Positions 1 through 64,000 of a stretch of 64,000 nt of DNA are shown here, in pieces. How positions within the stretch are numbered: the first letter of the stretch is position 1; the number at the start of each line of letters is the position of its first letter. Where the stretch lies: the NCBI GenBank assembly GCA_965366365.1, contig CBDUEV010000006.1, forward strand, positions 1,429 through 65,428, given 5' to 3'. Source of the DNA: an uncultured Acidimicrobiia bacterium (GTDB lineage: Bacteria; Actinomycetota; Acidimicrobiia; Spongiisociales; JAENVV01). The position numbers were made by a program, and so were the translations under genes. The notes under the pieces were generated by a model. The model was not told the origin of the DNA, searched no databases, and saw only the letters and a list, made by a program, of their open reading frames with translations.

Positions 1-734
1 AGTTCACCGTCACCAACCGAACCGACCAGGAGTTTTGGTACTGGGGCGTCGTCTACGGATCCGACGGGGCCAAGGGCACCGGGCGTCTCGATGCCAACAA
101 CCCGACCGGCGTCGCCCGGCTCGCCTTGAGTGCCAACGGGGAGAACTTCGAGTCGCCCATCCTGGAAGCCTTCTGGGCGCAGGGCGGCTTCGTCGATGGC
201 AACGACGAGCAGAGTATCTGGCCGCTCACCTACGCGGCCGGAGGTCTCGACTTCGCGCAAGGCAGCACCGACGCCTACGTGTTCGGTTTCACCAAGGATT
301 ACGAATTGACCCTCGACGTGGACGGGAAGCCCACAGTGGCCAGCGGACCCACCTTGATCGTGCAACCAATCAACCTCCCGACGCTGGACCTCGACCTCGG
401 AGTTGCCTCGCCCAAGATCCTCGCCATCGAGGGAGCCGACTTCGTCGACGGACACGGGTTCCAGCTCTATGTGGGAGGGGCGGAGGCCGTCTACCTGTCG
501 TACCGGATCCCCCCCGACGTGGAGGAGGTCGAGATTCAGGACATGTGGGGCGGCGGGCTTCAGAAGAACTTCGCGCTGTACGACTGGACCGCCGGTGAGT
601 TCACCGAGATCAATCCCGCCTCCGTCGACCTGGGACCGTTCCGCGGCCCGACAGGCGAGGTGGTGGCTGAGATCACGTCCAACGAATTCAACGAGATCGT
701 GCCCAATGCCATCCAGATGAGGTGGGACCGATGA
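1..734 (+). CDS. hypothetical protein, 5' end outside window (partial)
   Basis: Frame 3 is open from nt 3 to the stop at 732-734; there is no in-frame stop upstream of track ORF 126..734, whose TTG is only the first in-window start. The 3' end overlaps the GTG start of the ABC ATPase at 722. Confidence 0.5.
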   Translation, partial: FTVTNRTDQEFWYWGVVYGSDGAKGTGRLDANNPTGVARLALSANGENFESPILEAFWAQGGFVDGNDEQSIWPLTYAAGGLDFAQGSTDAYVFGFTKDYELTLDVDGKPTVASGPTLIVQPINLPTLDLDLGVASPKILAIEGADFVDGHGFQLYVGGAEAVYLSYRIPPDVEEVEIQDMWGGGLQKNFALYDWTAGEFTEINPASVDLGPFRGPTGEVVAEITSNEFNEIVPNAIQMRWDR

Positions 735-1702
735 TGGCCGCCCCCGCCCAAGCTCAGCCTTCAGCCGGTTCTGTGATCGTCGAGATGCGGGGCGTGGAAA
801 AGCACTACGGCACGACCACGGCGCTCGGCGGCGCCGACCTCACCATTCGCGAAGGCTCCGTGATGGGGTTGATCGGACCCAACGGCGCCGGGAAGACCAC
901 TTCGATGCTGATCATGTCGTCGCTCTTGGCGCGCGATGGTGGGTCGGTGACGGTGGGCGGTCACGATCCCGCCACCGACCCGGCGTCGGTTCGCCGGATC
1001 CTCGGTTACATGCCTGACTTCTTCGGCGTATACGAGGGTTTGGAGGCCGCCGAATACCTGGACTTCTTCGGTTCGATCCAAGGGCTCCGCCCCAATGCCC
1101 GTCCCCAGGTGGTGGCATCGCTCCTGGACCTGGTCGGGCTGAGCCACAAGGCAGGGGCAGACGTTAACTCGCTCTCACGAGGCATGAAGCAGAGGCTTTC
1201 GCTGGCCCGGGCGTTGGTCCATGACCCCCAACTGCTGGTCCTCGACGAGCCGGCCTCCGGGCTGGACCCCCGCGCCAGATTCGACCTACGCGAGCTCATC
1301 GCCGAGCTGAGCCGCCTCGGCAAGACCGTGGTCATCTCGTCGCACATCCTCGCCGAGCTTCAGGACATCTGCAGTCACCTCGCCGTGATCGACGAGGGCC
1401 AGGTCCTCGCTCAGGGCAGCATCGACGAGATCCGCTCAGCACTCCTCGCCCAGTCGCGAGTCACCGTCCGGGCGGCCGATTCGGACGTGGATTCGGCCGA
1501 CGCCCTGCTCCGCGGTGAGCCGGGTGTTGCGGATGTCCGAACCGAACGAGGGGTCGTACGTTTCTCTCTCAACGGCGACGACGAGGAGTCGGCCCGGCTC
1601 CTCGCCCTCATGTTGAACTCAGGCGTGGCGGTCTACGAATGGCGATTGGAGCGGGCCGGCCTCGAAGAGCTCTTCCTCCAAATCACCAAGGGGACCGAAT
1701 GA
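722..1702 (+). CDS. ABC transporter ATP-binding protein
   Basis: Walker A GPNGAGKTT, ABC signature LSRGMKQRLSLARAL, Walker B LLVLDEPASGLD and H-loop SSH; GTG start. Confidence 0.9.
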   Translation: MGPMMAAPAQAQPSAGSVIVEMRGVEKHYGTTTALGGADLTIREGSVMGLIGPNGAGKTTSMLIMSSLLARDGGSVTVGGHDPATDPASVRRILGYMPDFFGVYEGLEAAEYLDFFGSIQGLRPNARPQVVASLLDLVGLSHKAGADVNSLSRGMKQRLSLARALVHDPQLLVLDEPASGLDPRARFDLRELIAELSRLGKTVVISSHILAELQDICSHLAVIDEGQVLAQGSIDEIRSALLAQSRVTVRAADSDVDSADALLRGEPGVADVRTERGVVRFSLNGDDEESARLLALMLNSGVAVYEWRLERAGLEELFLQITKGTE

Positions 1703-2838
1703 TCCGTCACCGCCTCCTCAACCCGCTCGCCGTTCGGGAGCTCCGGACCCGGTTCCACACCACACGCTCCAACTGGTTTGTGTCCACCTGGCTGCTCTCG
1801 GCCGGCCTGATCGGATACATGCTCTATGCGCTGGCCGGCTACATCGCCGAGAACTCATTCGGGTTTGGTGGAGGGGGCTCGGTTCTGGCCTCGGCCTACA
1901 TGGGTCGACTGCTCTACGAGAGCCTGATCGGCCTGCTGCTCACCGGAGTCCTGGTGATCGTGCCGTCCATCGCCGCCGTGTCCATCGTTGGTGAACGGCA
2001 GCGACTGACGCTGCCACTCCTGCAGGTTTCACAGCTCGGCCCCTTCCGTCTGGTCGCAGGAAAGCTCGTCTCCGCCCTTGCCTACATGCTGCTCCTGCTG
2101 GTGGCGGTCGCCCCCATTCTGTCCGTACCGCTGCTGATCGGCGGAGTCACCATCGTCGACGTTCTCGCCGGTTTGGGCGTCACCGTGGTCGTGGCAGTGG
2201 TGGCCGGGGCCATCGGCCTGTGGGTCTCGGCGCGCGCCCAGTCGGTGCCAGGTGCGGTGGGAGGCGCCTACCTGTGGATCTTCGTCCTCGTGATAGGGAC
2301 AGGCATCCTCGCCGTCGCCGAGGTGAGGCCGTTCCAGCAAGACGAAGGCGAGATCTTCCCGCCCGGCGGCCGGGAGGTGGTCAGCTTGTGGGCGAATCCG
2401 TACATGGCCCTCGTCTCCGCCGTGGAGGAACCCGTCGAGGCCAGCGACGGGTTCGGTGGCTTCTTCCTGCCTCCCACCCCGTTCGATCTGGTCACCGAAC
2501 TCCTCATCCTTCGCCAGAGCGGGAATCGATTCATCGAGCCGGGTTTCGCGGGAGAACCCTTCGCTGCCGACCTCGTCGGGGCCGACGGCGCGCTCAGCGA
2601 ACCAGCATTCCAGGAGGCGCCGCCCGACGGCCAGAACAGAGGACCGCTGTGGGTTCGGTCCATGATCGTCTACGCCGTCATCATCGGTCTCGCCCTCTGG
2701 CGGGCCACGCGACTGGTCAGCGTGCCCAACACGCCCAAACGTCTCATCAGAAAGGGAACGCGGCGAAGAATCGAACCACCCGAGGTCGTCGTGACGCCGC
2801 CACCGTTGCCCGAACAGGTGCCCGATGCCGGTACCTGA
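1699..2838 (+). CDS. ABC-2 type transporter permease
   Basis: Internal ATG (MIRHRLLNPLAVRELR) overlaps the ATPase stop by 4 nt. The product has about 6 hydrophobic TM segments. The track's upstream extension 1639-1698 is judged an overlap artefact. Confidence 0.7.
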   Translation: MIRHRLLNPLAVRELRTRFHTTRSNWFVSTWLLSAGLIGYMLYALAGYIAENSFGFGGGGSVLASAYMGRLLYESLIGLLLTGVLVIVPSIAAVSIVGERQRLTLPLLQVSQLGPFRLVAGKLVSALAYMLLLLVAVAPILSVPLLIGGVTIVDVLAGLGVTVVVAVVAGAIGLWVSARAQSVPGAVGGAYLWIFVLVIGTGILAVAEVRPFQQDEGEIFPPGGREVVSLWANPYMALVSAVEEPVEASDGFGGFFLPPTPFDLVTELLILRQSGNRFIEPGFAGEPFAADLVGADGALSEPAFQEAPPDGQNRGPLWVRSMIVYAVIIGLALWRATRLVSVPNTPKRLIRKGTRRRIEPPEVVVTPPPLPEQVPDAGT

Positions 2839-4422
2839 ACCGATCGCCCGCCTGATCTCTGCGGCCCAGCGACGTCTCACGATCATGCTGGCCGGTCACA
2901 CCTTCTTCTGGATCGTGGGCGTGGTGGCCGCCCTGGCCTCGATCCTGGCCGCACTGGCGCGCCGGATCGTCATCCCGTGGGCGGACCCGGCGATTGCCAT
3001 CGCCTTTGGTTTGGCGGTGGTGGGCGTCGCCGCCGTGGTGTGGCGGGAGCGACCCACACGGCTGACGGCATCCATCGAGCTCGACAACCGGCTCGACTCG
3101 AAGGACCGGATGACCACCGCCGTCGAGCGCCTCGCCTCGGGCGGCCCCCTCACCGATCTCGAGGCGCGCCAGGTGGAGAGCTCAACCGCCTGGGCCACCC
3201 AGCGATCGTTGGACGGATTCGGACCGCGGTTCCCGCATAGGACCCTTCCGTGGTTGACCATCCTGGCCGTCGCCTCGGTCCTGGTGCTCACCCTCTTTCC
3301 CTCGCCGGCCGACGCCGTCGCCGCGGAGAGAAGAGCCACTGCGGCCATCATCGAAGCCGAGGCCACGGCGCTCGAAGAGACCGCCGAGACCCTTCCGGAG
3401 GAGGTCGCCGAGCAGTTGCGAGCCATCGCCGAACGACTACGGGAGGCCCAGACGCTCGAGGCCGCGGTCTCCGAACTGGCCGAGGCGCGCCAAGAACTCG
3501 CCGAGACGGCCGATCCGACTGCCCTTCCCAAGAAGACTGCACTGGCCGGTCTCCAGCGTCGACTCGAACAGAACCCGCTGGCCGAGGGCGCTTCCCTGGC
3601 CGAGATGATTGCATCACTGGCGGCCAGCCTTCCCGGCGCCACCGAGGAGGAGCGGGCCGATCTGGCCCGCGAACTCGCCGAACGAGCTTCCGATTTCGCC
3701 GGGATCGACGAGGAGATGGCCACTCTGCTCGAACAGGCAGCCGCCACCATCCGTGTCGGGGAGGGGGCACAGCAACTCGAACAGCTAGCCGCGGCCGCCG
3801 CGGCGGCAGCCGCCGACGCCGCCGAGGGCGATGCCCGGACCAACGCCTCCGCGCGTGTCCGTGACGCACAGCGGGCCCTCTCGAACGCCCAGGCCGCCCA
3901 GTCGCAGGGCGCAGGAGCAGGCCAGGGGGAAGGCGAAGGCCAGGGACAAGGTCAGGGCCAAGGACAGGGACAAGGTGAGGGCGAAGGACAAGGTGAGGGC
4001 CAAGGACAAGGTCAGGGCCAAGGACAAGGTCAGGGACAGGGCGCCGGCGGGCAGGTGACGGGCGGCAACACCTCCGGTGGCGGAGGAAACGCCGGTGGGC
4101 CTGTCACCGGTGGCAGCGGAACCGGGGGACTCGGACGAGGCGGATTCGGTGACAACGACGCCCCGGAGAACCCGATGAGGGGCGAGATCGTCGACCCGTC
4201 CGCCGTCGCTTCCTCCGAGGAGGTGCGGGTCGACGTGAACGGAAACCTCTTGGGCGACACCGTCGGAACGGCCGAGGGGGCAGGGCTGCCCAACCTACCC
4301 ACCGTGCCGTACCAGGACCTCTTCACCGAATACCAGCAGGCGGCATTGGAATCGCTCGACGCGCTCTCCGTACCTCCTGCCCTCCGCCAGATCGTCAGCA
4401 ACTATTTCACGGAGTTGGAGCC

Positions 4423-4426
<4 letters not shown>
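2825..4426 (+). CDS. MoxR-operon membrane protein with coiled-coil region, (GQ/GE)n repeat and Gly-rich tract
   Basis: Two N-terminal TM helices, an Ala/Glu-rich helical region, a pure GQGEGEGQGQ repeat at residues ~362-407, then a GGxGG tract. ATGA overlap with moxR at 4423. Confidence 0.6.
3908..4045 (+). repeat. in-frame coding tandem repeat (18-bp and 6-bp units) encoding a (GQ/GE)n tract
   Basis: GGCCAAGGACAAGGTCAG-type units are repeated; the antisense frame gives the LALTLSLALTLS artefact ORF 3785..4027. Confidence 0.8.
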
Positions 4427-5388
<962 letters not shown>

Positions 5389-5414
5389 GTGGCCTCCTCG
5401 GCGTCGAGTTCCTG

Positions 5415-6284
5415 ATGCTGCTCGAGCCGGAGCTGCGCGGCCGCCTCGAGCGCCTCTCCCTGCGGTCCCGACGACGGGTACGGGGCATGTGGTCCGGCGC
5501 CCACGCCTCCACCCAGCACGGTGATTCCATGGACTTCGCCGACTACCGCGAGTACACCCCAGGCGACGACTTCCGACGGATCGACCACGCTTTGTGGGCG
5601 CGCCTCGGCGTGGTGCTGGTGAGGCTCTTCGAGGCGGAGGATGAGTTGCCGGTGCGATTGGTGATCGATCGATCGGCCTCGATGGAGTTCGGCGGGAAAC
5701 TCGACTCCGCCAAGCGGCTTGCCGCCATGGTGTCGTATCTGGCCCTGGCCGGTGGAGATCGGATCTTCCCGTACACCACCCCCGGCGAGGGCGGCCGCCC
5801 GCTTCTCCCCGCCCCGCCGGCACGGCACCTCGGCGCCTGGCCGCGTTTGGAGGGATGGCTGGAAGGGCTCCAGCCAGAAGGCCAGGACCGGTTGGGGTCG
5901 GCGGCGCTGGAGATTGCCGGGCAAGGCTCCACGCGGGGCCCGGTGGTGGTGATCTCCGACCTGCTCAGCCGTGAATGGGAGTCCGCCCTGGGTGCCCTCG
6001 GAGCGGCCGGAGGGGGCTTGATCCTCCAGGTGCTCGCCCCCGAAGAACTCGACCCAGACCTCGCCGGCGACCTCCACCTGGTGGACGCCGAGACGGGCTC
6101 CACCATCGACATCAGCACGTCGACCGAGACCATGCAGCGCTACCGGGACGGGCTTGACGCCTTCCTCGCCAACGTCGCTGGACGGGCCCGTCGCAACGGT
6201 CTCGATCACGTCCTGGTCCCGGCCACGCCGGATGCAGTCACCCGGGCCCTCGACGCCCTCGCCGCCCAGCAGGTCGTCCGGTGA
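5415..6284 (+). CDS. DUF58 domain protein (MoxR-associated)
   Basis: DUF58 signature HGDSMDFADYREYTPGDDFRRIDHALWAR; it directly follows moxR. Confidence 0.85.
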   Translation: MLLEPELRGRLERLSLRSRRRVRGMWSGAHASTQHGDSMDFADYREYTPGDDFRRIDHALWARLGVVLVRLFEAEDELPVRLVIDRSASMEFGGKLDSAKRLAAMVSYLALAGGDRIFPYTTPGEGGRPLLPAPPARHLGAWPRLEGWLEGLQPEGQDRLGSAALEIAGQGSTRGPVVVISDLLSREWESALGALGAAGGGLILQVLAPEELDPDLAGDLHLVDAETGSTIDISTSTETMQRYRDGLDAFLANVAGRARRNGLDHVLVPATPDAVTRALDALAAQQVVR

Positions 6285-8086
6285 GCTTCCTCGCCCCCGC
6301 CGCCTTTGCCCTGGCCGCGCTGGTCGGTCCGCTCGTGGTCCTCTACATGCTGCGGAGCCGGAGGCGCCGGGTCGTGGTTCCCTCCACGATGCTGTGGGAA
6401 CAGGCCGGGGTCCCCGTCTCTTCGGCCGTGCCGTGGCAGAGGCTCAAGACCACGCCGTTGTTGTGGCTCCAGATCGCTGTGCTGCTCCTCCTGGCGGTGG
6501 CTCTGGCCAGACCGTTCATCACCCAGGAATCACTTCTCGGACCGCACACCGTCATCGTGATCGACACCTCTGGCTCGATGGCTATGGGCTCACGATGGGA
6601 GGACGCCAGCTCCCGAGCCCTGGGTCTGGCCGAGGACGTCAGCGACGCCAACCTGGTCTCGGTGGTCGAGGCGGGTCCGGCGCCCAGGGTGGTGGTGGCC
6701 TTCTCTCGAGATCCAGCTGCCGTGGCGACGGCCATCAACGAGCTACGCCCCACCGGCGGTCTGGAGAACCTGGACCTGGCGCTCCGACTGGCCCGCGGCC
6801 TCGAAACGCCGGACCGACCCACGTCGATTCTTCTCCTCACCGACGGCGGACCCGAAGGCACGACGCTCGCTGCGGAGCCCATCCTCGGCGCCCAGCAGCT
6901 CCGCTTCGACGACCTCGAAGACAACGTCGGGATTTCGGCGTTCTCGACGGAGCCGTCCAGCGAGGGAGAGCTCCGGCTGTTCCTGGAACTCTCCAACTGG
7001 AGCGAGGAGGAACGCACCGCTCGGGTAGAAATCACCATCAACGACCTCCCTGCCCTGATCACCCCTGTCCCGATGGGTCGGCTGGGGAGGGGAAGGGCCA
7101 CCATCCCCATCGATGCAGAACCAGGGGACGTGGTCCGGGCGGCCATCGTCGACTCGGCCGACGGCAACACTCTCGACGATGTCGCCGTCCTCACCGTGCC
7201 CGTCCCCCGGGCCACCACGGTGGCTTTGACCGGAGAGGGATCGGCGTTCCTCGACGCATTGATCCGTTCCCTACCCGACTTCGTGCCGACTGTCGACGAC
7301 GGAGACATCATGATCATGGATGGCGCCACCGGCGGTGTCTTCGACCGACCGATGTGGATGATCGCGCCTGACGATCCGCCCGAGGGCATCGTCGTCACGG
7401 GTGCCGTTCAGAATGCCGTCGTGACGTTCCAGCAGCCGGGCGAGCCCTTGCTGGATGACCTCGACATGGCAGAACTGGTGGTCGGAGAAGCGCAGACCGT
7501 CGAAGCCTTTGGCTGGCTGCCGCTCGTCAAGGCAGGCGACGTACCGCTCGTGCTCCTCGGGGAGGTGGGTGGACACCGCACGATCTACTTCACCTTTGAT
7601 CTCACCGAGTCCAACCTGCCGGTGCTGGTCTCCTTTCCGATACTCGGCTCTCGGATCCTCGAGTATCTGGCCGGGGCCAACGCGGCCAGTGTCGTCGTCG
7701 AGGCAGCAGGACAACCCATTCCCCTCGCTCCTCCGGCAGGATCCGAGAGCCGGGTGGTCACCCCGGACGGCGAAACGGTGCCGGTGCCCGCAGGGGCCAC
7801 CGTCTTCTCGGATACGGGTCAGCCCGGTCTCTATCGGATCCACTACGTCGACGCCGAGGGCGCCGTCAGCGACGGACCGGTGGCGATCAGGGCTTTCGTC
7901 CCGAGCGAATCGGCCGGCGATTTCCGTACCATCGCCGTTACTCCGTCCGCCGAGGTGGAAGCGGATCGGGGCACCCTCGTTCAGGAGTGGGCTGTGTGGT
8001 TTCTGGCCAGCGTGCTGACGCTCCTCCTCCTCGAATGGTGGGTCGGCCACCGCCGCCCCGTCCGCACCCGGGAGGTCCCGGCTTGA
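6281..8086 (+). CDS. BatA-like membrane protein with von Willebrand factor A domain
   Basis: GTGA overlap with the DUF58 stop. N-terminal TM plus Arg-rich stop-transfer (LVVLYMLRSRRRRVVVPSTMLWEQ), MIDAS motif VIVIDTSGSMA, and a C-terminal TM. Confidence 0.8.
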   Translation: MSFLAPAAFALAALVGPLVVLYMLRSRRRRVVVPSTMLWEQAGVPVSSAVPWQRLKTTPLLWLQIAVLLLLAVALARPFITQESLLGPHTVIVIDTSGSMAMGSRWEDASSRALGLAEDVSDANLVSVVEAGPAPRVVVAFSRDPAAVATAINELRPTGGLENLDLALRLARGLETPDRPTSILLLTDGGPEGTTLAAEPILGAQQLRFDDLEDNVGISAFSTEPSSEGELRLFLELSNWSEEERTARVEITINDLPALITPVPMGRLGRGRATIPIDAEPGDVVRAAIVDSADGNTLDDVAVLTVPVPRATTVALTGEGSAFLDALIRSLPDFVPTVDDGDIMIMDGATGGVFDRPMWMIAPDDPPEGIVVTGAVQNAVVTFQQPGEPLLDDLDMAELVVGEAQTVEAFGWLPLVKAGDVPLVLLGEVGGHRTIYFTFDLTESNLPVLVSFPILGSRILEYLAGANAASVVVEAAGQPIPLAPPAGSESRVVTPDGETVPVPAGATVFSDTGQPGLYRIHYVDAEGAVSDGPVAIRAFVPSESAGDFRTIAVTPSAEVEADRGTLVQEWAVWFLASVLTLLLLEWWVGHRRPVRTREVPA

Positions 8087-10773
8087 GATTCGTCAACCTC
8101 TGGTGGCTGGTGCTGATTCCGCTGGTGTGGGCCGTGGTGGTGCTCGTCTCCCGTCTCGGGACACGCACCGTTCCGGTCCGCCAACACCGGTGGGCCGTGG
8201 GAGTTCGACTGGTGGTGGTCAGTCTGCTCGTCCTCGCTCTTTCGGGGCCGCTCCTCGTCCGCCCCGTCGATACGAACGCGGTGTTCTTCGTCGTCGACCG
8301 GTCCGCATCGATCCCCAGCGAGGCTCGCCTGGCCCAGGACGAATACCTGAACGAAGCACTGGACGGGGCCGCCCCGGGCACGGTGTCGGGGGTCCTGGTC
8401 TTCGGCGCAGAGAGCCGGGTGGATGCGCCTCTGCGAGCCGATCGGGCGTCTTCTGCCATCGCCACCGTCGTCGACGCCTCCGCCACGGACCTCGCCTCCG
8501 CCTTGCGCGCCGTCGGGGCACTGCTCCCCTCCGAGGGATCCCGCCGCGTCGTCGTTCTGACCGACAGCGTCCCGACGGTGGGTGACGCCCGCTTGGCGGC
8601 CGGGGAGTTGGCCGAGCGCGATATCGCCGTCGATGTCGTCCGCGTCGAAACCGGACGTGGCGCCGACGTACTCGTCGAGGCGATCGACTTGCCTCCCTCG
8701 GTCCGAGAAGGCGATACGGTCACGGCAACCATTCGTGTGCGGTCGAACGTAGCCACATCCGCCGACTTGACGGTCACCGGCAGCTCCGGCGTGGTCATCC
8801 AGGTCCCCGCCGATCTCGTGCCCGGCCGGAACGAGGTGGAGGTGTCCATCCCGGCGGAGGAATCCGGGGTACTGGTGGTGGAGGCTCGGGTGGCGACCGA
8901 CGACGACACGCGACCGGAGAACAACACCGCCGAGGGTCTCACCCGGGTCCTGGGCCCGGCCAACGTCCTCCTCGTCGAGGGTCGCCTCGGGGAGGCCGCC
9001 CAACTCGCTGACGCCCTGGCGGCGGGAGGAGTCAACGTCGAGATCTCCACGGCCATCCCCGACGAAGGGGCCCTGCTCCGCTATGACGCCCTCCTCCTGG
9101 TCAACGTCCCCGCCCCGGACGATCCCACCGCAGCGGCGGTGGCCTCCTACGTCGAAGATCTCGGTCGCGGGTTGGTGGTGGTGGGCGGAGATCAAGCCTT
9201 CGGGATGGGTGGGTATGGAACCTCGCCCCTCGAGTCTGTGCTTCCGGTCCGCTCCAACCCCGAGGACCTGGTGCGACGCCAACCCGTTGCGGAGGTGCTC
9301 GTGATCGACACATCGGGGTCGATGGGCGCCTGCCACTGCGACGGAACAACGTCGGCCGAAGGAGGCGTCAACAAGACCGACCTGAGCCGGGCGGGGGCAT
9401 CACAGGCCATCGGAGCGTTGGAGGACACCGATCTGGTGGGGGTGGTGGCTGTGTCGTCGGGCGTGGACTGGGTGATCCCGCTGGCGCCAAAACCATCCGA
9501 GGCGGCCACCAACGAAGCCCTCGGCGGTCTCCTCGCCGACGGCAACACCGAGATCGCCAACGGTCTCCAGGCCGCCCTCGACGAACTGAGCGGGGTCGAC
9601 GATGCCTTGCGGCACATCGTGCTCTTCACCGACGGATGGGACCCGAACGAAAACGGGCTACTTCCCCTAGCCAGGGAGATCGCCGACGCCGGAATCACTC
9701 TTTCCGTCCTGGGTACCGGAGAAGGGCCGGGGTCGACGCTGCAACGAATGGCTGCCGTGGGGGGTGGCCGATACTACCCCGGGACGGATCTCGGGAGTAT
9801 CCCCGAGATCTTCGTCGAGGAGACCCTCACCGTTTCCCGAAACCTGATCGAAGAAGGCGTGTTCGCGCCGATCCTCGCCAGCCGCTCGCAGGTGACGGCC
9901 GAACTCGCCGCCGCACCGCCTTTGTATGGTTATGTGCTGACAAAACCCAAAGGCACTGCGTCACTCCCGTTGCTGGTCGGCCAGGATGACCCTCTGCTCG
10001 CCACGTGGCAGCGGGGTCTGGGCAGGGCCACTGCGTGGACCTCGGATGCCACCACCCGCTGGTCGGCGGACTGGACGGGTTGGGATGGATACGTGTCGTT
10101 CTGGGGGGCCGTGCTGCGCGACGTCCTCCCCGCCACGCTCGACATCCCCCCGGAGGTGCGAGTCAATGAGGGAACCCTGGAGATCGGCTTCGACGCCGGA
10201 GAGATTCCTCTGGACGCATCGGCCGTGGCACGGGTGCGACGCCCCGACGGCGAATTGAGCCTCGTGCCTCTCCAGCGGACAGGTGCTTCCACCTTCGCCG
10301 GGACCGCCGACGCTCCGTCCCCGGGTGCGTATTGGGTCTCGGTGACGGTCGACGGTGCTGGCGGGACTCTGATGTCCGCCTCGTCGGGGGCCATCTCGAG
10401 CTACGAAGAGGAATTCGCGTTTCGAGACCCGGACGAAACGCTCGCCGGCGACCTGACCGAGATCACCGGGGGCCGAATCGATCCGCCCGCCTCGGAAGCC
10501 TTCGCTCCCGCCCCGAAAGTGGGAGGAGCAGAGACCCCGGTGTGGCCGTGGCTGACCACGCTGGCCATGGTGCTCTTCCTGGTCGACGTGGCTCTCCGCC
10601 GTCTGGTCTTTTCCGCCGGAGACGGCGAGGTTTGGCGTGCAGTCGTCAGACATCCGACCGCTCCTCTCCCGGAAGTGGACCCTTCTACCGGCGAAATCAG
10701 CCAGGCTCCCCCGGCCGGTCCGGCGCCGGAGGCCGAAACGGTGGGCCACCTTCTCCGCAGAAAGAACCGGTGA
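8083..10773 (+). CDS. large membrane-anchored protein with two VWA domains and a class-I glutamine-amidotransferase-like domain
   Basis: TTG start overlapping the upstream stop. MIDAS-like VFFVVDRSASI and VIDTSGSMGACHCDG. Central block LLVEGR..ALLLVNVPAP..GRGLVVVGGDQAFG resembles the DJ-1/ThuA fold. C-terminal TM. Confidence 0.7.
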   Translation: MRFVNLWWLVLIPLVWAVVVLVSRLGTRTVPVRQHRWAVGVRLVVVSLLVLALSGPLLVRPVDTNAVFFVVDRSASIPSEARLAQDEYLNEALDGAAPGTVSGVLVFGAESRVDAPLRADRASSAIATVVDASATDLASALRAVGALLPSEGSRRVVVLTDSVPTVGDARLAAGELAERDIAVDVVRVETGRGADVLVEAIDLPPSVREGDTVTATIRVRSNVATSADLTVTGSSGVVIQVPADLVPGRNEVEVSIPAEESGVLVVEARVATDDDTRPENNTAEGLTRVLGPANVLLVEGRLGEAAQLADALAAGGVNVEISTAIPDEGALLRYDALLLVNVPAPDDPTAAAVASYVEDLGRGLVVVGGDQAFGMGGYGTSPLESVLPVRSNPEDLVRRQPVAEVLVIDTSGSMGACHCDGTTSAEGGVNKTDLSRAGASQAIGALEDTDLVGVVAVSSGVDWVIPLAPKPSEAATNEALGGLLADGNTEIANGLQAALDELSGVDDALRHIVLFTDGWDPNENGLLPLAREIADAGITLSVLGTGEGPGSTLQRMAAVGGGRYYPGTDLGSIPEIFVEETLTVSRNLIEEGVFAPILASRSQVTAELAAAPPLYGYVLTKPKGTASLPLLVGQDDPLLATWQRGLGRATAWTSDATTRWSADWTGWDGYVSFWGAVLRDVLPATLDIPPEVRVNEGTLEIGFDAGEIPLDASAVARVRRPDGELSLVPLQRTGASTFAGTADAPSPGAYWVSVTVDGAGGTLMSASSGAISSYEEEFAFRDPDETLAGDLTEITGGRIDPPASEAFAPAPKVGGAETPVWPWLTTLAMVLFLVDVALRRLVFSAGDGEVWRAVVRHPTAPLPEVDPSTGEISQAPPAGPAPEAETVGHLLRRKNR

Positions 10774-10873
10774 CCCTGACCACATAGGGCCGGCCGGAAC
10801 ACCGGGTGCCGGCTGCCCGCCCCGACGAGGCCCGCCCTGAGGGCGACTGACCCCGACAACGAGGTATCGTGGG

Positions 10874-11641
10874 TTGATGCTCATCGGTGCCCACGTCGGA
10901 ACCTCCGACCCTCTCGCTTCCGCCGCCGCCCGTGACGCCGACCTCGTCCAAGTTTTCCTCTCGAACCCTCAGTCGTGGAAGAAACCCACACCGCGGAACG
11001 ACGTCGAGGCCCTCCTCGCCGCCGACGTCGGCATCTATGTTCATGCGCCCTATCTCATCAATCTGGTGTCCGGTAACAACCGGGTCAGGATTCCCAGCCG
11101 CAAGATCCTCCAGGATTCGGCGGATGCGGCATCGGCCATCGGCGCCCGGGGCCTGATCGTTCACGGCGGCCACATGACCGGCGATGACCCCGATCCCGAG
11201 GAAGAGGGCTTCGATCGCTGGCGCAAGGCTCTCGAGGCGGTTGAAACCGATGTTCCGATCCTCATCGAGAACACAGCCGGAGGCACCGTAGCCATGGCTC
11301 GGGACGTGGAAGTGATCGGACGCCTTTGGGACGCCATCGGACATCTCGGGCCCGGCTTCTGCCTCGACACCTGCCACGCCTGGGCGGCCGGACAGGAGTT
11401 CGACGGGTTGGTGGACCGCGTGGTGGCGGCCACAGGGCGCATCGACCTCGTCCACTGCAACGACTCCAAAGACCCGTTCGACAGCCGGAGGGACCGACAC
11501 CAGAACCTCGGTCACGGACAGATCCCACCTGACGCTCTCTTGGAGGTCGTTCGGGCCGCCGACGCACCGGTCATCGTGGAGACACCGGGCGGAGCGGACG
11601 AACAAAGTGCCGATATCGCCTGGCTGCGAGAAGAGCTCTAG
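10874..11641 (+). CDS. nfo: deoxyribonuclease IV (endonuclease IV, AP endonuclease family 2)
   Basis: Metal-binding motifs [27 protein letters not shown] and LGHGQI. Confidence 0.85.
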
Positions 11642-11648
11642 GCGCCGA

Positions 11649-12242
11649 TCATTCCTCGGCCGCCTGGTCCCCCAGCAGCGAGGTGGAGCCCGTCACCATT
11701 CCCACCCGGCGCGCTGAGTCGAACTCGGTCAGCACCTCGGCGGGCGTCCTGTCCCAGCCCGAGACGTCGATGGCGAGAGTGAAGTCATCGGTCCATCGAG
11801 CGGCCCACGGGTGTTCGGGCAGCAGGCCACGATCAAAGATGGTCAACACAAGGGCCGACCGCTCCGTACCGTGCTCGGCCAGGGTCCCGAGTCGCAAATC
11901 GTCGATGTCCTGCCAGGGCACTCGAACCGACCCGCGAAACGGACCGCCGAGGCCGATTTCGAGTCCTGACTCGTCGATCGTGAGGATTCGGCGCGGAAAG
12001 AGGAGCTCTCGAAGACCCCACACGAGAGCCGTCGACCCGACGAGCCCGAAGAACGAAGCCCACACGAGGTCGCGTGGCTCGAAAGGATCCAGCTCCGCCG
12101 GGTAGATGAGCTCTCCGAAGGCGGTGAAGAGGTTTGCGCCGGTCAGGAAGTCGTACATGGCCGCCATCAGAGGAACCCCGACGAGGGCGACGAGGAAGGG
12201 TTGGATTGCTCGTCGACGGACGGAGAATCGTTTGTCTTTCAT
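11649..12242 (-). CDS. hypothetical membrane protein
   Basis: Two N-terminal TM helices; no recognisable motif; its stop overlaps the pyrE ORF. Confidence 0.45.
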   Translation of the reverse strand: MKDKRFSVRRRAIQPFLVALVGVPLMAAMYDFLTGANLFTAFGELIYPAELDPFEPRDLVWASFFGLVGSTALVWGLRELLFPRRILTIDESGLEIGLGGPFRGSVRVPWQDIDDLRLGTLAEHGTERSALVLTIFDRGLLPEHPWAARWTDDFTLAIDVSGWDRTPAEVLTEFDSARRVGMVTGSTSLLGDQAAEE

Positions 12243-12751
12243 TCCAGGCCCATTTCCGCCGGTGTCAAGACGGCACGGAACGGAATGCCGCGCCTTCCCA
12301 TCTCGGCTCCCACCACTCCGTCACTCCGATCGACCAGACATATCACCTCTTGGACAGCCAACCCCTCCGCCTCGGCGGCCTCGAGGGCCTCGATGATGGC
12401 TCCCCCGGTCGTCGTGGTGTCCTCCACGATCGAGACCACCTCGCCGGCCCGGACGGGACCGGCCAGTCGACCGCCAGTACCGTGCGCCTTGGCTGTCTTG
12501 CGGATCGAAAAGGCACGGAGGGGCCGGCCCGCCTCACTGGCGGCGATGGCAGCCGCCAGGGCGACGGGATCGGCGCCCATCGTCAAGCCGCCCACCGCCA
12601 CCGAGTCGGGATGCACCAGGGGGGCGAACGCCGCGCCGACCAGACGCGCTCCCTCGCCGTCGAGCGTGGTCTGGCGGGCATCCATGTACCAGCTCGATAC
12701 GGCGCCGGACCGGAGCGTGAAGGGCCCGTCGGTACGGACGGCGTGGGCCAT
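12239..12751 (-). CDS. pyrE: orotate phosphoribosyltransferase
   Basis: PRTase motif VVSIVEDTTTTGGAI and N-terminal FTLRSGAVSSWYMD. Start placed at Met25 of the track ORF (MAHAV). The 5' extension to 12823 is unusually AT-rich and looks like promoter. Confidence 0.75.
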   Translation of the reverse strand: MAHAVRTDGPFTLRSGAVSSWYMDARQTTLDGEGARLVGAAFAPLVHPDSVAVGGLTMGADPVALAAAIAASEAGRPLRAFSIRKTAKAHGTGGRLAGPVRAGEVVSIVEDTTTTGGAIIEALEAAEAEGLAVQEVICLVDRSDGVVGAEMGRRGIPFRAVLTPAEMGLE

Positions 12752-12840
12752 GAGGTGCTCCTTGAGCGCCCCCACGGCTTCGAAAGATTTCTCGGAAAAA
12801 GTACTCAAGTGTTCAGACCCCACGACCGATACAGAGCATG

Positions 12841-12899
12841 TAACACGATTTAGCCTCCCGTGTTAGCCCGACCATAGCGACCGCCCCGCCCAGGGCGGT
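12841..12899. promoter_or_regulatory. inverted repeats in the pyrE / histidine-phosphatase divergent region (TAACACG-N11-CGTGTTA and ACCGCCC-N6-GGGCGGT)
   Basis: Two separate stem-capable elements in a 196-bp, partly AT-rich non-coding gap. Confidence 0.35.
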
Positions 12900-12947
12900 T
12901 GCTTGTTTAACGGCTGCCACCCGACCGCCCCCACTAGCGTGAGCGCC

Positions 12948-13649
12948 ATGGAGATCGTCCTCATTCGCCACGCCCAACCCGCCTGGTCCCACGAAGGCTT
13001 GGCGGTGACGAACCCGGGCTTGACGCCCCTCGGGCTGCGGCAGGCGAACCGCCTCATCGGGCCCGCCCAAGAGTGGAGGCAGGACGGAAGCGGCGGCGAC
13101 TCGCTCATCATGGCGTCCACGATGGCACGATCCCGTCAGACTGCCATTCCGGTGGGCGCCGGCGCCAACCTCCGGGTTGTCCACCATCCCTGGCTGGAGG
13201 AGATCCGACCTCCTGACCACTGGCACGGCCAACCCACCGAATACATCGACGACCTGTTTTCAGGGGCGCTGACGCGCCCTCCAGAGCAGTGGTGGGATGG
13301 ATTCGACGGCGGCGAGAGCTTTCGAGATTTCCATCAGAGGGTCACCGGCGGTTTCCTCGCTGCTGCCGCCCACGTGGGACTCACGAGATCCGACCTCCAC
13401 GAACAGCTTTGGGAGCTTCCCGAGTCGGGTCCCGATCGATTGGTGTTGGTCGCCCACGGCGGTACCAACGCAGTACTCCTCGGTCTCCTCCTCGGTCTCG
13501 AAACCGTCCCCTGGGAGTGGGAGAGGTTCTTCTTCACCCACGCATCCATCACCCGAATCGCCGCGACACCCATCGGCAGCGCCCATACCTTCAGTCTTCG
13601 CCGCTTCTCCGACACCGCCCACCTCGGTGTCGACGAGGTCACAGCCTGA
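12948..13649 (+). CDS. histidine phosphatase family protein (phosphoglycerate mutase-like)
   Basis: RHG motif IVLIRHAQPAW near the N-terminus and a catalytic His in LVAHGGT; start taken at Met16 of the track ORF. Confidence 0.75.
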   Translation: MEIVLIRHAQPAWSHEGLAVTNPGLTPLGLRQANRLIGPAQEWRQDGSGGDSLIMASTMARSRQTAIPVGAGANLRVVHHPWLEEIRPPDHWHGQPTEYIDDLFSGALTRPPEQWWDGFDGGESFRDFHQRVTGGFLAAAAHVGLTRSDLHEQLWELPESGPDRLVLVAHGGTNAVLLGLLLGLETVPWEWERFFFTHASITRIAATPIGSAHTFSLRRFSDTAHLGVDEVTA

Positions 13650-13696
13650 CTGTCTCCTCTCGCTTCGCTTGATCGAGGCGAATACCATGCCGGGCG

Positions 13697-14425
13697 ATGT
13701 CGGCCATCCCCCACCGCCGGATAGAACACGTTGTCGCCGTGTTCGCCGTCGTGGTCGCCATCGGCCTCTACCTCGTTCTGCGGGACCCGATCGGAGAACC
13801 GGCCGTCTCCGTCTCGATCATCCCCATCGCCGTCATCGCGGCCACCTACGGCACGAAAGCCGGCCTGCTCGCTTCAGCCATCGCCTTCCCCTTCAATACT
13901 TTCATCCTCGAGGCCATCGTTGGTGAGGCGGCAACGGCAAGCGGCACGGTCACCTCTTCTCTGATCTCGGTTTCGCTGTTCGGTGTCGCCTGGTTGTTCG
14001 GCCGCTTTCACCTCCTACGCCAACGTCTCGCCGAGCAGACTCATCTGCGTGCCAAGGCTGAGACCGCTCTCCGCCTCAGCGAGGCACGGTTGCACGGCTT
14101 CCTGAACGCCACGCCGGACATCATCTTCCGTCTGGGCCCGGGCGGTCGACTTCTCGAGCTGTATGGGGCCCAGCATCTCATGGACGAACCACCGCCCAAA
14201 GAGGAGCTCTTGTTCCGGACCCTCGACGAGATGCTCCCTGCCGAGGCAGCCCAAAGAATCGTCGACGAGGCCGCCCTGGTCCGCGAAGGGGCGAAACGGA
14301 GCCTCTCGATTTCCTTGCCCGGAGTCGAGCGAACTGACCACCTCGAACTGAGCCTCGCTCCCTTCGGCGAGCGGGATGTCGTCGTGATCGCCCGCAGAAC
14401 CGGCCAGGCGTCGGAGACGCGCTAG
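13697..14425 (+). CDS. membrane protein with C-terminal PAS-like domain
   Basis: About 4 TM helices, a helical linker, then FLNATPDIIFRLGPGGRLLELYG (PAS-like); no output domain. Confidence 0.5.
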   Translation: MSAIPHRRIEHVVAVFAVVVAIGLYLVLRDPIGEPAVSVSIIPIAVIAATYGTKAGLLASAIAFPFNTFILEAIVGEAATASGTVTSSLISVSLFGVAWLFGRFHLLRQRLAEQTHLRAKAETALRLSEARLHGFLNATPDIIFRLGPGGRLLELYGAQHLMDEPPPKEELLFRTLDEMLPAEAAQRIVDEAALVREGAKRSLSISLPGVERTDHLELSLAPFGERDVVVIARRTGQASETR

Positions 14426-14465
14426 ACGGCGGTCCCTTGCGGCAAGGTCGGTTACTCTGCCGCCG

Positions 14466-15122
14466 ATGCCCGAGTTCACCTGCCAGAAGTGTCAGACCTC
14501 CTTTTCGCTGCCAGAAGCCGTCCTCGACCGCTACCCGGGCTGGACCCCTCAGCACTGTCGCTCCTGTCGAGACGGCGGGGGCTCCGGGTCAAAACCGGCC
14601 ACGGGCAAGAAGACCAAGAGAACCCGAACCGCCACGGCAGCCGAAAACCTGACCGTCACCGAGGTCCTGGCTCGCTACACCGACGGCCCCGATACCGGCG
14701 TCTTCACGGATGGCAGCTCTGTTCCCAACCCGGGGCCGGGTGGCTGGGGAGCGGTGTACACCGTCGACGGGGAGATCGTCGCTCAGGACTATGGGCACGA
14801 TCCGGATACCACGAACAACCGGATGGAGCTCTTTGCTCTCATCAAAGGCGTGGAACTGGTCCCTCCCGGCACGCCCGCAACGATCTACACCGACAGCAAT
14901 CTCGCCGTCCAGACCATCAATCAATGGGCGAAGGGTTGGGAACGCAACGGCTGGAAGAGGAAGACCGGTCCGATCAAGAACCTGGAACTCGTGAAGGAGC
15001 TCTACGGCAAGGTGAAGGCGCGGCCCGAACTCTCCCTCGAATGGGTGCAGGCACACGCCGGCAACCGGTGGAACGAGTATGCCGACGCGCTGAGCACCGC
15101 GTGGCAGCGCGAAGAACTCTGA
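14466..15122 (+). CDS. rnhA: ribonuclease HI with N-terminal C4 zinc-ribbon extension
   Basis: RNase H catalytic residues in GVFTDGSS, NNRMELFAL, IYTDSN and YADAL; N-terminal CQKC..CRSC followed by a basic linker. Confidence 0.85.
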   Translation: MPEFTCQKCQTSFSLPEAVLDRYPGWTPQHCRSCRDGGGSGSKPATGKKTKRTRTATAAENLTVTEVLARYTDGPDTGVFTDGSSVPNPGPGGWGAVYTVDGEIVAQDYGHDPDTTNNRMELFALIKGVELVPPGTPATIYTDSNLAVQTINQWAKGWERNGWKRKTGPIKNLELVKELYGKVKARPELSLEWVQAHAGNRWNEYADALSTAWQREEL

Positions 15123-15152
15123 CCTCCATCGACGGCGGGCCGTCCGGCGGGT

Positions 15153-15935
15153 CTACTTCCCGAACCGCCGCTCTCGCCGGGCAAAGTCCCGCAGTGATCG
15201 GAGGAAATCCACCCGGCGGAAGGCTGGCCAGTACACGTCCACGAACGAGAACTCCGCGTAGGCCGATTGCCAGAGAAGGAAGCCGGACAGGCGCGATTCG
15301 CCCGACGTGCGAATGATGAGGTCGGCGTCGGGGAGGTCCGCCAGGTACATGTGGGAGGCCAGCGAGTCGAGGTCGATTCGGTTGGCGAGTTCCTGACCTG
15401 TCAACCCGGCGGCCGAGAGGCCGCTGACGAGTTCCTTGACCGCGTCGGCGATCTCTTCTCGACCTCCATACCCCATGGCGATATTGAGACGACGGCTCCC
15501 TACCGGCCGGGCCGTCACCATCTGCTTGGCAGCCGAGACCAGCTTCGCCGGCAGGAGGTCCAGGCTCCCGATCACCCGAATAGCCATGTCGTGGCGTTCC
15601 GCCAGGGCGGGTAGCCGGCCGAACAACTCGATCAGCACGTCGAAATAGGGCTCGAGTTCTTCAGCCGGCCGGGTGAGGTTCTGGGTAGACAGCACCCACC
15701 CGGTGATGGTGCTGATCTCGAGATCTTCCGCCCAACCGAGGAACTCCTCGAACTTCCTCATCCCCGCTCGGTAGGAAGCCTTGTAGTCCGGCAGACCGGC
15801 CGCGCGGGCGTAGCGACGGTGTCCATCCAGGATGATGCCGATGTGAGCCGGGAGGGGGCCATCGGCCAGTTCGCTCTCCAGGCGCTGTTCGTAGAGCCGG
15901 TAGAGCGGTGCTGTCATTTTGGATCGTACTGACAT
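15153..15935 (-). CDS. uppS: isoprenyl transferase (undecaprenyl/decaprenyl diphosphate synthase, cis-prenyltransferase)
   Basis: HIGIILDGHRRYA, MGYGGREEIADAV, DLIIRTSGESRLSGFLLWQSAYAEF. Confidence 0.9.
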   Translation of the reverse strand: MSVRSKMTAPLYRLYEQRLESELADGPLPAHIGIILDGHRRYARAAGLPDYKASYRAGMRKFEEFLGWAEDLEISTITGWVLSTQNLTRPAEELEPYFDVLIELFGRLPALAERHDMAIRVIGSLDLLPAKLVSAAKQMVTARPVGSRRLNIAMGYGGREEIADAVKELVSGLSAAGLTGQELANRIDLDSLASHMYLADLPDADLIIRTSGESRLSGFLLWQSAYAEFSFVDVYWPAFRRVDFLRSLRDFARRERRFGK

Positions 15936-16054
15936 GCAAACCCTCCATCCCCATCGTACCCAACGTCGATCTGTCGGTCATCGTTCCTGTTCGTGCGAAG
16001 ACGATCCGCCCTGGCGTATACTCCCCCCTGTATTCAATCGCATTCCGAGGACCC

Positions 16055-16387
16055 ATGTTCAAGAATGTCTCTCCCACCAAGGCCCATGAGGCTGTCGTCG
16101 CCGACGCCGGAATACTCATCGACGTGCGGCGCAAGGATGAATGGCGGGCCGGTCGGTCGCCGCTCGCCACCCATATCTCTCTGGACTCACTCCCCAATCG
16201 CACTGCCCGCCTGGAGGGTCAGACCGTCTATGTCCTCTGCCGAAGCGGGAATCGAAGTGGCCGAGCGGCGCGCTATCTGCGCAGCCAGGGAATCGCGGCG
16301 TACAACGTGTCGGGCGGCATGAACCGGTGGAGACGCCAGGGGCTGGCCTTGGTCGATCACAAGGGTCGACCCGGAACGGTCATCTGA
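16055..16387 (+). CDS. rhodanese-like sulfurtransferase domain protein
   Basis: Single rhodanese domain with active-site loop CRSGNRS; start at the internal ATG of the track ORF. Confidence 0.8.
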   Translation: MFKNVSPTKAHEAVVADAGILIDVRRKDEWRAGRSPLATHISLDSLPNRTARLEGQTVYVLCRSGNRSGRAARYLRSQGIAAYNVSGGMNRWRRQGLALVDHKGRPGTVI

Positions 16388-16395
16388 AGGAGCGC

Positions 16396-18147
16396 TCAGC
16401 GCGCCAGTGCGTCAGGCATCACGACGTGCTTGGCCCGTAGATACTCCCCCAAGGTCTTGGCTTGCGGGTCGAGCCGTGTCGAGGAGGCCACTCCTTCGCC
16501 AAGCAAACCCACGACCACGAAGTTGAGCGCCCACACGTTGGGGAACTCATGGCGGATCACCTCGAGGGTGGCGGTTTCCGGAAGTAGCTCCCGGAACCGC
16601 TCGACGGTGAGGAACTCCGCCAACCAGGTGTACCCCTCGGCATTCTCAGCCCAGACCCCCACGTTGGCGTTGCCTCCCTTATCTCCCGACCTTGCGCCGA
16701 AAGCGTCCCCGAGGGGGCGCATGGAAGCCGGCCCACCGACCGGGGCGGGAAGCGGATGCTCGGGCTCGCCGATTTCGAACGGATCGGCGACGGTCATGGG
16801 TACCGAGACGGCCTCGCCGTCGATCGTGACCCTCTGGTCGAGGCTTTCCGCAGCCACCGTGGTGGGCCAGTACACCGCATACGGAGAGGCTTCGCCCGGC
16901 GGACTCGTCAAGGCGAAACCCGGGTAATTGGCGAGCACCAGTTCGACGGCGGCAGACGAGAACGCCCGCCCGACCTTGGCGCGGTCGGGGTCCTTTACGG
17001 TGATGCGCAACTCGGTGATCGCTTCGACGTTGGACGCAGGGTCGGGGTGCTCTTTGCCGAGAAGCTGAACATCCGTCTCGGCGTATTGCTCTCTGCCGCC
17101 GGTCGCCAACCACAGGGCCTTCTCGGCGGCGGCGGCCTTGGACTCGGTGGCCAGGCCGGGCACCAACAGACCCATCGAGTTGCGGAAACCACCCAGGTAG
17201 TTGAGCGCCACCTTGGTGGTCGAAGGGGGTGCCTCGCCGCGCACCCCGGACACGAGCACCCGATCGTCACCCTCGTCGGTCAGGGAAATGGTGTCGAAAC
17301 GAGCGGTGACGTCGGGGTTGAGGTAGTGACGGTCCCCGATCTCATAGAGCAGTTGGGCGGTCACCGTTCCCGTCGAGACCAGTCCTCCGGTGCCGCGATG
17401 TTTGGTGATGACGCTCGATCCATCGGATCGGATCTCGGCGATCGGGAAGCCAAGACGTTCGAGTCCCGGCACCTCCTCGAAGAAGGCGTAGTTTCCCCCA
17501 CAGCACTGGGTTCCACACTCGATGATGTGACCGGCCACCAGCGCCCCGGCGAGGGCGTCCCAATCCCGGCGGCCCCACCCGTGGTGCCAGATGGCCGGAC
17601 CCATCACGACGGCCGCGTCGGTGACACGACCCGTCACGACGATGTCGGCGCCGCGGGTCAATCCCTCGACGATTCCCCATGATCCGAGATAGGCGTTGGC
17701 GGTGACCGGCTGGACCGACCGATCAGCGAGCGTTTCCCCGGTGTCGAGATGGGTGAGGGGGTTGCCCTGGCGTTGATACTCGTCGAGCCGGTCGAGGATG
17801 TCGTCGCCGTCGACGACGGCGATCGCCGGCTCGAGACCGAGGCGCTGTGCGATGGCGGCCAGCTGCGTGGCCAGCCCGTGCGGGTTGAGGCCCCCGGCGT
17901 TGGTCACGACCTTGATCCCCCGCTCCAGGCACGTGCCCATCACGTCTTCCATCTGGCGGAGAAACGTGGTGGCGTACCCACTCCCGGGTTCCTTGGTCCG
18001 GTTCCTCCACAGGATTGCCATGGTCAGCTCAGCGAGATAGTCCCCGGTGAGCACATCGATCGGTCCGTCTTCGATCATCTCCCGGGCAGCCGTCACCCGA
18101 TCGCCGTAGAACCCGGAGCAGTTGGCGATCCGGATCACATCTCCCAT
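16396..18147 (-). CDS. acyclic terpene utilisation AtuA-like protein (DUF1446 fused to DUF4387-like C-terminus)
   Basis: MGDVIRIANCSGFYGDRVTAAREMIEDGPIDVLTGDYLAELTMAIL is the typical AtuA N-terminus. The 188-codon upstream extension in the track is read-through antisense to nothing conserved. Confidence 0.7.
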   Translation of the reverse strand: MGDVIRIANCSGFYGDRVTAAREMIEDGPIDVLTGDYLAELTMAILWRNRTKEPGSGYATTFLRQMEDVMGTCLERGIKVVTNAGGLNPHGLATQLAAIAQRLGLEPAIAVVDGDDILDRLDEYQRQGNPLTHLDTGETLADRSVQPVTANAYLGSWGIVEGLTRGADIVVTGRVTDAAVVMGPAIWHHGWGRRDWDALAGALVAGHIIECGTQCCGGNYAFFEEVPGLERLGFPIAEIRSDGSSVITKHRGTGGLVSTGTVTAQLLYEIGDRHYLNPDVTARFDTISLTDEGDDRVLVSGVRGEAPPSTTKVALNYLGGFRNSMGLLVPGLATESKAAAAEKALWLATGGREQYAETDVQLLGKEHPDPASNVEAITELRITVKDPDRAKVGRAFSSAAVELVLANYPGFALTSPPGEASPYAVYWPTTVAAESLDQRVTIDGEAVSVPMTVADPFEIGEPEHPLPAPVGGPASMRPLGDAFGARSGDKGGNANVGVWAENAEGYTWLAEFLTVERFRELLPETATLEVIRHEFPNVWALNFVVVGLLGEGVASSTRLDPQAKTLGEYLRAKHVVMPDALAR

Positions 18148-18207
18148 GGAGGCTCCCTTTGTCGGCCTGGCGACCAGGCTAGGGGTTGGATCGACCAGAA
18201 TGGGCGG

Positions 18208-18849
18208 ATGTCCAACGCAGAGTTTCTCGCCTCGCACACTTCGGAGATCACCCTCGACGACGGCAAGCGGGTGGTGGTTCGGCCGATCGGGCCCGACGAC
18301 CGGCAGCGACTCCGCGAAGGTTTGGCCAAGGCAAGCGCCCACAGCCGCTATTTGCGGTTTCTGCGTCCCGTCGAGGAACTCTCCGAACGGGAGGAGGGCT
18401 ATCTCGTCAACATCGACTATCGAGATCACTTCGCATGGGCGGCGCTCGCCGCCGACGAGCCCGGCCAGCCCGGGCTCGGGGTGGCCCGCTACGTCCGCCA
18501 GGAGGACGATCCCGACGCCGCCGAGGCCGCCCTCATCGTCATCGACGAGGCCCAAGGCATGGGAATCGGAACGCTGCTCATCCGACTGCTGGCCGAGAGT
18601 GCTCAGGCGAACGGGATCAAGCGCTTCACCGGGTACGTATCGGCGGAAAACCGCCCGGTGGTCGAGGCGCTGACCAACACCGGCGCCATTCTGGAGAGAG
18701 AAGACAGCCACTTCAAGCTGACCGTGGACCTCCCCTTTCCCGACGAGCTCTTCCGGGGAAGCATTCTTCGTGAGACGTTGAGGGCCATTGCGGCGGGCCA
18801 GGGCGCCCAGCCCGCAGCCAGCGGGTCCGCGACCGACTCGCCCGAGTGA
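18208..18849 (+). CDS. GNAT family N-acetyltransferase
   Basis: Acetyl-CoA motif A IDEAQGMGIGTLL; start at the internal ATG (MSNAEFLASH), divergent from the AtuA-like gene. Confidence 0.7.
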   Translation: MSNAEFLASHTSEITLDDGKRVVVRPIGPDDRQRLREGLAKASAHSRYLRFLRPVEELSEREEGYLVNIDYRDHFAWAALAADEPGQPGLGVARYVRQEDDPDAAEAALIVIDEAQGMGIGTLLIRLLAESAQANGIKRFTGYVSAENRPVVEALTNTGAILEREDSHFKLTVDLPFPDELFRGSILRETLRAIAAGQGAQPAASGSATDSPE

Positions 18850-18855
18850 TCGCTC

Positions 18856-20274
18856 TCAGGCGGTGGCTGCCTCTACGTCGTCGATGCTGGTCGGGAGTTC
18901 GGCGGTGAGGTTTTCGGCCTCCGTATCGCCCATGAGAAGGTCGTCCTCGATCCGGATTCCGATTCCCCGAAATGCTTCCGGGATCGACCACTCGACCTTG
19001 GGTTGCGATGCCTTCTCCTCGGCCTCCAGCTTGCGAGCAGCTTCCCAGCCGAGGGTGTAGCGCCGCTCCATCACGGCGTCGAGGTCGTATTCGACCAGAG
19101 CGAACTCCGCCTTCTCTCGGTGCGGATCGACATAGACGCCCGGCTCAACCGTGAACGACATTCCCGGCTCGAGGAGACGAGCTTCGCCTACCACACGTTG
19201 ACTGCCCGCGTCGTGCACATCCATCCCCAGCCAGTGGCCCGTGCCGTGCATGAAGTACTGGCGGTAGTGGTGCATGGCCAGGGACTCGTCGACACTCCGG
19301 GGAAGCAGGCCCAGCTCGGTCAAGCCCTCGGTGACCACCCGTTTGGCCGTTTCGTGCATCCGGTCGTACGGCGCCCCCACCCTGGCTTCCCCAATGGCCG
19401 CTCGGTGGGCAGCCAAAACGACCTCATAGAGGGCGCGTTGGGGGCCCGTGAAGCGTCCGTTCACCGGAAAGGTCCGGGTGATGTCGGCCGAGAAGTAGCC
19501 GTATTCCGCAGCCGCGTCGATCAGGAGGAGGTCGCCGTCCATCATCTGCCGATCATTCTCCGTGTAGTGCAGAACGCAGGCGTTGGGCCCCGAAGCGACG
19601 ATCGATGGGTAGCCGTTTCGCGGCGATCCTTCATTCCGGAACACGAACTCCATGGCGGCTTGGGATTGGTATTCCCACATCCCCGCCTGGGTAGCCTCCA
19701 TGGCGGCGGCGTGGCCGGCCATCGAGATCTCTGCCGCACGTCGGAGCAGCGCGGCCTCCGCCTCAGACTTGCGAAGGCGCAATTCGGCAAGGAGCGGGGT
19801 CGGGTCGACCACGGTATGCGGAACGACTCGCCCAAAGCGGTCCTCGAGGGCCGAGAGCCCCCTCACCTTTCCCAGCACGTCGTCGTCCAGCCTGCCGCCC
19901 CCTCGGTAGTAGAGCCGCTGACGGCCGACGAGATGATCGGCGAGCTTGCCACCCAACTCGGAAACGGGATAGGCGGCATCGGCCCCGTAGTCGGTGACCG
20001 CTCCTTCGACCCCACTGCGGTGTCCGTTCCAGATCTCCATTTCCGGGTCTCGTGGACGGACGAAGAGCACATACGGCTCGGTGGGGTGGGCGGGATCGAT
20101 GATCGCCACCGCGTCGGGCTCGTCGAAGCCGGTGAGGAAGAAGAAGTCGGAGTCCTGGCGAAACTCGAAGTCGACATCATGGTTCCGGGGGCTTTCGCAC
20201 GCCCCGGGGATGATGGCCACGGCCCCTTCGAGGGCTTCGGCAAATCGGGTTCTCCGAGCGAGGTACTGATCCAT
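18856..20274 (-). CDS. pepP: Xaa-Pro aminopeptidase (M24B)
   Basis: M24 metal ligands in HGTGHWLGMDVHD plus AMP_N and creatinase-fold motifs; start at MDQYLARR (Met103 of the track ORF). Confidence 0.85.
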   Translation of the reverse strand: MDQYLARRTRFAEALEGAVAIIPGACESPRNHDVDFEFRQDSDFFFLTGFDEPDAVAIIDPAHPTEPYVLFVRPRDPEMEIWNGHRSGVEGAVTDYGADAAYPVSELGGKLADHLVGRQRLYYRGGGRLDDDVLGKVRGLSALEDRFGRVVPHTVVDPTPLLAELRLRKSEAEAALLRRAAEISMAGHAAAMEATQAGMWEYQSQAAMEFVFRNEGSPRNGYPSIVASGPNACVLHYTENDRQMMDGDLLLIDAAAEYGYFSADITRTFPVNGRFTGPQRALYEVVLAAHRAAIGEARVGAPYDRMHETAKRVVTEGLTELGLLPRSVDESLAMHHYRQYFMHGTGHWLGMDVHDAGSQRVVGEARLLEPGMSFTVEPGVYVDPHREKAEFALVEYDLDAVMERRYTLGWEAARKLEAEEKASQPKVEWSIPEAFRGIGIRIEDDLLMGDTEAENLTAELPTSIDDVEAATA

Positions 20275-20309
20275 GAGCGCCAGGCTACCGGATACCCGCG
20301 GCGGCCCGT

Positions 20310-21257
20310 TCAACCGTCTCGCAGAGCCACATCCAGAAAGAGCGGATAGTGGTCCGAGCCGAGATCGGGCCCTAGCCAGCGGCGCACGGTGACCCACTCC
20401 TCGGTCACGACGGCATGGTCGATCGGTATGGCGAACGGTTCCAGACCGGCCGGCCAGCTGGCCTGAAAGCCGCGGCTTTCGGCGGTGTCCACGACTCCAC
20501 TGGACGGGAAGGCGTGCGACCAGCGGGTGGCGTTGAAGTCCCCGATGACGATCGCCGGGCCTTCCGCAGCGGTCGCCCACCGTTCGACGTCGCCGAACTG
20601 CCTGTCACGGATATCCGAGTAGTACTTCGACACCGGCGCGTAGGCATGGATTCCGAGAATCTGCACCGGTGTTCCTTCGTGCGTCAGGGTGACTTCCACG
20701 GCCACTCGCTGATCGGGGCCCAGCACCAGCCCTCGGACCTCGTCGGCTTGCCTCGTGAGAACCGCCGTGCCGAATATCGAACCCTCCCGCCGGGGGAAGC
20801 TCAGCTCGAAAGGCACTTCTCCCTCGGCCAGATAGTCTTCCCAGTCGACATTGGCCTCGTGAAGAAAGACGACGTCGGCGTCCGTGTCTCGCAGGAACTC
20901 GAGGACCGGTTCCGGGTCGGTGGCGAACCCTTTCACGTTGAAGGAGAGAAGCCGCAGCGGTGTGCCGTGGGACCCGTCTTCCCCCCCGCCGGGCAGAAAG
21001 AGCGGAACGACGAGGATCGAGTTGACCGCCAACCCCAAGACCACGAACGCAGTGGCCGCTCTCCGCTCGGTGAAAACGAGCACGGCTGAACCCAGGGCCA
21101 AGAACGCCACGTACTGCATCCGAAAATGGGTCAGGAGATCGAGTTGCCACACCCACCGCCCTGCGAACGACGCCAGCGAGACGAGCGCAACGGCTCCGAA
21201 GACGAAGGCTAGGACGCCCGACGTCAGGGCGCCGACGGATCCTGCGGGACGGCTCAT
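20310..21257 (-). CDS. endonuclease/exonuclease/phosphatase (EEP) family membrane protein
   Basis: Three N-terminal TM helices, EEP motifs LLSFNVKG, VVFLHE and C-terminal GSDHYPLF. Confidence 0.7.
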   Translation of the reverse strand: MSRPAGSVGALTSGVLAFVFGAVALVSLASFAGRWVWQLDLLTHFRMQYVAFLALGSAVLVFTERRAATAFVVLGLAVNSILVVPLFLPGGGEDGSHGTPLRLLSFNVKGFATDPEPVLEFLRDTDADVVFLHEANVDWEDYLAEGEVPFELSFPRREGSIFGTAVLTRQADEVRGLVLGPDQRVAVEVTLTHEGTPVQILGIHAYAPVSKYYSDIRDRQFGDVERWATAAEGPAIVIGDFNATRWSHAFPSSGVVDTAESRGFQASWPAGLEPFAIPIDHAVVTEEWVTVRRWLGPDLGSDHYPLFLDVALRDG

Positions 21258-21294
21258 GCGAGCGCAACGCTACCCGTTCTCCGATCGGTAGCGG

Positions 21295-22158
21295 TCAGAT
21301 CCCTGACAACCAATCGCGGATCGCTCGTCCGATCTCGGGTCCGGAGTCCTCCTGGATGAAATGGATTCCCGGCACCGTCACCTCGGTCTGGTTCGGCCAT
21401 GATCGACAGAACCGGCGCTGGCGGCCGACGAGGACGGAACCAGGGTCGGCGTTGACGAACAGCTTCGGAACCTCCGACGTCGACAGCCATTGGGCGTATT
21501 CGGCGACCACCGCGTGGACATCGGCCGGCTCGCCCTCGATCGGAATCTGACGTGGCCAGGTGAGGGTCGGCCTCCTCGCCTCCCCGACTTCGGCGAACGG
21601 TCTGCGATATTCGTTCATCTCCTCGGTGGTCAGCTCGCGGAGCACCGATCCAGGAAGCACTCGCTCGACGAAATAGTTCTTCCCGAGGATGAGATCCTCG
21701 CCTGCCTCCCCGCGCAGGCCCTCGAAAAACCGGCGCGACGCCTCGGGCCAATCGTCCCAGCTGGCGATCGGTTGGACGATCGCCTCCATGTAGGCGATGC
21801 CTTTGACGGCCTCGCGGTGACGGCACGCCCAGTCGAAACCAAGCGCCGAACCCCAGTCGTGGACGACGAGGGTGACCTTTTCGGATACGCCGAGTACCTC
21901 GAGCAGAGCATCCAGATAGGTACGGTGATCCTCGAAGGTATACGAGTTGGCTCCGCTCGGCACGAGTTTCCCCGAGTCGCCCATACCGAGGAGGTCCGGA
22001 GCGATCAGCCGTCCTCGCCCTTCGAGTTCGGCCATCACATCCCGCCACAGGAATGACGAGGTGGGGTTTCCGTGCAGGAACACGATCGGATCTCCGCGGC
22101 CGGATTCGACGTAGGCCATGCGAATGCCGAGAACCTGTTGATACTTCTTACGAATCAC
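21295..22158 (-). CDS. alpha/beta hydrolase, haloalkane dehalogenase-like
   Basis: HGNPTSSFLWRDV, nucleophile elbow VVHDWGSALGF, C-terminal His. Confidence 0.8.
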   Translation of the reverse strand: MIRKKYQQVLGIRMAYVESGRGDPIVFLHGNPTSSFLWRDVMAELEGRGRLIAPDLLGMGDSGKLVPSGANSYTFEDHRTYLDALLEVLGVSEKVTLVVHDWGSALGFDWACRHREAVKGIAYMEAIVQPIASWDDWPEASRRFFEGLRGEAGEDLILGKNYFVERVLPGSVLRELTTEEMNEYRRPFAEVGEARRPTLTWPRQIPIEGEPADVHAVVAEYAQWLSTSEVPKLFVNADPGSVLVGRQRRFCRSWPNQTEVTVPGIHFIQEDSGPEIGRAIRDWLSGI

Positions 22159-22333
22159 GCTGACTCCAACCTGGCGATGGTCTCGAACCTACCCCCACTG
22201 ACGCTCTATGGGCCGGAGACCCGGCGCCAGGTGGAAGTGCCCCCCTCCCGCGGGGCTCACCTCGGCAGCCATCGGTACCAACGAGGTCTCCAACGGGCGG
22301 CCGAGCCGAACCGACACGCAATAGGCTGCAGGC

Positions 22334-22801
22334 ATGGCACGCACCATCGCAACCACCACCCACGTCTCGCGCCAAGCTCTGCTGGAGTTTCTTCGGCCGC
22401 GGCACCGGGCCATTCTGTCCACCCTCAAGCAAGGAGGCCGCCCCCAGCTGTCGCCCGTCACGATCGGAGTCGACGACGGCGGAAGGCTGGTCGTGGCGAC
22501 CTATCCCCAACGCGCCAAGGTCCTCAACATTCGCCGCAACCCGGCGGTCTCGGTCTGCATACTGTCCGACGACTTCGACGGTGCGTGGGTGCAGGTGGAC
22601 GGTTCGGCGGAGATCCTCGACCTCCCGGATGCTCTGGAGCCGCTGGTCGAATACTTCCGCAACATCGCCGGCGAGCATCCCGATTGGGACGAGTACCGCC
22701 ATGCCATGGTGAAGCAGGGGAAGGTCCTCATTCGGATCGACATCGAGGAATGGGGTCCGATAGCTCGAGGCGGCTTCCCTCCGGAGCTGGCCGGCGAATA
22801 G
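22334..22801 (+). CDS. PPOX-class F420-dependent oxidoreductase (pyridoxamine 5'-phosphate oxidase fold)
   Basis: Length and N-terminal motifs (LLEFLRPRHRAILSTLKQGGRPQLSPV) are typical of the family. Confidence 0.7.
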   Translation: MARTIATTTHVSRQALLEFLRPRHRAILSTLKQGGRPQLSPVTIGVDDGGRLVVATYPQRAKVLNIRRNPAVSVCILSDDFDGAWVQVDGSAEILDLPDALEPLVEYFRNIAGEHPDWDEYRHAMVKQGKVLIRIDIEEWGPIARGGFPPELAGE

Positions 22802-22856
22802 GGGACGAGAGGGCCTTGCCGTTGGCCGGGCCGACCGTTCGAACCGAAAGGCATTC

Positions 22857-23753
22857 ATGTTGAGAGCGCATACCTATTCGGTGGTCGCCCGCGACCCGGC
22901 CAGTGGCGATTTCGGGGTGGCCGTCCAATCACACTGGTTCAACGTCGGGAGAATCGTGCCCTGGGCCCGCGCAGGAATCGGCGCAGTCGCCACCCAATCC
23001 ATGGTCGAGGTGTCGTACGGGCCCAAGGGCTTGGCGTTGATGGAAGCGGGCAGCTCGGCCTCACATACCCTCTCCACGCTTCTCGCTGCTGACGAAGGGC
23101 GCGCCTTGCGACAGGTGGCGATGGTGGACGCCACCGGTGAGGTGGCGGTCCACACCGGTGAGAGCTGTATCGCCGAAGCGGGTCACCTGTCGGGAGACGG
23201 CTGGTCGGTGCAAGCCAACATCATGCGGTCCGACGTCGTGATTCCGGCGATGGCCGACGCAATGGGTGCCTCGACAGGCGATTTCGCCGATCGCCTCCTG
23301 GCCGCTCTGGTGGCCGCCGAGGCAACCGGCGGAGATCTGCGGGGCAGCCAATCGGCTTCGCTCCTCGTCGTCGCCGAAGGAACGGATGAGCCAAGGCTGG
23401 ATCTGCGGGTGGACGATCATCCCGACCCCGTTGCCGAGCTGTCGCGTCTGCTCCACGTCGCCAGGGCGTACGATCTCATGAACGAGGGCGACGAGGCCCT
23501 CGCCGCAGGCGATCTCGCCGGGGCCGGCCGCGCCTATTCGGCCGCCGCCAGAAGCTCGAAGAACCCGGAGATCCTGTTCTGGCAGGGCCTGGGACTCGTC
23601 GAGTCCGGCGAAAGTGCGGCGGGGATGAGGTCGCTTCGCTCGGCGGTGGAGGGCAATCCCGATCTCGGCGAACTGCTTCGGCGTCTGCCGGCAGCCGGGT
23701 TGATCGACCCCACCAAGGCGGCCGAACTGCAGGCCGCTCTGGGTCTGAGCTGA
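22857..23753 (+). CDS. DUF1028 family protein (putative Ntn-hydrolase) with C-terminal helical repeat
   Basis: N-terminus MLRAHTYSVVARDPASGDFGVAVQSHWFNVG matches the DUF1028 consensus; the C-terminus is TPR-like. Confidence 0.65.
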   Translation: MLRAHTYSVVARDPASGDFGVAVQSHWFNVGRIVPWARAGIGAVATQSMVEVSYGPKGLALMEAGSSASHTLSTLLAADEGRALRQVAMVDATGEVAVHTGESCIAEAGHLSGDGWSVQANIMRSDVVIPAMADAMGASTGDFADRLLAALVAAEATGGDLRGSQSASLLVVAEGTDEPRLDLRVDDHPDPVAELSRLLHVARAYDLMNEGDEALAAGDLAGAGRAYSAAARSSKNPEILFWQGLGLVESGESAAGMRSLRSAVEGNPDLGELLRRLPAAGLIDPTKAAELQAALGLS

Positions 23754-23874
23754 CCCATTCCGAGCCGGCCACGACGCTGGCCTGACGCCCGCTTGGTTTC
23801 CAGTTCGGCACGGAAACCGCCGTCTCCTCCAGAACGTCTCAACGACAGGAAATCTCACTTGGAGGAGAACACCC

Positions 23875-24690
23875 ATGACAGCCCCCTCCCGCTACGCAAC
23901 CACCGCGTTGCTGGCCCTCGCCCTGTTGCTGGTCGGCTGTTCCGACAGCGCCACGACGACGTCGACCACGTCACCGACCACGCTCCCCTCGTCGACGACT
24001 TCCACGGAGGCGCCGACCACTACCGCTCCCTCGACCACCACCACCGCTCCCACCCCAACGACCACGAGCACGAGCACGAGCACGAGCATCGTCACGTCCA
24101 CTACCTTGCCTGGCGAGCCGATCGACATCGGGCCGGCGGCGGGAGACGAACTGGGCGTGATCGGGGTCGCCCACGACGACGTCCTCAACGTGAGGAAGGC
24201 GCCGGGAACCGACCAGCCGATTCTCACCACCCTGGCCCCGACTGCCGACGACGTCATCGCCATGGGTGCGGCGCGGCGACTCCCGTCGTCGATCTGGTAC
24301 CAAGTCACAGTCAACGGCACCACCGGGTGGGTGAACAGTTCCTACGTTGCCTACCTCGGAACCGTCGACGACGTGACGTCAGCCATCGTGGCCGGCCTAG
24401 GGGAAATCCCGACGGCCGACTCGATGCTGGCGCTCGGCACCCTGGTCGCCGAGGCGGTGAGCTCAGACGAGGATCCCATCTCGGTGATCACCGTGACCGT
24501 GGCGCCCACCGTCGGGGACCTGGGGGAGATCACCATGGACGTTGTCGGTCTGGGCGACGACTCGGTACGCGGGATCCGACTGCACATCTTCGGAACGCCC
24601 GACGGCACCGGCAAGAGCTTCTCCCTCGGGGCCGTCGAACAAACGGAGCTCTGTGGGCGAGGCGTCACATCTGAGGGTCTCTGCGTGTAG
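23875..24690 (+). CDS. secreted lipoprotein with Thr/Ser/Pro-rich linker and bacterial SH3 domain
   Basis: Lipobox LLVGC, T/S/P linker of ~60 aa, SH3b-like VLNVRKAPGTDQPILTTLA..WYQVTVNGTTGWVNSSYV. Confidence 0.65.
   Translation: MTAPSRYATTALLALALLLVGCSDSATTTSTTSPTTLPSSTTSTEAPTTTAPSTTTTAPTPTTTSTSTSTSIVTSTTLPGEPIDIGPAAGDELGVIGVAHDDVLNVRKAPGTDQPILTTLAPTADDVIAMGAARRLPSSIWYQVTVNGTTGWVNSSYVAYLGTVDDVTSAIVAGLGEIPTADSMLALGTLVAEAVSSDEDPISVITVTVAPTVGDLGEITMDVVGLGDDSVRGIRLHIFGTPDGTGKSFSLGAVEQTELCGRGVTSEGLCV
24064..24087 (+). repeat. (ACGAGC)4 hexanucleotide microsatellite encoding TSTSTSTS in the lipoprotein linker
   Basis: Four perfect units. Confidence 0.7.
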
Positions 24691-24771
24691 CCAAGCTCGG
24701 GTTCTGCTTCCCTCCCGCAACGATGCCGGCCACTCGACTGGCCGGCATCGTTGTCTCACATGTTCAGGAGG

Positions 24772-26556
24772 TCAGAACGAAACGGTCGCCAGATTCGAAC
24801 AGATTGTCGTGCTCTGTTCGCAAACCTGGTACTCGAAGGTTCCGCTCGTGGCGTCGATCCGGTCCGAGTGGGAGCCGTCATTGCGAGTGGTGGAGACGAG
24901 TTGGCTGTCCCGGTAGACGTCGACCCTCGCCCCCGAGGCACCCGTCCACGTCAGGTCTGCCCTGACCCGATTCCGCAGAGCCGTTCCCGCGACGCTCAGG
25001 GTGATGGCCGGGCCGTCGCCGACGGTCACCGAGACGGTGTCCGTGCTGGTATTCCCACCAGAGTCGGTCACGGACGCCGAGATCACGTGGGTGCCGTCGC
25101 TCAAGGTCGCCGAGAAGCTCCCCCCGGAGCCGATGGCCCCGTCGAGATCGGACGTCCACGACAGGTCGGCCGTCAGGTCTCCGTCCTCGGGGTCGGAGGC
25201 CGTACCGGTGAACGAGACCGACGCCCCGGAGGGGAAGGTGGACCCATCGTCCGGCGCAGAGATGGAGAGGCTGGGATCGAGGTCGGAGCCGCCCCCCGTG
25301 GCAATCAGGGTGGGGATGAAGCCACCGGCATCCAGGAGACGCTCCTTGACGCCGTCGCCGGAGTTGTCGGTCCAGTCCAGATTCCCGGCGTTCACGACGT
25401 CGTCGTAGAGCTGGAACACGTCGGAGGAATCATTCGGATTGTCGGCGCTGGCGAGCAGCGCCAGGGCCCCCGCCACGTGGGGCGAAGCCATCGAGGTACC
25501 GCTGATCGTTCCCACCGATCCGAGCTGGACCGGGTAGGTGGAGAGGATGCAGGTGCCGGGAGCGGCGATGCCAACCACGGAGCCGTAGTTCGAGTAATCG
25601 GCCAGGGTGTCGTCAGCTCCGGTCCAGCAGTTCGACGAACCGGCTCCGCCTGGCAGACCGTCGAAGTCGGTGAGGGCGCTCACCGTGAGGGTGTTGTCGA
25701 AGGAGGCCGGGCTGTAAAACCCCGCATCCGAGGAGTCGTTGCCTGCCGCCACGGCAAAGGCCACTCCCGCTTCCACGGCGCCCTGGATCGCGTCGTACTC
25801 CGCCTGGTCGAAGCCGAAGCCACCCAGGCTCATGTTGGCCACCTCGATCGTGTCGGCATTGGCGGCTACCCAATCGATGCCGGCCACGATCCCGGCCGTC
25901 GTCCCGAAGCCTCGCCGGTTGAGGACTTTGACGGCCCAGATTCGGGCACCGGGAGCAACTCCAACCACGTAGGCGTCGTTGTCGATGGCTCCGATGGTGC
26001 CGGCCACGTGCGTTCCGTGATAGTGGTCGTCATCGCCTCCTGTGGAGCATGTCCCGCGCAAGCAGCTGACGCCGCCCGCCACGTTGAGGTCAGGGTGGTC
26101 GAGGTCGACTCCGGTGTCGATCACAGCCACGTCCACATCGACCCGAAAATCGTCCAAGCCGTCGATATCGATATTGGAGTTGGTGTCGGCGAAGATCCGT
26201 CTGATTCCTGTCGGCTCGTCCTGCGCCGAGATGCTGTGCACCCGGTCCTCCTGGACGTACGCCACACCCGGCTGGCGGGCGAGTGCGGCGGCCTGCGTGG
26301 CTGACAAGGCCATCGAGAATCCGCGCAGGGCGTGCTGGTAGACGAAGCCGACTTCACCGTCGAAGCTCTCTGAGGCGTCGGCGGCAACGGCTGCCACCGA
26401 CTGCGCCCCGGCCAACGCAGCTACTCCCGAACCGTCGTCGAGTACCACGATATAGGTCTGTTTCTGAGAGTCGGCGGCGGCCCCGGCCGCGGTGACTCCC
26501 GTCAGAACCAGGGCAAGGGTCAACAATCCGAAGGTTGCTCTACCAATCAACACCAC
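24772..26556 (-). CDS. secreted S8 family serine peptidase (subtilisin-like) with C-terminal Ig-like domains
   Basis: Signal peptide, catalytic triad DTGVDLDHPDL / HGTHVAGTIGA / GTSMASPHVAGALALL, and a C-terminal beta-rich repeat region. Confidence 0.85.
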   Translation of the reverse strand: MVLIGRATFGLLTLALVLTGVTAAGAAADSQKQTYIVVLDDGSGVAALAGAQSVAAVAADASESFDGEVGFVYQHALRGFSMALSATQAAALARQPGVAYVQEDRVHSISAQDEPTGIRRIFADTNSNIDIDGLDDFRVDVDVAVIDTGVDLDHPDLNVAGGVSCLRGTCSTGGDDDHYHGTHVAGTIGAIDNDAYVVGVAPGARIWAVKVLNRRGFGTTAGIVAGIDWVAANADTIEVANMSLGGFGFDQAEYDAIQGAVEAGVAFAVAAGNDSSDAGFYSPASFDNTLTVSALTDFDGLPGGAGSSNCWTGADDTLADYSNYGSVVGIAAPGTCILSTYPVQLGSVGTISGTSMASPHVAGALALLASADNPNDSSDVFQLYDDVVNAGNLDWTDNSGDGVKERLLDAGGFIPTLIATGGGSDLDPSLSISAPDDGSTFPSGASVSFTGTASDPEDGDLTADLSWTSDLDGAIGSGGSFSATLSDGTHVISASVTDSGGNTSTDTVSVTVGDGPAITLSVAGTALRNRVRADLTWTGASGARVDVYRDSQLVSTTRNDGSHSDRIDATSGTFEYQVCEQSTTICSNLATVSF

Positions 26557-26562
26557 TCCAAG

Positions 26563-26572
26563 TGACTAGTCA
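26563..26572. promoter_or_regulatory. 10-bp perfect palindrome TGACTAGTCA in an AT-rich island immediately upstream of the S8 peptidase start
   Basis: Within agtgactagtcagaaagg, a local AT-rich patch between the argH stop and the peptidase start. Confidence 0.35.
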
Positions 26573-26622
26573 GAAAGGGGAGTGTAGTGAGGGGTCTCCG
26601 AGGCGCAAGCGGTTCTCGGGCG

Positions 26623-27993
26623 TCAGCTGCCCGGCTCCTCGAGGGAGGCGGCGATGGAGTCCCTCATCCATCGCACCTGCCGGCTGACCTCCGCGAAGGA
26701 CCCACCCCCGGGCGTGATTCGCCGGTGGACCGACTCGCGTGGATCGAGTAGGGCGAGATCCTCGATCTCGAAACCACTGCTGACGAGATCCTCCCCAGTG
26801 GCGTCTGCGAAGGTCTTTCCTTCTTCGGCCAACGTCTTGATCAGACCACCGACCGTTTCGTGCGCCACCCGAAAGGCCACACCTCGCTTCACCAGCGCCT
26901 CGGCCAGGTCCAGGGCCGTCACCTCGGGACGCGGAGCGGGAGGATGAAAGGAAGCGGACGCCATCATTGCGCCGAGGGTGTCGAGCGACCCCGCCAAGAC
27001 GTCGTCCGCATGGAACACCAGTCGCTTGTCCTCCTGGAGGTCGCGGTTGTACGTCAGGGGCAAGCCCTTCTGCAGGGTCAGTACGGCCGCCACGTCACCG
27101 ATCACGCCGGCCGCTCGACCGCGGACCAGTTCGGCGACATCCGGATTCTTCTTCTGCGGCATGGCCGACGAGCCGGTCGTGAACGAATCCGGAAAGGACA
27201 CCCAGCCGAACTCGGACGTAGCCCAGAGGATCACCTCTTCGGCGAGTCGCGAAAGGTGCGTCATTGCCTGAGCGCACACGAACACGTACTCGGCGACAAA
27301 ATCTCGCGAGGCCACGGCGTCCATCGAGTTCACGAAATGCCATCGCCACCCGAGCAGATGCGCCGTGGCGGCCGGGTCGAGAGGCAAGCTGCTTCCTCCC
27401 GAGGCTCCGGCCCCGAGTGGCGACACCTCGATCCGGCCGATCGCCGACCCCATCCGCTCCGCGTCGCGTCGCAGCATCTCCCCGTAGGCGAGCAGGTGGT
27501 GAGCCAGCGGCACGGCCTGGGCCTGTTGAAGATGGGTGTACGACGGAACCACGGTGTCGCCCACCTCCTCTGCCTTGTCCACCAGATGTGCGGCCATCGT
27601 GGCCAGGCGGCGGACCTGCTCTCGACCCGATCGGGACAGGTAGAGCCGAAGGTCCAAGGCGACCTGATCGTTGCGCGACCGGCCCGTGTGGAGTTTCTTG
27701 GCAGGGTCACCGATCATCTCCCCCAATCGGCGCTCGGTAGCCGTATGGACGTCCTCGTCGGTCTCCAAGAAGACGAACGTGCCGCGTCGGGCCTCTTCGT
27801 AGATCTGTCCGAGCCCCTCGAGGAGCAACCCCGCCTCGCTCTCGGCGAGCAGCTCCTGCTCGGCGAGCATCCCGACGTGCGCCATCGACCCGCGGACGTC
27901 GTCCTCGAGAAGACGCCGGTCCGTGGTGTCCACCGTATACGCCCAGAGCAGCTCGTCGGGGTCGCTGTCGTACCCCCCGGACCAGAGCGTCAC
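26623..27993 (-). CDS. argH: argininosuccinate lyase
   Basis: Fumarate-lyase signature [12 protein letters not shown]. Confidence 0.9.
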
Positions 27994-29195
27994 TCCCCTT
28001 CTCCGAGGCGAGCTTCCGCGGTACGCCGGAGACGAAGGGCGTTGAGTCGAATGAAGCCCGCCGCGTCAGCCTGGTCGTAGACGTCGTCGGCCTCGAACGT
28101 CACCGTGGCGTGGTCGTACAGCGCGTAGTCGGATCGGCGCCCCTCGACGTAGACGCCACCTTTGTAGAGCCTGAGTCGCGCTTCGCCGCTCACCCGGTCC
28201 TGGGTGGTATCCATGAAGGCCTGCAGGGCCTCTCGCTCCGGAGAGAACCAGAAACCGTTGTAGACCATCTCGGCGTACTTCGGGATGAGCTCGTCGCGTA
28301 GGTGGGCCACTTCGCGATCGAGCGTCAGTGACTCCACGGCCCGGTGAGCGTGGTGGAGTATGGTTCCGCCCGGCGTCTCGTAGACACCCCGGCTCTTCAT
28401 CCCCACGAAGCGGTTCTCGACGATATCGATCCGCCCCACTCCGTGACGTCCCCCGAGGGTGTTCAGCTTGGCCAGGAGAGCGGCGGGGGCGAGCTCTTCC
28501 CCGTTCACCGCGATCGGATCGCCCTTCTCGTAGTGAATCGTGACGATCTCCGCCAGGTCAGGCGCCGTCTCGGGATCCGCCGTCATCTTGAACATGCCGT
28601 CGGGAGGGCTCACCCACGGGTCCTCCAACACCCCGCCTTCGTAGCTGATATGCAGCAGGTTGGCGTCCATCGAGTACGGCTTCTCCTTCGTCACCGGTAC
28701 CGGTATGCCTCGCTGCTCGGCGTACGCCACACAATCAGCCCTGCCTTTGAGGTCCCACTCCCGCCACGGTGCGATCACCTGAATATCGGGTTTCAGCGCA
28801 TAGGCGGACACCTCGAAACGGACTTGGTCGTTCCCCTTGCCGGTGGCCCCATGGGCGATGGCGTCGGCACCGGTCCTCTCGGCCGCCCTCACCAAACCCT
28901 TGGCGATGACTGGCCGCGCCAACGAGGTGCCCAAGAGGTAATAGCCCTCATAGACGGCGTTCGCTCGGAGGGCCGGGAAGACGTAGTCGGTGACGAACTC
29001 CTCGGTCAGATCCTCGGCGATCGCCTCCACCGCTCCGGTGGCGATGGCCTTCACCTTGGCCTCCTCGACTTCCTCCCCTTGCCCGACGTCGGCCGTGTAC
29101 GCCACGACTTCGACGTCATACTCCTCCATGAGCCAGGTGAGAATGACTGACGTGTCCAGCCCACCCGAGTAGGCGAGTACCACCTTCTTCATCAT
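27990..29195 (-). CDS. argG: argininosuccinate synthase
   Basis: [11 protein letters not shown]-loop, length ~400 aa; ATGA overlap with argH. Confidence 0.92.
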
Positions 29196-29650
29196 CCTGC
29201 TCCGATCCTTTCCAGGGTTTCTGCCACGGTTCGGCCACCGACGCCCTGTGCGGCGATGACCATGAGCGTGTTGTCTCCGGCGATCGTGCCCAAGACGCCT
29301 TCCAGGGGCGCCGAGTCGATAGCCGCCGCCACCACGTGGGCCGCGCCATCGCCGGTCTTGATCACGACGAGGTTGGCGGTGGGCACGATGGACTCGGCAA
29401 ACTCGGTCAGCGCCCGGGCCAGGCCGGAGAACGCTTCCCCGGAGGGAAGGACCTCGTCCGGAAGCACGTAGCGCGATCGCCCGTCGATGCGCGACTTGAT
29501 CGCTCCCAGGGCATGGAGGTCCCGCGACACGGTTGCCTGGGTGACGTCATAGTGCGCGGCGCGCAACAGGTCCACCAGGTCGCCTTGGCTGGACACCTGT
29601 TGCTCCTCGAGGAGCCTCCGAACCAGCCGTCGCCGTGCCGCGGTATTCAT
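29192..29650 (-). CDS. argR: arginine repressor
   Basis: Winged-helix N-terminus ([25 protein letters not shown]) and C-terminal oligomerisation/arginine-binding GTIAGDNT; overlaps the argG start. Confidence 0.85.
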
Positions 29651-29654
29651 AGCG

Positions 29655-29688
29655 CATGACTATACGGATAGCCGCATAATCATGCAAG
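29655..29688 (-). promoter_or_regulatory. AT-rich promoter/operator candidate directly upstream of argR (TATAGT -10-like hexamer plus ARG-box-like half sites)
   Basis: Top strand CATGACTATACGGATAGCCGCATAATCATGCAAG in the 75-bp argB-argR gap, 5 bp from the argR ATG; contains the near-palindrome GCATAATCATGC. Confidence 0.45.
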
Positions 29689-29725
29689 ATGAGGTTCCGG
29701 GGTCGGTCGGTGGACGAGAGACCGT

Positions 29726-30619
29726 TCAGCCGGTGACCATCGTGCCGATCCCCTCCGGAGTGAAGATCTCCAGAAGGAGAGAATGCTGGACACGACCGTC
29801 GAGGATGTGCACCTGCCCGACACCGGAGCGTAAGGCTCGCACACACGACTCCAGCTTGGGGAGCATTCCGGCCGAGACCGATCCGGACCGAACCATCTCG
29901 TCGAGGTCGCCGGCCGTCACCCGGGCAATGAGACTGTCCTGGTCTCCCAGGTCCCGGTACAAGCCCTCCACGTCGGTCAGATAGACGAGCTTGGCGGCAC
30001 CGAGGGCGGTCGCCAGCGCCTCGGCGGCCGTATCGGCGTTGACGTTGTACACCTCGCCGTCCAGGCCCCTGGCAAGAGGGGCGACCACGGGCACGATCCC
30101 CCTTTCCAGCATCCCATGGATCAGGTTGGGGTCCGTTCTCTCGATCTCGCCGACGAAGCCGAGTCGCTCATCCTTGGCGGTGGCGGTGAAGAGGCCGCCA
30201 TCGATGCCCGTGACCCCGGCGGCGGTGGCGCCGTGGCCGGACAACAGGCGAACGATGTCGGGGTTGATCTCCCCGGCCAGCACCGACTGCACGACCCGGA
30301 TCGTCTCTGCGTCGGTGACTCTCAGGCCTTCGACCCAGCTCGGCTCGACGCCGGCTTGACCCATGGCGCGGGTGATGTGGGGACCGCCTCCGTGGACGAC
30401 CACCGGGTGAATACCGACCAAGTTGAGCAGCGCGACATCGCCGGCAAAGGTGTTGCGCAGCGCTTCGTCGGTCATGGCCGAACCGCCGTATTTGACGACC
30501 ACCACCTTGTCCTTGAACGAGCGGATGTAGGGCATCGCCTCCATGAGGATCTTCGCTTTGCCCATCGTTGAGGCAATGCGGCCCTTCCTGGCCGAGGGAC
30601 TGGTGTGGCCGGTGCTCAT
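29726..30619 (-). CDS. argB: acetylglutamate kinase
   Basis: VVVVKYGGSAM, VVVHGGGPHI; the true start may be an internal Met. Confidence 0.88.
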   Translation of the reverse strand: MSTGHTSPSARKGRIASTMGKAKILMEAMPYIRSFKDKVVVVKYGGSAMTDEALRNTFAGDVALLNLVGIHPVVVHGGGPHITRAMGQAGVEPSWVEGLRVTDAETIRVVQSVLAGEINPDIVRLLSGHGATAAGVTGIDGGLFTATAKDERLGFVGEIERTDPNLIHGMLERGIVPVVAPLARGLDGEVYNVNADTAAEALATALGAAKLVYLTDVEGLYRDLGDQDSLIARVTAGDLDEMVRSGSVSAGMLPKLESCVRALRSGVGQVHILDGRVQHSLLLEIFTPEGIGTMVTG

Positions 30620-31767
30620 GATGGTTCTCCGTTGAAGATGACGTACGAGGGGGTGAGGTCGGTGGTCACAACCGTGCCGTGTCCGGGGCCATCACCCACC
30701 GAGATGTGGACATCCAGTGGGCCCTCTTTCATGAGGGCCCGCAACGCGACGCCGTCGAAGTGGACTGCCGACCCGGCTGAGGCAACCGGCACTCCCTGGT
30801 AGCTCACCGCCACCGCGGCAGGGTCGATGCTCACACCGGCCACGCCGAGTGCCCCGTAGATCCTCCCCCAGTTGGGGTCGCCTCCGTAGAACGAAGCGCG
30901 CACCAACACCGAATCGGCCACCGCCATGCCCAGACGCCGTGCATCGGCATCGGATTCCGCGCCGCTGATGGTCAGCGTCACGACTCGCGAGGCGCCCTCG
31001 GCGTCTTCCGCCATGGCAGAGGCGAGGCGGCGGCAGACGGCTAGGACCGCACCGGCGAATTCCTCACGAGCCGGTTCGATCTCGCTGGCTCCGGAAGCCA
31101 TGATCACCACCGTGTCGTTGGTCGATTGACATCCGTCGATGTTGAGACTGTTGAAGGTGGGGGCGACGGCGTCGGCGAGCACCTCGCTGAGCGTCTCAGC
31201 ATCGACTCGCGCGTCGGTGGTCAGTACCGCCAGCATGGTGGCCATGTCCGGCCGGATCATGCCTGCGCCTTTGGCCATGCCGCCGATCACCCATCCATCG
31301 CCGGCATCGGTCGCCTGTTTCGGTACGGAGTCAGTGGTCAAGATCGCTTCGGCGGCCGCATGCCCGTCGGAGCCGAGTGCGGCAACCAGCTCCGGAATTC
31401 GGCTCGGCAGGCGGTCCGGCAGCTGTGGGCCGATCGGGCCCGTCGAGCAAACCGCCACCTCCGAGACCGGCCGACCGATGGCGCCGGCCACGGCCTCGGC
31501 CATCGCCCGCGCAGCGGCCGCTCCCTGCTCTCCTGTCCCGGCATTGGCGCAGCCGGAGTTCAACACCACCGCAGCCAGTCTCCCCCCTGCGACGTGGGCC
31601 CTGCTGAGCGATACGGGGGCCGCTTCGGTGGCCGACCGGGTGAAAACCGCCGCAGCCGGGACCGGCCCGGACTCCGACACCACCAGGGCGAGATCGAGCT
31701 GTCCGTCGGACTTGATGCCCGCCGCCATGCCACCAGCCCGGAATCCCCGGGCGGCGGTGACGCTCAC
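30616..31767 (-). CDS. argJ: bifunctional glutamate N-acetyltransferase / amino-acid acetyltransferase
   Basis: ArgJ N-terminus VTAARGFRAGGMAAGIK and autocatalytic-cleavage region ATML. GTG start chosen at the GTGA overlap with the argC stop; an alternative GTG lies at 31776. Confidence 0.8.
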   Translation of the reverse strand: MSVTAARGFRAGGMAAGIKSDGQLDLALVVSESGPVPAAAVFTRSATEAAPVSLSRAHVAGGRLAAVVLNSGCANAGTGEQGAAAARAMAEAVAGAIGRPVSEVAVCSTGPIGPQLPDRLPSRIPELVAALGSDGHAAAEAILTTDSVPKQATDAGDGWVIGGMAKGAGMIRPDMATMLAVLTTDARVDAETLSEVLADAVAPTFNSLNIDGCQSTNDTVVIMASGASEIEPAREEFAGAVLAVCRRLASAMAEDAEGASRVVTLTISGAESDADARRLGMAVADSVLVRASFYGGDPNWGRIYGALGVAGVSIDPAAVAVSYQGVPVASAGSAVHFDGVALRALMKEGPLDVHISVGDGPGHGTVVTTDLTPSYVIFNGEPS

Positions 31768-32798
31768 GGCATCCACCCGGCGACGGGAAGGCCAGAGCCT
31801 TCGGGAAGCTCCATCATCAGGTTGGCTGCCTGGATGGCCTGGCCGGCCGCACCCTTGATCAGGTTGTCGATCGCCGAGAGCACGACCGCCGTGCCGGTCG
31901 AGGGATCGAGAAACGCCGACACCAGCGCTCGATTGGAGCCCACCACCCACCGGGTTTGCGGAGCATCTTCCACTATCTCGACAAAGGGCGCCTCTGCGTA
32001 TGCGTCGCGCAGCACGGCGGTGAGGTCGGCCTGGGTGACGCCGGGCTTGGCCGCCGCCGTGGACGTGGCGGCGATCCCCCTGAGCATCGGCACCAGATGT
32101 GGCGTGAAGGTGACGGGAACGCGCTCGATGCCCGCATACCTCTCCAACACCATTTCGATCTCCGGCCGGTGGCGATGCTTCGTGACACCGTAGGCCCGCA
32201 CGCCCTCGTCCACGGCGCCGAAAAGGAGGTCTTCGCGCACTGCCCGCCCCGCCCCGGACGTCCCCGACACGGCGTTGACGACGATTCCGTCGGCTTCCAC
32301 CGCTCCGGCTGCCAGGAGCGGCGCCAGGCCAAGGACGGCGGCGGTCGGGTAACACCCCGGCGAGGCGACGCGGGCCGCCCCGGTCAGCTCCGACGCGAAC
32401 AACTCCGGTTGTCCATAGACCCAGGAGGAGAGTTCGCCGGGCAGCGGGTGATCCGACCCGTAGGCACTCAGGTAGCGCTCAGGGGTGTCCATCCTGAAGT
32501 CGCTCCCCAGGTCCACCACCTTGGCTCCTCCGTCGGCGAGGGCATGGGCGAGTTGCGCCGAGGCGCCGTGCGGCAGCGCCAGGAAGGCGAGGTCGCATGC
32601 GCCGGCGACGGCAACATCGTGCAACTCGAGGAGACGGTCCCCACCACCGAGGTGGGGATGCACCTCGCCGAGTCGTCGGCCGGCTTGGGAGTGGGCTCCC
32701 AGCATCCGAATCTCGAAGTGAGGGTGTTCGTCGAGCAAGCGGACCAGCTCGCCACCGGCGTAGCCGGATGCACCGAGGATGGCGACAGAAGCTTTCAT
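31764..32798 (-). CDS. argC: N-acetyl-gamma-glutamyl-phosphate reductase
   Basis: ILGASGYAGGELVRLL, catalytic Cys in VASPGCYPTA. Confidence 0.9.
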   Translation of the reverse strand: MKASVAILGASGYAGGELVRLLDEHPHFEIRMLGAHSQAGRRLGEVHPHLGGGDRLLELHDVAVAGACDLAFLALPHGASAQLAHALADGGAKVVDLGSDFRMDTPERYLSAYGSDHPLPGELSSWVYGQPELFASELTGAARVASPGCYPTAAVLGLAPLLAAGAVEADGIVVNAVSGTSGAGRAVREDLLFGAVDEGVRAYGVTKHRHRPEIEMVLERYAGIERVPVTFTPHLVPMLRGIAATSTAAAKPGVTQADLTAVLRDAYAEAPFVEIVEDAPQTRWVVGSNRALVSAFLDPSTGTAVVLSAIDNLIKGAAGQAIQAANLMMELPEGSGLPVAGWMP

Positions 32799-32802
32799 TC
32801 GA

Positions 32803-32827
32803 GCATTATACGAGTATGCGAATAGCG
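32803..32827 (-). promoter_or_regulatory. leaderless-type promoter (TATAAT 7 nt before ATG) with ARG-box-like element upstream of argC
   Basis: Coding strand GCTATTCGCATACTCGTATAATGCTCGA-ATG; shares the motif YTATACGRRTAKSCG with the argR upstream element. Confidence 0.5.
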
Positions 32828-32852
32828 TGCCAAACCGACCTCATCGCCACGA

Positions 32853-34418
32853 TCAGGAACCCGCCAGCGGGGCGAGGCCCAGCTCGGGGATGGCCGGAAT
32901 CGGGTTTTCGTAGAGCCACGCGTCGAAGAAGTCCTGCAGTGATCGACCCGACACCTCTTCGGCCAGCGCGACGAACTCCTCGGTGCTGGTGTTGCCGTAG
33001 GCAAAGCGTTTGGCGTATGTCTGGAGGATCTCGAAGAAGGCCTCGTCCCCCACCTCCAACCGAAGGGCGTGCAGCGTCAATCCGCCTCGCTTGTAGACGG
33101 ACGCGTTGAAGAGATCGTCGCGATGCGGGGCTCCGGGCGGCGGGAAGGCCGCCTCGGCCAGCTCGGCAGCCGCCGCATCGGTGTCGACCTGATCCGTGAA
33201 GGCCTGGCCGCTCATCACCGCGTACCAGCGGGCGATCTCCGCGTCGCGAGCTGCAGGGCCGGAGGTGTGCTCCTGCCAGAGCCACTCCGCGTATGTGGCG
33301 AAGCCCTCGTTGAGCCAGATGTCCTTCCACTCGGTCAGGCTCACGCTGTTCCCGAACCACTGATGGGCCAGTTCGTGAACCACCACGGCGTCTCCCAGGC
33401 TCAGCACCTGGCTCCCGAAGGTGGACAGCGTTTGGGTCTCGAGGGCTGCCCCCAGATCCTCGGTTTCGAGCACCAGCGCGCCGTAGGAGTCGAAGGGGTA
33501 CGGCCCGAAGATCTCGGACAGGTACCCGAGCATCTCCGATTGCCGAGCAAAGATCTCGGCGACTCCGGTGAGGTCGTCGTCGAAGTAGTTGCGGATGACG
33601 ACCCCGGCGGGACCCACCTCGTCGAAGCGCTCGAAGTCGCCCACAGCCATCGTGAGGAGGTACGAAGCGAGCGGCTGATTCGCCTCCCACACGTAGGTGA
33701 TGAGGTCTTCGTCCTCCAACTGTTGGGCGAGAAGCCCGCTGGAGGCGACCACGAAGGGCCGCGGGACGGTCACCGACACTCCGTAGGTGGCTTTGTCCAA
33801 GGGGTGGTCGTTGGCCGGGAACCAGGAGGAGGCGCCGGCTGGTTCGCTGAGGGCGAAATAACCATCGACCGACGGCAAAAAGCCGGTCTGGAACGGAGCC
33901 GCCTCCGTGAAGAACGGCACGGGCTTGCCGCCGTAGGCGATCACCATCTCAAACGTCTCGCCCGCCTCGACCGGCTCAGGGGGATCGATCCGCAGCTCTG
34001 GCTCGACATGGTCGAAGGCCGCAGCAACACCGTCGACCATGACGGTCTTGACGGTCATCGTGGAGAGGTCCACCGACCAACTGTCGAGGTCGTCCGTGGC
34101 GACGGCCTGGAGGGTGGCCACTCCGTCGATCCGCGGGCGGGCGGGGTCGATCCGGAGTTCGAGTTCGACGTGTTGCACGTCATAGCCGGCGTTGCCGAGT
34201 TCGGGGTAGTAGTCGTCGCCCAGCCCGTCGGCGGCGTCGATCCCGCCTGCCACGATGGGCGCAGTCGTGGCGGGAATCGCGCGACTGCTCGGGACGGTGG
34301 TCGAGGTGGTCGACGCGGCGCTGCTAGTGCCCGAACAGGCGGTCACCCCGAGGGCGAGAGCGAGCACGAGCGCCGGCAGACGCCGCCGAGCGCCTTTCTG
34401 GCGCAGCTCAGTCTTCAT
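32853..34418 (-). CDS. secreted M1 family zinc aminopeptidase
   Basis: HEXXH-x18-E: VVHELAHQWFGNSVSLTEWKDIWLNEGFATY; signal peptide plus lipobox-like VTACSG. Confidence 0.8.
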   Translation of the reverse strand: MKTELRQKGARRRLPALVLALALGVTACSGTSSAASTTSTTVPSSRAIPATTAPIVAGGIDAADGLGDDYYPELGNAGYDVQHVELELRIDPARPRIDGVATLQAVATDDLDSWSVDLSTMTVKTVMVDGVAAAFDHVEPELRIDPPEPVEAGETFEMVIAYGGKPVPFFTEAAPFQTGFLPSVDGYFALSEPAGASSWFPANDHPLDKATYGVSVTVPRPFVVASSGLLAQQLEDEDLITYVWEANQPLASYLLTMAVGDFERFDEVGPAGVVIRNYFDDDLTGVAEIFARQSEMLGYLSEIFGPYPFDSYGALVLETEDLGAALETQTLSTFGSQVLSLGDAVVVHELAHQWFGNSVSLTEWKDIWLNEGFATYAEWLWQEHTSGPAARDAEIARWYAVMSGQAFTDQVDTDAAAAELAEAAFPPPGAPHRDDLFNASVYKRGGLTLHALRLEVGDEAFFEILQTYAKRFAYGNTSTEEFVALAEEVSGRSLQDFFDAWLYENPIPAIPELGLAPLAGS

Positions 34419-35790
34419 CGTGGTCCTTCATCCACGCCCGAACGAGTTCGAACGCCTCCTCTGTGGAGTAGGGGCCTTCGTCGATGCGGTGTTCCAGCAA
34501 CATCTTCATGATCTCTCCCACCATGGGTCCGGGCGACAGACCGAATTCGGACATGACGTCGTTGCCGTCGATGGGAGGCCGAAGTTTGGCGATCTCCTCC
34601 TGCTGGGACAGCACCTCGATGCGATCCTCCAATTCGTCGATGCGGCGCTGGATGGCGTCGGCCCGTTTGGCGTTCCCCGTGGTGACGTCGCATCGAACCA
34701 ACTCGTTCAGGTCGGCGAGGAGGGGGCCGGCGTCGCGGGCATAGCGACGCACCGCAGAGTCGGTCCAGCCCATCTTGAACGTATGCGGGCGCAAATGCAG
34801 GAAGACGAGCCGGCTGACGTCATCCACCATCTCCTTGGGGTACCGCAGCGCCTTGAGTCGTTCACGGGCCATCCGGGCGCCAACCACTTCGTGGTGGTGG
34901 AATGACACCCCTCCCTTGCCGAAATGGCGGGTGGCCGGCTTTCCGATGTCATGGAGGAGGGCGGCCAAACGCAGCCGCAACGTCGGCTGGGTCTTCTCCA
35001 CAACGGCCAGCGTGTGCTCCCACACGTCCTTGTGGCGGTGGAGCGGATCGCGCTGTTCGCGCAGGTCGACCAGCTCCGGCAGGAACGAGGCGGCGAGCCC
35101 GCTGTCCACGATCCCGCGTAGGCCGCGGGCGGGGTGTTCGGTGACGAGGAGCTTGGACAACTCGTCTCGAGTCCGTTCGGCCGAGACGATTTCCAGACGA
35201 TCGGCCATGTCTCGGACCGCCTGCACGGCGGCGGGATCGGGTTCGAAGTCGAGGGCCGAGACGAACCGATACAGTCGCATCATCCGCAACGGGTCGTCCG
35301 AGAAGGCGACCTCGGGGGCCAGGGGGGTTCGGAGCTCGCGTCGACCGAGGTCCTCCAGGCCGCCGAACGGGTCGACGAGTTCGAGCTTGGGGAGCGGCAG
35401 CGCCATGGCGTTGATCGTGAAATCGCGGCGCGAAAGGTCGGTTTCGATGTCGTCCGAGAAGCTCACCTCAGGCTTCCGGCTGTGGTCGCGGTAGATCTCG
35501 TTTCGGAACGTCGTGATCTCGTAGAGGTGACCGTCTGCCCTCATGCCGATGGTCCCGAACCGCTCCCCCATCGTGAACACCGCGTCGGCGATCGGCGCGA
35601 TCACCCGCTTGATGTCGGCGGGATGGGCGTCGGTCGAGAAGTCGAGGTCGTCGGCGGGACGACCCAGCAGGGCGTCACGCACCGATCCACCAACCAGAAA
35701 GAGCTGGAATCCGGCGTCGGCGAACCGCTCGGCGAGACGAGCCGGCGGGGCGTCGGCCGCGACCAACCAGGCGAGACGTTCGGGAACCAT
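34408..35790 (-). CDS. cca: CCA tRNA nucleotidyltransferase / poly(A) polymerase with HD domain
   Basis: FLVGGSVRDALLG..DLDF pol-beta NTase motif, HD domain LLHDIGK; start placed at MVPERLAW (Met25 of the track ORF). Confidence 0.75.
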   Translation of the reverse strand: MVPERLAWLVAADAPPARLAERFADAGFQLFLVGGSVRDALLGRPADDLDFSTDAHPADIKRVIAPIADAVFTMGERFGTIGMRADGHLYEITTFRNEIYRDHSRKPEVSFSDDIETDLSRRDFTINAMALPLPKLELVDPFGGLEDLGRRELRTPLAPEVAFSDDPLRMMRLYRFVSALDFEPDPAAVQAVRDMADRLEIVSAERTRDELSKLLVTEHPARGLRGIVDSGLAASFLPELVDLREQRDPLHRHKDVWEHTLAVVEKTQPTLRLRLAALLHDIGKPATRHFGKGGVSFHHHEVVGARMARERLKALRYPKEMVDDVSRLVFLHLRPHTFKMGWTDSAVRRYARDAGPLLADLNELVRCDVTTGNAKRADAIQRRIDELEDRIEVLSQQEEIAKLRPPIDGNDVMSEFGLSPGPMVGEIMKMLLEHRIDEGPYSTEEAFELVRAWMKDHDED

Positions 35791-35896
35791 GGCGCCAGGA
35801 TAAAGCCCCCGACGCGTCCGCGAACCGAAGGACGGATGATCGCCCCCCTTGGGGCCGCCCACCGCCCCGCCGGCGCCTTCTCGAGGCCAAGTCTGG

Positions 35897-35948
35897 AACC
35901 CAGTCGGTGAACCCAGTCGGTGAACCCAGTCGGTGAATCCAGTCGGGC
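35897..35948. repeat. 13-bp tandem direct repeat x4 (GAACCCAGTCGGT x3 plus a degenerate copy) in the cca/dinB divergent promoter region
   Basis: Three perfect units and one 11/13 unit with no spacers; non-coding. Confidence 0.8.
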
Positions 35949-36014
35949 AACACAGGCAACACTGCCTCGGCGCTCCGCCGGGAGCGGGCTTCCACGCCGG
36001 AGTAGGCTCGCCGG

Positions 36015-36512
36015 ATGAACCTGCTCCTGGAATTCTTCCGACACAACAGCATGATGAACGAGCGTCTCGTCGATGCCTGCCGGCCGCTCACACCTTCCCA
36101 GCTCGAGGTCGAGGTGGCCGGAACGTATGGGAACATCGGAGCCAGCCTCGTCCACATCGCCAACGCGCAGGTTGGGTATGCGGCTCGGCTGCTCGGCCTC
36201 GAGCGGAATCCGCCCTTGCCGGAGAGCCCGTTTCCGGGTTTCGAGAGCCTCAACGCGCAGTTCGCGGTCGGGAACCGTCAACTCCTGGAGGCTGCTGCCC
36301 ATCCAGACATGGAGCGCCAGGTCGAGGTGTCCGGCGATGACCCGGCCGGGGTATGGAGGATGCCGGCGGCGCTCATCCTGATCCAGGCCGTCAATCATGG
36401 GACCGACCACCGATCACACGTAGCCACCATCCTCACTCAGCTCGGAGTGGAACCGCCGGAGATGGATGGCTGGACGTACTTCGAGGACGCCGGCCACATG
36501 GCCGAGGTCTGA
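36015..36512 (+). CDS. DinB/YfiT-like metal-dependent hydrolase family protein
   Basis: DinB_2 pattern with His ligands (LVHIANAQ, VNHGTDHRSH). Confidence 0.65.
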   Translation: MNLLLEFFRHNSMMNERLVDACRPLTPSQLEVEVAGTYGNIGASLVHIANAQVGYAARLLGLERNPPLPESPFPGFESLNAQFAVGNRQLLEAAAHPDMERQVEVSGDDPAGVWRMPAALILIQAVNHGTDHRSHVATILTQLGVEPPEMDGWTYFEDAGHMAEV

Positions 36513-36549
36513 GTCACCGCGGCAACGCGGAGAACGGCGGCGCCGTGCT

Positions 36550-37629
36550 CTAGACCTTGATGATGCCCTCTTGCTCGGCCTTGACTCGGAAGTCGTGAGG
36601 ATTCGAGGCAGTGCTCATGGCGGTCTGGAACGAGATATCGCCATTCTTGAAGAGGTTGAGGATCGACTGGTCGAAAGTCTGCATGCCGTAGAACTCGGAT
36701 TCTCTGATCACCTCGACCAGGCTGTGGGTCTGTGTTGAGTCCACGATCCGGTCGAAGACACGTCCGTTCATGGTCATGATCTCCACGGCCGGCGCCCGAC
36801 CTCCGTCTGACTTCTCGAGCAGTCGCTGACTGACGACGCCCTTCAGGGTGGAGCCCAGGAGAATGCGGATCTGTTGCTGCTGGTAGGGCGGGAAAAAGTC
36901 GATGATCCGGTTTATCGTCTCGGTGGCGTCGATGGTGTGCAGCGTCGACAGGACGAGGTGTCCGGTCTCGGCAGCCTGGAGAGCGGCCTTGACGGTCTCG
37001 GCGTCACGCATCTCGCCGATCAGAATCACGTCCGGATCCTGCCGGAGAGCACGTCGTAGAGCCTCGGTGAAGTCCTTCGTGTCCATGCCCACTTCGCGTT
37101 GGGCGATGATGGCGAGCTTGTCGCGGTGCAGCACCTCGATCGGGTCTTCGATGGTGATGATGTTCACGCGGCGGGTCTGGTTCATGTGGTCGATGATCGA
37201 CGCCAGCGTCGTCGTCTTGCCGGAACCGGTAGGACCGGTCACCAGCACGAGGCCGCGCGCTTCTGCGGCGAGCTTCTCGAGCACGGGAGGAAGGCCGAGT
37301 TCGGCAAAATCCTGGGTGGTGGGGAGCACACGGCGAAGGACGAGGCTGACCGAACCACGCTGCCGGAACACGTTGACCCGGAAACGTCCGAGTTCGGCCT
37401 TCCCGTAGGCGAAGTCGGCCTCGTTCATCTCCCGGAACTCGCCGGCGGCGCGCTGAGTGAAGATACTCTGTGCGTATTCCTCGGTGTCATTGGGGAGAAG
37501 CATCGGCAGGCTCGTCGGATGGAGTTCACCATCGATCCGCATGACCGGTGGGGAGCCCACCTTGAGATGGAGATCCGACGCCTCGACGTCGATCATCTTC
37601 TTCAGTAGCTCATCAAGAGACGCAGCCAC
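36550..37629 (-). CDS. pilT: type IV pilus retraction ATPase PilT family protein
   Basis: GPTGSGKTTTLASIIDHMN Walker A, Asp box, VLVGEMRD Walker B, PilT-specific AIRNLIRE-like region; 359 aa. Confidence 0.85.
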   Translation of the reverse strand: MAASLDELLKKMIDVEASDLHLKVGSPPVMRIDGELHPTSLPMLLPNDTEEYAQSIFTQRAAGEFREMNEADFAYGKAELGRFRVNVFRQRGSVSLVLRRVLPTTQDFAELGLPPVLEKLAAEARGLVLVTGPTGSGKTTTLASIIDHMNQTRRVNIITIEDPIEVLHRDKLAIIAQREVGMDTKDFTEALRRALRQDPDVILIGEMRDAETVKAALQAAETGHLVLSTLHTIDATETINRIIDFFPPYQQQQIRILLGSTLKGVVSQRLLEKSDGGRAPAVEIMTMNGRVFDRIVDSTQTHSLVEVIRESEFYGMQTFDQSILNLFKNGDISFQTAMSTASNPHDFRVKAEQEGIIKV

Positions 37630-37686
37630 ACGTTCCTCCTCGGGGAAGTGCCTATCTCACCATCATCGGCCGCGTTCGGCGCGGAC

Positions 37687-38724
37687 TTAACCGATCTCCC
37701 AGAACCGACCCGCGCTTTTTGCCGCGAGGTCGACGATGCGCCAGGCGCCCGGTTGCGACTGGACGGGCAGGTGATCGGAGGGGGCCTCCCCCATGGCTCC
37801 GTCGATGGTGGCGGTCACCGACGTCCTGATCGCCGCCAGGTCATAGCCGCCCTCCAGAAAGAACAAGGTCCGCTTGGCGGGAACCAAGCCCTTGAGTCGG
37901 TACGCCATCGACTGATAGTCGCCTGCTCGCAGCATCCCGTCGGCCAGAGGGTCCTCTTCCCGGGCGTCGTATCCGGCGCTCACCAGAATCCAGTCGGGTT
38001 CGAACTGTCGCAGAACCGGCTCCACCACACGGTCGAAGGCAGCCAGGTAAGCGTCACCACCGGTGTAGGCAGGGAAGGGTATGTTCAGGGTGGTTCCCTC
38101 GCCGGGGCCGTACCCGGTTTCGTCCAGCCAGCCGCTCCCGGGGTAGAACGGGTATTGATGGGTCGAGATGTAGAGCACCCTCCCATCGGCGTTGAAGAGA
38201 TCCTGCGTCCCGTTCCCGTGGTGAACGTCCCAATCGACGATGGCTACCCGATTGCCCAGCTCTGCCAGCATCTGGGCGGTGACCGCCACGTTGTTGAACA
38301 GGCAGAAGCCCATCGCCTGACTCTCGAGGGCGTGATGTCCCGGGGGGCGGACCGCCAGGAAAGCCATCTCGGCGACCCCCTCCATGAGGGCGGCAACCGC
38401 TTGCGGCCCGGCGCCGGCCGCCCTGATCGCCGCCTCCCACGAGCGAGCATTGGCGTAGGTGTCGCCATCCAGGTGCCCTCCCCCCGCTGCGCAGAATCGC
38501 TCGATCGCCGTCTGATACTCGACCGGGTGGACCGCCGCGAGCAGTTCCCGATCGACCTCTTCCGCCTCGAGTTCGATGAGAGGAGCTTTGGCGTTGCGGG
38601 CTCCTTCGACGGCCGCGGGCACTCGTTCGGGCCGCTCCGGGTGCCAGTCCTCGTGCATGTGGAGGAGAAAGGCCGGGTGACTGATCAGCAACGCACGCAT
38701 GGCTCCACTCTGGCACACGACCAC
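37687..38724 (-). CDS. histone deacetylase superfamily protein (AcuC/AphA-like)
   Basis: DWDVHHGNGTQ, zinc ligands D..H..D, GGGY motif (FLEGGYD). Confidence 0.8.
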   Translation of the reverse strand: MVVCQSGAMRALLISHPAFLLHMHEDWHPERPERVPAAVEGARNAKAPLIELEAEEVDRELLAAVHPVEYQTAIERFCAAGGGHLDGDTYANARSWEAAIRAAGAGPQAVAALMEGVAEMAFLAVRPPGHHALESQAMGFCLFNNVAVTAQMLAELGNRVAIVDWDVHHGNGTQDLFNADGRVLYISTHQYPFYPGSGWLDETGYGPGEGTTLNIPFPAYTGGDAYLAAFDRVVEPVLRQFEPDWILVSAGYDAREEDPLADGMLRAGDYQSMAYRLKGLVPAKRTLFFLEGGYDLAAIRTSVTATIDGAMGEAPSDHLPVQSQPGAWRIVDLAAKSAGRFWEIG

Positions 38725-38732
38725 CGGCGAGT

Positions 38733-39509
38733 GTGCCTCTCAAAGCCCGTAAAGTGGCGCTACCTCAACGCGGAGCCGTGGTGAACCTCATTGTGCGTGG
38801 AACGTGGCCGGGTCCAATGGTCCTCAGACAGGGCTGGGCGAAGGCCAACGTCCGTCCCTGGAACGACGACATACCCGACGCCCACCTCCGGCTCGTCAGG
38901 GGAAGCGAGAGCTTCGTGCGCTCGTGCGCCGAGGCTGTCAGAGAAGCCGGCGCCGGCGGCGTGATCTCTCCCCCGGTCGCGGAGACCGGGACGGGCCTCT
39001 GGAATCGAGCTGGTTTTCGCCCGTATCTGTCTCTCGACCTCTACACCCGTGATCTCTTCCAGCCGCTCGAGGAGCCTGCCCATCCGGTCGAGAAGGAGAG
39101 CCCCGGCGACTGGAGCGGTCCCGTTGCCATCGACCGGGCCTCCTTCGAACCGATCTGGCGGCTGGGGGGTCTCGGCCTTCGCGAAGCCAAGGATGCCACT
39201 CCCCGCAGCGCCTTCCTCTGCTCGAGGCAGCCCGACGGGACGATGGTCGGTTTCGCCGTCGTGGGCGCCGGTAGTGCCGTTGCCTACCTCCAGCGTGTCG
39301 CCGTTCATCCGGATCATCGAGGAGCCGGATACGGGCGGAGTCTGGTTCGCGCCGCCTTGCGCTGGGGGCGCAACCACGGCGGAAGGACGATGCTCCTCAA
39401 CACCCAGCGCGACAACTGGGCAGCTGCCGTTCTCTATCAGTCGGAGGGTTTCGAGCGCATGCCCTCGGTCCTCGAGGTGCTCCGCTTTGGGGATCCGCCA
39501 CTAACGTGA
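38733..39509 (+). CDS. GNAT family N-acetyltransferase
   Basis: C-terminal acetyl-CoA motif VAVHPDHRGAGYGRSLV; start uncertain. Confidence 0.55.
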   Translation: MPLKARKVALPQRGAVVNLIVRGTWPGPMVLRQGWAKANVRPWNDDIPDAHLRLVRGSESFVRSCAEAVREAGAGGVISPPVAETGTGLWNRAGFRPYLSLDLYTRDLFQPLEEPAHPVEKESPGDWSGPVAIDRASFEPIWRLGGLGLREAKDATPRSAFLCSRQPDGTMVGFAVVGAGSAVAYLQRVAVHPDHRGAGYGRSLVRAALRWGRNHGGRTMLLNTQRDNWAAAVLYQSEGFERMPSVLEVLRFGDPPLT

Positions 39510-40849
39510 GTCCTCATCTGGGGAGGGATCCGTTGCCGCCAGCTCTACCCGACCGTTACCAACTCGAAGTTCGCCTCGGCCGCGACGGCGACGTCGAGGA
39601 ATGGTTGGCGATGGATACCGCCCTGGACAGGCCGGTCCTGGTCCGGGCTCTCGGACCGGAAGCCGGTCCGGAGCGCTCCGAGCAGTTCCTGGAGGCGGTC
39701 AGGGGCGCCGCTCAGGTTTCGCATATCCACTTGGCCGCCATCTACACGGCCGCTCACTTGGAGGATTCGACGTACTCGATCTCGGAGTGGGTGGGAGGCA
39801 TGACCCTCGCCGACCGCACCGCCGCCCGCGAGCCGATACCTCCTGAGGAGTTCGTTCCGAATGCCGCCGGACTGGCCGAAGCATTGGCCGTCCTCCACGC
39901 CGCCGGCCAAATCCACGGGGCAATCGACGCCCGGGCCATATTCTTCTCGGCCGCCCACCCCGCCAAGCTGGCGGCTTTCGGCCGCCCTCCCGTGACTCGA
40001 TACGCCAGCAACGACGTCGAGGCTCTGGCCACCACGCTCGAACGAACCCTGACCGGTGGCGAGCCCGGGAACGTGCCACCGTCGCAGGTGGTGGATCGCC
40101 TGTCCCCGATCGTGGACGGAGCCTTGTCCGAAGCCCGCACCGGCATGTTCGATGCCGGCGCTCTCGCCAGCGCTCTCCACACGGCTCCCACCCCCAACAT
40201 GGCGGCCGCTCCCGCCGGAGAGGGCTGGAACTGGAAGTGGTTGGCGCCCGCGGCGTTTCTGGCTCTCGTCGCCATCGTGCTCACCGCCATCGGAGTTTCC
40301 TTGGTCGACGACGGCGGAAGGGCGGCGGCTGTTCCGACCCCCACCACGAGCCCTTCCCCCACGCCTCCCCCCGTGTCCTCGCCACCTTCGGAGAGCGAGC
40401 CCCCCCAGACGTCCGACGGCCCGCCGGTCACGGTGGTCAGGGCTTTCTCCTTCGACCCCACCGGCGATGGGGAGGAGCACGAGGAACTGGCCGCGGCTGC
40501 GATCGACGGGGACTTCGCGACGAGTTGGAAGACCGAGAGCTACCTCGATCCCCTTCCTCTTCAGAAGGCGGGCGTGGGACTCGCCGTCGAAGTCGACGGC
40601 TCGCCGAGCGGCGTCGATATCACGGGGATTCGCAATGGAACGGTGTGGGAGCTGCGGTGGAGCCCGGCGGCGGCCGCCGCTTTGGCGGACTGGACGGGTG
40701 TGGCAGAGGGAACCGTTCGAGATGGCCAGCTCTCCGCCGACCTCCCTGAGCAGGCCGGTGGAGTTTGGCTCATCTGGTTCACGGACCTTCCCGCCGACAA
40801 CGAAGGTACCTACAACTCCACGGTGGCAGAAGTACGATTCCGGCCATGA
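39506..40849 (+). CDS. protein-kinase-like (pseudokinase) domain - TM - extracytoplasmic beta-rich domain protein; homologous in architecture to the C-terminal half of mycobacterial MviN
   Basis: N-terminal ~230 aa kinase-like fold lacking the Gly-loop, VAIK Lys, HRD and DFG; one TM (WLAPAAFLALVAIVLTAIGV); Pro/Ser/Thr linker; C-terminal ~150 aa domain (FDPTGDGEE..SWKTESY..GVWLIWFTDLP). It sits immediately upstream of the ECF sigma. Confidence 0.6.
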   Translation: MSPHLGRDPLPPALPDRYQLEVRLGRDGDVEEWLAMDTALDRPVLVRALGPEAGPERSEQFLEAVRGAAQVSHIHLAAIYTAAHLEDSTYSISEWVGGMTLADRTAAREPIPPEEFVPNAAGLAEALAVLHAAGQIHGAIDARAIFFSAAHPAKLAAFGRPPVTRYASNDVEALATTLERTLTGGEPGNVPPSQVVDRLSPIVDGALSEARTGMFDAGALASALHTAPTPNMAAAPAGEGWNWKWLAPAAFLALVAIVLTAIGVSLVDDGGRAAAVPTPTTSPSPTPPPVSSPPSESEPPQTSDGPPVTVVRAFSFDPTGDGEEHEELAAAAIDGDFATSWKTESYLDPLPLQKAGVGLAVEVDGSPSGVDITGIRNGTVWELRWSPAAAAALADWTGVAEGTVRDGQLSADLPEQAGGVWLIWFTDLPADNEGTYNSTVAEVRFRP

Positions 40850-41427
40850 CCGCAAGTCGCGCCTCCGAAGATCGCGTTTTGGTGGATCGCTATCTCTCCG
40901 GGGACAGAGACGCGTTCGATCGGCTCATGGCTGCACACGAAGACCGCGTGTTCTCCGTGTGCCTGCGCGTCATGCGGGACCGCGAGGCGGCACTCGACGC
41001 CGTTCAGGAGACCTTCATCACGGTCTTTCGCAAGGCCCACATGTACAACGGTCAATCCGCTTTCTCCACCTGGCTGTACCGCGTGGCGGTCAACACGTGC
41101 TACGACCAGCTGCGAAAGGCGAAACGCCGGCGCACGGAACCGATTCCCGACGGTCGCGACCCGGCCGACCCGACGGTCGAGGACGAACTCACCGCCGTCG
41201 AACTCCGACCCGACCTCCAGGCTGCGCTCGCCACGCTCTCGGACGAGTTTCGCGACGCGGTCGTCCTGAGCGACCTCGAGGGGCTCCCCCTCTCCGAGGT
41301 CGGCGAGATACTGGGCGTACCGGTCGGGACCGTGAAATCCCGGGTCTTTCGGGGCCGGCGCCTGCTCGCCGATCAACTGAGGAACCTTCAGGCCAACCCG
41401 CAACGTCAGAGTGACGAAGATGCATAG
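40846..41427 (+). CDS. ECF RNA polymerase sigma factor (SigM-like by position)
   Basis: Sigma-70 region 2 (FDRLMAAHEDRVFSVCLRVMRD..AVQETFITVF) and region 4 (LSDEFRDAVVLSDLEGLPLSEVGEILGVPVGTVKSRVFRGR); ATGA overlap with the upstream gene. Confidence 0.85.
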   Translation: MTASRASEDRVLVDRYLSGDRDAFDRLMAAHEDRVFSVCLRVMRDREAALDAVQETFITVFRKAHMYNGQSAFSTWLYRVAVNTCYDQLRKAKRRRTEPIPDGRDPADPTVEDELTAVELRPDLQAALATLSDEFRDAVVLSDLEGLPLSEVGEILGVPVGTVKSRVFRGRRLLADQLRNLQANPQRQSDEDA

Positions 41428-42250
41428 CCACGATTTCGATCTCATCGCTCAGCTCGCCGAGGGCTCTCTTCTTGGTGACGACATTCGGGCCGCCGAGGCG
41501 GCAGTGGAGTCCTGTGACGAGTGCCGCCTCGAGTTCGAGGCCCAGTCGTTCATTCTGGGTGCGCTCTCCGACGTCGCGCCCGCCAGGTTGACCGACTTGG
41601 AGCGTGCCCGGCTGCACAGAACCGTCACGGAAGCCACGCTGGCGCCGGTCGTTCCCGAGCGGCAGCGCTCCGCTTTCTCGGTGTGGCTCCCCAAGCTGGC
41701 GATCGCCGCAGCCGCCGTGGCCTTCGTCGGCGTGGTCGGCGTCGGCATCCAAACCCGGGGCGCCAGTGACGAGGCCGCCTCGGGATTCGCCGCAGAAGAC
41801 TCTTCGCAAGAGGCAGGCGAATCAACGGCCATGGCAAGCGAGGAAGGAGCCATGGAGGCGGAATCCGCCCTGGCGGCCCCCACCGATGAGGCGCTCGCCT
41901 TCGACGAAACGCTCGAGGACGGAGCCGGCGCCGTGGCCTCCTCTGCCGCCCTGCTCCAGCCGCTCGACCTTGGCGTGATCAGCAGCCAGAGCTTCGAGGC
42001 CCTGACATTCGAGCGGGCTACACCGGGGGCAGTTCCGGCGCGGACGGGCGACCAGGTGCCGTTGGAGCCCTTTCCGTTCGCCTGTGTGGGAGCCGCGGTG
42101 GGGACCTATGGCGAGGAAGAAGACATGATCTTCGCCGGGGTTGCGGTTCTGGATGGCAGGGTGGTGGAGATCCTCGCCTTCAGCGATGAGATCGTCGCTC
42201 TCGACCCCAAGACCTGCACCCTCGTCGACAGCAACGTCATCGGTCGCTGA
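41420..42250 (+). CDS. anti-sigma factor (single-TM, CxxC-containing)
   Basis: Overlaps the sigma stop. N-terminal CDEC motif, a central TM (LPKLAIAAAAVAFVGVVGVGI) and an extracytoplasmic C-terminus; typical sigma/anti-sigma pairing. Confidence 0.6.
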   Translation: MHSHDFDLIAQLAEGSLLGDDIRAAEAAVESCDECRLEFEAQSFILGALSDVAPARLTDLERARLHRTVTEATLAPVVPERQRSAFSVWLPKLAIAAAAVAFVGVVGVGIQTRGASDEAASGFAAEDSSQEAGESTAMASEEGAMEAESALAAPTDEALAFDETLEDGAGAVASSAALLQPLDLGVISSQSFEALTFERATPGAVPARTGDQVPLEPFPFACVGAAVGTYGEEEDMIFAGVAVLDGRVVEILAFSDEIVALDPKTCTLVDSNVIGR

Positions 42251-42307
42251 CCCAAGCGGGTGATCCGGCGGGTGGGCCTGTCGGCGGTGGCTGGCTAGGC
42301 TGGCACG

Positions 42308-42586
42308 ATGGACGAATTCGCAGCAAGGTTCGCCGACAAACTGGAAGAGTACGCCGGCAAGGTACGCCTTCTCACGGTCGATCGAATCAACCGGATCCTC
42401 ACAATGACCGCTCTCGGCCTCGTCATGGCCTTTCTCGCTTTCGTGGCCATCCTGTTTGTGATCGTGGCTCTTTTCCGGTTGGTGGCGGTTTACACCACCG
42501 TCGAGGGGGCCTACGCCATATTCGGTGGATTATTCCTCCTCGCCGGCGCGTTGGTGTGGTGGAAGCGAAACGCCGAACCAACCTGA
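42308..42586 (+). CDS. small two-TM membrane protein
   Basis: 92 aa; amphipathic N-terminus then two TM helices. Confidence 0.45.
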   Translation: MDEFAARFADKLEEYAGKVRLLTVDRINRILTMTALGLVMAFLAFVAILFVIVALFRLVAVYTTVEGAYAIFGGLFLLAGALVWWKRNAEPT

Positions 42587-42593
42587 GGAAACC

Positions 42594-43514
42594 ATGACCG
42601 AGAACGTCATCATCATCGGCTCCGGCCCCGCCGGCTACACCGCCGCACTCTACGCCGCCCGTGCCAGCCTCGACCCACTCGTCTTCGAGGGAAGCCAACG
42701 AGGCGGTCAGCTCATGATCACCACCGATGTGGAGAACTACCCCGGGTTCCCCGACGGCATCATGGGGCCGGAGCTCATGGAGCACTTCCGCAAGCAGGCG
42801 GAACGTTTTGGGGCGCGACTCAAGACGGAGGACGTGACCAAAGTCGACCTCACCGAGCGTCCCTTCAAGGTTTGGGTGGGCGCCGACGAATACGAGGCGC
42901 ACACGGTCATCATCTCAACCGGAGCCAACGCACGCTGGCTGGGCGTTCCCGGCGAGGAGCGTCTCACCGGACGCGGCGTGAGTGCTTGCGCCACGTGTGA
43001 TGGGTTCTTCTTTCGAGATCGCCAGTTGATCGTTGTTGGCGGAGGTGACACCGCCATGGAGGAGGCCCTCTTCCTGACCAAGTTCGCCTCCAAGGTCTTC
43101 GTCGTCCATCGCCGCGACGAGTTCCGCGCTTCCAAGATCATGGCTCAGCGCGTCCTCGAGCATCCGAAGGTCGAAGTCGTCTGGAACGCCGTCGTCGAGG
43201 AAATCCTCGGCGAGGACGAGGTGACGGGCGCCGTCCTTCGGGACACCGTGACCAACGAAACACGGCAGATGAAGATCGACGGTGTGTTCGTGGCCATCGG
43301 CCACAAGCCCACGACGGAACTGTTCGATGGTCAGTTGAAGCTGACCGACACCGGCTATATCGACCTCGAGGGCCCTTCGACTGCCACCAACGTGGCGGGC
43401 GTCTTCGCGGCGGGTGACGTGGCCGATCATGTGTATCGTCAAGCCGTCACGGCGGCAGGCACCGGGTGTCGGGCCGCCATCGATGCCGAACGATGGCTCG
43501 CCGACCACGAGTAG
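42594..43514 (+). CDS. trxB: thioredoxin-disulfide reductase
   Basis: FAD GSGPAGYTAA, redox CATCDG, NADPH GGGDTAMEEA. Confidence 0.9.
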   Translation: MTENVIIIGSGPAGYTAALYAARASLDPLVFEGSQRGGQLMITTDVENYPGFPDGIMGPELMEHFRKQAERFGARLKTEDVTKVDLTERPFKVWVGADEYEAHTVIISTGANARWLGVPGEERLTGRGVSACATCDGFFFRDRQLIVVGGGDTAMEEALFLTKFASKVFVVHRRDEFRASKIMAQRVLEHPKVEVVWNAVVEEILGEDEVTGAVLRDTVTNETRQMKIDGVFVAIGHKPTTELFDGQLKLTDTGYIDLEGPSTATNVAGVFAAGDVADHVYRQAVTAAGTGCRAAIDAERWLADHE

Positions 43515-43539
43515 AACCCCACCAGATCAAGGAGTTGAC

Positions 43540-43866
43540 ATGGGAGACAACACACAGAACCTCACGGACGCGACATTCAAGGACGCCATTTCGTCGGCCA
43601 CCCCGGTCCTGGTCGATTTCTGGGCCGAATGGTGCGGACCGTGCCGGGCTGTCGCGCCGGTGCTCGACGCCATCGCGGCGGAGTACCCGGGCAAGATCTC
43701 GATTGCCAAACTCAATATCGATGACTTCCCGCAGCCGGCCGCCGACAACGGAGTGATGAGCATTCCCACCATGATCGTGTACAAGGAAGGCGTGGCGGTG
43801 AAGAAGATCGTCGGCGCCCGGTCCAAGGCGGACATGGTGAAAGAACTCTCCGACATCCTCGCCTAG
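43540..43866 (+). CDS. trxA: thioredoxin
   Basis: WCGPC active site; 108 aa. Confidence 0.9.
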   Translation: MGDNTQNLTDATFKDAISSATPVLVDFWAEWCGPCRAVAPVLDAIAAEYPGKISIAKLNIDDFPQPAADNGVMSIPTMIVYKEGVAVKKIVGARSKADMVKELSDILA

Positions 43867-44003
43867 TGGAGTCGGGCCACCATACCGGCCTCCGGTTGCG
43901 CCTGATGGACTGTCGCGACGGCGACTGTTCACGAGAACCACTTCGTCGGAATTGGTACTTATTTCCAGGCCGTGGGATCTTAGGGCCTGGGGGGAAACAC
44001 TGA

Positions 44004-45017
44004 ATGCGGCTGTATCGAACCGGGGACTCCGGGGGGCCGGTCCGCGATATTCAGCGACGGCTTGCGGCGGTGGGTCACTCGAGCCGGCCCGATCCTCCTG
44101 GAGAGTTCGGGCAGGGAACCGAGTCGGCCGTGCTGGCGTTTCAGGAGGAACGCGGCCTGGCGCGGGACGGTATCGTCGGCCCCGATACGTGGCGAGCGCT
44201 GTACGAAGCGGGCTACGCCCTCGGTGACCGCCTCCTCTTCTATCGCTCCCCCATGCTGCGCGGCGACGACGTCGCCGACCTTCAACGGCGACTCAACGAA
44301 TTCGGATTCGACGCCGACAAGGTCGACGGGGTCTTCGGTCCGCTCACCCATCGGGCGGTTCTCGACTTCGAAGCCAACCGGAGCATGGCAGAAGACGGCG
44401 TGGTCGGCCCACGGGTGATCGAAGAGTTGAAGGCGCTGCAACGAACGCCCCCACAAGCCGGTCGAGAACGGGTACGCGAGAGGGAGTGGCTGCGCGGGCT
44501 CCCCCGCACGGTGGTGGGGACCAGGATCTACCTCGATCCAGCCGGGTCGGAAGACGCCCTCGGCGCCGCCCTCTGGGACCTGACGACGGAAATCTTCGTC
44601 GGTTTCCAGAATTTAGGCGGCGTTCCGGTCCTTTCTCACAGCGTGGACGTGTCCCCGCCTGCCACGGTGCGGGCTCGTCGCGCCAATCGCCTCGGGGCGG
44701 ACCTGACGCTCTCGTTTCGAGCTCCCGGGCCGGAGGGAACCGGCATCTACTTTTTTCAGAGTCCGCACAGTAGAAGCGAGGCGGGATTCCTCCTGGCGTC
44801 GGTGTTGGCCGACGCGCTCGGTGTATCGATCAGCGGTCGCACCACGCCGATGCTCAAGAACACCCGCGCCCCCGCCGTCCTGATCGCCATCGAACCGACA
44901 CCGAAGATCGCCGACGCCGTATTGGCCGGGGTGTGCGATTTCTTCCGAAGGGCGGCCGAGGAGATGAAGACCCCCGACCCGAAGAACGCCGCAGTCGCGG
45001 CCACGCTCGAACCCTAG
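44004..45017 (+). CDS. cwlM: N-acetylmuramoyl-L-alanine amidase family regulator with two peptidoglycan-binding domains (CwlM-like)
   Basis: Two PG_binding_1 repeats (DIQRRLAAVGH.., DLQRRLNEFGF..) plus a C-terminal amidase_3 domain; conserved position after trxB-trxA. Confidence 0.8.
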   Translation: MRLYRTGDSGGPVRDIQRRLAAVGHSSRPDPPGEFGQGTESAVLAFQEERGLARDGIVGPDTWRALYEAGYALGDRLLFYRSPMLRGDDVADLQRRLNEFGFDADKVDGVFGPLTHRAVLDFEANRSMAEDGVVGPRVIEELKALQRTPPQAGRERVREREWLRGLPRTVVGTRIYLDPAGSEDALGAALWDLTTEIFVGFQNLGGVPVLSHSVDVSPPATVRARRANRLGADLTLSFRAPGPEGTGIYFFQSPHSRSEAGFLLASVLADALGVSISGRTTPMLKNTRAPAVLIAIEPTPKIADAVLAGVCDFFRRAAEEMKTPDPKNAAVAATLEP

Positions 45018-45027
45018 AAGGCCCCGA

Positions 45028-45894
45028 TCAGTAGAAAGCCCGGTAGATCCGTTCGAGGTCCTCGAGGGAGTTGTAACGGATCACGACACTTCCCTTGCTG
45101 TTGCGGTACTTGATGCTCACTTTGGTTTCCAGCTGCTCGGCGAGTCGTTGTTCGAGTTCCGAGATGGCAGCCGGCCGCAACTCTCGCGAGGTTGACGGCG
45201 GCACCTGCCCCGGCACCTCCGCGTGCGACTCTCGGTCTCTCACGGCCTCTTCGACTTGCCGTACCGACCAGCCTTCCTCGGCTGCCCTCTGCGCGACGTG
45301 CTCGGCGTATTTGCGGTCCTCCATACCCACCAGGGCGCGCGCCGCGCCGGCAGACAGCTCGCCGCGTTCGAGCAGACCTTGAATGGAGGCGGGAAGAGTC
45401 AGCAATCGCAGGGTGTTGGTCACGGCAGACCGGCTCTTGCCCACTCTGTCGCCGACCTCCTGGTGGGTTAACCCAAAATCTTCCAGGAGTTGCTCGTAGG
45501 CGGCGGCTTCTTCGAGTGGGCTCAGGTCTTGCCGCTGGACGTTCTCGATGAGGGCTTCCGTCAAGGAGGACCGGTCGTCGCCCGTTCTCACGACCACCGG
45601 AACCTCCGCCAGGCCGGCCTCCTTGGCGGCGCGAAGGCGTCTCTCGCCGGCGATCAGTTGATAGGAGCCTTCTTGCTCGGCCCTGCGAACGACCAGCGGC
45701 TGGAGGATGCCAACCTCCTTCACAGAGGCTGTTAACGAATCCAGAGCATCTTGATCAAATGTTGTGCGCGGTTGTTGGGGGTTGGGAGCGATCAGGTCGG
45801 TCGCAACTTTGGCGTACTCCCCCAGCTCGGGCTCTCCCTGGGGGATGAGGGCTTCGAGGCCTCGCCCCAAGCCGCTTCTCCGAGTTGCTCCCAT
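45028..45894 (-). CDS. parB: chromosome partitioning protein ParB
   Basis: GLGRGLEALIPQ N-terminus, ParB box GERRLRAAKEAG, HTH domain. Confidence 0.9.
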   Translation of the reverse strand: MGATRRSGLGRGLEALIPQGEPELGEYAKVATDLIAPNPQQPRTTFDQDALDSLTASVKEVGILQPLVVRRAEQEGSYQLIAGERRLRAAKEAGLAEVPVVVRTGDDRSSLTEALIENVQRQDLSPLEEAAAYEQLLEDFGLTHQEVGDRVGKSRSAVTNTLRLLTLPASIQGLLERGELSAGAARALVGMEDRKYAEHVAQRAAEEGWSVRQVEEAVRDRESHAEVPGQVPPSTSRELRPAAISELEQRLAEQLETKVSIKYRNSKGSVVIRYNSLEDLERIYRAFY

Positions 45895-45904
45895 CGTGTT
45901 CTCC

Positions 45905-46687
45905 CTACTCTCGCCCGTGGCGGCGTCGGAACTCTCGACCGAGCTCCCGGTATGCGATCGCTCCCCGACTCATCGGGTCGAAGGCCTCGATGGGTTCACC
46001 ATATGAGGGTGCCTCGCTGAGTCGAACTGACCTCGGAATCACCGTGCGATACGCCTGCTCCCCGAAAAAGGCTCGTACCTGGGCGGCGACATCTGCGGAG
46101 AGCTTGGTCCTAGCGTCATACATCGTCAGGACGGCGCCACCGATCTCGAGGTCCGGATTGAGGTTTCCCTGCACCAGTTCAACATTCCGAAGGAGTTGGC
46201 TGAGTCCCTCCAGTGCGTAGTACTCGCTCTGGATGGGAATCAAGACCTCGTCTGCAGCGGCAAAGGCATTGATCGTCAGGAGGCCCAGTGAGGGCGGGCA
46301 ATCGATGAGCACGAAGTCGTACTCTCCCATCACTCCCTTCAGGGCATTGCGGAGCCGTTGTTCCCGCGAGAAGACCGAGACCAGCTCGATCTCGGCGCCG
46401 GCGAGGTCGATGGTCGCCGGTACGACATAGAGGTTCCGAACGCTGGTCGGCTCGACGGCGTCCTCGATAGGCTGTTCCTGCAGCAACACGTCATAGATCG
46501 ACAATTCGATTGTGGAACGGTCCACCCCAAGGCCCGAAGTGGCGTTTCCCTGCGGGTCGAGATCCACGAGGAGGATCCGTTCACCCTGAAAGGCCAAAGC
46601 AGCGGCAAGGTTGATGGAGGTCGTTGATTTGCCGACGCCGCCCTTCTGGTTGGCGAGTGCGACGATACGAGTCTGGCGTTCGCTCAC
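45905..46687 (-). CDS. parA: chromosome partitioning ATPase ParA/Soj
   Basis: Deviant Walker A NQKGGVGKSTT. Start chosen at the GTG that makes a GTGA overlap with the rsmG stop; the track start 46711 would overlap rsmG by 28 nt. Confidence 0.85.
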   Translation of the reverse strand: MSERQTRIVALANQKGGVGKSTTSINLAAALAFQGERILLVDLDPQGNATSGLGVDRSTIELSIYDVLLQEQPIEDAVEPTSVRNLYVVPATIDLAGAEIELVSVFSREQRLRNALKGVMGEYDFVLIDCPPSLGLLTINAFAAADEVLIPIQSEYYALEGLSQLLRNVELVQGNLNPDLEIGGAVLTMYDARTKLSADVAAQVRAFFGEQAYRTVIPRSVRLSEAPSYGEPIEAFDPMSRGAIAYRELGREFRRRHGRE

Positions 46688-47316
46688 GATCGCGCCATGA
46701 TAAGCAACCACGCGCGAAGGTCAAGGACCTTTACCTCCTCGACCGTCCCGGTCAGGCCTGCCGCCTCAGTGGCCAAGAGGAGTTCGGCCGCATTGGTGGG
46801 GGCCTGTGTCCGGCTCAGACCAACCACGCTTCTCCCTCCGGGGTGCAGAAGCGGTGCAACGACAGAAGGTGCCTCGACGGGGGGGAGCACTGCCCTCATC
46901 ACCACCGCTTCATACTGATCCCGGTGGGAGTGCACATCGGCCTGCAAAGCGGAGACGTTGGCGAGTCCGAGGACCCGGATCGCCCGTCGGGCCAGGTCAT
47001 ATCGCCGGCCGGACCGGTCCAGGAGCACCACCTGTGCCTCGGGCCACACGATTCCCAGGACCAACCCAGGGAGCCCGACACCCGAGCCGATGTCCAGCAC
47101 CGTGGCCGGGGCGGTACCCCGCCACGGACGGGCAAACAACACGGAATCTGCCAGGTGGCGCTCCTCGAGCAAGTCAACCTCGCTGGGTCCGACGCCGCCT
47201 GCTTCCACCGCCTCGGTTGCCAGCCAATGCTGAAGCTTCTCCATGGAACTCCACTGCCGGTCGTCCAGCGTGAGTCCGGCGTCTGCCAGGGCGGCTTCGA
47301 TCGGTGCTCTTTCCAT
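46684..47316 (-). CDS. rsmG: 16S rRNA (guanine527-N7)-methyltransferase
   Basis: SAM motif VLDIGSGVGLPGLVL; conserved position upstream of parAB. Confidence 0.85.
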   Translation of the reverse strand: MERAPIEAALADAGLTLDDRQWSSMEKLQHWLATEAVEAGGVGPSEVDLLEERHLADSVLFARPWRGTAPATVLDIGSGVGLPGLVLGIVWPEAQVVLLDRSGRRYDLARRAIRVLGLANVSALQADVHSHRDQYEAVVMRAVLPPVEAPSVVAPLLHPGGRSVVGLSRTQAPTNAAELLLATEAAGLTGTVEEVKVLDLRAWLLIMARS

Positions 47317-47367
47317 CGGGCGATGATAGCCAGCCGGAGCCGAAATCCGGTGTCCGCCATGTGTTTC

Positions 47368-47381
47368 GTTTCACGTGAAAC
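47368..47381. promoter_or_regulatory. parS centromere site 1 (GTTTCACGTGAAAC, perfect palindrome)
   Basis: 14/14 match to the core of the parS consensus tGTTTCACGTGAAACa; lies in the rsmG-parA-parB promoter region. Confidence 0.8.
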
Positions 47382-47403
47382 CTCAACCGAGCGTCTAGCC
47401 AGC

Positions 47404-47417
47404 GTTTCACGTGAAAC
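47404..47417. promoter_or_regulatory. parS centromere site 2 (GTTTCACGTGAAAC)
   Basis: Identical second copy 36 bp from the first. Confidence 0.8.
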
Positions 47418-47424
47418 GCGAGAA

Positions 47425-47450
47425 GGGGGCCGATCGGCCCCCTTCTTCGG
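47425..47450 (-). terminator. candidate intrinsic terminator downstream of jag (yidC-jag operon)
   Basis: GGGGGCCGATCGGCCCCC hairpin with a perfect 7-bp stem, followed on the minus strand by a TTCTCGCGTTTC pyrimidine-rich tract. Confidence 0.5.
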
Positions 47451-47468
47451 TCTCCTGAGCGATGGCGA

Positions 47469-48341
47469 TCACTCCGGGCTGATAACCACGCTGCGGCGCG
47501 GCTCTTCGCCCTCCGAATACGAGCGCACCCCGTCGAGCGCCTGTACGGCGTCGTGGATCACCTTGCGGTCGGCCGGATTCATGGGCTCCAGCATCACTTC
47601 CGCCCCATCCTCCCGCACTTGTTCGGCCAGGCGACCGGCATAGATGGCGAGAGCCTCCCGACGTCGCTCGCCGTAGCCGGCAATATCCAGCCGGAGTCGC
47701 ACGTTTTCGTGCGTCTGCCGCTGGACAACCGTCCGCGCCAGCTCGTGGACCGATTGCATGATCGAGCCTTTTGGCCCCACAAGCGCCTCCGTTTGCTCGC
47801 CGCTCACGTTGGCGTGGATGATATCGTCCTCGTCGGCGGAGGCGGTCACCGTGCCTTCCAAGCCAAACGCATCGAGCAATCCAACGAGAAACTCCCTGAC
47901 GACCTCTGCTTGTTCTTCGCGCGTCACGGATGGCTCCTCGTTCTTGGTCGACGCCCCGGCGTTCGATGAACCCGAGTCCTTGTTCGCCTGTGCAGGCCGG
48001 TTGCTTCTTTGGTCACGGCCCTGCGAGCTGCCCTGTTGTTTCCGTTCGGGCCTACCTTGTTTGCCGCCGCTGCGGTCTCTTCCTTGGTTTTGCCCTCTTT
48101 CTGAGGTTTTGGGGCTTTCGCGGTTGGAGTCGTCGCGACCTTTGCCTCGGTTTCGGCGCCGGCGCTTGGGCTTTGCCTTCACCTGAACCACGGCTTGCTT
48201 GGCGCCCATCCCGAGGAAGCCCCGTTCGGGCTCCTGGATCACTTTGACGTCAGCCTGCTTCTCCGACTCCAGCCCGAGTTCTTCGATTGCTGCCTGGACA
48301 GCGATCTCGACCGTCTTTCCTCGTACTTCTACCCACTCCAC
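47469..48341 (-). CDS. jag: Jag/KhpB RNA-binding protein (Jag_N, KH, R3H domains)
   Basis: Jag N-terminus MEWVEVRGKTVEIAVQAAIEELG, a Lys/Arg/Gly-rich linker, C-terminal KH and R3H (VMLEPMNPADRKVIHDAV). Confidence 0.8.
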   Translation of the reverse strand: MEWVEVRGKTVEIAVQAAIEELGLESEKQADVKVIQEPERGFLGMGAKQAVVQVKAKPKRRRRNRGKGRDDSNRESPKTSERGQNQGRDRSGGKQGRPERKQQGSSQGRDQRSNRPAQANKDSGSSNAGASTKNEEPSVTREEQAEVVREFLVGLLDAFGLEGTVTASADEDDIIHANVSGEQTEALVGPKGSIMQSVHELARTVVQRQTHENVRLRLDIAGYGERRREALAIYAGRLAEQVREDGAEVMLEPMNPADRKVIHDAVQALDGVRSYSEGEEPRRSVVISPE

Positions 48342-48346
48342 GATAT

Positions 48347-49180
48347 CTAATTCCTCCTCCGCCGCTGGCGCTTTTTGGCGGACCCTTGCACCTTCTTGGG
48401 TGTCTGGGGCCCTTCCTTCGGCTCGGCCTTTGCCTCCTCGGTTCCCGTTTCGGGGGGAGTGGGCCGGCCGTCGATCTTGTAGATGACGGCCTGTTGGCCG
48501 AGCCGGAAAACGTTTGATGTGGCCCAGTACACGATCAACCCTGCCTGGAAGTTCCAGGCAAAGATACCAAACATGAAGGGCAGGAACTTGGTGATGTTCT
48601 GGGTCATCTGGACCTGCGGGTTCGAGGCGTCTTGAGGGGTGGCCGCCTGGGTATAGGCTTGCTGGAGGAATTGGCCACCCACCATGACCAGGATGGCGAG
48701 AATATACGGCAGCGTCGTGAGCAGGCCCGCACCAAAGGCGGCGCTTGGTGTCTGGGTGAGATCCATACCGAGCCAGACGGTGTTACCGGCTTCGATCGTG
48801 TCGTGAAGGGCAGAACTGGCCGGTATGAACTCGAGAGGCGTCCTGAGGAGCCGGAACAGGGCGAACCAAATCGGCATCTGAACCAGCATCGGCCCCAGGC
48901 ACCCGGTCGGGCTCGCTCCGTGCTCTCGTTGGAGCTTGATCATCTCCTCCTGGAGTTTCTTCGGGTCTTCCTTGTGCTCCGCCTGGACCTTTCGGACTTC
49001 AGGCTGCATCTGACTGAACGCCCGGGTGGCGCGGGTCTGCTTCAGCGTCAACGGAAAGAGGACGAGGTTGATCAGAAGAGTGAGGCCGATAATGGACCAC
49101 CCGAAGTCCGGAACAAGGTCGTAGAGAAAGGCGAGGATCAAGCCGAGGGGATCGGCGATGGTCTTGAGAATGCCGTCCAT
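48347..49180 (-). CDS. yidC: membrane protein insertase YidC
   Basis: Short actinobacterial-type YidC with a 5-TM core and basic C-terminal tail. Confidence 0.85.
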   Translation of the reverse strand: MDGILKTIADPLGLILAFLYDLVPDFGWSIIGLTLLINLVLFPLTLKQTRATRAFSQMQPEVRKVQAEHKEDPKKLQEEMIKLQREHGASPTGCLGPMLVQMPIWFALFRLLRTPLEFIPASSALHDTIEAGNTVWLGMDLTQTPSAAFGAGLLTTLPYILAILVMVGGQFLQQAYTQAATPQDASNPQVQMTQNITKFLPFMFGIFAWNFQAGLIVYWATSNVFRLGQQAVIYKIDGRPTPPETGTEEAKAEPKEGPQTPKKVQGSAKKRQRRRRN

Positions 49181-49455
49181 CAGCCGACGGCTCCGTCGAG
49201 TTCCGTCACCGGAGCGTCACCGGTCGGGACCGGGTCGTACCCACCTTCATGCCAGGGATGGCACCGTGCCAAGCGCCGGCTTCCCATGAATACGCCCCTG
49301 ATCACACCGAATCTCCCGATCGCTTCGTACGTGTATCGGGAGCACGTGGGTTCGTATCGGCAGTTCTTACCCAACGACGGCGATACCAGATTCTGGTAGG
49401 CCTTGATCAAGCCGCGGGCCAGTCGTGCCGGCGGAGCAACTCTCGTTTCAGGCAT
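49180..49455 (-). CDS. yidD: membrane protein insertion efficiency factor YidD
   Basis: [31 protein letters not shown] motif. Start set at Met16 of the track ORF to avoid a 53-nt overlap with rnpA. Confidence 0.75.
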
Positions 49456-49819
49456 TTCCAGCTTCTTCCATATCGGTGTTTCCGCCCAGGCCCTGTTCAA
49501 CCCACCTCAGAAGGGCGGGAAAGGGTGCGGTGACCACACTCTTCGACGCAATCATTACGTAATCCTTGCCTCGAGGCAGGCCCACTTCTCGAACGGCCTC
49601 ACGCAGTCTTCGCTTGGCCCGGTTGCGAGCCACCGCATTGCCCACCTTCTTGGTGGTGACGATTCCCACGCGGCCGGTCTCGGAATCTGCAGGTGCCTCG
49701 ATCACCAAGAGGCCCCCTGACCTACGACGGGCTCCCATCTTGAAAACCCGCTGAAAGTCGCTGTTGGCACGAAGAAATCCGACGTCGCTACGCGGCGAGG
49801 CGCTGCCGACCTTTGTCAC
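49448..49819 (-). CDS. rnpA: ribonuclease P protein component
   Basis: Conserved [13 protein letters not shown]-terminal motif and basic RNR-like region [10 protein letters not shown]. The ATG start overlaps the rpmH 3' end by ~32 nt; no alternative start codon precedes the conserved motif. Confidence 0.8.
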
Positions 49820-49922
49820 GACGGCGCTTGAGGGTGGCCCGACCGGCTCGGGTCCGCATTTTCGAACGAAAGCCGTGCTTACGCTTGCGACGGCGCGTGT
49901 TTGGTTGATAGGTCCGCTTCAT
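49788..49922 (-). CDS. rpmH: 50S ribosomal protein L34
   Basis: [44 protein letters not shown], 44 aa, near-universal sequence. Confidence 0.9.
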
Positions 49923-50383
49923 CGGAACTCCTAGGAGGAACGAGGTGGGCAGAAGATTACGAATGGGGGTGGGCAATGTCAAAGCCGTCGAGGACGAAAA
50001 GCCAAATCCCCATCGTGTAATTCGCCGGTCGAACCGGTGTCGCGGGCTCCAGGCTGCTGGCTCCCGTCACCTGGGGTATTTATAGAGTCACGGCAAGTGA
50101 AGACAGCTAGGCCGCGAAGAAAAGCTCTATCCCGCGAAAAGTGGCCTAGGCGCCTGACGGGTCCTTCCCGAGCCGGGACGCGAAAACCTACCCTAGAAAA
50201 ACCAGTCCCGACGTGGCCTTTCGCGGTCTCGACCGGTACCGTCGGGCTCGGCAGAGTGCCTTTTTCTCGTTCTTGAAGCCGCCAGCTTCCTCGACCTACA
50301 CTCCCAACGCCGCACCAGGTGAGTCGGCTCTCTCGCTTCCCCCTGACGACCTGGACGCGTGCACCCGGCTATGGAGCTGGGAG

Positions 50384-50416
50384 CTTTCCACATGATGTGG
50401 ATATACCTGTGGAAAA
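50384..50416. promoter_or_regulatory. cluster of three DnaA boxes upstream of dnaA
   Basis: CTTTCCACA (50384-92), TGTGGATAT (50396-04) and TGTGGAAAA (50408-16) are 8/9-type matches to TT(A/T)TCCACA in alternating orientation; an SD sequence AGGAGG follows before the GTG start. Confidence 0.65.
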
Positions 50417-50441
50417 CAAGAAAGAGGTCTAGGAGGGCCCT

Positions 50442-51848
50442 GTGACGCAAGTGACTGCAACCGAGTGGGAACTCTTCCGTGACACGGTTCGATCCAAAGT
50501 CACGGACGTCACCTGGCAGAACTGGCTGGCAGCCCTCCAAACAGAGGGCACCGAGGACAACGTACTCCACCTCACGGCCCCGAGCGACTTCCATCTTCGG
50601 TGGGTGTTCGACAAACACCTCGAGGTGCTCGAAGCGTCGGCTCGCTCGGTGTACGGCTCCGACATCGTCATCGATCTGTCCATGAACCCGGACCACGAGA
50701 TCCCCGCAACTCCGGCGGCCGACCTGGAACCAACCGCTGGGCAACCGGCCGGCCGGCAACCGGTTGGCGAACCTCCGCGGCTACATCAGCTGCCTCCCCG
50801 CGAGTTGGATGATCAGCCGGAAGCCAGCCGGCTCCTGGCCCGGTACACCTTCGACCATTTCGTCGTTGGTTCCTCCAACCAGTTTGCCCACGCGGCCGCA
50901 ATGGCCGTAGCGGAACAGCCGGGCCGCCACTACAACCCCCTGTTCATCTACGGCGCCGCCGGATTGGGGAAGACCCACCTGCTGCACGCTGTCGGGCATC
51001 ACTCCATCGAGCTGAACCCCCGCTGTGTCGTGCGCTACGTCAGCTCGGAGAATTTCTTCAATCAATTCATCAACGGCATCCGCCGGAAGAAGATGGACGA
51101 GTTCAAGACCCGCTATCGAACCACCGATGTGCTCCTGCTCGACGATGTTCAGTTTTTCGAAGGGAAGGAGCAGATCCTCGAGGAGTTCTTCCATACCTTC
51201 AACAGCCTGTACGAGTCGGGCAAACAGATGGTGATCAGTTCGGACCGTCACCCCCGCAACCTCGCCTCACTCGAGGACCGCCTCAGGAGCCGCTTCGAAT
51301 GGGGTCTTCTCACTGACATCCAACCGCCGGATGTGGAGACTCGCCTGGCCATCCTCAGGAAGAACACCGACAGGGTCCGACAGCAGTTTCCCGAGGATGT
51401 GCTCCGGTTCATCGCCGAGAACGTCCACGACAACATCCGCGAACTCGAGGGCGCCCTCACCCGCGTGACGGCCTATTCGACCCTCACCGCCAGCGCCATC
51501 GACCTCGCCATGGCCCAGCAAGTGCTGGCTGACCTGGTACCCAATTCTGCGTCGCGTCCCCTCACCCCGGAAGACATCCTGAGAACGACGGCCGCCAAAT
51601 TCGGCTTTGCGGTAGAGGACGTCACCGGGCCGAGCCGTCGAGCACCCCTGGTCCTGGCCCGGCAGATCGCCATGTACCAATGCCGGGAACTGACCAGCTT
51701 GTCTCTGCCTCGAATCGGAGCCCTGTTCGGAGGGCGTGATCACACGACCGTCATGTACGCCATCGGCAAGGTCAAGTCACGCATGGAGACCGATCCGGAC
51801 GTCTTCGAGAGTGTGAACAAGTTGTCCCAGGAGCTGAGGAGAACATGA
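50442..51848 (+). CDS. dnaA: chromosomal replication initiator protein DnaA
   Basis: AAA+ Walker A GAAGLGKTHLL, DnaA signature and C-terminal DNA-binding helix; GTG start. Confidence 0.92.
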   Translation: MTQVTATEWELFRDTVRSKVTDVTWQNWLAALQTEGTEDNVLHLTAPSDFHLRWVFDKHLEVLEASARSVYGSDIVIDLSMNPDHEIPATPAADLEPTAGQPAGRQPVGEPPRLHQLPPRELDDQPEASRLLARYTFDHFVVGSSNQFAHAAAMAVAEQPGRHYNPLFIYGAAGLGKTHLLHAVGHHSIELNPRCVVRYVSSENFFNQFINGIRRKKMDEFKTRYRTTDVLLLDDVQFFEGKEQILEEFFHTFNSLYESGKQMVISSDRHPRNLASLEDRLRSRFEWGLLTDIQPPDVETRLAILRKNTDRVRQQFPEDVLRFIAENVHDNIRELEGALTRVTAYSTLTASAIDLAMAQQVLADLVPNSASRPLTPEDILRTTAAKFGFAVEDVTGPSRRAPLVLARQIAMYQCRELTSLSLPRIGALFGGRDHTTVMYAIGKVKSRMETDPDVFESVNKLSQELRRT

Positions 51849-52038
51849 CGCTTATCCCCATCCATCCCCATCCAGATTCTGGGTGGCGCGAAGAACTGGG
51901 CGATTCTCCCCACCCCCTGTTGAGAGAGAAAGTACGCTGACCAGGCACTTCGTTGAGTTTTCCACTTTCCACAACCCCTAATACTGTTACTACCGGTTTA
52001 AACAGAAGAACAGAAAGAGAAGAAGGGCTGGCCAACCT
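51849..52038. other. candidate oriC (dnaA-dnaN intergenic: DnaA boxes plus AT-rich unwinding region)
   Basis: TTATCCCCA (51852-60), TTTTCCACT (51958-66), TTTCCACAA (51966-74), followed by a 46-bp AT-rich tract, taatactgttactaccggtttaaacagaagaacagaaagagaagaa, in a ~70% GC genome. Confidence 0.6.
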
Positions 52039-53127
52039 GTGAAGATCCGAGCCGAACGAGATGATCTGGCGGACGTGTTCGACCGCGCCAACCGTGGCGT
52101 GGGTCTCCGGTCAGCGCTACCGATTCTGACGGGAGTGCTGTGCGAGGTGACGGGTAACACCCTTCGGGTCACCGGGACAGACCTCGAGATCACCGTCCGC
52201 ACCACGACCGAGGTCGATGTGCTGGACGAGGGGAGGGTCGTCATCCCCGCCAAGCTGACAGCCAGCGCCATCAGGAAGATGCCGGTTGGGGCGGTCACCC
52301 TGGAATCCAGCGAGGGGGAGTTCCAGATCCTCGGGGGAGGACCGAAGTTCACCGTGCGGGAACTCCCCGTGGATGACTTCCCTCAGGTGCCCGCCGTGGA
52401 TCTCGATGGATCCGTGGACATCAACGGCCAGGACCTCACAGAGGCGATCGCCCAGGTGACGATCGCCGCCTCCGGCGACGCCGCCCGTCCCATCCTCACC
52501 GGGGTGCTCATCGAAAACGACGACCAGGGGCTGCGTCTCGTGGCCACAGACAGCTACCGGCTGGCGGTTCGCACCCTGGCAGGCGTTTCGGTGCCAACGA
52601 CGGGGCTGGTGCCGGCGCGGGGCCTGCGAGAGCTCGGCAAGACCATCGGCTCGGCCAAGGTCCAAGTGGCGATCCCGTCGCGTGAAGCGGTCTTCGCCTC
52701 TGATCGCGGCGTGCTCACCCTGCGGCTCATCGAGGGCAATTTCCCGAACTACCGCCAACTCCTTCCCGAGAGCTACCCGAATCGCATGATCGTGAAGAAG
52801 GAGGCTCTCCTGGAGGCCCTGGGCCGCGCCTCGCTGGTGGCCGAAGATCACATCCCCGTTCGGTTGAGATTGTCCGAGGGGGGCGTCGAGGTGACTGTGA
52901 CCCGGCAGGACGTCGGAGCCGAGGCCGAACACATTCCCGGTGAATACTCGGGGGAGGCCGACGAGGTGCTCATCGCTTTCAACCCCAAATACCTCGCCGA
53001 CGGGGTGGGAGTGATCGACGCCGAAGAGATCGAAATTCAGGTGATCGATGGCCTCAAGCCCAGCGTGATCCGCGGAGTGGGCAAGGATGAGTTTCTCTAC
53101 CTGTTGATGCCGGTTCGCGTGGCGTGA
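52039..53127 (+). CDS. dnaN: DNA polymerase III subunit beta (sliding clamp)
   Basis: Three-domain beta clamp, 362 aa, GTG start; conserved position after dnaA. Confidence 0.9.
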   Translation: MKIRAERDDLADVFDRANRGVGLRSALPILTGVLCEVTGNTLRVTGTDLEITVRTTTEVDVLDEGRVVIPAKLTASAIRKMPVGAVTLESSEGEFQILGGGPKFTVRELPVDDFPQVPAVDLDGSVDINGQDLTEAIAQVTIAASGDAARPILTGVLIENDDQGLRLVATDSYRLAVRTLAGVSVPTTGLVPARGLRELGKTIGSAKVQVAIPSREAVFASDRGVLTLRLIEGNFPNYRQLLPESYPNRMIVKKEALLEALGRASLVAEDHIPVRLRLSEGGVEVTVTRQDVGAEAEHIPGEYSGEADEVLIAFNPKYLADGVGVIDAEEIEIQVIDGLKPSVIRGVGKDEFLYLLMPVRVA

Positions 53128-54221
53128 GGCTCGGCTGGATCGAGCTGACCGACTTCCGCTCCTATCGCCAACTGCGATTCGACCCCGATCCCTCGGTCAA
53201 CGTCCTGGTGGGGAACAACGCAACGGGGAAGACGAACCTGCTGGAAGCGATCGCCTATCTCGGCTCGCTCCGGAGTTTCCGAGGAGCTCCGGAGGCGGCT
53301 CTCGTGCAGCTCGAGGCTCAGGCGGCGGTCATTCGGGGCGAGGTCATCCATGGAGATTCGTCTTCGCTGGTGGAGATCGAGCTGCCGGCAGCAGGACGGC
53401 GCCGGGTGCAGGTGAATCGGCAGCGTCTGGCACGCTCGTCGGACTTGTTGGGACATCTCCGCATCGTGGTGTTCCTTCCCGACGATCTGGATGTCATCAA
53501 GAGGTCGCCCTCCTACCGGCGGGACTTCATCGACCAGGTGGCCGTACAACTCTGGCCCGGAGCGCATCTCGACCAGGCGGAATACGACCGGGCCCTGCGC
53601 CAACGAAATACCCTCCTTCGGCAGATGGGCCGCTCCGCCGACGCTCCGACCCTTGCTGTCTGGAACGAGCGTCTCTCACAGGCGGGGGCGAAGGTCATGG
53701 CACGGAGAGCCCAGGCTTTGGACCGCCTCTCGGAACGGGTCGACGACGCCTACCGTGCGCTCGCCGGCGAAGGCACCCCTGTGTCGTTCTCCTACGACTC
53801 GGACTGGGGTGGGAGCCTGGACGTAGGGATCTCGGCCTCAGAGCATCAGGCGAGGCTGTGGGCTGCTCTGGAGACCGCTGAGCCGACCGACAAGGACCGA
53901 CGCACGACGACGGTCGGCCTGCACCGCGACGAGCCCCAGTTCTTCTTGGCGGGGAGGCCTTCGCGAACGCATGCCTCCCAAGGCGAACAGAGAACGCTGG
54001 TGCTCTCGCTTCGGCTGGCCACCCATCACGCCGTTGCGGCTCTGACAGGCTTGCCACCGCTCTTGGTTCTCGATGATGTCTTCTCCGAACTCGACATGGC
54101 TCGAGCCCAGGCCTTGGCGGACGCGCTTCCCATCGCCCAGACGTTCATCACCACTGCCCGCGACGAGGAGGTGCCGGTGGCCGGCCGCCGGTGGTCCGTC
54201 GAGTTGGGGAGGGTGGCGTGA
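53124..54221 (+). CDS. recF: DNA replication and repair protein RecF
   Basis: Walker A GNNATGKTNLLEAI, SMC-like signature, Walker B LLVLDDVFSELD; GTG start overlapping the dnaN stop. Confidence 0.9.
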   Translation: MRLGWIELTDFRSYRQLRFDPDPSVNVLVGNNATGKTNLLEAIAYLGSLRSFRGAPEAALVQLEAQAAVIRGEVIHGDSSSLVEIELPAAGRRRVQVNRQRLARSSDLLGHLRIVVFLPDDLDVIKRSPSYRRDFIDQVAVQLWPGAHLDQAEYDRALRQRNTLLRQMGRSADAPTLAVWNERLSQAGAKVMARRAQALDRLSERVDDAYRALAGEGTPVSFSYDSDWGGSLDVGISASEHQARLWAALETAEPTDKDRRTTTVGLHRDEPQFFLAGRPSRTHASQGEQRTLVLSLRLATHHAVAALTGLPPLLVLDDVFSELDMARAQALADALPIAQTFITTARDEEVPVAGRRWSVELGRVA

Positions 54222-54532
54222 GCCGTCCCGGCGACGACCGGCCCGGCTTGACGAGCTTGTCCGGTCCGCTTCGCGAGGCGCTTCGACGTCTGGGGCTGGC
54301 CGACATGGATGTCCTGTTGCGCATCATGGCCGACTGGGACGAACTGGCAGGACCCCCGTGGGCCGGGGCCTCGTCCCCTGTCTTTCTGCGGGCGGGGGAG
54401 TTGACCGTCGAGGCCGCCGCCCTGGGAGCAGTCAGAGTGTTGAGATACGCCACCGGAGACCTCATGGAGAAGCTCGACGAGTTCTGTGGTCCAGGGGTGG
54501 TCCAGACGATTCGGGTGGTGGGCCCCGGCTAG
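54218..54532 (+). CDS. DUF721 domain protein (DciA-like, recF-gyrB intergenic gene)
   Basis: Conserved position; GTGA overlap with recF; ~100 aa. Confidence 0.65.
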   Translation: MSRPGDDRPGLTSLSGPLREALRRLGLADMDVLLRIMADWDELAGPPWAGASSPVFLRAGELTVEAAALGAVRVLRYATGDLMEKLDEFCGPGVVQTIRVVGPG

Positions 54533-54627
54533 CGCGCGGGCACGATGCGGGGACGCAGAATCCGGGCCGGCGGGACCGTCCCGAATGCGCCGACAGACCT
54601 TGGGTTTCGGGGGTTTTTCTACTAGAG

Positions 54628-54641
54628 TTACACGTGTGTAA
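54628..54641. promoter_or_regulatory. perfect inverted repeat TTACAC-GT-GTGTAA upstream of gyrB
   Basis: 6-bp arms with a 2-bp spacer, ~67 bp upstream of the gyrB GTG and downstream of a GGGGGTTTTTCT T-tract. Confidence 0.4.
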
Positions 54642-56702
<2,061 letters not shown>

Positions 56703-56714
56703 GACCAGATTCGA

Positions 56715-59153
56715 ATGTCAATCAACGAAGACCAGATCGAAACGCCCGATATCGACATCAATCAGGAGATGTCGTCCTCGTTCCTCGAGTACGCCATGTC
56801 GGTCATCGTGTCACGGGCCCTCCCCGATGTTCGCGACGGGCTCAAGCCGGTCCAGCGGAGAATCATCTACTCGATGTTCGAGAACGGGCTGACCGCCTCG
56901 TCGCAGCACCGGAAGTCGGCCACGGTCGTCGGCTCGGTGATGGGTGACTACCACCCCCACTCGAACGACGCCATCTATGACGCCCTGGTGCGCATGGGCC
57001 AGGACTTCTCACTGCGAAACCCCCTTATCCATCCCCAGGGCAACTTCGGCACGCCCGATGACCCGCCCGGAGCCATGCGATACACCGAGTGTCGCCTCCA
57101 GCCGCTTGCCGACCATCTCCTCGAGAACATCAAGGAAAATACGGTCGATTTCGACTTGAACTACTCGGGCGAGAAGAGCGAGCCGACCGTGCTGCCCGCC
57201 CGGTTCCCGAACCTCCTCGTCAACGGCTCGACGGGGATCGCCGTCGGAATGGCGACGAACATGGCGCCCCACAACCTCGGCGAGGTCGTCGACGCGGTCC
57301 TGTACTCCATCGACAACCCCGACGCTCCGCCCGAGGCCTACCTCGATTATGTGAAGGGACCGGACTTCCCGACCGGCGGTTACATTCTCGGCAACTCCGG
57401 CATCCGCGAGGCGCTTCTCACCGGCCGGGGCTCGATCAAGATTCGCGCCGTGACGGACGTGCAGGAGGTCCGGAAGGGCAAGACCGCCATCGTGGTGACC
57501 GAGCTGCCGTACCAGACGTCGGCAGATCGAATCATCAAGAAGACGGCGGATCTCGTCAACGACAAGAAGCTCGACGGGATCAGCGACATTCGGAACGAGT
57601 CCAGCTCCCGGGTAGGGACCCGGATCGTCATCGAGCTCAAGCGCGACGCCGTGCCTCAGGTGGTGGTCAACCAGCTGTTCAAGCTCACCCAGCTCCAGGA
57701 CTCGTTCGGCGTGAACAATGTGGCGCTCGTCGATGGTGTGCCTCGCACCCTCAGCCTCGCCGACCAGATCGGCTACTACGTCGATCACCAGATGGAAGTG
57801 ATCCGCAGGCGGACTGAGCATCGCCTCAGCGAGGCCGAGAAGCGGGCCCACATCCTCGAAGGCCTGATCATCGCGGTTGACAACATCGACGAGGTGATCT
57901 CCATCATCCGCGGCGCCTCGGATACCGAATCGGCCCGCTTGGCGTTGATCGAGCGCTTCGAACTCTCCGAGATCCAGGCCCGCGCCATTCTCGAAATGCA
58001 GCTGCGGCGACTCACGGGTCTGGCCGTCGACGAGCTCCGCTCGGAGTACGGCGAACTGCAGGAGGCCATCGCCGAATACCGGGCGATCCTGGCTGATCCG
58101 CAACGACAGCGCGACATCATCAAGGACGAATTGTCGGATATCCGCAACAAGTACGCCGAGCCGCGCCGGAGCCGGATCATCCCCGACGAAGGCAACCTCT
58201 CCCTCGAAGACCTCATCGCCGACGACGAGCTGATCGTGTCGGTGACCGAGTCGGGCTACATCAAATCGGTCCCCGCCAATGTGTACCGATCTCAGGGGCG
58301 GGGCGGCAGGGGAGTGAAGGCCGCCGAGATCCACGAAGACGATGTGGTGACCCACCTACTCCACACGACGGCCCACGCCTACCTTCTCTTTTTCACGAAC
58401 CGCGGCAAGGTGCACCGCGTCAAGGCGCACGAGATCCCTCGCCAGAGCCGCACCTCGAAAGGCGTCATGGCCCAGGCCGTTCTGCCGCTCGAACCCGACG
58501 AACGGATCGAGGCCATCGTCGACACGCGTGATTACGAAACCTCCCGATACCTCGTGATGGTCACCAGGAAGGGTGTCGTGAAGAAGACGCCGTTCCAGGA
58601 CTACGACTCCCGTCAGAGCACGCTGATCGCCATCAACCTCCAAGAAGGGGACGAAGTGGTGGAGGTCCGGACGACCAACGGCGAGAACGACGTCCTGTTG
58701 TTCACCCGTGACGGCATGGGCATTCGCTTCGCCGAATCCGACCTTCGACCCATGGGCCGCGCCACACAGGGTGTGCGTGGGATCAAGCTGCGCGAAGGAG
58801 ACGCGGTTATTGGGGCCGCGTCGAACGTCGAGGGCGAGGAGATCCTGATCCTCACCTCGGGCGGGTACGGGAAACGAACGAAGATCAATGAGTTCCGACC
58901 GCAAAAGAGGGGCGGGCTCGGTCTCAAAGCCATGAAACTGACCCGGACCCGCGGCTCACTCGTGGGTGCCCGAGCCGTCAACCCTGGCGATCAGATCTTC
59001 GTGATCGCATCCGATGGCGTGGCCATCAGGACGAATGCGGACTCCGTGAGCCGGCAGAAACGGGAGGCGTCGGGCGTCAAGGTCATCGACATGTCCGCAG
59101 ATGCCTCGGTGGCTGCCTTCGCCAAGGTGGTAGCGGAGGAGGTCGACGGGTGA
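56715..59153 (+). CDS. gyrA: DNA gyrase subunit A
   Basis: Catalytic Tyr region AMRYTECRL, QRDR-like GDYHPHSNDAIYDALVRMGQ, C-terminal beta-pinwheel repeats. Confidence 0.92.
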   Translation: MSINEDQIETPDIDINQEMSSSFLEYAMSVIVSRALPDVRDGLKPVQRRIIYSMFENGLTASSQHRKSATVVGSVMGDYHPHSNDAIYDALVRMGQDFSLRNPLIHPQGNFGTPDDPPGAMRYTECRLQPLADHLLENIKENTVDFDLNYSGEKSEPTVLPARFPNLLVNGSTGIAVGMATNMAPHNLGEVVDAVLYSIDNPDAPPEAYLDYVKGPDFPTGGYILGNSGIREALLTGRGSIKIRAVTDVQEVRKGKTAIVVTELPYQTSADRIIKKTADLVNDKKLDGISDIRNESSSRVGTRIVIELKRDAVPQVVVNQLFKLTQLQDSFGVNNVALVDGVPRTLSLADQIGYYVDHQMEVIRRRTEHRLSEAEKRAHILEGLIIAVDNIDEVISIIRGASDTESARLALIERFELSEIQARAILEMQLRRLTGLAVDELRSEYGELQEAIAEYRAILADPQRQRDIIKDELSDIRNKYAEPRRSRIIPDEGNLSLEDLIADDELIVSVTESGYIKSVPANVYRSQGRGGRGVKAAEIHEDDVVTHLLHTTAHAYLLFFTNRGKVHRVKAHEIPRQSRTSKGVMAQAVLPLEPDERIEAIVDTRDYETSRYLVMVTRKGVVKKTPFQDYDSRQSTLIAINLQEGDEVVEVRTTNGENDVLLFTRDGMGIRFAESDLRPMGRATQGVRGIKLREGDAVIGAASNVEGEEILILTSGGYGKRTKINEFRPQKRGGLGLKAMKLTRTRGSLVGARAVNPGDQIFVIASDGVAIRTNADSVSRQKREASGVKVIDMSADASVAAFAKVVAEEVDG

Positions 59154-59295
59154 GACGGGAACCGATCGGCCCTCCAGGCCGTTGTAGAAGCGTCGCCGGG
59201 AACGGTCCCCACGGGCCGGTCTCGAACGACGAGAAAGCGGGTGTAGCAGGCATCGGCCGTTACACTCCGGTAGGTTCAACCCAACGTCAAGGGAG

Positions 59296-59814
59296 TTGAC
59301 GCAGATGGCTTCAGTACGTCGCGTTCGAAGGATCGTTCGCAAGATCGATCCGTGGACCGTACTCAAGGTCTCCTTTGTCTTCTACGCGGTCATGGCGTTG
59401 GGCTTGGTACTCGGCCTTGTGATCTTCTGGGCATTCGTCAATCAGGCTGGGTACCCCGATACCGTCGAAAGCCTGCTCGCCGATCTCGGCCTGTGGGACG
59501 CCGGTGAATCGCCGACCGTGCCGGAGGGCGACTATCTCTTCCGCGCCATCGCCTTCCTCGGCGTGGCCTGGGCGGTCATGATGACCGGGCTCACCACCCT
59601 CTCGGCCGTCATGTACAACCTCATCTCGGACATGGTGGGAGGCATCGAATTCGTCGTGTTGGAAGAGAGCCTCGCCGGCTCGACGCCGGTCGAACCTTCG
59701 TCTCTCCCGGTGCGGCAGGTCCAGTCCTGGCAGACCAACCCGCCGCCGGCCAAGGCAAGCCAGCCTGGCGCCAAAGAAGCGCCGGAAGGTTCATCGGTCA
59801 GCTCTCCGCTGTGA
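59296..59814 (+). CDS. DUF3566 membrane protein (conserved downstream of gyrA in Actinobacteria)
   Basis: VRRVRRIVRKIDPWTVLKVSFVFYAVMALGLVLGLVIFWA N-terminal pattern. Confidence 0.7.
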   Translation: MTQMASVRRVRRIVRKIDPWTVLKVSFVFYAVMALGLVLGLVIFWAFVNQAGYPDTVESLLADLGLWDAGESPTVPEGDYLFRAIAFLGVAWAVMMTGLTTLSAVMYNLISDMVGGIEFVVLEESLAGSTPVEPSSLPVRQVQSWQTNPPPAKASQPGAKEAPEGSSVSSPL

Positions 59815-61582
59815 CCCTTCCGGGCTGAGGCTGGCGGGGGGTGAGGTTCCGCCCGGGGCGGTCCTGGTCCACCCGCCATGTCACGCCGTGGGCCTCATGG
59901 GGCCGAGACGACACGATGCGGTCGGGGAAGATCGCCCAGAAGCAGGCACCACCGAGGTATTCGGAGGTGCGATAGCCGGTGCGACCCTTGTGGGCGCCGA
60001 CGATGGCGGCCACGATGGCCAGACCGATGCCCGAGCCCTGCACCGTGCTGCTGAAGCGGTTTGAGCCCCGCTCGAAACGATCCCAGATGACCGCCTGATA
60101 CTTCTTTGCCACGCCTGGTCCGTTGTCGTGGACCTCGACGACCAAATCCGAGCCATCGCGCGCGACCCGCAGGAGGGTCTTGCCCCCGCCGTACCTGTTG
60201 GCGTTGGTGAGCAGATTGGCGACGACCTGGATGATCCGGTCACCGTCGACTCGCAGCGTGACGCCTGCGTCGAGATCCACCGCCACCGTGGCGGCGGCCG
60301 AGCCGACAGCCTGAAGAGCGGCGTTGACGACGGAGGACGCTTCGACGAGTTCCTCTCGCAAGGTGATCTGAGCGTTCTTCTCTCGCGAGAGCAGCACGAG
60401 GTCCATGACGATGCGACCCATGTACTGCGCCTGGTCGCGGATGATCCCTGAGAACTCCGCCCGCTCCTCGGGTCCCAGTTCGCCTTGGTCCGCATCGAGC
60501 AGCTCGAGGAAGCCGATCATCGACGTGAGGGGAGTGCGGAGCTCGTGTGAGATGGAAGACACGAGAGCCGACCTTTCCCTCTCCACCAAGCTCCGGTTCT
60601 CTTGGATCGCCAAACCCTGGCGGACTATGACCAGCGTGGCCACGGCCAGCGTGGCCAGGAAGAGAACCAGATCCGGACCGTCCACCGCGGTGTGGAACAC
60701 GCGGTAGGAGAGGAATCCGACCATGCTCAAGGCGACGCTGTAGGGAAGGGCCATCGACCACCATGGCATCTTCCCGTCCACGTATTCGCGCGGCGGGGGT
60801 GCCTGGCCGACCAAGGCGCCGGACGCCAGCACGAACAGGACGGCTGTCAGGTAAGGACCAAAATTCGGGGCAGCTTCCTCGAACAACTTGCCGGCTCCCG
60901 ACAGGAGAAACCCGAGGTCGCCGAAAGTGAGGGCCACATAGCTGGCGCTCAACAGAATCAGCCGCACGTCGAAGTGGTGGCTCCCTCGTCGGACCACCAC
61001 CAGCATGAGCACGATCAACAGGACTGCATCGAGGGCGAGGTATAGGGAACCGAAGAACCTATCGAAGAAGGGGGCTCCCTCGGTGGCCTGCCACATCTTG
61101 TCGAGGGCCAGAACCCAGAAGAGCGCGGCGGCCGACACGGCGCCGACCAGGCCGTCGAGGAGCAGCCGGAGGCGTTGACGGTTGTTGCCCGAGATCTGTG
61201 GGAGCTTGGCGAGGCCGGCCGCAACGAACAGATATCCGCCTGCGAAGAACGCATCGAACGGGCCGTAGGCCGGGGGTTGATACCCCAAGGCGTCGGCAGC
61301 CGCGACCACGAGGACGCCAACGCCGCCGGCCGAGACACCCAATCCGAGCAGGATCCAGGTTGGTCGCTCGTCACGAGGCAGGTCGCGGGCTCCAGCGAAA
61401 AACAACAGGCCGGCGGCTAGGAATCCGACCATGATGCCGACCGGCCCGGCGACCTCGGAGACGTTCGGATCGGCCACAACGGCTATCAGGCAGCCCGCGA
61501 CGAAAAGGCCGGCACCGGTGCTCACCATGAGGCGGCGTCGGCTTACGGCTTTGACTCCACGAGTCGGCGTCTCGCTGTGCAC
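59798..61582 (-). CDS. sensor histidine kinase with polytopic membrane sensing domain
   Basis: About 9-10 TM helices, H-box SHELRTPLTSMIGF, HATPase_c N/G boxes (VHDNGPGV, GSGIGLAIV); no response regulator adjacent. Confidence 0.75.
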   Translation of the reverse strand: MHSETPTRGVKAVSRRRLMVSTGAGLFVAGCLIAVVADPNVSEVAGPVGIMVGFLAAGLLFFAGARDLPRDERPTWILLGLGVSAGGVGVLVVAAADALGYQPPAYGPFDAFFAGGYLFVAAGLAKLPQISGNNRQRLRLLLDGLVGAVSAAALFWVLALDKMWQATEGAPFFDRFFGSLYLALDAVLLIVLMLVVVRRGSHHFDVRLILLSASYVALTFGDLGFLLSGAGKLFEEAAPNFGPYLTAVLFVLASGALVGQAPPPREYVDGKMPWWSMALPYSVALSMVGFLSYRVFHTAVDGPDLVLFLATLAVATLVIVRQGLAIQENRSLVERERSALVSSISHELRTPLTSMIGFLELLDADQGELGPEERAEFSGIIRDQAQYMGRIVMDLVLLSREKNAQITLREELVEASSVVNAALQAVGSAAATVAVDLDAGVTLRVDGDRIIQVVANLLTNANRYGGGKTLLRVARDGSDLVVEVHDNGPGVAKKYQAVIWDRFERGSNRFSSTVQGSGIGLAIVAAIVGAHKGRTGYRTSEYLGGACFWAIFPDRIVSSRPHEAHGVTWRVDQDRPGRNLTPRQPQPGRVTAES

Positions 61583-61620
61583 CTCATAGGTATCGGCCGG
61601 CTGGGCGTCGAGCTGAATGA

Positions 61621-62925
61621 TTAGTCAGATCGTGCCGCCAGGGAGTCGTTCATCGCAGAGTCGGTCAGGTCGATGAGGATCTCCGCTTGGGCAGGGGGTT
61701 CGACGAAACCCACCACGTCTGCGATGTGGCCCGCCAAGGATTCCATCATGGCTATCACCTGAGCAGAGTCGTGGTAGAGAGTGTGCGTGAAACGAATCCC
61801 ACTCTGACCCAATGCAACGGCCGGAAAGGTGGCAATATTCACGTAAAATCCATCGTTCATGAGGCGCTTGGCGACCTCCACGGCGCGCTCGGTTTGTCCG
61901 ATCTTGGCGAACCAGATGGGGGTCAATTCGTGCGCAGCCATGGGAAGTTCCAGTTCCAAAGCCGCCGACCGAACTTCTTGGATCTGTTCGCCCATCCTTG
62001 CCCTGAGTTCGGCGTGCTCGGCCGAGAGGTGGAGATCCGCCGAGGCGACGGCCGCCCCGAGCTCGGCCGGGTGCACAGGACCGCCAAAGATGAGCGGGCC
62101 ACTGAGCATCTGCACCCGGCGGGCCGTTTCCTTGTCGGGTAGCGCGATGGCTGCGCCGCCGGAGCCGAAGGATTTCGAGAGAGAGCCGGCCACGACCATA
62201 CGCTCACGCATGGGCACCTGATCGAGGACGTACCCGCAACCGTGGAGGCCTTGCCAGCCGAACCCGTGAGCGTCGTCGAAGTAGAGGTGGAGGTTCGGGT
62301 GGTTGTCCAATCGGGCCACGATGTCCCTGACCGGAGCCACGTCACCGAGCATCGAGTAGACGCCGTCGGCCAGATACCAAACGGAGCGATGACGAGGGGC
62401 GAGTTCGTCGAGAGCCCTATCGAGGGCGGCCATATCGTTGTGGGGGAGCAGGCGCACTTCGATCCCCTTCGACTGGAGGACGTCCGTGGCCAGGTGAACC
62501 GAGGAATGCGCCTGGGCGTCGACGAGGGCGACATCCCCCTCGCCCAGCAGGACGGGGAGGGCCGACAGATGCCCGAGGGTGGTGGTAGGAAAAACGACCA
62601 CCGGACTCTCGAAGACGCGTTGAAGGCGTTCTTCGAGTTCGTCGTAGAGGCTGACGGAGGCGTAGGCGGTCGAGGACGAGAAGGACGGTCCGAACCGTTC
62701 GATCGCCCGAATCGCTCCTTGCTTGAGGCGAGGGTCGAGGTTGACGCCGAGGTAGGCACAGGACCCGAAGTTGAGGAGCCGCTTTCCGTCCAGGATGATC
62801 GATTCGCCGGAGAGGTATTCGTCCTCGATCCGAACGCGCGCTAACCCGGCATCGACGATACAGTCGGCGTTTCTTTGGAGGAGGCGGAGGAATCGTTCGT
62901 GCCGTGAAGCGCTACGCGCTGACAT
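61621..62925 (-). CDS. alpha-oxoamine synthase family PLP-dependent acyltransferase (BioF/KBL/serine-palmitoyltransferase-like)
   Basis: Class-II aminotransferase fold with the PLP lysine in GSLSKSFG; start set at the internal Met (MSARSAS). Confidence 0.65.
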   Translation of the reverse strand: MSARSASRHERFLRLLQRNADCIVDAGLARVRIEDEYLSGESIILDGKRLLNFGSCAYLGVNLDPRLKQGAIRAIERFGPSFSSSTAYASVSLYDELEERLQRVFESPVVVFPTTTLGHLSALPVLLGEGDVALVDAQAHSSVHLATDVLQSKGIEVRLLPHNDMAALDRALDELAPRHRSVWYLADGVYSMLGDVAPVRDIVARLDNHPNLHLYFDDAHGFGWQGLHGCGYVLDQVPMRERMVVAGSLSKSFGSGGAAIALPDKETARRVQMLSGPLIFGGPVHPAELGAAVASADLHLSAEHAELRARMGEQIQEVRSAALELELPMAAHELTPIWFAKIGQTERAVEVAKRLMNDGFYVNIATFPAVALGQSGIRFTHTLYHDSAQVIAMMESLAGHIADVVGFVEPPAQAEILIDLTDSAMNDSLAARSD

Positions 62926-63058
62926 TGGGACTATGCCCTTTCTCGGCCCCAAGGACCGTACACGCTCCCAGCGCGGCCTCGCCGTTACGATAGCGCCTCT
63001 TGGAGGAATCCCCACATCTTGGAGAGACCAGGTTTGTGGCGCGGCGCCGCCTTGACGG

Positions 63059-63727
63059 CTACGGCTTTTTGCTCGCCACGCTCACTCCGGCGGCGATTGC
63101 CTCCTCCACGAAGCGAGGTCCCAGCCGAAAAGCGGATCCTCCGAATCCGTGGTCTCGAGCCAACACGGCCGCCGCCAGGCAGATAGCCTCCAGGTAGGAT
63201 CGTCGATCGACGACCCCGTGCGTGACGGTGCCGTGGGGACCGGTAGCCGACACCAGAATCGCCGCCAGGGCTCCCTCGTGAGGCGCCACGCTGGTATCGC
63301 CCTCCCGAGAGCTGTACAGCCGCCCGACGGGTAGAGGAAAGCTCACCGGGCTTCCTGATCGGAGCGGTTTCCCGGGTTTCGTGCGAGCGACGGTAGAGGC
63401 GGACGCCCCGGCTCTCTGCATGGCCAGATCTCCGAGAGCATGGGCTAGTCCTCCCAGGTTGGCGCCGTCGGTCACCAGCGCGTCAGGACCGGGAGCAGCG
63501 GCGGCGATCACGATGGGGATCTGTCGATCCTGTGCCCGCTGCGCCTCCGTCGACTCGAGGTCCTCCGCCACGACTACATCGAAGCGGCCGAGATCCTCGA
63601 GGGACACGATTCGTGGATCGCTGCCCAGTGGATGACCAACGCCGATCAGGTCGACCCGATCGTCTGCCAGGAGAACCCGTCCGGTGCGCCGGAGGAGATC
63701 CCCGCCCGGCGCCAGGGCGATCTTCAC
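63059..63727 (-). CDS. hypothetical protein
   Basis: Codon-usage-consistent ORF overlapping the downstream small-protein gene by 4 nt; no recognisable motif. Confidence 0.4.
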   Translation of the reverse strand: MKIALAPGGDLLRRTGRVLLADDRVDLIGVGHPLGSDPRIVSLEDLGRFDVVVAEDLESTEAQRAQDRQIPIVIAAAAPGPDALVTDGANLGGLAHALGDLAMQRAGASASTVARTKPGKPLRSGSPVSFPLPVGRLYSSREGDTSVAPHEGALAAILVSATGPHGTVTHGVVDRRSYLEAICLAAAVLARDHGFGGSAFRLGPRFVEEAIAAGVSVASKKP

Positions 63728-63921
63728 TCGGAGTCGTCGGAAGCGGCGTCCTCACCTGCGCCTTCCTCGGACCTGGGTCCAAAGGGGCGGAGGGGGTCGA
63801 CCGGCTTCCAGATCTCTTGTTCGGACGCCAACTGCTGCTGTTTCTGTTTCTGGAGATAGGCTGCGACGCCTCCGGCGGCAGCAGCCACGAGTAACCATTT
63901 GCGGAACTTCATGAGGTTCAT
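63724..63921 (-). CDS. small membrane protein (DLW-39-like?)
   Basis: 65 aa, one TM (WLLVAAAAGGVAAYL) followed by KQKQQQ and an acidic tail. Confidence 0.35.
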   Translation of the reverse strand: MNLMKFRKWLLVAAAAGGVAAYLQKQKQQQLASEQEIWKPVDPLRPFGPRSEEGAGEDAASDDSE

Positions 63922-64000
63922 TGTAGGCCGTTTGCGATCTCACGGAGCGTCGTCGTCCCGATGGGAATTGGGGATCGGAAGGACCGCACAGTAGGCCACG

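What the first reader, a model, noticed from the sequence alone, without database searches (positions are those of the whole stretch)
26623..32852. Reduced arginine operon argC-J-B-R-G-H lacking argD and argF, with matching AT-rich promoter/operator elements abutting the argC and argR start codons
The six genes are contiguous and mostly overlap-coupled on the minus strand. The acetylornithine aminotransferase (argD) and ornithine carbamoyltransferase (argF) that sit between argB and argR in Mycobacterium, Corynebacterium and Streptomyces are absent. A 75-bp non-coding gap stands in their place. That gap (29655-29688) and the region just upstream of argC (32803-32827) share the motif YTATACGRRTAKSCG. 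On the coding strand, argC has TATAAT ending 7 nt before the ATG. argR has a TATAGT-like hexamer ending 4 nt before its ATG on the coding strand (roughly position -9 to -4). This implies leaderless transcripts for both. The argR-proximal element also reads CATGA..N..CATGCAAG, resembling paired ARG boxes (Bacillus/actinobacterial type CATGAATAAAAATKCAAG). Together this suggests an internal ArgR-controlled promoter driving argR-argG-argH separately from argCJB. It also suggests that argD and argF are located and possibly regulated elsewhere.
Basis: partly seen in the sequence, partly recalled or inferred. Interest (0 to 1): 0.5.

Follow-up and report, generated by a model that had tools for sequence, protein, structure and literature searches.

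The report
Arginine operon with internal ArgR promoter
This is an ordinary arginine-biosynthesis gene cluster from an uncultured soil actinobacterium (class Acidimicrobiia) in which the repressor gene argR has its own promoter built into two repressor-binding sites; it is a clean example of a known kind of regulation, not a new one.

Summary
The gene order is real. argC-argJ-argB, a 75-bp gap, then argR-argG-argH lie on the minus strand at 26623-32798. There is no argD or argF anywhere in the 64-kb window. Independent assemblies and about 10 relatives show the same argB-argR adjacency, so it is a clade trait of soil Acidimicrobiia and not a misassembly.

The gap holds a textbook ArgR operator. 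A matrix built only from 37 gel-shift-supported Streptomyces coelicolor ARG boxes puts its two best hits in the window on two contiguous 20-nt boxes at 29650-29689, which abut the argR ATG. The boxes contain a promoter: TTGCAT, 17 nt, TATAGT, 8 nt, ATG. That layout is kept without indels in 17 loci, including genomes where argRGH stands alone.

argC has the only near-consensus sigma-70 promoter in the window, 6 nt from its ATG, but only a weak ARG-like box.

This is a known kind of system and of low interest. The location of argD/argF stays unknown.

The parts
31764..32798 (-). [quoted passage not shown]
   Evidence: TIGR01850, 382 bits against a cutoff of 233.6. The N-terminus MKASVAILGASGYAG aligns from model position 2.
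30616..31767 (-). argJ, bifunctional ornithine acetyltransferase/N-acetylglutamate synthase (383 aa). Its GTG start overlaps the argC stop (GTGA).
   Evidence: NF003802, 406.6 bits against a cutoff of 351. The junction was read.
29726..30619 (-). argB, acetylglutamate kinase (297 aa)
   Evidence: TIGR00761, 247.7 bits against a cutoff of 151.3. A 100% identical protein lies on an independent ENA contig.
29651..29725 (-). 75-bp argB-argR intergenic gap. Its promoter-distal 36 bp are not conserved; its promoter-proximal 39 bp are operator and promoter.
   Evidence: No terminator-like site and no Rfam match.
29670..29689 (-). ARG box 1 (TCTTGCATGATTATGCGGCT). It contains the -35 hexamer TTGCAT (29687-29682).
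   Evidence: 16.0 bits with the S. coelicolor EMSA-derived matrix, rank 1 of 63,981 positions. Conserved in 17 loci.
29650..29669 (-). ARG box 2 (ATCCGTATAGTCATGCGCTA). It contains the -10 hexamer TATAGT (29664-29659) and ends on the A of the argR ATG.
   Evidence: 12.6 bits, rank 2. The 13 nt CGTATAGTCATGC equal the reverse complement of S. coelicolor argC box AB.SCO1580_B1.
29192..29650 (-). argR, arginine repressor (152 aa). Carries GTIAGDNT in place of the canonical GTIAGDDT.
   Evidence: TIGR01529, 129.7 bits, just under the 130.45 cutoff. The best solved relative is M. tuberculosis ArgR 3ERE, E=2.9e-24. Alignment.
27990..29195 (-). argG, argininosuccinate synthase (401 aa). Its ATG overlaps the argR stop (ATGA).
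   Evidence: NF001770, 625.7 bits.
26623..27993 (-). argH, argininosuccinate lyase (456 aa). Its GTG overlaps the argG stop.
   Evidence: TIGR00838, 456.2 bits.
32805..32833 (-). argC promoter: TTGGCA (32833-32828), 17 nt, TATAAT (32810-32805), then 6 nt to the ATG at 32798.
   Evidence: It is the only promoter-like site in 26000-35000. It is also the only >=11/12 consensus match in the whole window on both strands, against 0.06 expected.
32804..32823 (-). Candidate single ARG-like box at argC (ATTCGCATACTCGTATAATG), overlapping the spacer and the -10 hexamer.
   Evidence: 6.3 bits with the S. coelicolor matrix, rank 53, about 8e-4 per position. 9.85 bits and rank 8 with a matrix built from relatives' argR boxes. 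It lies inside a 21-nt block (32805-32825) that is invariant in W, L028, L001 and L029 while the flanks diverge.

Best explanation
The region is the arginine-biosynthesis operon of a soil Acidimicrobiia bacterium. It consists of two transcription modules placed head to tail.

Module 1, argC-argJ-argB, is driven by a near-consensus housekeeping promoter. Its -10 hexamer sits 6 nt from the argC ATG, so the mRNA is probably leaderless.

Module 2, argR-argG-argH, is driven by an internal promoter in the 75-bp argB-argR gap. The -35 hexamer (TTGCAT) of that promoter lies inside one 20-nt ARG box. The -10 hexamer (TATAGT) lies inside a second, directly adjacent ARG box that ends at the argR ATG.

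When arginine is abundant, hexameric ArgR with bound arginine would occupy both boxes and shut out RNA polymerase. This would repress its own synthesis and that of the last two pathway enzymes (negative autoregulation). It would possibly also block read-through from the argC promoter. argC probably carries one weaker ArgR site over its -10 region.

argD and argF are encoded elsewhere in the genome.

Shown here: gene identities, the absence of argD and argF, the quality of the operator sequence, and conservation of the promoter/operator layout.
Inferred: ArgR binding, arginine dependence, the transcription start sites, and leaderless translation.
For: Operator at argR:
- The independent S. coelicolor ARG-box matrix (37 EMSA-supported boxes, PMC5839063 Table 1) puts its two best window hits on the contiguous boxes 29670-29689 and 29650-29669. 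The tandem score is 28.6 bits against 11.4 for the runner-up.
- Contiguous 20-nt boxes are the typical arrangement at Streptomyces arg genes. There the argC boxes lie 18 and 38 nt from the start codon, which is the same geometry.
- In each of 17 loci the best tandem score of the whole 9-64 kb locus lies 38-40 nt upstream of the argR ATG (about 37 nt in L010, recomputed from the corrected start). Scores are 20-33 bits against 3-15 bits for the second best.
- All 17 keep TTGCAT-like -35, exactly 17 nt, (C/T)ATAnT, then 6-9 nt to the ATG, although their ArgR proteins are only about 50% identical.
- The cassette precedes argR where argCJB is absent upstream (L003-L011, L014, L026) or separated by opposite-strand genes (L002). 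It must therefore be a promoter.
- Relatives whose argR overlaps argB (L027, L032, L013, L015, L018) lack the cassette. In L015, L027 and L032 the best boxes lie upstream of argC instead; L013 and L018 do not include the argC upstream region.

Promoter and start codon:
- The ArgR recognition helix TQATVSRDL and the N-terminus align to M. tuberculosis ArgR. This fixes the start codon and justifies transferring the matrix.
- The argC promoter is the only 11/12 consensus match in 64 kb.
- TANNNT about 12 nt upstream of a start codon marks leaderless genes in Actinobacteria (PMC3160421; PMC3898074).

Assembly:
- An independent short-read contig, L033, is 99.9% identical over 4321 bp across the junction.
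Against: - There are no transcription start, binding or expression data for this organism or any close relative.
- The argR -35 hexamer matches TTGACA at only 3 of 6 positions and fails the generic promoter scan.
- The argR -10 hexamer is 8 nt from the ATG, so a 1-2 nt leader is as likely as a strictly leaderless start.
- The argC box is weak (6.3 bits, rank 53). The box position that is strong in relatives (L029 12.3 bits, L032 12.9 bits, L015 13.2 bits) has decayed to 1.0 bit in the window. ArgR control of argCJB in this genome is therefore uncertain.
- ArgR here has GDNT instead of the GDDT motif reported as essential for arginine binding. Arginine responsiveness may differ.
- argD and argF could not be located, so the regulon picture is incomplete.
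Confidence: 0.8

Rival explanations
1. The tandem boxes in the gap are not part of a promoter. They act only as an ArgR roadblock or attenuator for transcripts that start at argC, so the six genes form one transcription unit.
For: - The argR -35 hexamer is only 3/6 to consensus, and the generic scan does not call a promoter there.
- No terminator separates argB from argR, so read-through from the strong argC promoter is expected.
- Relatives L027, L032 and L015 run argB directly into argR as a single operon.
Against: - The same cassette, with an invariant 17-nt spacing of TTGCAT and (C/T)ATAnT and 6-9 nt to the ATG, precedes argR in 12 or more loci that have no argCJB upstream. In L002 it follows opposite-strand genes. 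No upstream transcript is available to block there.
- A roadblock function can coexist with the promoter, but it cannot be the only function.
Confidence: 0.08
2. The conserved element works at the RNA level. The two boxes form a 15-bp hairpin that includes the argR start codon region on read-through mRNA. It would act as a processing, stability or translation-blocking structure rather than (or as well as) a protein-binding DNA site.
For: - The fold of 29640-29740 gives a 15-pair stem. The whole 101-nt fold has a free energy of -38.7 kcal/mol and a z-score of -4.5 against shuffles. An outer stem pairs with the AUG.
- There is no Shine-Dalgarno sequence in the gap, so argR on read-through mRNA would be poorly translated.
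Against: - The pairing is what two adjacent palindromic ARG boxes give for free. Across 16 operators 80.8% of cells pair, against 78.4% after shuffling partners.
- Only 3 pairs change on both sides, and those changes split along clade lines. The central positions do not pair in most relatives.
- There is no U-tract and no Rfam family.
Confidence: 0.05
3. Only argR-argG-argH is under direct ArgR control in this genome. The argC element is simply a strong constitutive promoter, and its resemblance to the argR element is the shared -10 region plus chance.
For: - The argC/argR upstream similarity (12/16) is not exceptional.
- The argC box scores 6.3 bits at rank 53. The register that is strong in relatives scores 1.0 bit here.
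- There is no tandem partner.
Against: - The 21-nt block CTATTCGCATACTCGTATAAT, which covers the promoter spacer, is invariant in four genomes whose flanking intergenic DNA diverges. Promoter spacers are normally free to vary.
- The clade-derived matrix ranks the box 8th in the window.
- Relatives L015, L029 and L032 have clear ARG boxes at the same promoter.
- Single-box ArgR sites are functional in S. coelicolor.
Confidence: 0.3
4. The missing argD and argF and the short gap are an assembly or binning artefact, such as a collapsed or chimeric join.
For: The window comes from an uncultured-organism assembly. Some related long-read assemblies (L028, L029) show frameshift-fragmented genes.
Against: - An independent short-read contig (L033, ENA ERZ25043450) is 99.9% identical over 4321 bp spanning argJ to argH and has the same gap.
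- L001, L028, L029, L030 (Logan), L031, L027, L032, L013, L015 and L018 all show argB next to argR.
Confidence: 0.01

Closest known systems
Streptomyces coelicolor / S. clavuligerus arginine regulon (argCJBDR, with separate argG, argH and arcB; ArgR and 20-nt ARG boxes)
   Same: - Operators are two contiguous 20-nt imperfect palindromes with a TGCAT-N4-ATGCA core.
- The boxes abut the start codon of the regulated gene: the argC boxes lie 18 and 38 nt from the start.
- An ARG box is reported upstream of argR inside the cluster, and arg genes are dispersed, each with its own boxes (PMC5839063).
- The matrix from those sites picks the window's argR operator as its top two hits. One box shares 13 of 13 nt with S. 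coelicolor argC box B1.
   Different: - Streptomyces keeps argD between argB and argR and has argG and argH unlinked.
- Here argD is gone, argG and argH follow argR, and the operator is fused base-for-base with a -35/-10 pair that is conserved across a class-level clade.
- ArgR here has GDNT instead of GDDT.
Mycobacterium tuberculosis / Corynebacterium glutamicum argCJBDFRGH cluster
   Same: - The order argC-J-B...R-G-H is colinear.
- ArgR is closest in sequence to M. tuberculosis ArgR (3ERE, E=2.9e-24).
- C. glutamicum also splits the cluster into two operons, both under ArgR (PMC8484045).
   Different: - argD and argF are absent between argB and argR.
- The operon break lies upstream of argR (argCJB | argRGH), not downstream of it (argCJBDFR | argGH).
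Escherichia coli argR autoregulation
   Same: The repressor gene's own promoter is overlapped by two tandem ARG boxes, which gives negative autoregulation (own knowledge; the general ARG-box description is).
   Different: - E. coli boxes are 18 bp separated by 3 bp, with a TGAAT/ATTCA core.
- E. coli argR is monocistronic, has a leader and is unlinked to biosynthetic genes.
Leaderless actinobacterial genes (TANNNT about 12 nt upstream of the start codon)
   Same: - The first T of TATAAT is 12 nt upstream of the argC ATG. The first T of TATAGT is 14 nt upstream of the argR ATG.
- There is no Shine-Dalgarno sequence.
- About 19% of actinobacterial genes are predicted to be of this type (PMC3160421).
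   Different: Nothing unusual. The only addition is that the -10 hexamer doubles as half of a repressor site.

Membership tests
ArgR/AhrC-controlled operator (ARG boxes) | A cognate ArgR-family repressor (N-terminal winged-helix domain plus C-terminal oligomerisation/arginine-binding domain) is encoded. | tested here: met
   TIGR01529, 129.7 bits, marginally below the 130.45 cutoff, covering residues 6-148. Full-length match to M. tuberculosis ArgR 3ERE. Recognition helix TQATVSRDL is conserved.
ArgR/AhrC-controlled operator (ARG boxes) | An 18-20 bp imperfect palindrome matches the experimentally derived ARG-box consensus. | tested here: met
   argR boxes score 16.0 and 12.6 bits with the S. 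coelicolor EMSA-derived matrix, ranks 1 and 2 of 63,981. The argC box is only 6.3 bits at rank 53, which is inconclusive for that site.
ArgR/AhrC-controlled operator (ARG boxes) | Two boxes lie in tandem, 20-21 bp centre to centre. | tested here: met
   The boxes are contiguous with 20-bp spacing. This spacing is invariant in 17 loci.
ArgR/AhrC-controlled operator (ARG boxes) | The operator overlaps the promoter of an arginine-metabolism gene. | tested here: met
   The -35 hexamer lies inside box 1 and the -10 hexamer inside box 2, directly upstream of argR-argG-argH. The promoter is inferred from sequence and conservation, not mapped.
ArgR/AhrC-controlled operator (ARG boxes) | ArgR binds and represses in an arginine-dependent way. 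| not testable with these tools
   Needs EMSA or footprinting and expression data.
ArgR/AhrC-controlled operator (ARG boxes) | The conserved GTIAGDDT arginine-binding/oligomerisation motif is present in the repressor. | tested here: not met
   The window ArgR has GTIAGDNT, as do L028 and L032. L001-L023, L026, L027, L029, L031 and M. tuberculosis have GDDT. The motif is described as essential for arginine binding, citing Yim 2011.
Leaderless mRNA (actinobacterial type) | A TANNNT -10 hexamer starts about 12 nt upstream of the start codon. | tested here: met
   12 nt for argC and 14 nt for argR. There are 6-9 nt between the hexamer and the ATG in 17 argR loci, and 6-10 nt in 8 argC loci. The criterion is from PMC3160421.
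Leaderless mRNA (actinobacterial type) | There is no Shine-Dalgarno sequence between the promoter and the start codon. | tested here: met
   Direct reading gives GCTCGA before the argC ATG and CATGCGCT before the argR ATG.
Leaderless mRNA (actinobacterial type) | The transcription start site coincides with the start codon. | not testable with these tools
   Needs dRNA-seq or 5' RACE.
Mycobacterium/Corynebacterium-type argCJBDFRGH cluster | argD and argF lie between argB and argR. | tested here: not met
   tblastn with Acidimicrobiia ArgD and ArgF finds no hit in the window or in the 25 W-clade loci then fetched. No OTCace or Aminotran_3 Pfam family was called within +/-10 kb in L027-L032.
Intrinsic terminator or structured RNA element in the gap | A GC-rich hairpin followed by a U-tract, a curated RNA family match, or covariation beyond column composition. 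| tested here: not met
   No terminator-like site in the gap. No Rfam hit at E<=1. Hairpin pairing is 80.8% against 78.4% after shuffling.

The most novel reading that the evidence does not exclude
argR-argG-argH, together with its 40-bp operator-in-promoter cassette, is a self-contained autoregulated module. During Acidimicrobiia evolution it has been moved relative to argCJB: free-standing, separated by an insertion, abutting, or fused by gene overlap with loss of the cassette. In the window's lineage, control has shifted onto this internal promoter. The argC operator has decayed, and ArgR has acquired a GDD-to-GDN change, with PPG-to-GDG nearby, that alters arginine sensing. On read-through mRNA the two boxes form a 15-bp hairpin that hides the SD-less argR start codon. 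ArgR would then be made only from the leaderless internal transcript.
Probability: 0.12. Interest if true: 0.4.

Novelty: new member of a known kind. Interest (0 to 1): 0.22.

Why it matters
It gives a well-supported, ready-to-test ArgR operator and promoter for Acidimicrobiia, a class that is essentially uncultured and for which no regulatory sites have been characterised. It shows that the Streptomyces ARG-box model transfers across the phylum. It also documents that the arginine cluster of this clade is split into argCJB and argRGH modules, with argD and argF elsewhere. This is useful for annotation, regulon reconstruction and metabolic modelling of soil and sponge-associated Acidimicrobiia. 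It does not change what is known about arginine regulation.

Tried and rejected
1. Locating argF in relatives' genomes. I searched the 5.8-billion-protein set with L016 ArgF and looked for hits whose longest contig matched the known chromosomes or contigs of the W-clade. None of the best 120 matched, so the location of argD and argF remains unknown.

2. It occurs twice against 0 expected, but that test is circular. The unbiased pairwise test shows the similarity is unexceptional.

3. RNA-element reading of the gap. There is a strong hairpin, but it has no covariation beyond palindrome composition, no U-tract and no Rfam match.

4. Misassembly. Rejected by the independent contig L033 and many relatives.

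5. A second tandem operator elsewhere in the 64 kb, as a sign of further regulon members. None was found. The next-best tandem scores are 11.4-12.6 bits, inside genes.

6. An aminotransferase in the window as a possible argD substitute. ORF 61621-63015 is class I/II, not the class III ArgD type, and there is no tblastn match to ArgD.

Full report
WHAT IS THERE

The window has 65% GC and carries dnaA-dnaN-recF at 50.4-54.2 kb. Its closest relatives are uncultured Acidimicrobiia genomes assembled from metagenomes (MAGs).

NCBIfam equivalog models identify six consecutive minus-strand genes:
- argC 31764-32798
- argJ 30616-31767
- argB 29726-30619
- argR 29192-29650
- argG 27990-29195
- argH 26623-27993

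Four junctions are 4-nt start/stop overlaps. The only gap is 75 bp, between argB and argR (29651-29725). Upstream lie an M1 aminopeptidase gene and a CCA/poly(A) polymerase gene. Downstream lies an S8 protease gene.

ABSENCE OF argD AND argF

ArgD and ArgF from a related Acidimicrobiia locus that still has them (L016, identified) give no tblastn hit in the 64-kb window at E<=1e-3. They also give no hit in the loci of the window's clade. Other ORFs of suitable size have unrelated Pfam families.

This is not an assembly artefact. An independent short-read contig (L033) is 99.9% identical over 4321 bp across argJ to argH and has the same gap. argB is adjacent to argR in L001, L013, L015, L018 and L027-L032.

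The clade shows every variant of the junction:
- A short gap (W, L001, L028, L029).
- A gap of about 375 bp (L031).
- A 1.8-kb insertion of opposite-strand genes (L002).
- argB overlapping argR (L027, L032, L013, L015, L018).
- argR-argG-argH standing alone behind unrelated genes such as ahcY (L003-L012, L014, L026).

The sponge-associated Poriferisodalis group (L016-L022) keeps argB-argD-argF-argR.

THE argR ELEMENT

I built a symmetrised weight matrix from the 37 gel-shift-supported S. coelicolor ARG boxes in Table 1 of PMC5839063. This model owes nothing to the window.

Its two best hits among 63,981 positions are 29670-29689 (16.0 bits) and 29650-29669 (12.6 bits). These are two contiguous 20-nt boxes, and the second ends on the A of the argR ATG. 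The tandem score is 28.6 bits against 11.4 for the next best site. Box 2 shares 13 consecutive nucleotides with the reverse complement of the S. coelicolor argC box B1.

Contiguous 20-nt boxes that abut the start codon are the standard arrangement at Streptomyces arg genes. There the argC boxes lie 18 and 38 nt from the start.

Read on the coding strand, the boxes contain TTGCAT (29687-29682), a 17-nt spacer, TATAGT (29664-29659), then 8 nt to the ATG.

CONSERVATION

In each of 17 loci the best tandem score in the whole locus lies 38-40 nt upstream of the argR ATG (about 37 nt in L010, recomputed from the corrected start). Scores are 20-33 bits against 3-15 bits for the runner-up.

All 17 keep a TTGCAT-like hexamer, exactly 17 nt, (C/T)ATAnT, and 6-9 nt to the ATG. 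There is not one indel, although the ArgR proteins are only about 50% identical.

Twelve or more of these loci have no argCJB upstream, so the cassette must be a promoter there. The fixed short distance to the ATG and the lack of a Shine-Dalgarno sequence fit a leaderless or nearly leaderless transcript. That transcript type is common in Actinobacteria.

The ArgR N-terminus and recognition helix align with M. tuberculosis ArgR, which fixes the start codon. Relatives in which argR overlaps argB lack the cassette. In L015, L027 and L032 the best boxes lie upstream of argC instead; L013 and L018 do not include the argC upstream region.

THE argC ELEMENT

TTGGCA-17-TATAAT, with 6 nt to the ATG, is the only promoter-like site in 9 kb. 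It is also the only 11/12 consensus match in the whole window, against 0.06 expected. A strong leaderless promoter is well supported by sequence.

The operator claim is weaker:
- The best box (32804-32823) scores 6.3 bits at rank 53 with the Streptomyces matrix.
- It scores 9.85 bits at rank 8 with a matrix built from relatives' argR boxes.
- The register that carries strong boxes in L029, L032 and L015 (12-13 bits) scores only 1.0 bit here.

In its favour, the 21 nt CTATTCGCATACTCGTATAAT (32825-32805), which include the spacer, are invariant in four genomes whose flanking intergenic DNA diverges.

YTATACGRRTAKSCG is present at both sites. However, it aligns the argC box with the junction between the two argR boxes. 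An unbiased comparison shows that the pairwise similarity (12/16) is reached by 53 of 1485 pairs of upstream regions. The real shared feature is the CGTATART -10 region.

ALTERNATIVES

The two boxes can form a 15-bp hairpin that reaches the start codon. Across 16 operators, however, pairing is 80.8% against 78.4% after shuffling. It is therefore a by-product of adjacent palindromes.

There is no terminator in the gap. There is no Rfam family in the region or in the whole window, and there are no tRNAs in the window.

MECHANISM AND STANDING

Most likely, ArgR with bound arginine occupies both boxes and excludes RNA polymerase from the internal promoter. This would repress argR itself together with argG and argH, and it may also impede read-through from the argC promoter. 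argCJB is driven by a strong promoter with at most a weak ArgR site.

This matches known systems:
- E. coli argR autoregulation (own knowledge).
- ARG boxes upstream of argR inside the Streptomyces cluster.
- The two-operon organisation in Corynebacterium.

The differences are the gene order (no argD or argF; the operon break lies before argR) and a GDD-to-GDN change in ArgR.

I could not locate argD or argF. The finding is a correct, well-read but ordinary example: a new member of a known kind.

Noticed in passing
window 29192-29650 (-), residues about 124-131 of ArgR; also L028 and L032: ArgR has GTIAGDNT where L001-L023, L026, L027, L029, L031 and M. tuberculosis ArgR have GTIAGDDT. In W, L028 and L032 this co-occurs with KTGDGAAH instead of TPPGAAH. 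The same change in three separate assemblies argues against a sequencing error. The second Asp belongs to the motif reported as essential for arginine binding.
   Followed up: partly
window 29650-29689 (-): The two ARG boxes are inverted repeats of each other. As RNA they fold into a 15-bp stem, and an outer stem pairs with the argR AUG (z-score -4.5). The pairing is explained by the composition of the palindromes, not by covariation.
   Followed up: yes
window 22864-22883 (+ strand gene 22857-23753, DUF1028); L028 17736-17755: The third-best single ARG-box hit in the window (12.6 bits, CACCGAATAGGTATGCGCTC) lies in codons 3-9 of a DUF1028 gene. It is identical in L028. It is probably chance, because there is no tandem partner.
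   Followed up: no
window 61611-61630: An ARG-like box (9.6-12.2 bits) sits between the 3' end of a class I/II aminotransferase gene (61621-63015, -) and the start of a histidine kinase gene (59798-61582, -). It has no tandem partner and its significance is unknown.
   Followed up: no
window 49181-59153: This is the chromosomal origin neighbourhood. A 1.26-kb stretch without a called gene (49181-50441) is followed by dnaA (50442-51848), dnaN (52039-53127), recF (53124-54221) and two large ORFs whose sizes fit gyrB and gyrA. The arg operon lies about 18-24 kb from dnaA. The synteny with cca, the M1 peptidase gene and (in L032) parB is kept in relatives.
   Followed up: partly
L002 8187-9942; L031 10892-11226: The argB-argR junction is a hotspot for change in the clade. 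L002 carries a 1.8-kb insertion with an alpha/beta-hydrolase/LipJ-like gene and a small ORF on the opposite strand. L031 has about 335 bp of unassigned DNA before the operator.
   Followed up: partly
L016-L022 (Poriferisodalis group): These loci keep argB-argD-argF-argR but have no argG between argR and argH. Most have argC directly followed by argB, with no argJ match. Their best ARG boxes (TGAATAA..TTGCAAAT type) lie well upstream of argC.
   Followed up: no
L028 and L029 (ENA ERZ25039508 contigs): Several genes (the M1 peptidase gene, argC, argG, argH) are split into fragments in the gene calls. This is typical of uncorrected long-read frameshifts, so gene calls from these assemblies should not be read as pseudogenes.
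   Followed up: no
window 4423-5388 and 7987-10773 (+); 16396-18711 (-): There is a MoxR-type AAA+ ATPase and a large VWA-domain protein with a GATase1-like region (BatA/MoxR-type cluster), and an AtuA-family protein. They are unrelated to the finding. No RNA family or tRNA was detected anywhere in the 64 kb.
   Followed up: no

Follow-up and report, generated by a model that had tools for sequence, protein, structure and literature searches.

The 64-kb stretch of DNA analysed here (referred to below as the window) carries a short array of 13-bp direct repeats in the spacer between two divergently oriented genes, cca on the minus strand and a DinB-family gene on the plus strand. These gene assignments, made already in the preliminary description of the locus, are confirmed by the PolyA_pol and HD domains in the product of the former and by the PF05163 domain in the product of the latter. 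The other neighbours are pilT, a deacetylase gene and an M1 peptidase gene, and the best named relatives of cca, as well as of the sigma factor gene considered below, belong to Acidimicrobiia MAGs. We place the start of cca at the ATG at 35790 because the gene is called with a length of 460 aa in 15 assemblies, its homologues comprise 459–462 aa, and the -10 box upstream of this codon is conserved. With this start the cca–DinB spacer occupies 224 bp (35791–36014), and the gap of 150 bp proposed earlier has to be abandoned since it assumed the GTG at 35862 to be the cca start. The features of the locus and those of the chromosomal origin region, which lies in the same window, are collected in Table 1.

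Table 1. Features of the repeat locus and of the chromosomal origin region (positions are those of the window)
Feature	Position	Strand	Basis or remark
cca, CCA-adding tRNA nucleotidyltransferase, 460 aa, PolyA_pol + HD	34408–35790	-	Gene calls, homologue lengths
Predicted cca -10 hexamer, TATCCT	35797–35802	-	6 nt before ATG 35790; the only minus-strand TANNNT in the spacer
Degenerate left-edge unit, GAGGCCAAGTCTG	35883–35895	+	Same register as the array units (69% over 26 nt)
Three perfect 13-bp units, GAACCCAGTCGGT (expanding/contracting part)	35896–35934	+	Two of these units are missing in L008/L056 and L010
Fourth unit, GAATCCAGTCGGG	35935–35947	+	Position 35938 is C/T polymorphic in the population
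Predicted DinB -10 hexamer, TAGGCT	36003–36008	+	6 nt before ATG 36015; the only plus-strand TANNNT in the spacer
DinB-family gene, PF05163, 165 aa	36015–36512	+	Pfam, gene calls
parS sites (two), CGTTTCACGTGAAAC	47367 and 47403 (47367–47418)		
DnaA-box-like sequences	~50387–50416		Just upstream of dnaA
dnaA	50442–51848		Pfam and synteny
dnaN	52039–53127		Pfam and synteny

Direct reading of the array gives three copies of the perfect unit, which follow one another head-to-tail with no mismatch, and then the variant fourth unit. Tandem Repeats Finder delimits the array at 35896–35946 (period 13, 3.9 copies, 97% matches, score 95) and ranks it as the strongest non-coding tandem array in the 64-kb window; three perfect head-to-tail 13-mers cannot be expected by chance in a sequence of this length. 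The repeat reported earlier, three perfect copies followed by a variant, is thus real, although its placement at 35897–35948 was one base too far to the right. The units abut directly, with no unique spacers between them, which agrees with the earlier statement that the array is not CRISPR-like. Two other tandem repeats of the window are coding: the one at 3919–4042 encodes GQ/GE dipeptide repeats in a 533-aa protein, and the one at 24016–24088 encodes a Thr/Ser/Pro-rich linker in a lipoprotein-like ORF.

The perfect core is bordered on the left by the degenerate unit listed in Table 1 and on the right by another degenerate copy, GCAACACAGGCAAC, revealed by the repeat search, and a core that is perfect while its margins have decayed is what slippage arrays usually show. 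The array is non-coding, as its unit length is not divisible by three and no ORFs other than antisense artefacts cover it. The dinucleotide TA is absent from it on direct reading, and therefore a -10 box cannot come from the array at any copy number. The surrounding spacer is GC-rich. No inverted repeats were detected in the array by the repeat search, and its single-strand fold is no better than that of shuffled controls (z +0.9). At the gathering threshold no Rfam family was recorded in the whole 64-kb window, and no tRNA or tmRNA was found. Two copies of GCAACAC, 9 bp apart, adjoin the right end of the array (35947–35962; GCAACACAG GCAACACTG), and beyond them there is a small inverted repeat, GCTCC-GCCG-GGAGC (about 35972–35985). 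In several DinB homologues (L012 and L017–L019) GGCGCTCC likewise precedes the -10 box by a short distance, but it is nearer the -10 there.

The position of the array relative to the promoters of the two genes may be considered in the light of what is known for Actinobacteria, in which promoters are marked chiefly by TANNNT centred 7–12 bp upstream of the start site, a -35 consensus is absent, and leaderless mRNAs are common (PMC3898074). In the cca–DinB spacer, each strand has a single TANNNT hexamer, and the two are arranged in the same manner, with 6 nt between the hexamer and the start codon of the gene that it faces: TAGGCT-CGCCGG-ATG for DinB and TATCCT-GGCGCC-ATG for cca. A TANNNT starts 11–14 nt before the start codon in all 22 loci of DinB homologues (L011–L032, other Acidimicrobiia MAGs) and stands 6–8 nt ahead of that codon, which predicts leaderless transcripts there too, and the cca hexamer is conserved in L033, L034, L035/L036 and L060, whose cca genes are 76–91% identical. 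We therefore predict that cca and DinB are served by two back-to-back promoters, both of which would be leaderless. A promoter and terminator consensus scan of 35500–36300 returned nothing, the E. coli-type consensus being uninformative in this taxon.

The array occupies positions -68 to -119 from the DinB start and -106 to -157 from the cca start, and it is located outside both predicted core promoters. The earlier suggestion that a change of repeat number alters promoter spacing should be revised accordingly: the distance between -35 and -10 is not concerned, since the array precedes either predicted start site by 68 bp or more, and what copy number changes is only the distance between the two divergent promoters. 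For the same reason the array does not resemble a contingency locus, in which the tract is situated between -35 and -10 or in a reading frame.

To follow the repeat within the species, we used 15 independent metagenome assemblies of this same species (ERZ25043432-63), retrieved by an exact-protein look-up. Thirteen of them carry four units and the remaining two carry two units (the alleles L008/L056 and L010); a 3-unit allele was not encountered among these 15 assemblies, which form a small sample. In this way the comparison of repeat number between strains, recommended in the preliminary description, reveals a variable locus, and the presence of 2- and 4-unit alleles among strains of one species supports the proposal that it is a slippage hotspot. 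The variation is not restricted to the number of units: the fourth unit has GAACCC in place of GAATCC in L002, L005, L008, L055 and L059, an additional T precedes the array in some haplotypes, and the spacer is polymorphic at no fewer than four other SNP positions.

Since the SNP/indel backgrounds of the two short alleles differ, contraction (or expansion) must have happened at least twice. The L010 allele (coverage 14.8x) possesses junction 20-mers that are absent from the 4-unit allele, and hence it does not result from a collapse of the assembly (de Bruijn) graph at k of 21 or more. The 2-unit allele of L008/L056 (coverage 4.8x) could represent an assembly collapse at k = 21.

In the sister species (L033) the gene order is the same as in the window, and the identities of the encoded proteins are 91% for cca, 98% for pilT and 82–86% for the deacetylase, GNAT and M1 peptidase genes. 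The cca–DinB spacer of the sister species is about 130 bp long, and the array is absent there. The first 22 nt ahead of the cca ATG can be aligned between the two sequences, and alignment resumes at the DinB -10 box, whereas the 190 bp between these aligned ends are unalignable. Judging from this alignment, the visible constraint in the spacer is limited to the two core promoters. The contigs of the sister species (ERZ25039508 contig_*) contain fusions and splits of the frameshift type (L033 4001–5863; L060 1585–4673): cca is present as a 620-aa fusion, argC and the M1 peptidase gene are split, and the start codon of the sister DinB reads ACG. These frameshifts of L033 and L060, as well as the ACG start, are probably long-read errors, and single-base details of these contigs need caution.

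We suggest, with a probability of about 0.65, that the array is a young and probably neutral minisatellite (VNTR), residing between two divergent, apparently leaderless promoters in a spacer that evolves fast and seems to be free of constraint. The features by which such loci are recognised are all observed here, namely at least two near-identical head-to-tail units, a number of units that varies among strains, and the absence of conservation at the orthologous position in the sister species. Identical 13-bp units would misalign during replication by slipped-strand mispairing, or else in the course of unequal recombination, and such misalignment would add or remove whole units, leaving two or four of them in different strains of the same species. 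The only consequence of a gain or loss would be an altered length of the DNA between the promoters, by 13 bp per unit, so that the 2- and 4-unit alleles would differ by 26 bp, or about 2.5 helical turns. Most likely, the array has no dedicated function, as far as can be judged from sequence comparison.

However, a related tandem repeat in the sister species hints at more than random slippage. At L033 3835–3875 (minus strand), between the stop codons of DinB and pilT, there is a 14-bp tandem, GGCCCAGAGTGGT GAACCCAGAGCGGT GAACC-AGTGTGG (in short, GGTGAACCCAGAGC GGTGAACC-AG), which is on the same strand as the window array and opens with the same GGCC(A/C)AG edge variant as the left-edge unit. 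Among all loci it is the best match to the window array (score 34 versus 26 or less), with z of 8.7 against shuffles and the top rank in 506 cross-comparisons; in the reverse test, the 64 kb contain no match to the sister unit that comes near the window array (44 versus 25). Being reciprocal best matches, the two arrays are related. It follows that the motif predates the split of the species and underwent amplification twice. The two arrays are located on opposite sides of DinB. In three further relatives, L034, L060 and L063, pilT is directly followed by cca at a distance of 63–100 bp, both DinB and the motif are absent, and the array has no significant homology to these cca–pilT spacers.

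These observations draw attention to DinB. The DinB proteins of the window and of the sister species are 67.7% identical, against 82–98% for the neighbouring genes. DinBs of other lineages reach 72% identity to the sister DinB, and the two genes do not form a pair of closest relatives. Outside the species itself, no DinB homologue with an identity above 69% is present among 5.8 billion proteins. At the 22 Acidimicrobiia loci the gene located upstream of the DinB homologue differs in nearly every genome, as if DinB travelled with its own minimal promoter. The cca–pilT spacer (window 35813–36549) is thus a hotspot at which DinB is gained or replaced, and the lineage in which this happened is also the one in which the repeat arose. 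The repeat may represent ancestral spacer DNA flanked by two independent insertions, a by-product of allele replacement, or a part of the DinB mover itself.

It could be supposed on these grounds that the repeat is a remnant or a hotspot of the recombination that inserted or exchanged DinB in the cca–pilT spacer, that is, an att-like or cassette-associated junction amplified later by slippage. This supposition agrees with the co-occurrence of DinB and the motif in the species and its sister and their joint absence from the spacers of L034, L060 and L063, with the low identity of the two DinBs compared with their neighbours, with the changing upstream neighbours of the homologues, and with the location of the related repeats on opposite sides of the gene. 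Nevertheless, we consider it quite unlikely, since no recombinase or integrase is encoded nearby, DinB occurs at the 22 other loci with neither the motif nor flanking direct repeats above background, and each DinB is accompanied by one clear motif copy rather than by one on each side. We are equally doubtful about the wider proposal that the GGTGAACCCAG-type repeat either is tied to DinB turnover, as the recombination or insertion junction at which promoter-carrying DinB genes are exchanged, or acts as a copy-number "rheostat" kept beside DinB. If the link to DinB turnover is real, Actinomycetota would possess a so far undescribed mode of transfer for small modules of a single gene.

The reading of the array as a minisatellite is in accordance with the distribution of the motif outside the spacer. 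With up to two mismatches allowed, the 13-mer has four matches outside the array in the 64 kb, which is in line with shuffled sequences, and no non-coding copy was detected elsewhere in the window. The only exact extra copy, that of the fourth unit at 37986–37998, lies inside the deacetylase gene on the minus strand, where it forms part of the codons for FEPDWIL, and we regard it as a chance match. The 11-mer core GGTGAACCCAG is absent from L011–L032, L034–L036 and L060–L064 (about 250 kb of related loci), the site in the sister species being the exception. A search for further copies had been proposed earlier as a way to recognise a dispersed, REP-like element, and neither the window nor these related loci contain dispersed copies, so that an element of this type is not supported within these sequences. 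A REP-like unit in the form of a palindromic hairpin is also rejected, given the lack of inverted repeats and the ordinary folding of the array. The scan of JGI metagenomes for two adjacent cores yielded 14 matches, all in unrelated contexts and compositions. True arrays of 13–14 bp with the GGTGAACCCAG core are present at L040 344–385 (three copies of GGTGAACCCAGCC, about 27 nt before an ATG), L044 2960–3010, L047 7130–7200 and L050 8060–8130, and these were judged to be independent coincidences, expected in a very large collection.

Initially the array had been called "iteron-like", and the window does contain the chromosomal origin region, with yidC, jag and the stretch at about 49200–53127, as deduced from synteny with relatives and from Pfam domains. 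In the yidC–dnaA gap (about 49.2–50.4 kb) rnpA and rpmH are expected by synteny, and oriC lies between rpmH and dnaA (about 49.9–50.4 kb), 14 kb away from the array; the G+C content of about 0.605 across 48–52 kb is the lowest in the window. This distance of about 14 kb and the direct-repeat layout are all that would speak for iterons of a replication origin or for sites of a partition or replication protein. The unit of 13 bp (about 1.24 helical turns) is GC-rich, there is neither an AT-rich unwinding element nor a Rep gene among the neighbours (cca, DinB, pilT, the deacetylase and M1 peptidase genes), and the sister species has no such motif at the corresponding place. The array has no DnaA box and does not resemble parS; similarity to plasmids and matches in viral contigs were not found, and the phage matches are chance matches of 24 nt that all fall outside the array. 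The iteron or origin function is thus effectively refuted.

A second group of functional explanations involves regulators of transcription. According to the first of them, a protein that recognises the repeat sequence would bind the units and activate or repress DinB and/or cca from upstream, and copy number would tune either the occupancy or the phasing of the bound protein relative to the promoters, as a rheostat comparable to the promoter-distal repeat tracts of pathogens. The distance of the array from the DinB start is one at which activators of the class-I type can work. An imperfect palindrome (ACCcAgTcGGT) is contained in each unit, and GGT-GA-ACC is formed where two units meet; both elements could provide half-sites for a dimeric DNA-binding protein, as candidates suggested by the sequence. 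A related tandem is kept beside DinB in the sister species, and distal repeat tracts are known to modulate the promoters of nadA (PMC2791445) and sabA (PMC4081817). However, the sister tandem is placed downstream of DinB between convergent genes and not upstream of a promoter, and the motif is absent upstream of the 22 DinB homologues and upstream of cca in L033–L036, L060 and L063.

The spacing of the units is also unfavourable for such a function. In the preliminary description, a 13-bp period was taken as typical of an operator that binds its regulator cooperatively, but with about 1.24 helical turns per unit the successive sites are rotated by about 86 degrees relative to one another. No initiator or regulator gene is adjacent to the array, even the sister species lacks the motif at this position, and the only other copy in the 64 kb is the coding coincidence at 37986. 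In view of these data, the interpretation as a cooperative operator is not supported, and regulator binding in general seems to us unlikely.

The second explanation of this group treats adjacent units as promoters of the ECF sigma type (GAAC-N16-GTC), stacked in front of DinB and read, perhaps, by a SigM-like sigma factor. GAAC and GTC do recur with a 16-nt spacing across the unit junctions, the -35 element of ECF promoters is GGAAC-like with a conserved AAC (PMC1540707), and a SigM-like ECF gene is present at 40846–41427, 4.8 kb away. Yet the resemblance was noticed post hoc and rests on 7 bases, and all the DinB homologues use TANNNT of the SigA type. The only other intergenic-looking GGTGAACC (38780) belongs to the coding start region of the GNAT gene and is conserved in four relatives, and the remaining match to the pattern (62495) falls inside a gene. 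We consider this explanation very improbable. An autoregulatory ECF/SigM promoter is rejected as well, because the apparent -35 box upstream of the sigM operon at 38780 proved to be the GTG start of GNAT, which encodes MNL-x-V/I-R-G-T-W-P-G in alignment with four relatives. The GNAT acetyltransferase is called from the ATG at 38817 (230 aa); the GTG at 38781 (MNLIVRGTWPG...) is conserved as coding and is preceded by GGAG 6 nt upstream, which suggests that the true protein probably has 242 aa.

Two further promoter or operator elements were also tried and rejected. Each unit contains AGTCGGTG, which coincides in 7 of 8 bases with the PafBC/RecA-NDp box, the consensus of which we take to be TGTCGGTG-N8-TANNNT. 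There is no TANNNT 8 nt downstream of AGTCGGTG, the array is not among the matches with up to two mismatches, and the DinB homologues are devoid of the box. The family of these PafBC-dependent (RecA-independent) promoters has been described previously (PMC6789036). Similarly, the unit does not fit the LexA box (GAAC-N4-GTTC).

Returning to the minisatellite, its biological weight is small unless the repeat proves functional. The locus can be used as a strain marker, since the number of units (2 versus 4) and the linked SNPs make it possible to track this lineage across metagenomes; it should be kept in mind that short-read assemblies can mis-size arrays of this kind. The analysis is also of use for the gene models of the region: cca and DinB appear to be leaderless, and GNAT starts 12 codons earlier than called.

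Among the known systems, the closest parallels may be sought in the mycobacterial MIRU-VNTR and ETR loci, which are used for strain typing and in which the MIRUs measure about 40–100 bp. The array shares with them the intergenic head-to-tail arrangement, the location on an actinobacterial chromosome, the strain-variable number of units, the degenerate edges and a presumed origin by slippage or unequal recombination. In contrast to MIRU-VNTR, its unit has only 13 bp, it represents a single locus and not a dispersed family, and it does not belong to a transcribed operon junction.

Plasmid and phage iterons usually have 17–22 bp, are often spaced by about two helical turns, and sit by a rep gene and an AT-rich region with which they are conserved as a replicon. 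The likeness is confined to several direct repeats of the same orientation in non-coding DNA, and the array lacks the 17–22-bp unit, the two-turn spacing, the rep gene and the AT-rich region. The similarity to ECF promoters (GGAAC at -35 and a GTC/CGT-type -10) consists of the GAAC-N16-GTC pattern across each junction, a match of 7 bases only; a supporting autoregulated promoter was looked for and not found, the similar sequence at 38780 is coding, and the DinB homologues use TANNNT.

Another comparison is offered by tracts that are located distally to a promoter and tune expression, such as the TAAA tract that precedes nadA in Neisseria meningitidis (PMC2791445) and the sabA T-tract of Helicobacter pylori (PMC4081817). 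As in these cases, a slippage-prone array is situated upstream of a core promoter and not between -35 and -10, and the number of units shifts the spacing and phasing of the distal DNA relative to the promoter. The nadA and sabA tracts differ in having 1–4-bp units, NadR/IHF sites or contacts with the alpha subunit of RNA polymerase, and measured effects on expression, whereas the array has a 13-bp unit and is flanked by a spacer that is not conserved. Set beside all these systems, the array proves real yet unremarkable, a further example of the short tandem repeats that are already familiar.

Follow-up and report, generated by a model that had tools for sequence, protein, structure and literature searches.

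An Acidimicrobiia pseudokinase of the MviN type encoded apart from murJ and directly upstream of sigM

The sigM locus analyzed here encodes a free-standing protein with a cytoplasmic pseudokinase domain, one transmembrane helix, and an extracytoplasmic domain of carbohydrate-binding type. It is homologous in both folded domains to the regulatory module of M. tuberculosis Rv3910 (MviN) but has no MurJ (PF03023) domain in the same polypeptide. Judging from sequence and gene context, we think it fairly probable that this is the form which the actinobacterial MviN-type module takes in Acidimicrobiia, a noncatalytic wall sensor or scaffold that would bear on peptidoglycan via MurJ in trans. Free-standing modules are the usual form in Actinomycetota, which makes this find, though real, a fairly ordinary one. 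What is particular to the Acidimicrobiia family (325 species representatives) is that murJ is never within 10 kb, that a Thr947-type site is absent, and that the link to sigM is kept.

The gene and its locus

The window, that is, the whole 64-kb stretch of DNA that was analyzed, holds an open reading frame at 39506..40849 (+) that runs from a GTG codon for 447 aa, as an earlier reading made from the sequence only had stated and as the ORF listing bears out. The likely product is somewhat shorter, at 438 aa, because the homologs, which open with MPPALPDRY, start nine codons past GTG 39506 and a Shine-Dalgarno sequence, GGGAGG, lies 6 nt 5' of TTG 39533. The gene is accordingly placed at 39533..40849 (+), with residues numbered below by the 447-aa frame. 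A GNAT acetyltransferase gene (38733..39509, +), found in 70 of 80 related loci, stops 23 nt before the pseudokinase start.

Downstream, the pseudokinase stop shares the sequence ATGA with the start codon (ATG 40846) of a SigM-like ECF sigma factor of 193 aa (40846..41427, +; NF007225, 7e-53), giving a 4-nt overlap. The sigma factor stop is in turn overlapped by ATG 41420 of a membrane anti-sigma factor (41420..42250, +; NF052375, 2.8e-7), whose longest ORF runs from GTG 41411. The same gene string continues with a conserved 92-aa membrane protein (42308..42586, +; in 76 of 80 related loci), the thioredoxin reductase gene trxB (42594..43514, +), the thioredoxin gene trxA (43540..43866, +), and a gene for a CwlM-like protein (44004..45017, +) that has two PG_binding_1 domains and an amidase domain without metal-ligand motifs, followed by parB, parA, gidB, jag, yidC, rnpA, and dnaA. 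This order agrees with the one given in the sequence-only reading, from the ECF sigma factor through gidB, and with its comparison to M. tuberculosis, where the Rv3910 gene likewise immediately precedes sigM-antisigma-trxB-trxC-cwlM in the oriC region. Pfam searches of the large ORFs, an inspection of ORFs with several TM helices, and tblastn with four actinobacterial MurJ sequences found no MurJ in the 64-kb window.

The pseudokinase domain and its relation to Rv3910

Residues 17-226 (39554..40183, +) adopt a kinase fold in the AF2 model (pLDDT 87), and the N-terminal domain matches Pfam PF07714 (E 5.5e-8, above the gathering score), NCBIfam PknB_PASTA_kin (8.5e-15), and PknB in the PDB (9e-12). 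Catalytic motifs were called by alignment to PknB and active kinases. In these alignments, the G-loop position reads LGRDGDVEE, with no Gly-rich loop; VAVK has become VLVR, with R47 replacing the beta3 Lys (Arg47 in 27 of 28 family members); HRDxKxxN reads HGAIDARA, with H137-G138-A139 in place of HRD and the H and G invariant; and DFG is AFG (A157-F-G159). The activation segment is ~10 residues long from FG to helix F, versus ~37 in the active kinase P0200, and carries no APE motif. The substitutions in the catalytic motifs are conserved across the 28 family members. Because the Lys, HRD-Asp, Asn, and DFG-Asp are all replaced, the domain cannot form a canonical ATP/Mg site. The kinase-like N terminus with degenerate GxGxxG, VAIK Lys, and HRD Asp described earlier is thus borne out by the Pfam, NCBIfam, and PDB matches and by the alignments, while the earlier statement that there is no DFG was slightly loose, as the Asp is gone but the FG is kept.

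The hinge reads E94-W95, in which W95, the equivalent of W789 of Rv3910, is invariant. F724 of Rv3910 corresponds to Glu32, and the equivalent of the adjoining W725, W33, is invariant. In Rv3910, W789 occupies the adenine pocket and serves as a C-spine filler, and the Rv3910 pseudokinase binds neither ATP nor Mg (PMC12599244). This "EW" hinge occurs in every pseudokinase of the compared set and in no active kinase with the same ectodomain. R47, D141, and H151-P-A-K154 are likewise invariant or nearly so. Conservation within the protein peaks in the pseudokinase N-lobe (0.73 as the mean majority-residue fraction, versus 0.59 for the ectodomain), and both folded domains are under strong purifying selection.

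Homology to the MviN module is clearest when whole modules are compared. The Acidimicrobiia family aligned end to end with 12 non-Acidimicrobiia modules (hhalign probability 100%, E 4.1e-62, 423 columns), and the window protein matched the stand-alone protein P0176 over its full length (BLASTP 3e-25). One of the non-Acidimicrobiia modules, the Amycolatopsis stand-alone protein P0182, aligns with the sequence of the crystallized Rv3910 pseudokinase at 1.5e-38 (structures PDB 3OTV, 3OUN, and 3UQC; Gee et al. 2012, as cited in PMC12599244 and PMC6180346). Compared directly, the window kinase domain is only ~18-22% identical to the Rv3910 domain and is shorter (~210 residues versus ~250), and its match is weaker by sequence (hhalign 1.8e-6, probability 90%) than that to active PknB (9e-12 in the PDB search), to which the N-lobe is up to 30% identical. 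By structure, Foldseek matched it to Rv3910 (681-963) at 1e-10, with a TM-score of up to 0.71, and all pseudokinases were joined in an NJ tree (bootstrap 67/100). The two proteins share a dead kinase fold with a hinge Trp and a shortened activation segment, then one transmembrane helix and an F5/8-type-C-like carbohydrate-binding ectodomain. The earlier proposal that this is the same module as in Rv3910 is supported by homology in both domains and by genomic position; the slot upstream of sigM-antisigma-trxB-trxA is common to fused, split, and orphan forms.

By sequence, the window protein is probably a member of the pseudokinase class ActPs3 (PMC12599244; see also O'Boyle et al., bioRxiv 10.1101/2025.01.12.632604), an assignment made by hhalign to Rv3910-type sequences and an NJ tree in place of those authors' constraint-based models and tree. 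It resembles the class in its absent VAIK Lys, HRD Asp, and DFG Asp, in a large activation-loop deletion, and in having a transmembrane helix. Of the pocket aromatics of the class, F724 and W789 in Rv3910 numbering, the second is matched by W95, while at the first Glu32 stands beside the invariant W33. Other ActPs3 members are without a carbohydrate-binding domain (PMC12599244), whereas the Acidimicrobiia family and its Actinomycetes relatives carry a carbohydrate-binding-like one.

Membrane helix, linker, and ectodomain

A single transmembrane helix (40232..40306, +; residues 243-267 in the AF2 model) follows an interfacial W-x-W-[KR]-W motif and leads into a disordered, Pro/Thr/Ser-rich extracytoplasmic linker (40307..40429, +; residues 268-308; pLDDT <50), which has the lowest conservation in the protein. 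The extracytoplasmic domain (40430..40846, +; residues 309-447) carries the motif DGDxxTxWxTExY and has a beta-sandwich of the galactose-binding-like superfamily with a CBM32, or F5-8 type C, fold; it is predicted to bind glycans. The earlier description of one helix, a Pro/Thr/Ser linker, and a beta-rich outer domain fits this model, with the outer domain now identified as CBM32. Correspondence with the MviN extracellular domain comes through P0264, a 1,187-aa fusion of MurJ, pseudokinase, and F5/8C domains, whose residues 1042-1184 match the ectodomain profile at 4.7e-19 (BLASTP 1e-15).

It is also important to note where the protein departs from Rv3910, which has a tail (ADRT*EVL) whose Thr947 is phosphorylated by PknB and docks the FHA domain of FhaA. 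The phosphothreonine acceptor that the sequence-only reading had raised by analogy has no equivalent here: the juxtamembrane tail HTAPTPNMAAAPAGEG is short, no column in it shows Ser/Thr conservation, and at the single column rich in Ser/Thr (242) the window protein has Asn. Among the Actinomycetes proteins, P0182 at least retains RT-x-x-I where Thr947 aligns. The FhaA docking site is not shared by all MviN-type modules.

Many active Ser/Thr kinases (Pkinase E 1e-40 to 1e-47) carry a homologous ectodomain. These PknB-type proteins (P0200, P0230, P0250, and others) have the topology and CBM32-like ectodomain of the window protein but keep VAxK, HRD, N, DFG, and APE, and their hinge residue is Leu, Tyr, or His, not Trp.

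Distribution, neighbors, and possible role

The earlier reading had stressed that the regulatory module exists here as its own gene. The absence of the flippase from the locus stood, but the arrangement is not special, as stand-alone forms are widespread: the best 120 matches to the non-Acidimicrobiia profile are all stand-alone proteins of 470-564 aa, several of them named "protein kinase family protein" in RefSeq, and in six Actinomycetes loci murJ, the pseudokinase gene, and sigM are separate genes. Fusion of MurJ to the pseudokinase was also seen in Jiangellaceae. Stand-alone Actinomycetes proteins (among them those of Amycolatopsis samaneae, WP_425551100.1, Thermasporomyces composti, and Microbispora rosea) have the same architecture, dead motifs, and EW hinge and occupy the same slot upstream of sigM, although they are 60-120 residues longer than the window protein and lie between murJ and sigM. 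Their loci have murJ (529-578 aa) immediately upstream, after NUDIX and DUF6049 genes, whereas the window and 80 related species have pilT, deacetylase, and GNAT genes instead; the GNAT gene fills the murJ slot. The split Actinomycetes loci also contain an ORF of 141-152 aa between murJ and the pseudokinase gene, which showed no similarity to the CwlM-binding MurJ linker of the fused form (E541-F680) and is absent from the Acidimicrobiia loci.

Across ~85 Acidimicrobiia loci (1.57 Mb), as in the window, no murJ was found within 10 kb of the gene. Large multi-TM ORFs upstream in loci L045, L049, and L075 were considered as divergent MurJ but had no Pfam or NCBIfam match, and those of L078 are MFS transporters. 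A 559-aa "pseudokinase+sigma fusion" (P0023), a candidate Rosetta-stone link to SigM, proved to be a frameshift read-through in the sequence and hence an assembly artifact. Adjacency to murJ was lost in Acidimicrobiia while the sigM link was kept. Complete chromosomes of this class that carry the gene include CP070681.1, OY970227.1, OZ241858.1, OZ253564.1, and OZ241841.1.

In our preferred account, a noncatalytic module acting on MurJ in trans, the cytoplasmic ActPs3-class pseudokinase, its one transmembrane helix, and the outside CBM32-like domain would form a membrane scaffold or sensor. The ectodomain would read a cell-wall glycan, the pseudokinase surface would recruit cytoplasmic partners, and the output would reach peptidoglycan precursor export or synthesis by way of a MurJ encoded elsewhere; the sequence-only reading had likewise suggested that the flippase would be regulated in trans, or else that the target differs. 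As the Thr947/FhaA docking tail is missing, recruitment would have to use another surface or another partner, and with no murJ within 10 kb, the functional link to MurJ derives wholly from homology to Rv3910.

With the link to sigM unbroken, it is fair to ask where the signal of the module actually goes. Its main task could be accessory sensing for the SigM/anti-SigM ECF system, in which it would read the wall via CBM32 and modulate either release of SigM or the membrane anti-sigma factor, with MurJ linkage elsewhere being secondary. This is unlikely in our estimate, yet it would fit a sigM gene immediately after the module in 80 of 80 Acidimicrobiia loci and in each of the seven loci examined from outside the class, fused and split alike, a 4-nt start/stop overlap that is seen in the window and possible in 45 of the 80, and the retention of sigM where murJ adjacency was lost. 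However, the basis is synteny, and the block pcnA...sigM-trxBA-cwlM-parBA is very stable beside oriC, so adjacency may reflect inheritance and not function. In the literature on Rv3910, the connections drawn for the module are with PknB/FhaA and peptidoglycan rather than with SigM (PMC12599244, PMC6180346). As a separate observation, sigM is the only conserved neighbor, which suits such a sensor at least as well as it suits the MurJ-linked explanation.

Other possibilities concern the kinase domain itself. The protein may pair with an active Ser/Thr kinase that has the same ectodomain and act on it allosterically, as a pseudokinase-kinase heterodimer comparable to HER3/EGFR-type pairs; the many such kinases, the N-lobe as the most conserved region, and the PknB-like back-to-back dimers of the Rv3910 pseudokinase (PMC12599244) would be consistent with this, but the window and the related loci yielded no active kinase of this kind, and we consider the idea improbable. 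That a PknB-like kinase degenerated independently and only resembles the MviN module is very improbable: the best kinase-domain sequence matches are active PknB proteins, and possible ancestors exist among the active kinases that share its ectodomain, but the end-to-end alignment to MviN-type modules (E 4e-62), the derived hinge Trp and activation-segment deletion common to MviN-type pseudokinases, the single pseudokinase clade, and the identical genomic slot all argue for common descent. We give just as little credence to an unconventional catalysis through Arg47 and the near-invariant Asp141 or HPAK motif. Conservation of these residues and the predicted ATP binding of some beta3-Arg pseudokinases (ActPs2; PMC12599244) speak for it; the missing Gly-rich loop, HRD-Asp, Asn, and DFG-Asp, and a hinge Trp as in the ATP- and Mg-free Rv3910, speak against it.

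A more far-reaching proposal, which we regard as doubtful, is that the MviN-type pseudokinase-CBM32 module has SigM/anti-SigM, and not the flippase, as its conserved partner, with the dead kinase and its wall-glycan sensor as a third component of the ECF switch and the mycobacterial MurJ fusion as a late add-on. If true, this would hold for Acidimicrobiia and might be the ancestral state of all Actinomycetota, and the switch would control the adjacent thioredoxin and cell wall genes.

Published work assigns the MviN pseudokinase extension to mycobacteria and arabinogalactan-bearing relatives (PMC10166564). The present data show a module of far greater age and spread, which is a separate gene in many Actinomycetes, fused also in Jiangellaceae, and unlinked from murJ throughout a large Acidimicrobiia clade; given this distribution, an arabinogalactan-specific ligand for the ectodomain is unlikely. 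The Acidimicrobiia form offers a natural case for studying the module apart from the flippase.

Gene product and its degenerate kinase domain

The open reading frame at 39506..40849 (+) was confirmed as a real gene. Relatives start nine codons inside it, at MPPALPDRY, and because TTG 39533 follows a GGGAGG box with 6-nt spacing, the most likely product is a predicted 438-aa protein (residue numbers here follow the 447-aa frame). In the AF2 model (pLDDT 87), residues 17-226 form a compact kinase fold and 243-267 a TM helix, after which a disordered Pro/Thr/Ser region leads to a beta domain at 309-447; this agrees with the layout proposed by the sequence-only reading. The C-terminal domain adopts a CBM32 / F5-8 type C fold. 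It has no significant Pfam match, and its profile reached F5/8 type C proteins in the PDB at 0.026 via a DGDxxTxW motif, which is a hint only. Topology places this predicted glycan-binding fold outside the membrane.

The N-terminal domain matched PF07714 above the Pfam gathering score (5.5e-8) and PknB_PASTA_kin in NCBIfam (8.5e-15), and its best solved relatives were M. tuberculosis PknB kinase domains (9e-12). The degenerate catalytic motifs noticed at first sight were borne out by alignment to PknB and active kinases: the Gly-rich loop reads LGRDGDVEE, Arg replaces the beta3 Lys, HGAIDARA stands in place of HRDxKxxN and AFG in place of DFG, and the APE motif is absent. The spacing from FG to helix F is ~10 residues, versus ~37 in an active kinase. 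The domain is strongly conserved around a predicted dead active site, and residual catalysis is unlikely. Because the replacements are fixed in 28 family members (45-80% identity) and the N-lobe is the best-conserved region of the whole protein in the family alignment, the domain appears to be retained for a non-catalytic purpose.

Relationship to the MviN module

We searched the ectodomain profile against 1.84 billion representative proteins and obtained 3529 at E<=1e-3, among which the 44 at E<=1e-30 were the Acidimicrobiia family itself. Outside the family, the matches were of three kinds. Some are free-standing pseudokinases, roughly 460-560 aa long, and others are active Ser/Thr kinases. 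The third is a Jiangellaceae protein of 1187 aa in which MurJ spans residues 47-504, a weak kinase match covers 742-840, and the ectodomain occupies 1042-1184 (E 4.7e-19). The same CBM32-like ectodomain occurs in seven catalytically intact Ser/Thr kinases (P0180, P0198, P0200, P0230, P0234, P0250, and P0252), which match the family profile at E values of roughly 1e-19 to 1e-22; the domain is therefore a sensor module of actinobacterial kinases in general and not MviN-specific.

By BLASTP, the window protein matched the stand-alone pseudokinase P0176 over its full length (3e-25) and the Jiangellaceae fusion in both ectodomain (1e-15) and kinase domain (2e-10). In hhalign, the alignment of the family matched a set of 12 modules from outside the Acidimicrobiia end to end (probability 100%, E 4.1e-62). 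One of these modules, P0182 (an Amycolatopsis "protein kinase family protein"), matched the crystallised pseudokinase of Rv3910, the M. tuberculosis MviN, at 1.5e-38 and contains VALT and LxxDHPxR, both published motifs (PMC12599244). Directly behind the conserved Glu, the hinge carries Trp in all pseudokinases of the set, including the window protein, the fusion, and Rv3910, whereas the active kinases sharing the ectodomain all have Leu, Tyr, His, Phe, or Arg there. In Rv3910 this is W789, a C-spine filler (PMC12599244). The hinge Trp is, as far as the alignments go, a derived character uniting the pseudokinase groups. By these comparisons the window protein is an orthologue of the MviN module, and the homology put forward by the sequence-only reading stands. 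A neighbor-joining tree (149 columns) grouped all pseudokinases (bootstrap 67/100), with the Acidimicrobiia family (100/100) sister to the remainder, a topology that fits vertical descent predating the Acidimicrobiia/Actinomycetes split; convergent origin of the module is unlikely.

The proposed PknB/FhaA handle did not survive a search for a Thr947 equivalent. Thr947 of Rv3910 is the Thr of AVADRT-EVLGP in the alignment to the crystal sequence, and P0182 has ERT-QLI there. In the Acidimicrobiia family only ~16 residues, HTAPTPNMAAAPAGEG, separate the last helix from the TM helix, and the family alignment has no conserved Ser/Thr column in this segment, so the PknB-pThr-FhaA handle is not conserved. 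The single Ser/Thr-rich column belongs to an interfacial W-x-W-R-W motif, and the window protein has Asn there.

Fused, split, and orphan arrangements

In the window, the pseudokinase stop overlaps the start of a SigM-like ECF sigma factor gene (ATGA, 40846-40849; 193 aa from ATG 40846, +), for which SigM is the top NCBIfam model (7e-53, slightly under the model cut-off). The start of a membrane anti-sigma gene overlaps the sigma factor stop, followed by genes for a 92-aa membrane protein, trxB, trxA, a CwlM-like protein, parB, parA, gidB, jag, yidC, yidD, rnpA, and dnaA, which includes the order first read from the sequence. On the 5' side are a GNAT acetyltransferase, a deacetylase, a PilT-like ATPase, a DinB-family gene, and a CCA-adding enzyme. 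Sequence composition, together with the organisms in which relatives occur, assigns the window to an uncultured Acidimicrobiia bacterium.

Relatives are encoded by 325 GTDB species representatives, and we examined 80 of these orphan loci. sigM lies directly 3' of the pseudokinase in 80/80, and a 4-nt start/stop overlap is possible in 45/80, which points to translational coupling of the two genes. No MurJ or DUF6049 homologue was found in 1.57 Mb of orphan loci plus the window. The survey recovered both other forms. The fused form (Jiangellaceae, L089) reads pcnA, NUDIX, DUF6049, MurJ-PK-CBM32, sigM, anti-sigma, trxB, trxA; the split form (Amycolatopsis, Thermasporomyces composti, Microbispora rosea, and three metagenomic Actinomycetes) keeps this order but encodes MurJ (529-578 aa) and the pseudokinase (498-561 aa) separately. 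The unusual status implied for the stand-alone form did not hold. The best 120 matches to the non-Acidimicrobiia profile were all stand-alone (470-564 aa), several named "protein kinase family protein" in RefSeq and some "putative peptidoglycan lipid II flippase" by JGI; the free-standing state is therefore common, indeed the norm outside mycolata, and already annotated, and the pseudokinase class is already published. Among MviN-type modules, the Acidimicrobiia version is divergent and trimmed, having lost the murJ neighbourhood and FhaA docking tail while retaining sigM coupling.

The Jiangellaceae fusion (P0264/P0269; L089 8001-11564, metagenomic contig) lies outside mycolata and does not fit the published statement that only arabinogalactan-bearing organisms have the MurJ extension (PMC10166564). 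An apparent 559-aa pseudokinase-sigma fusion (P0023, 2.1-Mb ENA contig) was rejected as read-through caused by a frameshift where the two genes overlap by 4 nt. Split loci contain a conserved ORF of 141-152 aa with one TM helix, placed between murJ and the pseudokinase gene (L087 5836-6294, L091 5423-5863, L092 5453-5878); it proved unrelated to the linker that joins MurJ to the pseudokinase in the fused form, and Acidimicrobiia loci lack it. A few Acidimicrobiia have a MutT4-like NUDIX gene upstream of the pseudokinase (L031 8880-9296 and L078 8505-8909, directly adjoining; L030 7989-8393, L065 1177-1590, L068 4-306), which resembles a leftover of the Actinomycetes order pcnA-NUDIX-DUF6049-murJ-pseudokinase. 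In three species, ORFs upstream of the pseudokinase (L045 2713-4188, L049 2906-4384, L075 2168-3757) are 490-530 aa long, have 9-10 predicted TM helices, and match nothing in Pfam or NCBIfam.

Possible roles and neighbouring genes

By analogy with Rv3910 (PMC12599244, PMC6180346), the protein would be a scaffold linking an outside wall signal to cytoplasmic partners, which would act on peptidoglycan precursor export; here it would do so in trans and by a surface distinct from the Thr947 tail. Synteny suggests the main alternative, in which the module would serve the SigM/anti-SigM switch: of all neighbours, only sigM is common to the fused, split, and orphan arrangements. As a further possibility, the pseudokinase may pair with active kinases bearing the same ectodomain.

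It is also important to point out several features of the neighbourhood. The divergent deacetylase (HDAC family, minus strand) and GNAT (plus strand) genes occupy 37687-39509, the GNAT gene ending 23 nt before the TTG start; they occur in 67/80 and 70/80 related loci, respectively, and fill the slot of NUDIX-DUF6049-murJ in Actinomycetes. The PilT/T2SSE-type ATPase (36550-37629, -), found in 59/80 loci, stands alone in the conserved oriC-adjoining block, with no other pilus genes nearby. The 92-aa membrane protein (42308-42586, +), between the anti-sigma gene and trxB, recurs in 76/80 loci and has no family assignment. The CwlM-like protein (44004-45017, +) is orthologous over its full length to the CwlM of Amycolatopsis (BLASTP 7e-46) but has no Pfam match to Amidase_3. 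Its metal-ligand motifs are changed (GHGG to AGSE, SLHND to SFRAP, VEIGY to IAIEP), so that a putative dead amidase and a putative dead kinase are encoded at one locus.

Follow-up and report, generated by a model that had tools for sequence, protein, structure and literature searches.

Two identical short palindromes separate jag from rsmG-parA-parB in the genome of an uncultured Acidimicrobiia bacterium. They raise the question of whether the pair is the chromosomal centromere onto which ParB loads, and whether ParB bound there would also govern transcription of the genes that encode it and its partner. We addressed this question in the 64-kb stretch of DNA that contains the pair (64,000 nucleotides; hereafter, the window) and in related par loci.

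Sequence and rarity of the palindromes

The initial annotation had placed two perfect 14-bp palindromes, GTTTCACGTGAAAC, at 47368-47381 and 47404-47417 and had matched each of them to the core of the ParB-binding consensus. An exact search of the 64-kb window confirms two copies, at exactly these positions, and the core that they match is the canonical parS core. The plus strand across both palindromes reads ...tgtgtttcGTTTCACGTGAAACctcaaccgagcgtctagccagcGTTTCACGTGAAACgcgagaaGGGGGCCGATCGGCCCCCttcttc...; with their flanking bases, the copies are cGTTTCACGTGAAACc (47367-47382) and cGTTTCACGTGAAACg (47403-47418), separated by a spacer of 22 bp (47382-47403) that gives a start-to-start distance of 36 bp. 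Compared with the 16-mer consensus TGTTTCACGTGAAACA, each copy carries two mismatches, confined to the two outermost bases, and against the palindromic parS consensus tGTTTCACGTGAAACa each scores 14/14 in the core and 14/16 overall, the agreement expected of a parS site. The unmatched ends of the 16-mer (T...A in the consensus) fall at positions that are also variable among the sites of relatives.

From base composition (~65% GC), ~7e-5 copies of the 14-mer are expected per 64 kb; the two exact matches observed in the window compare with 0.00 expected, and not one of 100 dinucleotide shuffles contained a match. When up to three mismatches were allowed, a single extra match appeared in the window, at 44138, no more than chance would give (1.63 expected; at least three matches in 23 of the 100 shuffles). 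No further credible parS copy was found in the 64-kb window, nor in the sampled flanks of the three closest genome matches (L007-L009). This lack of any further credible copy, even at three mismatches, argues against a dispersed repeat, or an operator centered on CACGTG that serves another regulator, in place of a ParB site; the motif is moreover identical to experimentally defined parS, and we consider the probability of such a reading close to negligible. The recognition site of Noc (NBS, tATTTCCCGGGAAATa) has A1 and C6 in each half-site where parS has G1 and A6 (bioRxiv 10.1101/724823). Both window copies carry G1 and A6, and neither they nor the residues of the window ParB fit an NBS; the difference at both discriminating positions again speaks against an operator of another kind.

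An extra GTTTC half-arm adjoins copy 2 (47363-47381, GTTTCGTTTCACGTGAAAC). It is not kept in L007-L009 and is probably incidental.

Gene context and proximity to the origin

The genes and sequence elements of the locus are as follows.

50442-51848, plus strand: dnaA, a marker of the origin region (Pfam and contig gene calls)
49500-49180, minus strand: yidD (Pfam)
49180-48347, minus strand: yidC (Pfam)
48341-47469, minus strand: jag, with Jag_N and R3H domains, the gene upstream of the sites
47422-47445, minus strand: GC-rich stem-loop, a perfect 24-nt palindrome with a 10-bp stem and a 4-nt loop
47404-47417, no strand assigned: predicted parS copy 1 (jag side), GTTTCACGTGAAAC, an invariant block in the alignment of relatives
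47368-47381, no strand assigned: predicted parS copy 2 (rsmG side), GTTTCACGTGAAAC, an invariant block in the alignment of relatives
47323-47328, minus strand: candidate -10 element TATCAT, 6 nt before the rsmG ATG, read from the sequence and not called by the consensus scan
47316-46684, minus strand: rsmG/gidB (16S rRNA methyltransferase G), first in the compact rsmG-parA-parB group
45905-46687, minus strand: parA, 260 aa in the gene calls of matching contigs, with the Walker A motif KGGVGKST
45894-45028, minus strand: parB, 288 aa, with ParB_N, HTH_ParB and ParB_C domains

Both copies lie inside the 152-bp gap (47317-47468) between the jag stop (47469) and the rsmG ATG (47316). On the transcribed (minus) strand, the jag stop is followed by 23 nt, the 24-nt palindrome, 4 nt and copy 1, and then by the 22-nt spacer, copy 2, 39 nt, TATCAT and a final 6 nt before the rsmG ATG, which places copy 2 51 nt from that start codon. 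Pfam and gene calls on matching metagenome contigs give the minus-strand order yidD-yidC-jag-[sites]-rsmG-parA-parB, the Pfam scores for ParB, ParA, RsmG, Jag, YidC and DnaA being strong. The parA GTG start (46687, as called on the matching contigs) overlaps the rsmG stop by 4 nt, and the gap from parA to parB is 10 nt. The sites had been described as lying between a hairpin after jag (GGGGGCCGATCGGCCCCC) and the start of rsmG, upstream of rsmG-parA-parB, in an origin-proximal position at ~3 kb from dnaA. All parts of this placement were borne out by the sequence, Pfam and the contig gene calls: the hairpin is present at 47425-47442, inside the 24-nt palindrome, and the start of dnaA is 3,025 bp from copy 1 (47417).

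The sites fall within an rpmH-rnpA-yidD-yidC-jag / dnaA-dnaN-recF-gyrB block, a gene context that is origin-proximal, with dnaN and recF on the plus strand together with dnaA. Metagenome contigs with an identical ParB have the same order and add rpmH, rnpA, a DciA-like gene and gyrB. Beyond parB lie trxA/trxB, a sigma factor and a PG-binding protein, which is the usual actinobacterial origin-region layout. A small DciA-family gene (PF05258) is located between recF and gyrB (~54218-54532, plus strand; 1363-1677 in L001), as is usual for Actinomycetota. Rfam searches of the 64 kb gave no gathering-score match anywhere (no tRNA, rRNA or riboswitch), which is somewhat unusual for such a length around an origin.

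We base origin proximity on gene context because DnaA boxes (TTGTCCACA, at most one mismatch) are not significantly enriched in the 64-kb window (11 matches against 7.9 expected) and form only small clusters near dnaA. One DnaA-box-like cluster, TTTCCACATGATGTGGATATACCTGTGGAAAA, lies directly upstream of dnaA (50385-50416), and two further elements, TTATCCCCATCCATCCCCATCC (51852-51873) and TTTTCCACTTTCCACAA (51958-51974), lie in the 190-bp dnaA-dnaN gap beside an AT-rich stretch. As candidate oriC or dnaA autoregulation elements, these clusters flanking dnaA are only suggestive.

The encoded ParB and ParA

The window ParB contains ParB_N, HTH_ParB and ParB_C domains (Pfam) and carries an N-terminal GLGRGLEAL, the CTP-binding motif GERRLRA, ENVQRQDL and GKSRSAVTNT...SAGAAR. 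Its closest solved structures include Thermus Spo0J (1vz0, E = 9e-51), B. subtilis Spo0J (6sdk, E = 9e-47) and the Caulobacter ParB-parS complex (6t1f), with E-values for the three from 1e-46 to 1e-50. Specificity for parS or for the Noc site is set by Caulobacter positions 173, 179, 184 and 201, of which R173 is invariant and G201 preferred in parS binders, with Q173 and R201 as their counterparts in Noc (Jalal et al., bioRxiv 10.1101/724823). Counted from GKSR in GKSRSAVTNTLRLLT...SAGAAR, a register backed by HMMER alignments to other ParBs that run through this stretch without gaps, the window protein has R173, N178, T179, T184, G201 and R204 (Caulobacter numbering), which reads as a parS-type and not a Noc-type set. 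The protein thus combines the parS-specific helix-turn-helix with the CTP-switch motifs expected of a cognate ParB, and the presence of its gene ~1.5 kb from the sites is a further argument against a generic repeat. ParA, with AAA_31/CbiA/ParA Pfam matches and the deviant Walker A motif KGGVGKST, has the features expected of the partner ATPase.

At residues ~143-147 (THQEV), the window ParB has a His at the equivalent of a conserved DNA-contacting Gln, Q162 of Caulobacter. The T-H-x-E pattern is present in 11/11 related ParBs captured by a pattern search (among them those of L007, L009, L089 and L091), and the idea of an oddity specific to this genome was dropped, the residue being common to relatives in this small sample.

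Conservation of the sites in Acidimicrobiia

The closest genome match is an uncultured Acidimicrobiia MAG (L007) whose ParB is 91% identical, followed by two Acidimicrobiaceae MAGs (L008, ParB 59%; L009, 55%) and then by other Actinomycetota at 41-51%. With jag and rsmG placed by tblastn, the gap between them contains two perfect cores in each of L007, L008 and L009, with starts 37, 41 and 34 bp apart, respectively. When the four gaps were aligned, the two 14-mers were the sole invariant blocks; the spacer, the flanks and the length of the gap have all diverged, the rest of the gap is beyond alignment, and RsmG itself is only 41-66% identical among these relatives. Conservation at the same locus thus spans ParB identities of 55-91%, as expected of sites under selection.

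Metagenome contigs extend this picture. Two of them carry a pair at the same offset from parB, with the copies 49 bp apart in L089, where the second copy is GTTCCACGTGAAAC, and 41 bp apart in L090, which may be the same lineage as L008. A third (L091) has one perfect site at that offset, and a more distant relative (L092) has three sites 57-60 bp apart and nearer parB. Copy number in the lineage is therefore usually two and not fixed, and the location upstream of rsmG is kept; the copy-to-copy spacing (34-49 bp) and the distance to rsmG vary. As read from these sequences, this is how separate binding sites for a protein would be expected to look when their sequence is strongly constrained. The start-to-start distances of 34, 36, 37, 41 and 49 bp (3.2-4.7 turns) share no helical phase, and for this reason the idea that the two sites cooperate in a face-specific manner was dropped.

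Taken together, the match to the consensus, the presence of cognate genes with their motifs, the location near the origin, the uniqueness of the pair in 64 kb and its purifying conservation make it very probable, in our view, that both palindromes are chromosomal parS, at which the ParB of a standard ParABS system nucleates and loads. The parS identity proposed in the initial annotation is accordingly retained on the canonical core, the adjacent ParB and ParA, and the conserved blocks in relatives.

Comparison with other Actinomycetota

To place the pair among its counterparts, parS cores with at most one mismatch were counted in 80 Actinomycetota par loci (L007-L086; 953 kb), which contain 237 of them. 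This strong association of the motif with par loci in 80 other genomes also counts against a generic repeat. In 62/78 loci, mostly from Actinomycetes, a site falls between -250 and +60 relative to the parA start, and numerous others lie downstream of parB. Most other Actinomycetota thus have a site at the parA start and many around it, whereas in Acidimicrobiia loci the sites lie ~610-745 bp upstream of parA, before rsmG, and are absent elsewhere in the sampled flanks.

Tight pairs (30-46 bp start to start) account for 17/165 inter-site gaps in the 80 loci. They are found in many genera, Streptomyces, Pseudonocardia and Haloechinothrix among them, and gaps of 14-29 bp are nearly absent (2), a distribution suggesting that two ParB dimers require some minimum spacing or that a double loading point is advantageous. 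Because tight pairs are frequent in Actinomycetota generally, the tandem arrangement is not peculiar to the window genome. Pseudonocardia, Streptomyces, Frankia and others resemble the window in their identical core motif and frequent close pairs; Streptomyces loci differ from it in having 5 sites in ~12 kb, against two sites only in 64 kb.

The hairpin after jag and a reading at the RNA level

The GC-rich stem-loop that precedes copy 1 on the minus strand folds stably (-27.7 kcal/mol for a 49-nt segment, z = -5.6), and its sequence makes it a probable terminator or attenuator of jag, with a weak U-tract running into copy 1. The tail that follows it, UUCUCGCGUUUCACG, is weakly U-rich, and the corresponding tail of L007, CUCUUUUGUUU, is better; a terminator scan of 46600-48400 did not call the stem-loop, which lacks a T-run. 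Equivalent hairpins of different sequence are present in L007 and L009 and absent in L008.

In the minimum-free-energy fold of the minus-strand transcript, copy 1 and copy 2 pair with each other in a long stem just past this hairpin (-82.1 kcal/mol for 181 nt, z = -4.4). The pair could then be read as an additional hairpin with a role in terminating or attenuating jag transcription, a reading that we judge very unlikely. An RNA hairpin was rejected as the primary function of the pair because two copies of any palindrome are automatically complementary, and because the sequence itself, not merely its pairing, is invariant: an RNA stem would permit compensatory changes, yet all 14 positions are unchanged in both copies at ParB identities down to 55%. 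The same 14-mer is also kept throughout Actinomycetota in many other contexts, coding regions included, a T-run is absent after the pair, and the whole 64-kb window is without Rfam matches at the gathering threshold.

Promoters and possible autoregulation

A scan of 46600-48400 for sigma-70 consensus promoters called none in the jag-rsmG gap and none overlapping the sites. TATCAT is the sole candidate -10 in the gap; it lies downstream of copy 2 and overlaps neither site, and L007 has TAGGAT at the same distance from the rsmG ATG (~4566-4582). Its geometry would fit a leaderless actinobacterial rsmG transcript, a possible reading that we infer from the sequence because the consensus scan called no promoter in the gap. 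If rsmG were transcribed in this way, the sites would lie at about -52 to -101, outside the core promoter.

A promoter-like sequence, TTGACC-16 nt-TATCAT (10/12 matches), is also present at 46697-46724 on the minus strand, inside the 3' end of rsmG. It is the lone match in 1.8 kb, against 0.1 expected, with 9 nt between the end of its -10 and the parA GTG. It resembles internal promoters mapped in the 3' end of mycobacterial gidB (PMC2346475), and would, if active, permit expression of parAB independently of the parS-containing gap.

We considered whether the pair is a centromere and, in addition, a ParB-dependent operator or roadblock on rsmG-parA-parB, with ParB bound at the sites, or sliding from them, hindering RNA polymerase that starts in the gap or reads through from jag. 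Most of the short interval immediately preceding the tightly packed rsmG-parA-parB genes is taken up by the sites. Only ~2-30 nt lie between the end of the second site and the likely rsmG start in L008, L009 and L089, so that a promoter located in their gap could not avoid overlapping the sites. The same proposal exists for M. bovis BCG, in which a parS in the gidB regulatory region overlaps the -10 of a gidB promoter, and Casart et al. (2008) explicitly suggested that ParB binding could regulate gidB-parA (PMC2346475). The best functional precedent is the intergenic pair parS3 and parS4 of P. aeruginosa, directly upstream of genes, where ParB represses the adjacent genes (PMC7022226); the genes regulated there are not the par operon, and the effect was demonstrated in that organism only.

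Several observations weigh against such regulation in the window. The gap is without a promoter call in the consensus scan, its sole candidate -10 is downstream of the sites, neither the spacing of the copies nor their distance to rsmG is conserved, and parA is preceded by its own promoter-like site. In other bacteria, transcriptional effects of chromosomal ParB are usually minor: upon loss of ParB, parS-adjacent expression was unchanged in B. subtilis, and minor effects were seen in V. cholerae and S. pneumoniae (PMC7022226). Autoregulation by ParB at the window sites is plausible and was proposed earlier for mycobacteria; as an account of this pair, an operator function in addition to that of the centromere is possible but, in our view, rather unlikely. 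It is unlikely that the centromere has been reduced to one or two adjacent parS in the jag-rsmG gap that double as a ParB-dependent switch for the levels of ParA, ParB and RsmG. If true, this would amount to a minimal, self-regulating centromere in an Acidimicrobiia lineage, set between the probable jag terminator and the rsmG start.

Comparison with characterized parS systems

In its layout the window locus is much like that of mycobacteria, where a site also lies upstream of gidB. M. tuberculosis and M. bovis BCG, like M. smegmatis, belong to the same phylum and have the identical 14-bp core GTTTCACGTGAAAC, which has been studied experimentally as mycobacterial parS (PMC2346475) and is listed as the M. 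smegmatis parS in a review (PMC7022226, Table). They share with the window the order jag-gidB(rsmG)-parA-parB near dnaA, a site in the jag-gidB region and the overlap of gidB with parA, the gidB stop overlapping the parA start in M. smegmatis (PMC2346475). In mycobacteria, both the jag-gidB gap and the 3' end of gidB have been shown to contain promoters (PMC2346475), and mycobacterial genomes have few sites, with two putative ones in one account (PMC2346475) and three in M. smegmatis (PMC7022226). The arrangements differ in that the two mycobacterial sites reported by Casart et al. lie upstream of gidB and within parA coding sequence, respectively, at a distance of ~0.8 kb, whereas the window pair is 36 bp apart in a single 152-bp gap; and the M. 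bovis BCG site overlaps a mapped -10, whereas the window sites are without evident promoter overlap. The interpretation in the initial annotation, including autoregulation, restates an existing model from a sister lineage, since Casart et al. had proposed it for mycobacteria.

Spo0J/parS of B. subtilis resembles the window system in its consensus (TGTTNCACGTGAAACA), its origin-proximal position and a ParB of the same family. It differs in having 8-10 sites, many of them imperfect, over a large origin-proximal domain, as described by Lin and Grossman (1998) in the account given in PMC2346475, whereas the window has two perfect and adjacent sites. In Caulobacter crescentus, parS 3 and 4, the two strongest sites, lie in one 260-bp segment near parAB, and spreading of ParB extends ~2 kb around any one site (Tran et al. 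2018, PMC5815017). Caulobacter differs from the window in its seven sites of graded affinity, its phylum and the position of the sites relative to genes.

Proposed mechanism and significance

ParB binding, sliding, segregation and any effect on rsmG-parAB transcription would follow the established behavior of the family, and the window proteins, judged by their sequences, possess the motifs needed for each proposed step. The analogy is to studied ParBs (Jalal et al. 2020, PMC7053999; PMC8367383). A ParB dimer would use its helix-turn-helix to recognize each 14-bp core; CTP binding, stimulated by parS, would then close the N-terminal gate, and the resulting clamp would slide onto flanking DNA and free the site for reloading, so that two adjacent sites would act as a double loading point. 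Such a loading point would build a kilobase-scale ParB complex over jag-rsmG-parAB, next to the origin. Nucleoid-bound ParA-ATP would move this complex via the N-terminal GLGRGL peptide of ParB, and the complex would probably also load SMC.

The finding is an ordinary instance of a well-known element in a new uncultured organism, and its significance beyond annotation is small: in an uncultured Acidimicrobiia genome, the pair very probably marks the centromere near the origin. With it, ParABS and its exact recognition sequence appear to extend unchanged into this poorly studied class, and the placement upstream of rsmG, usually as a tight pair, is a small comparative point with respect to most other Actinomycetota. 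The arrangement may be useful for predicting where centromeres and origins lie in MAGs, and for selecting a compact fragment with which to assay ParB in a heterologous host.
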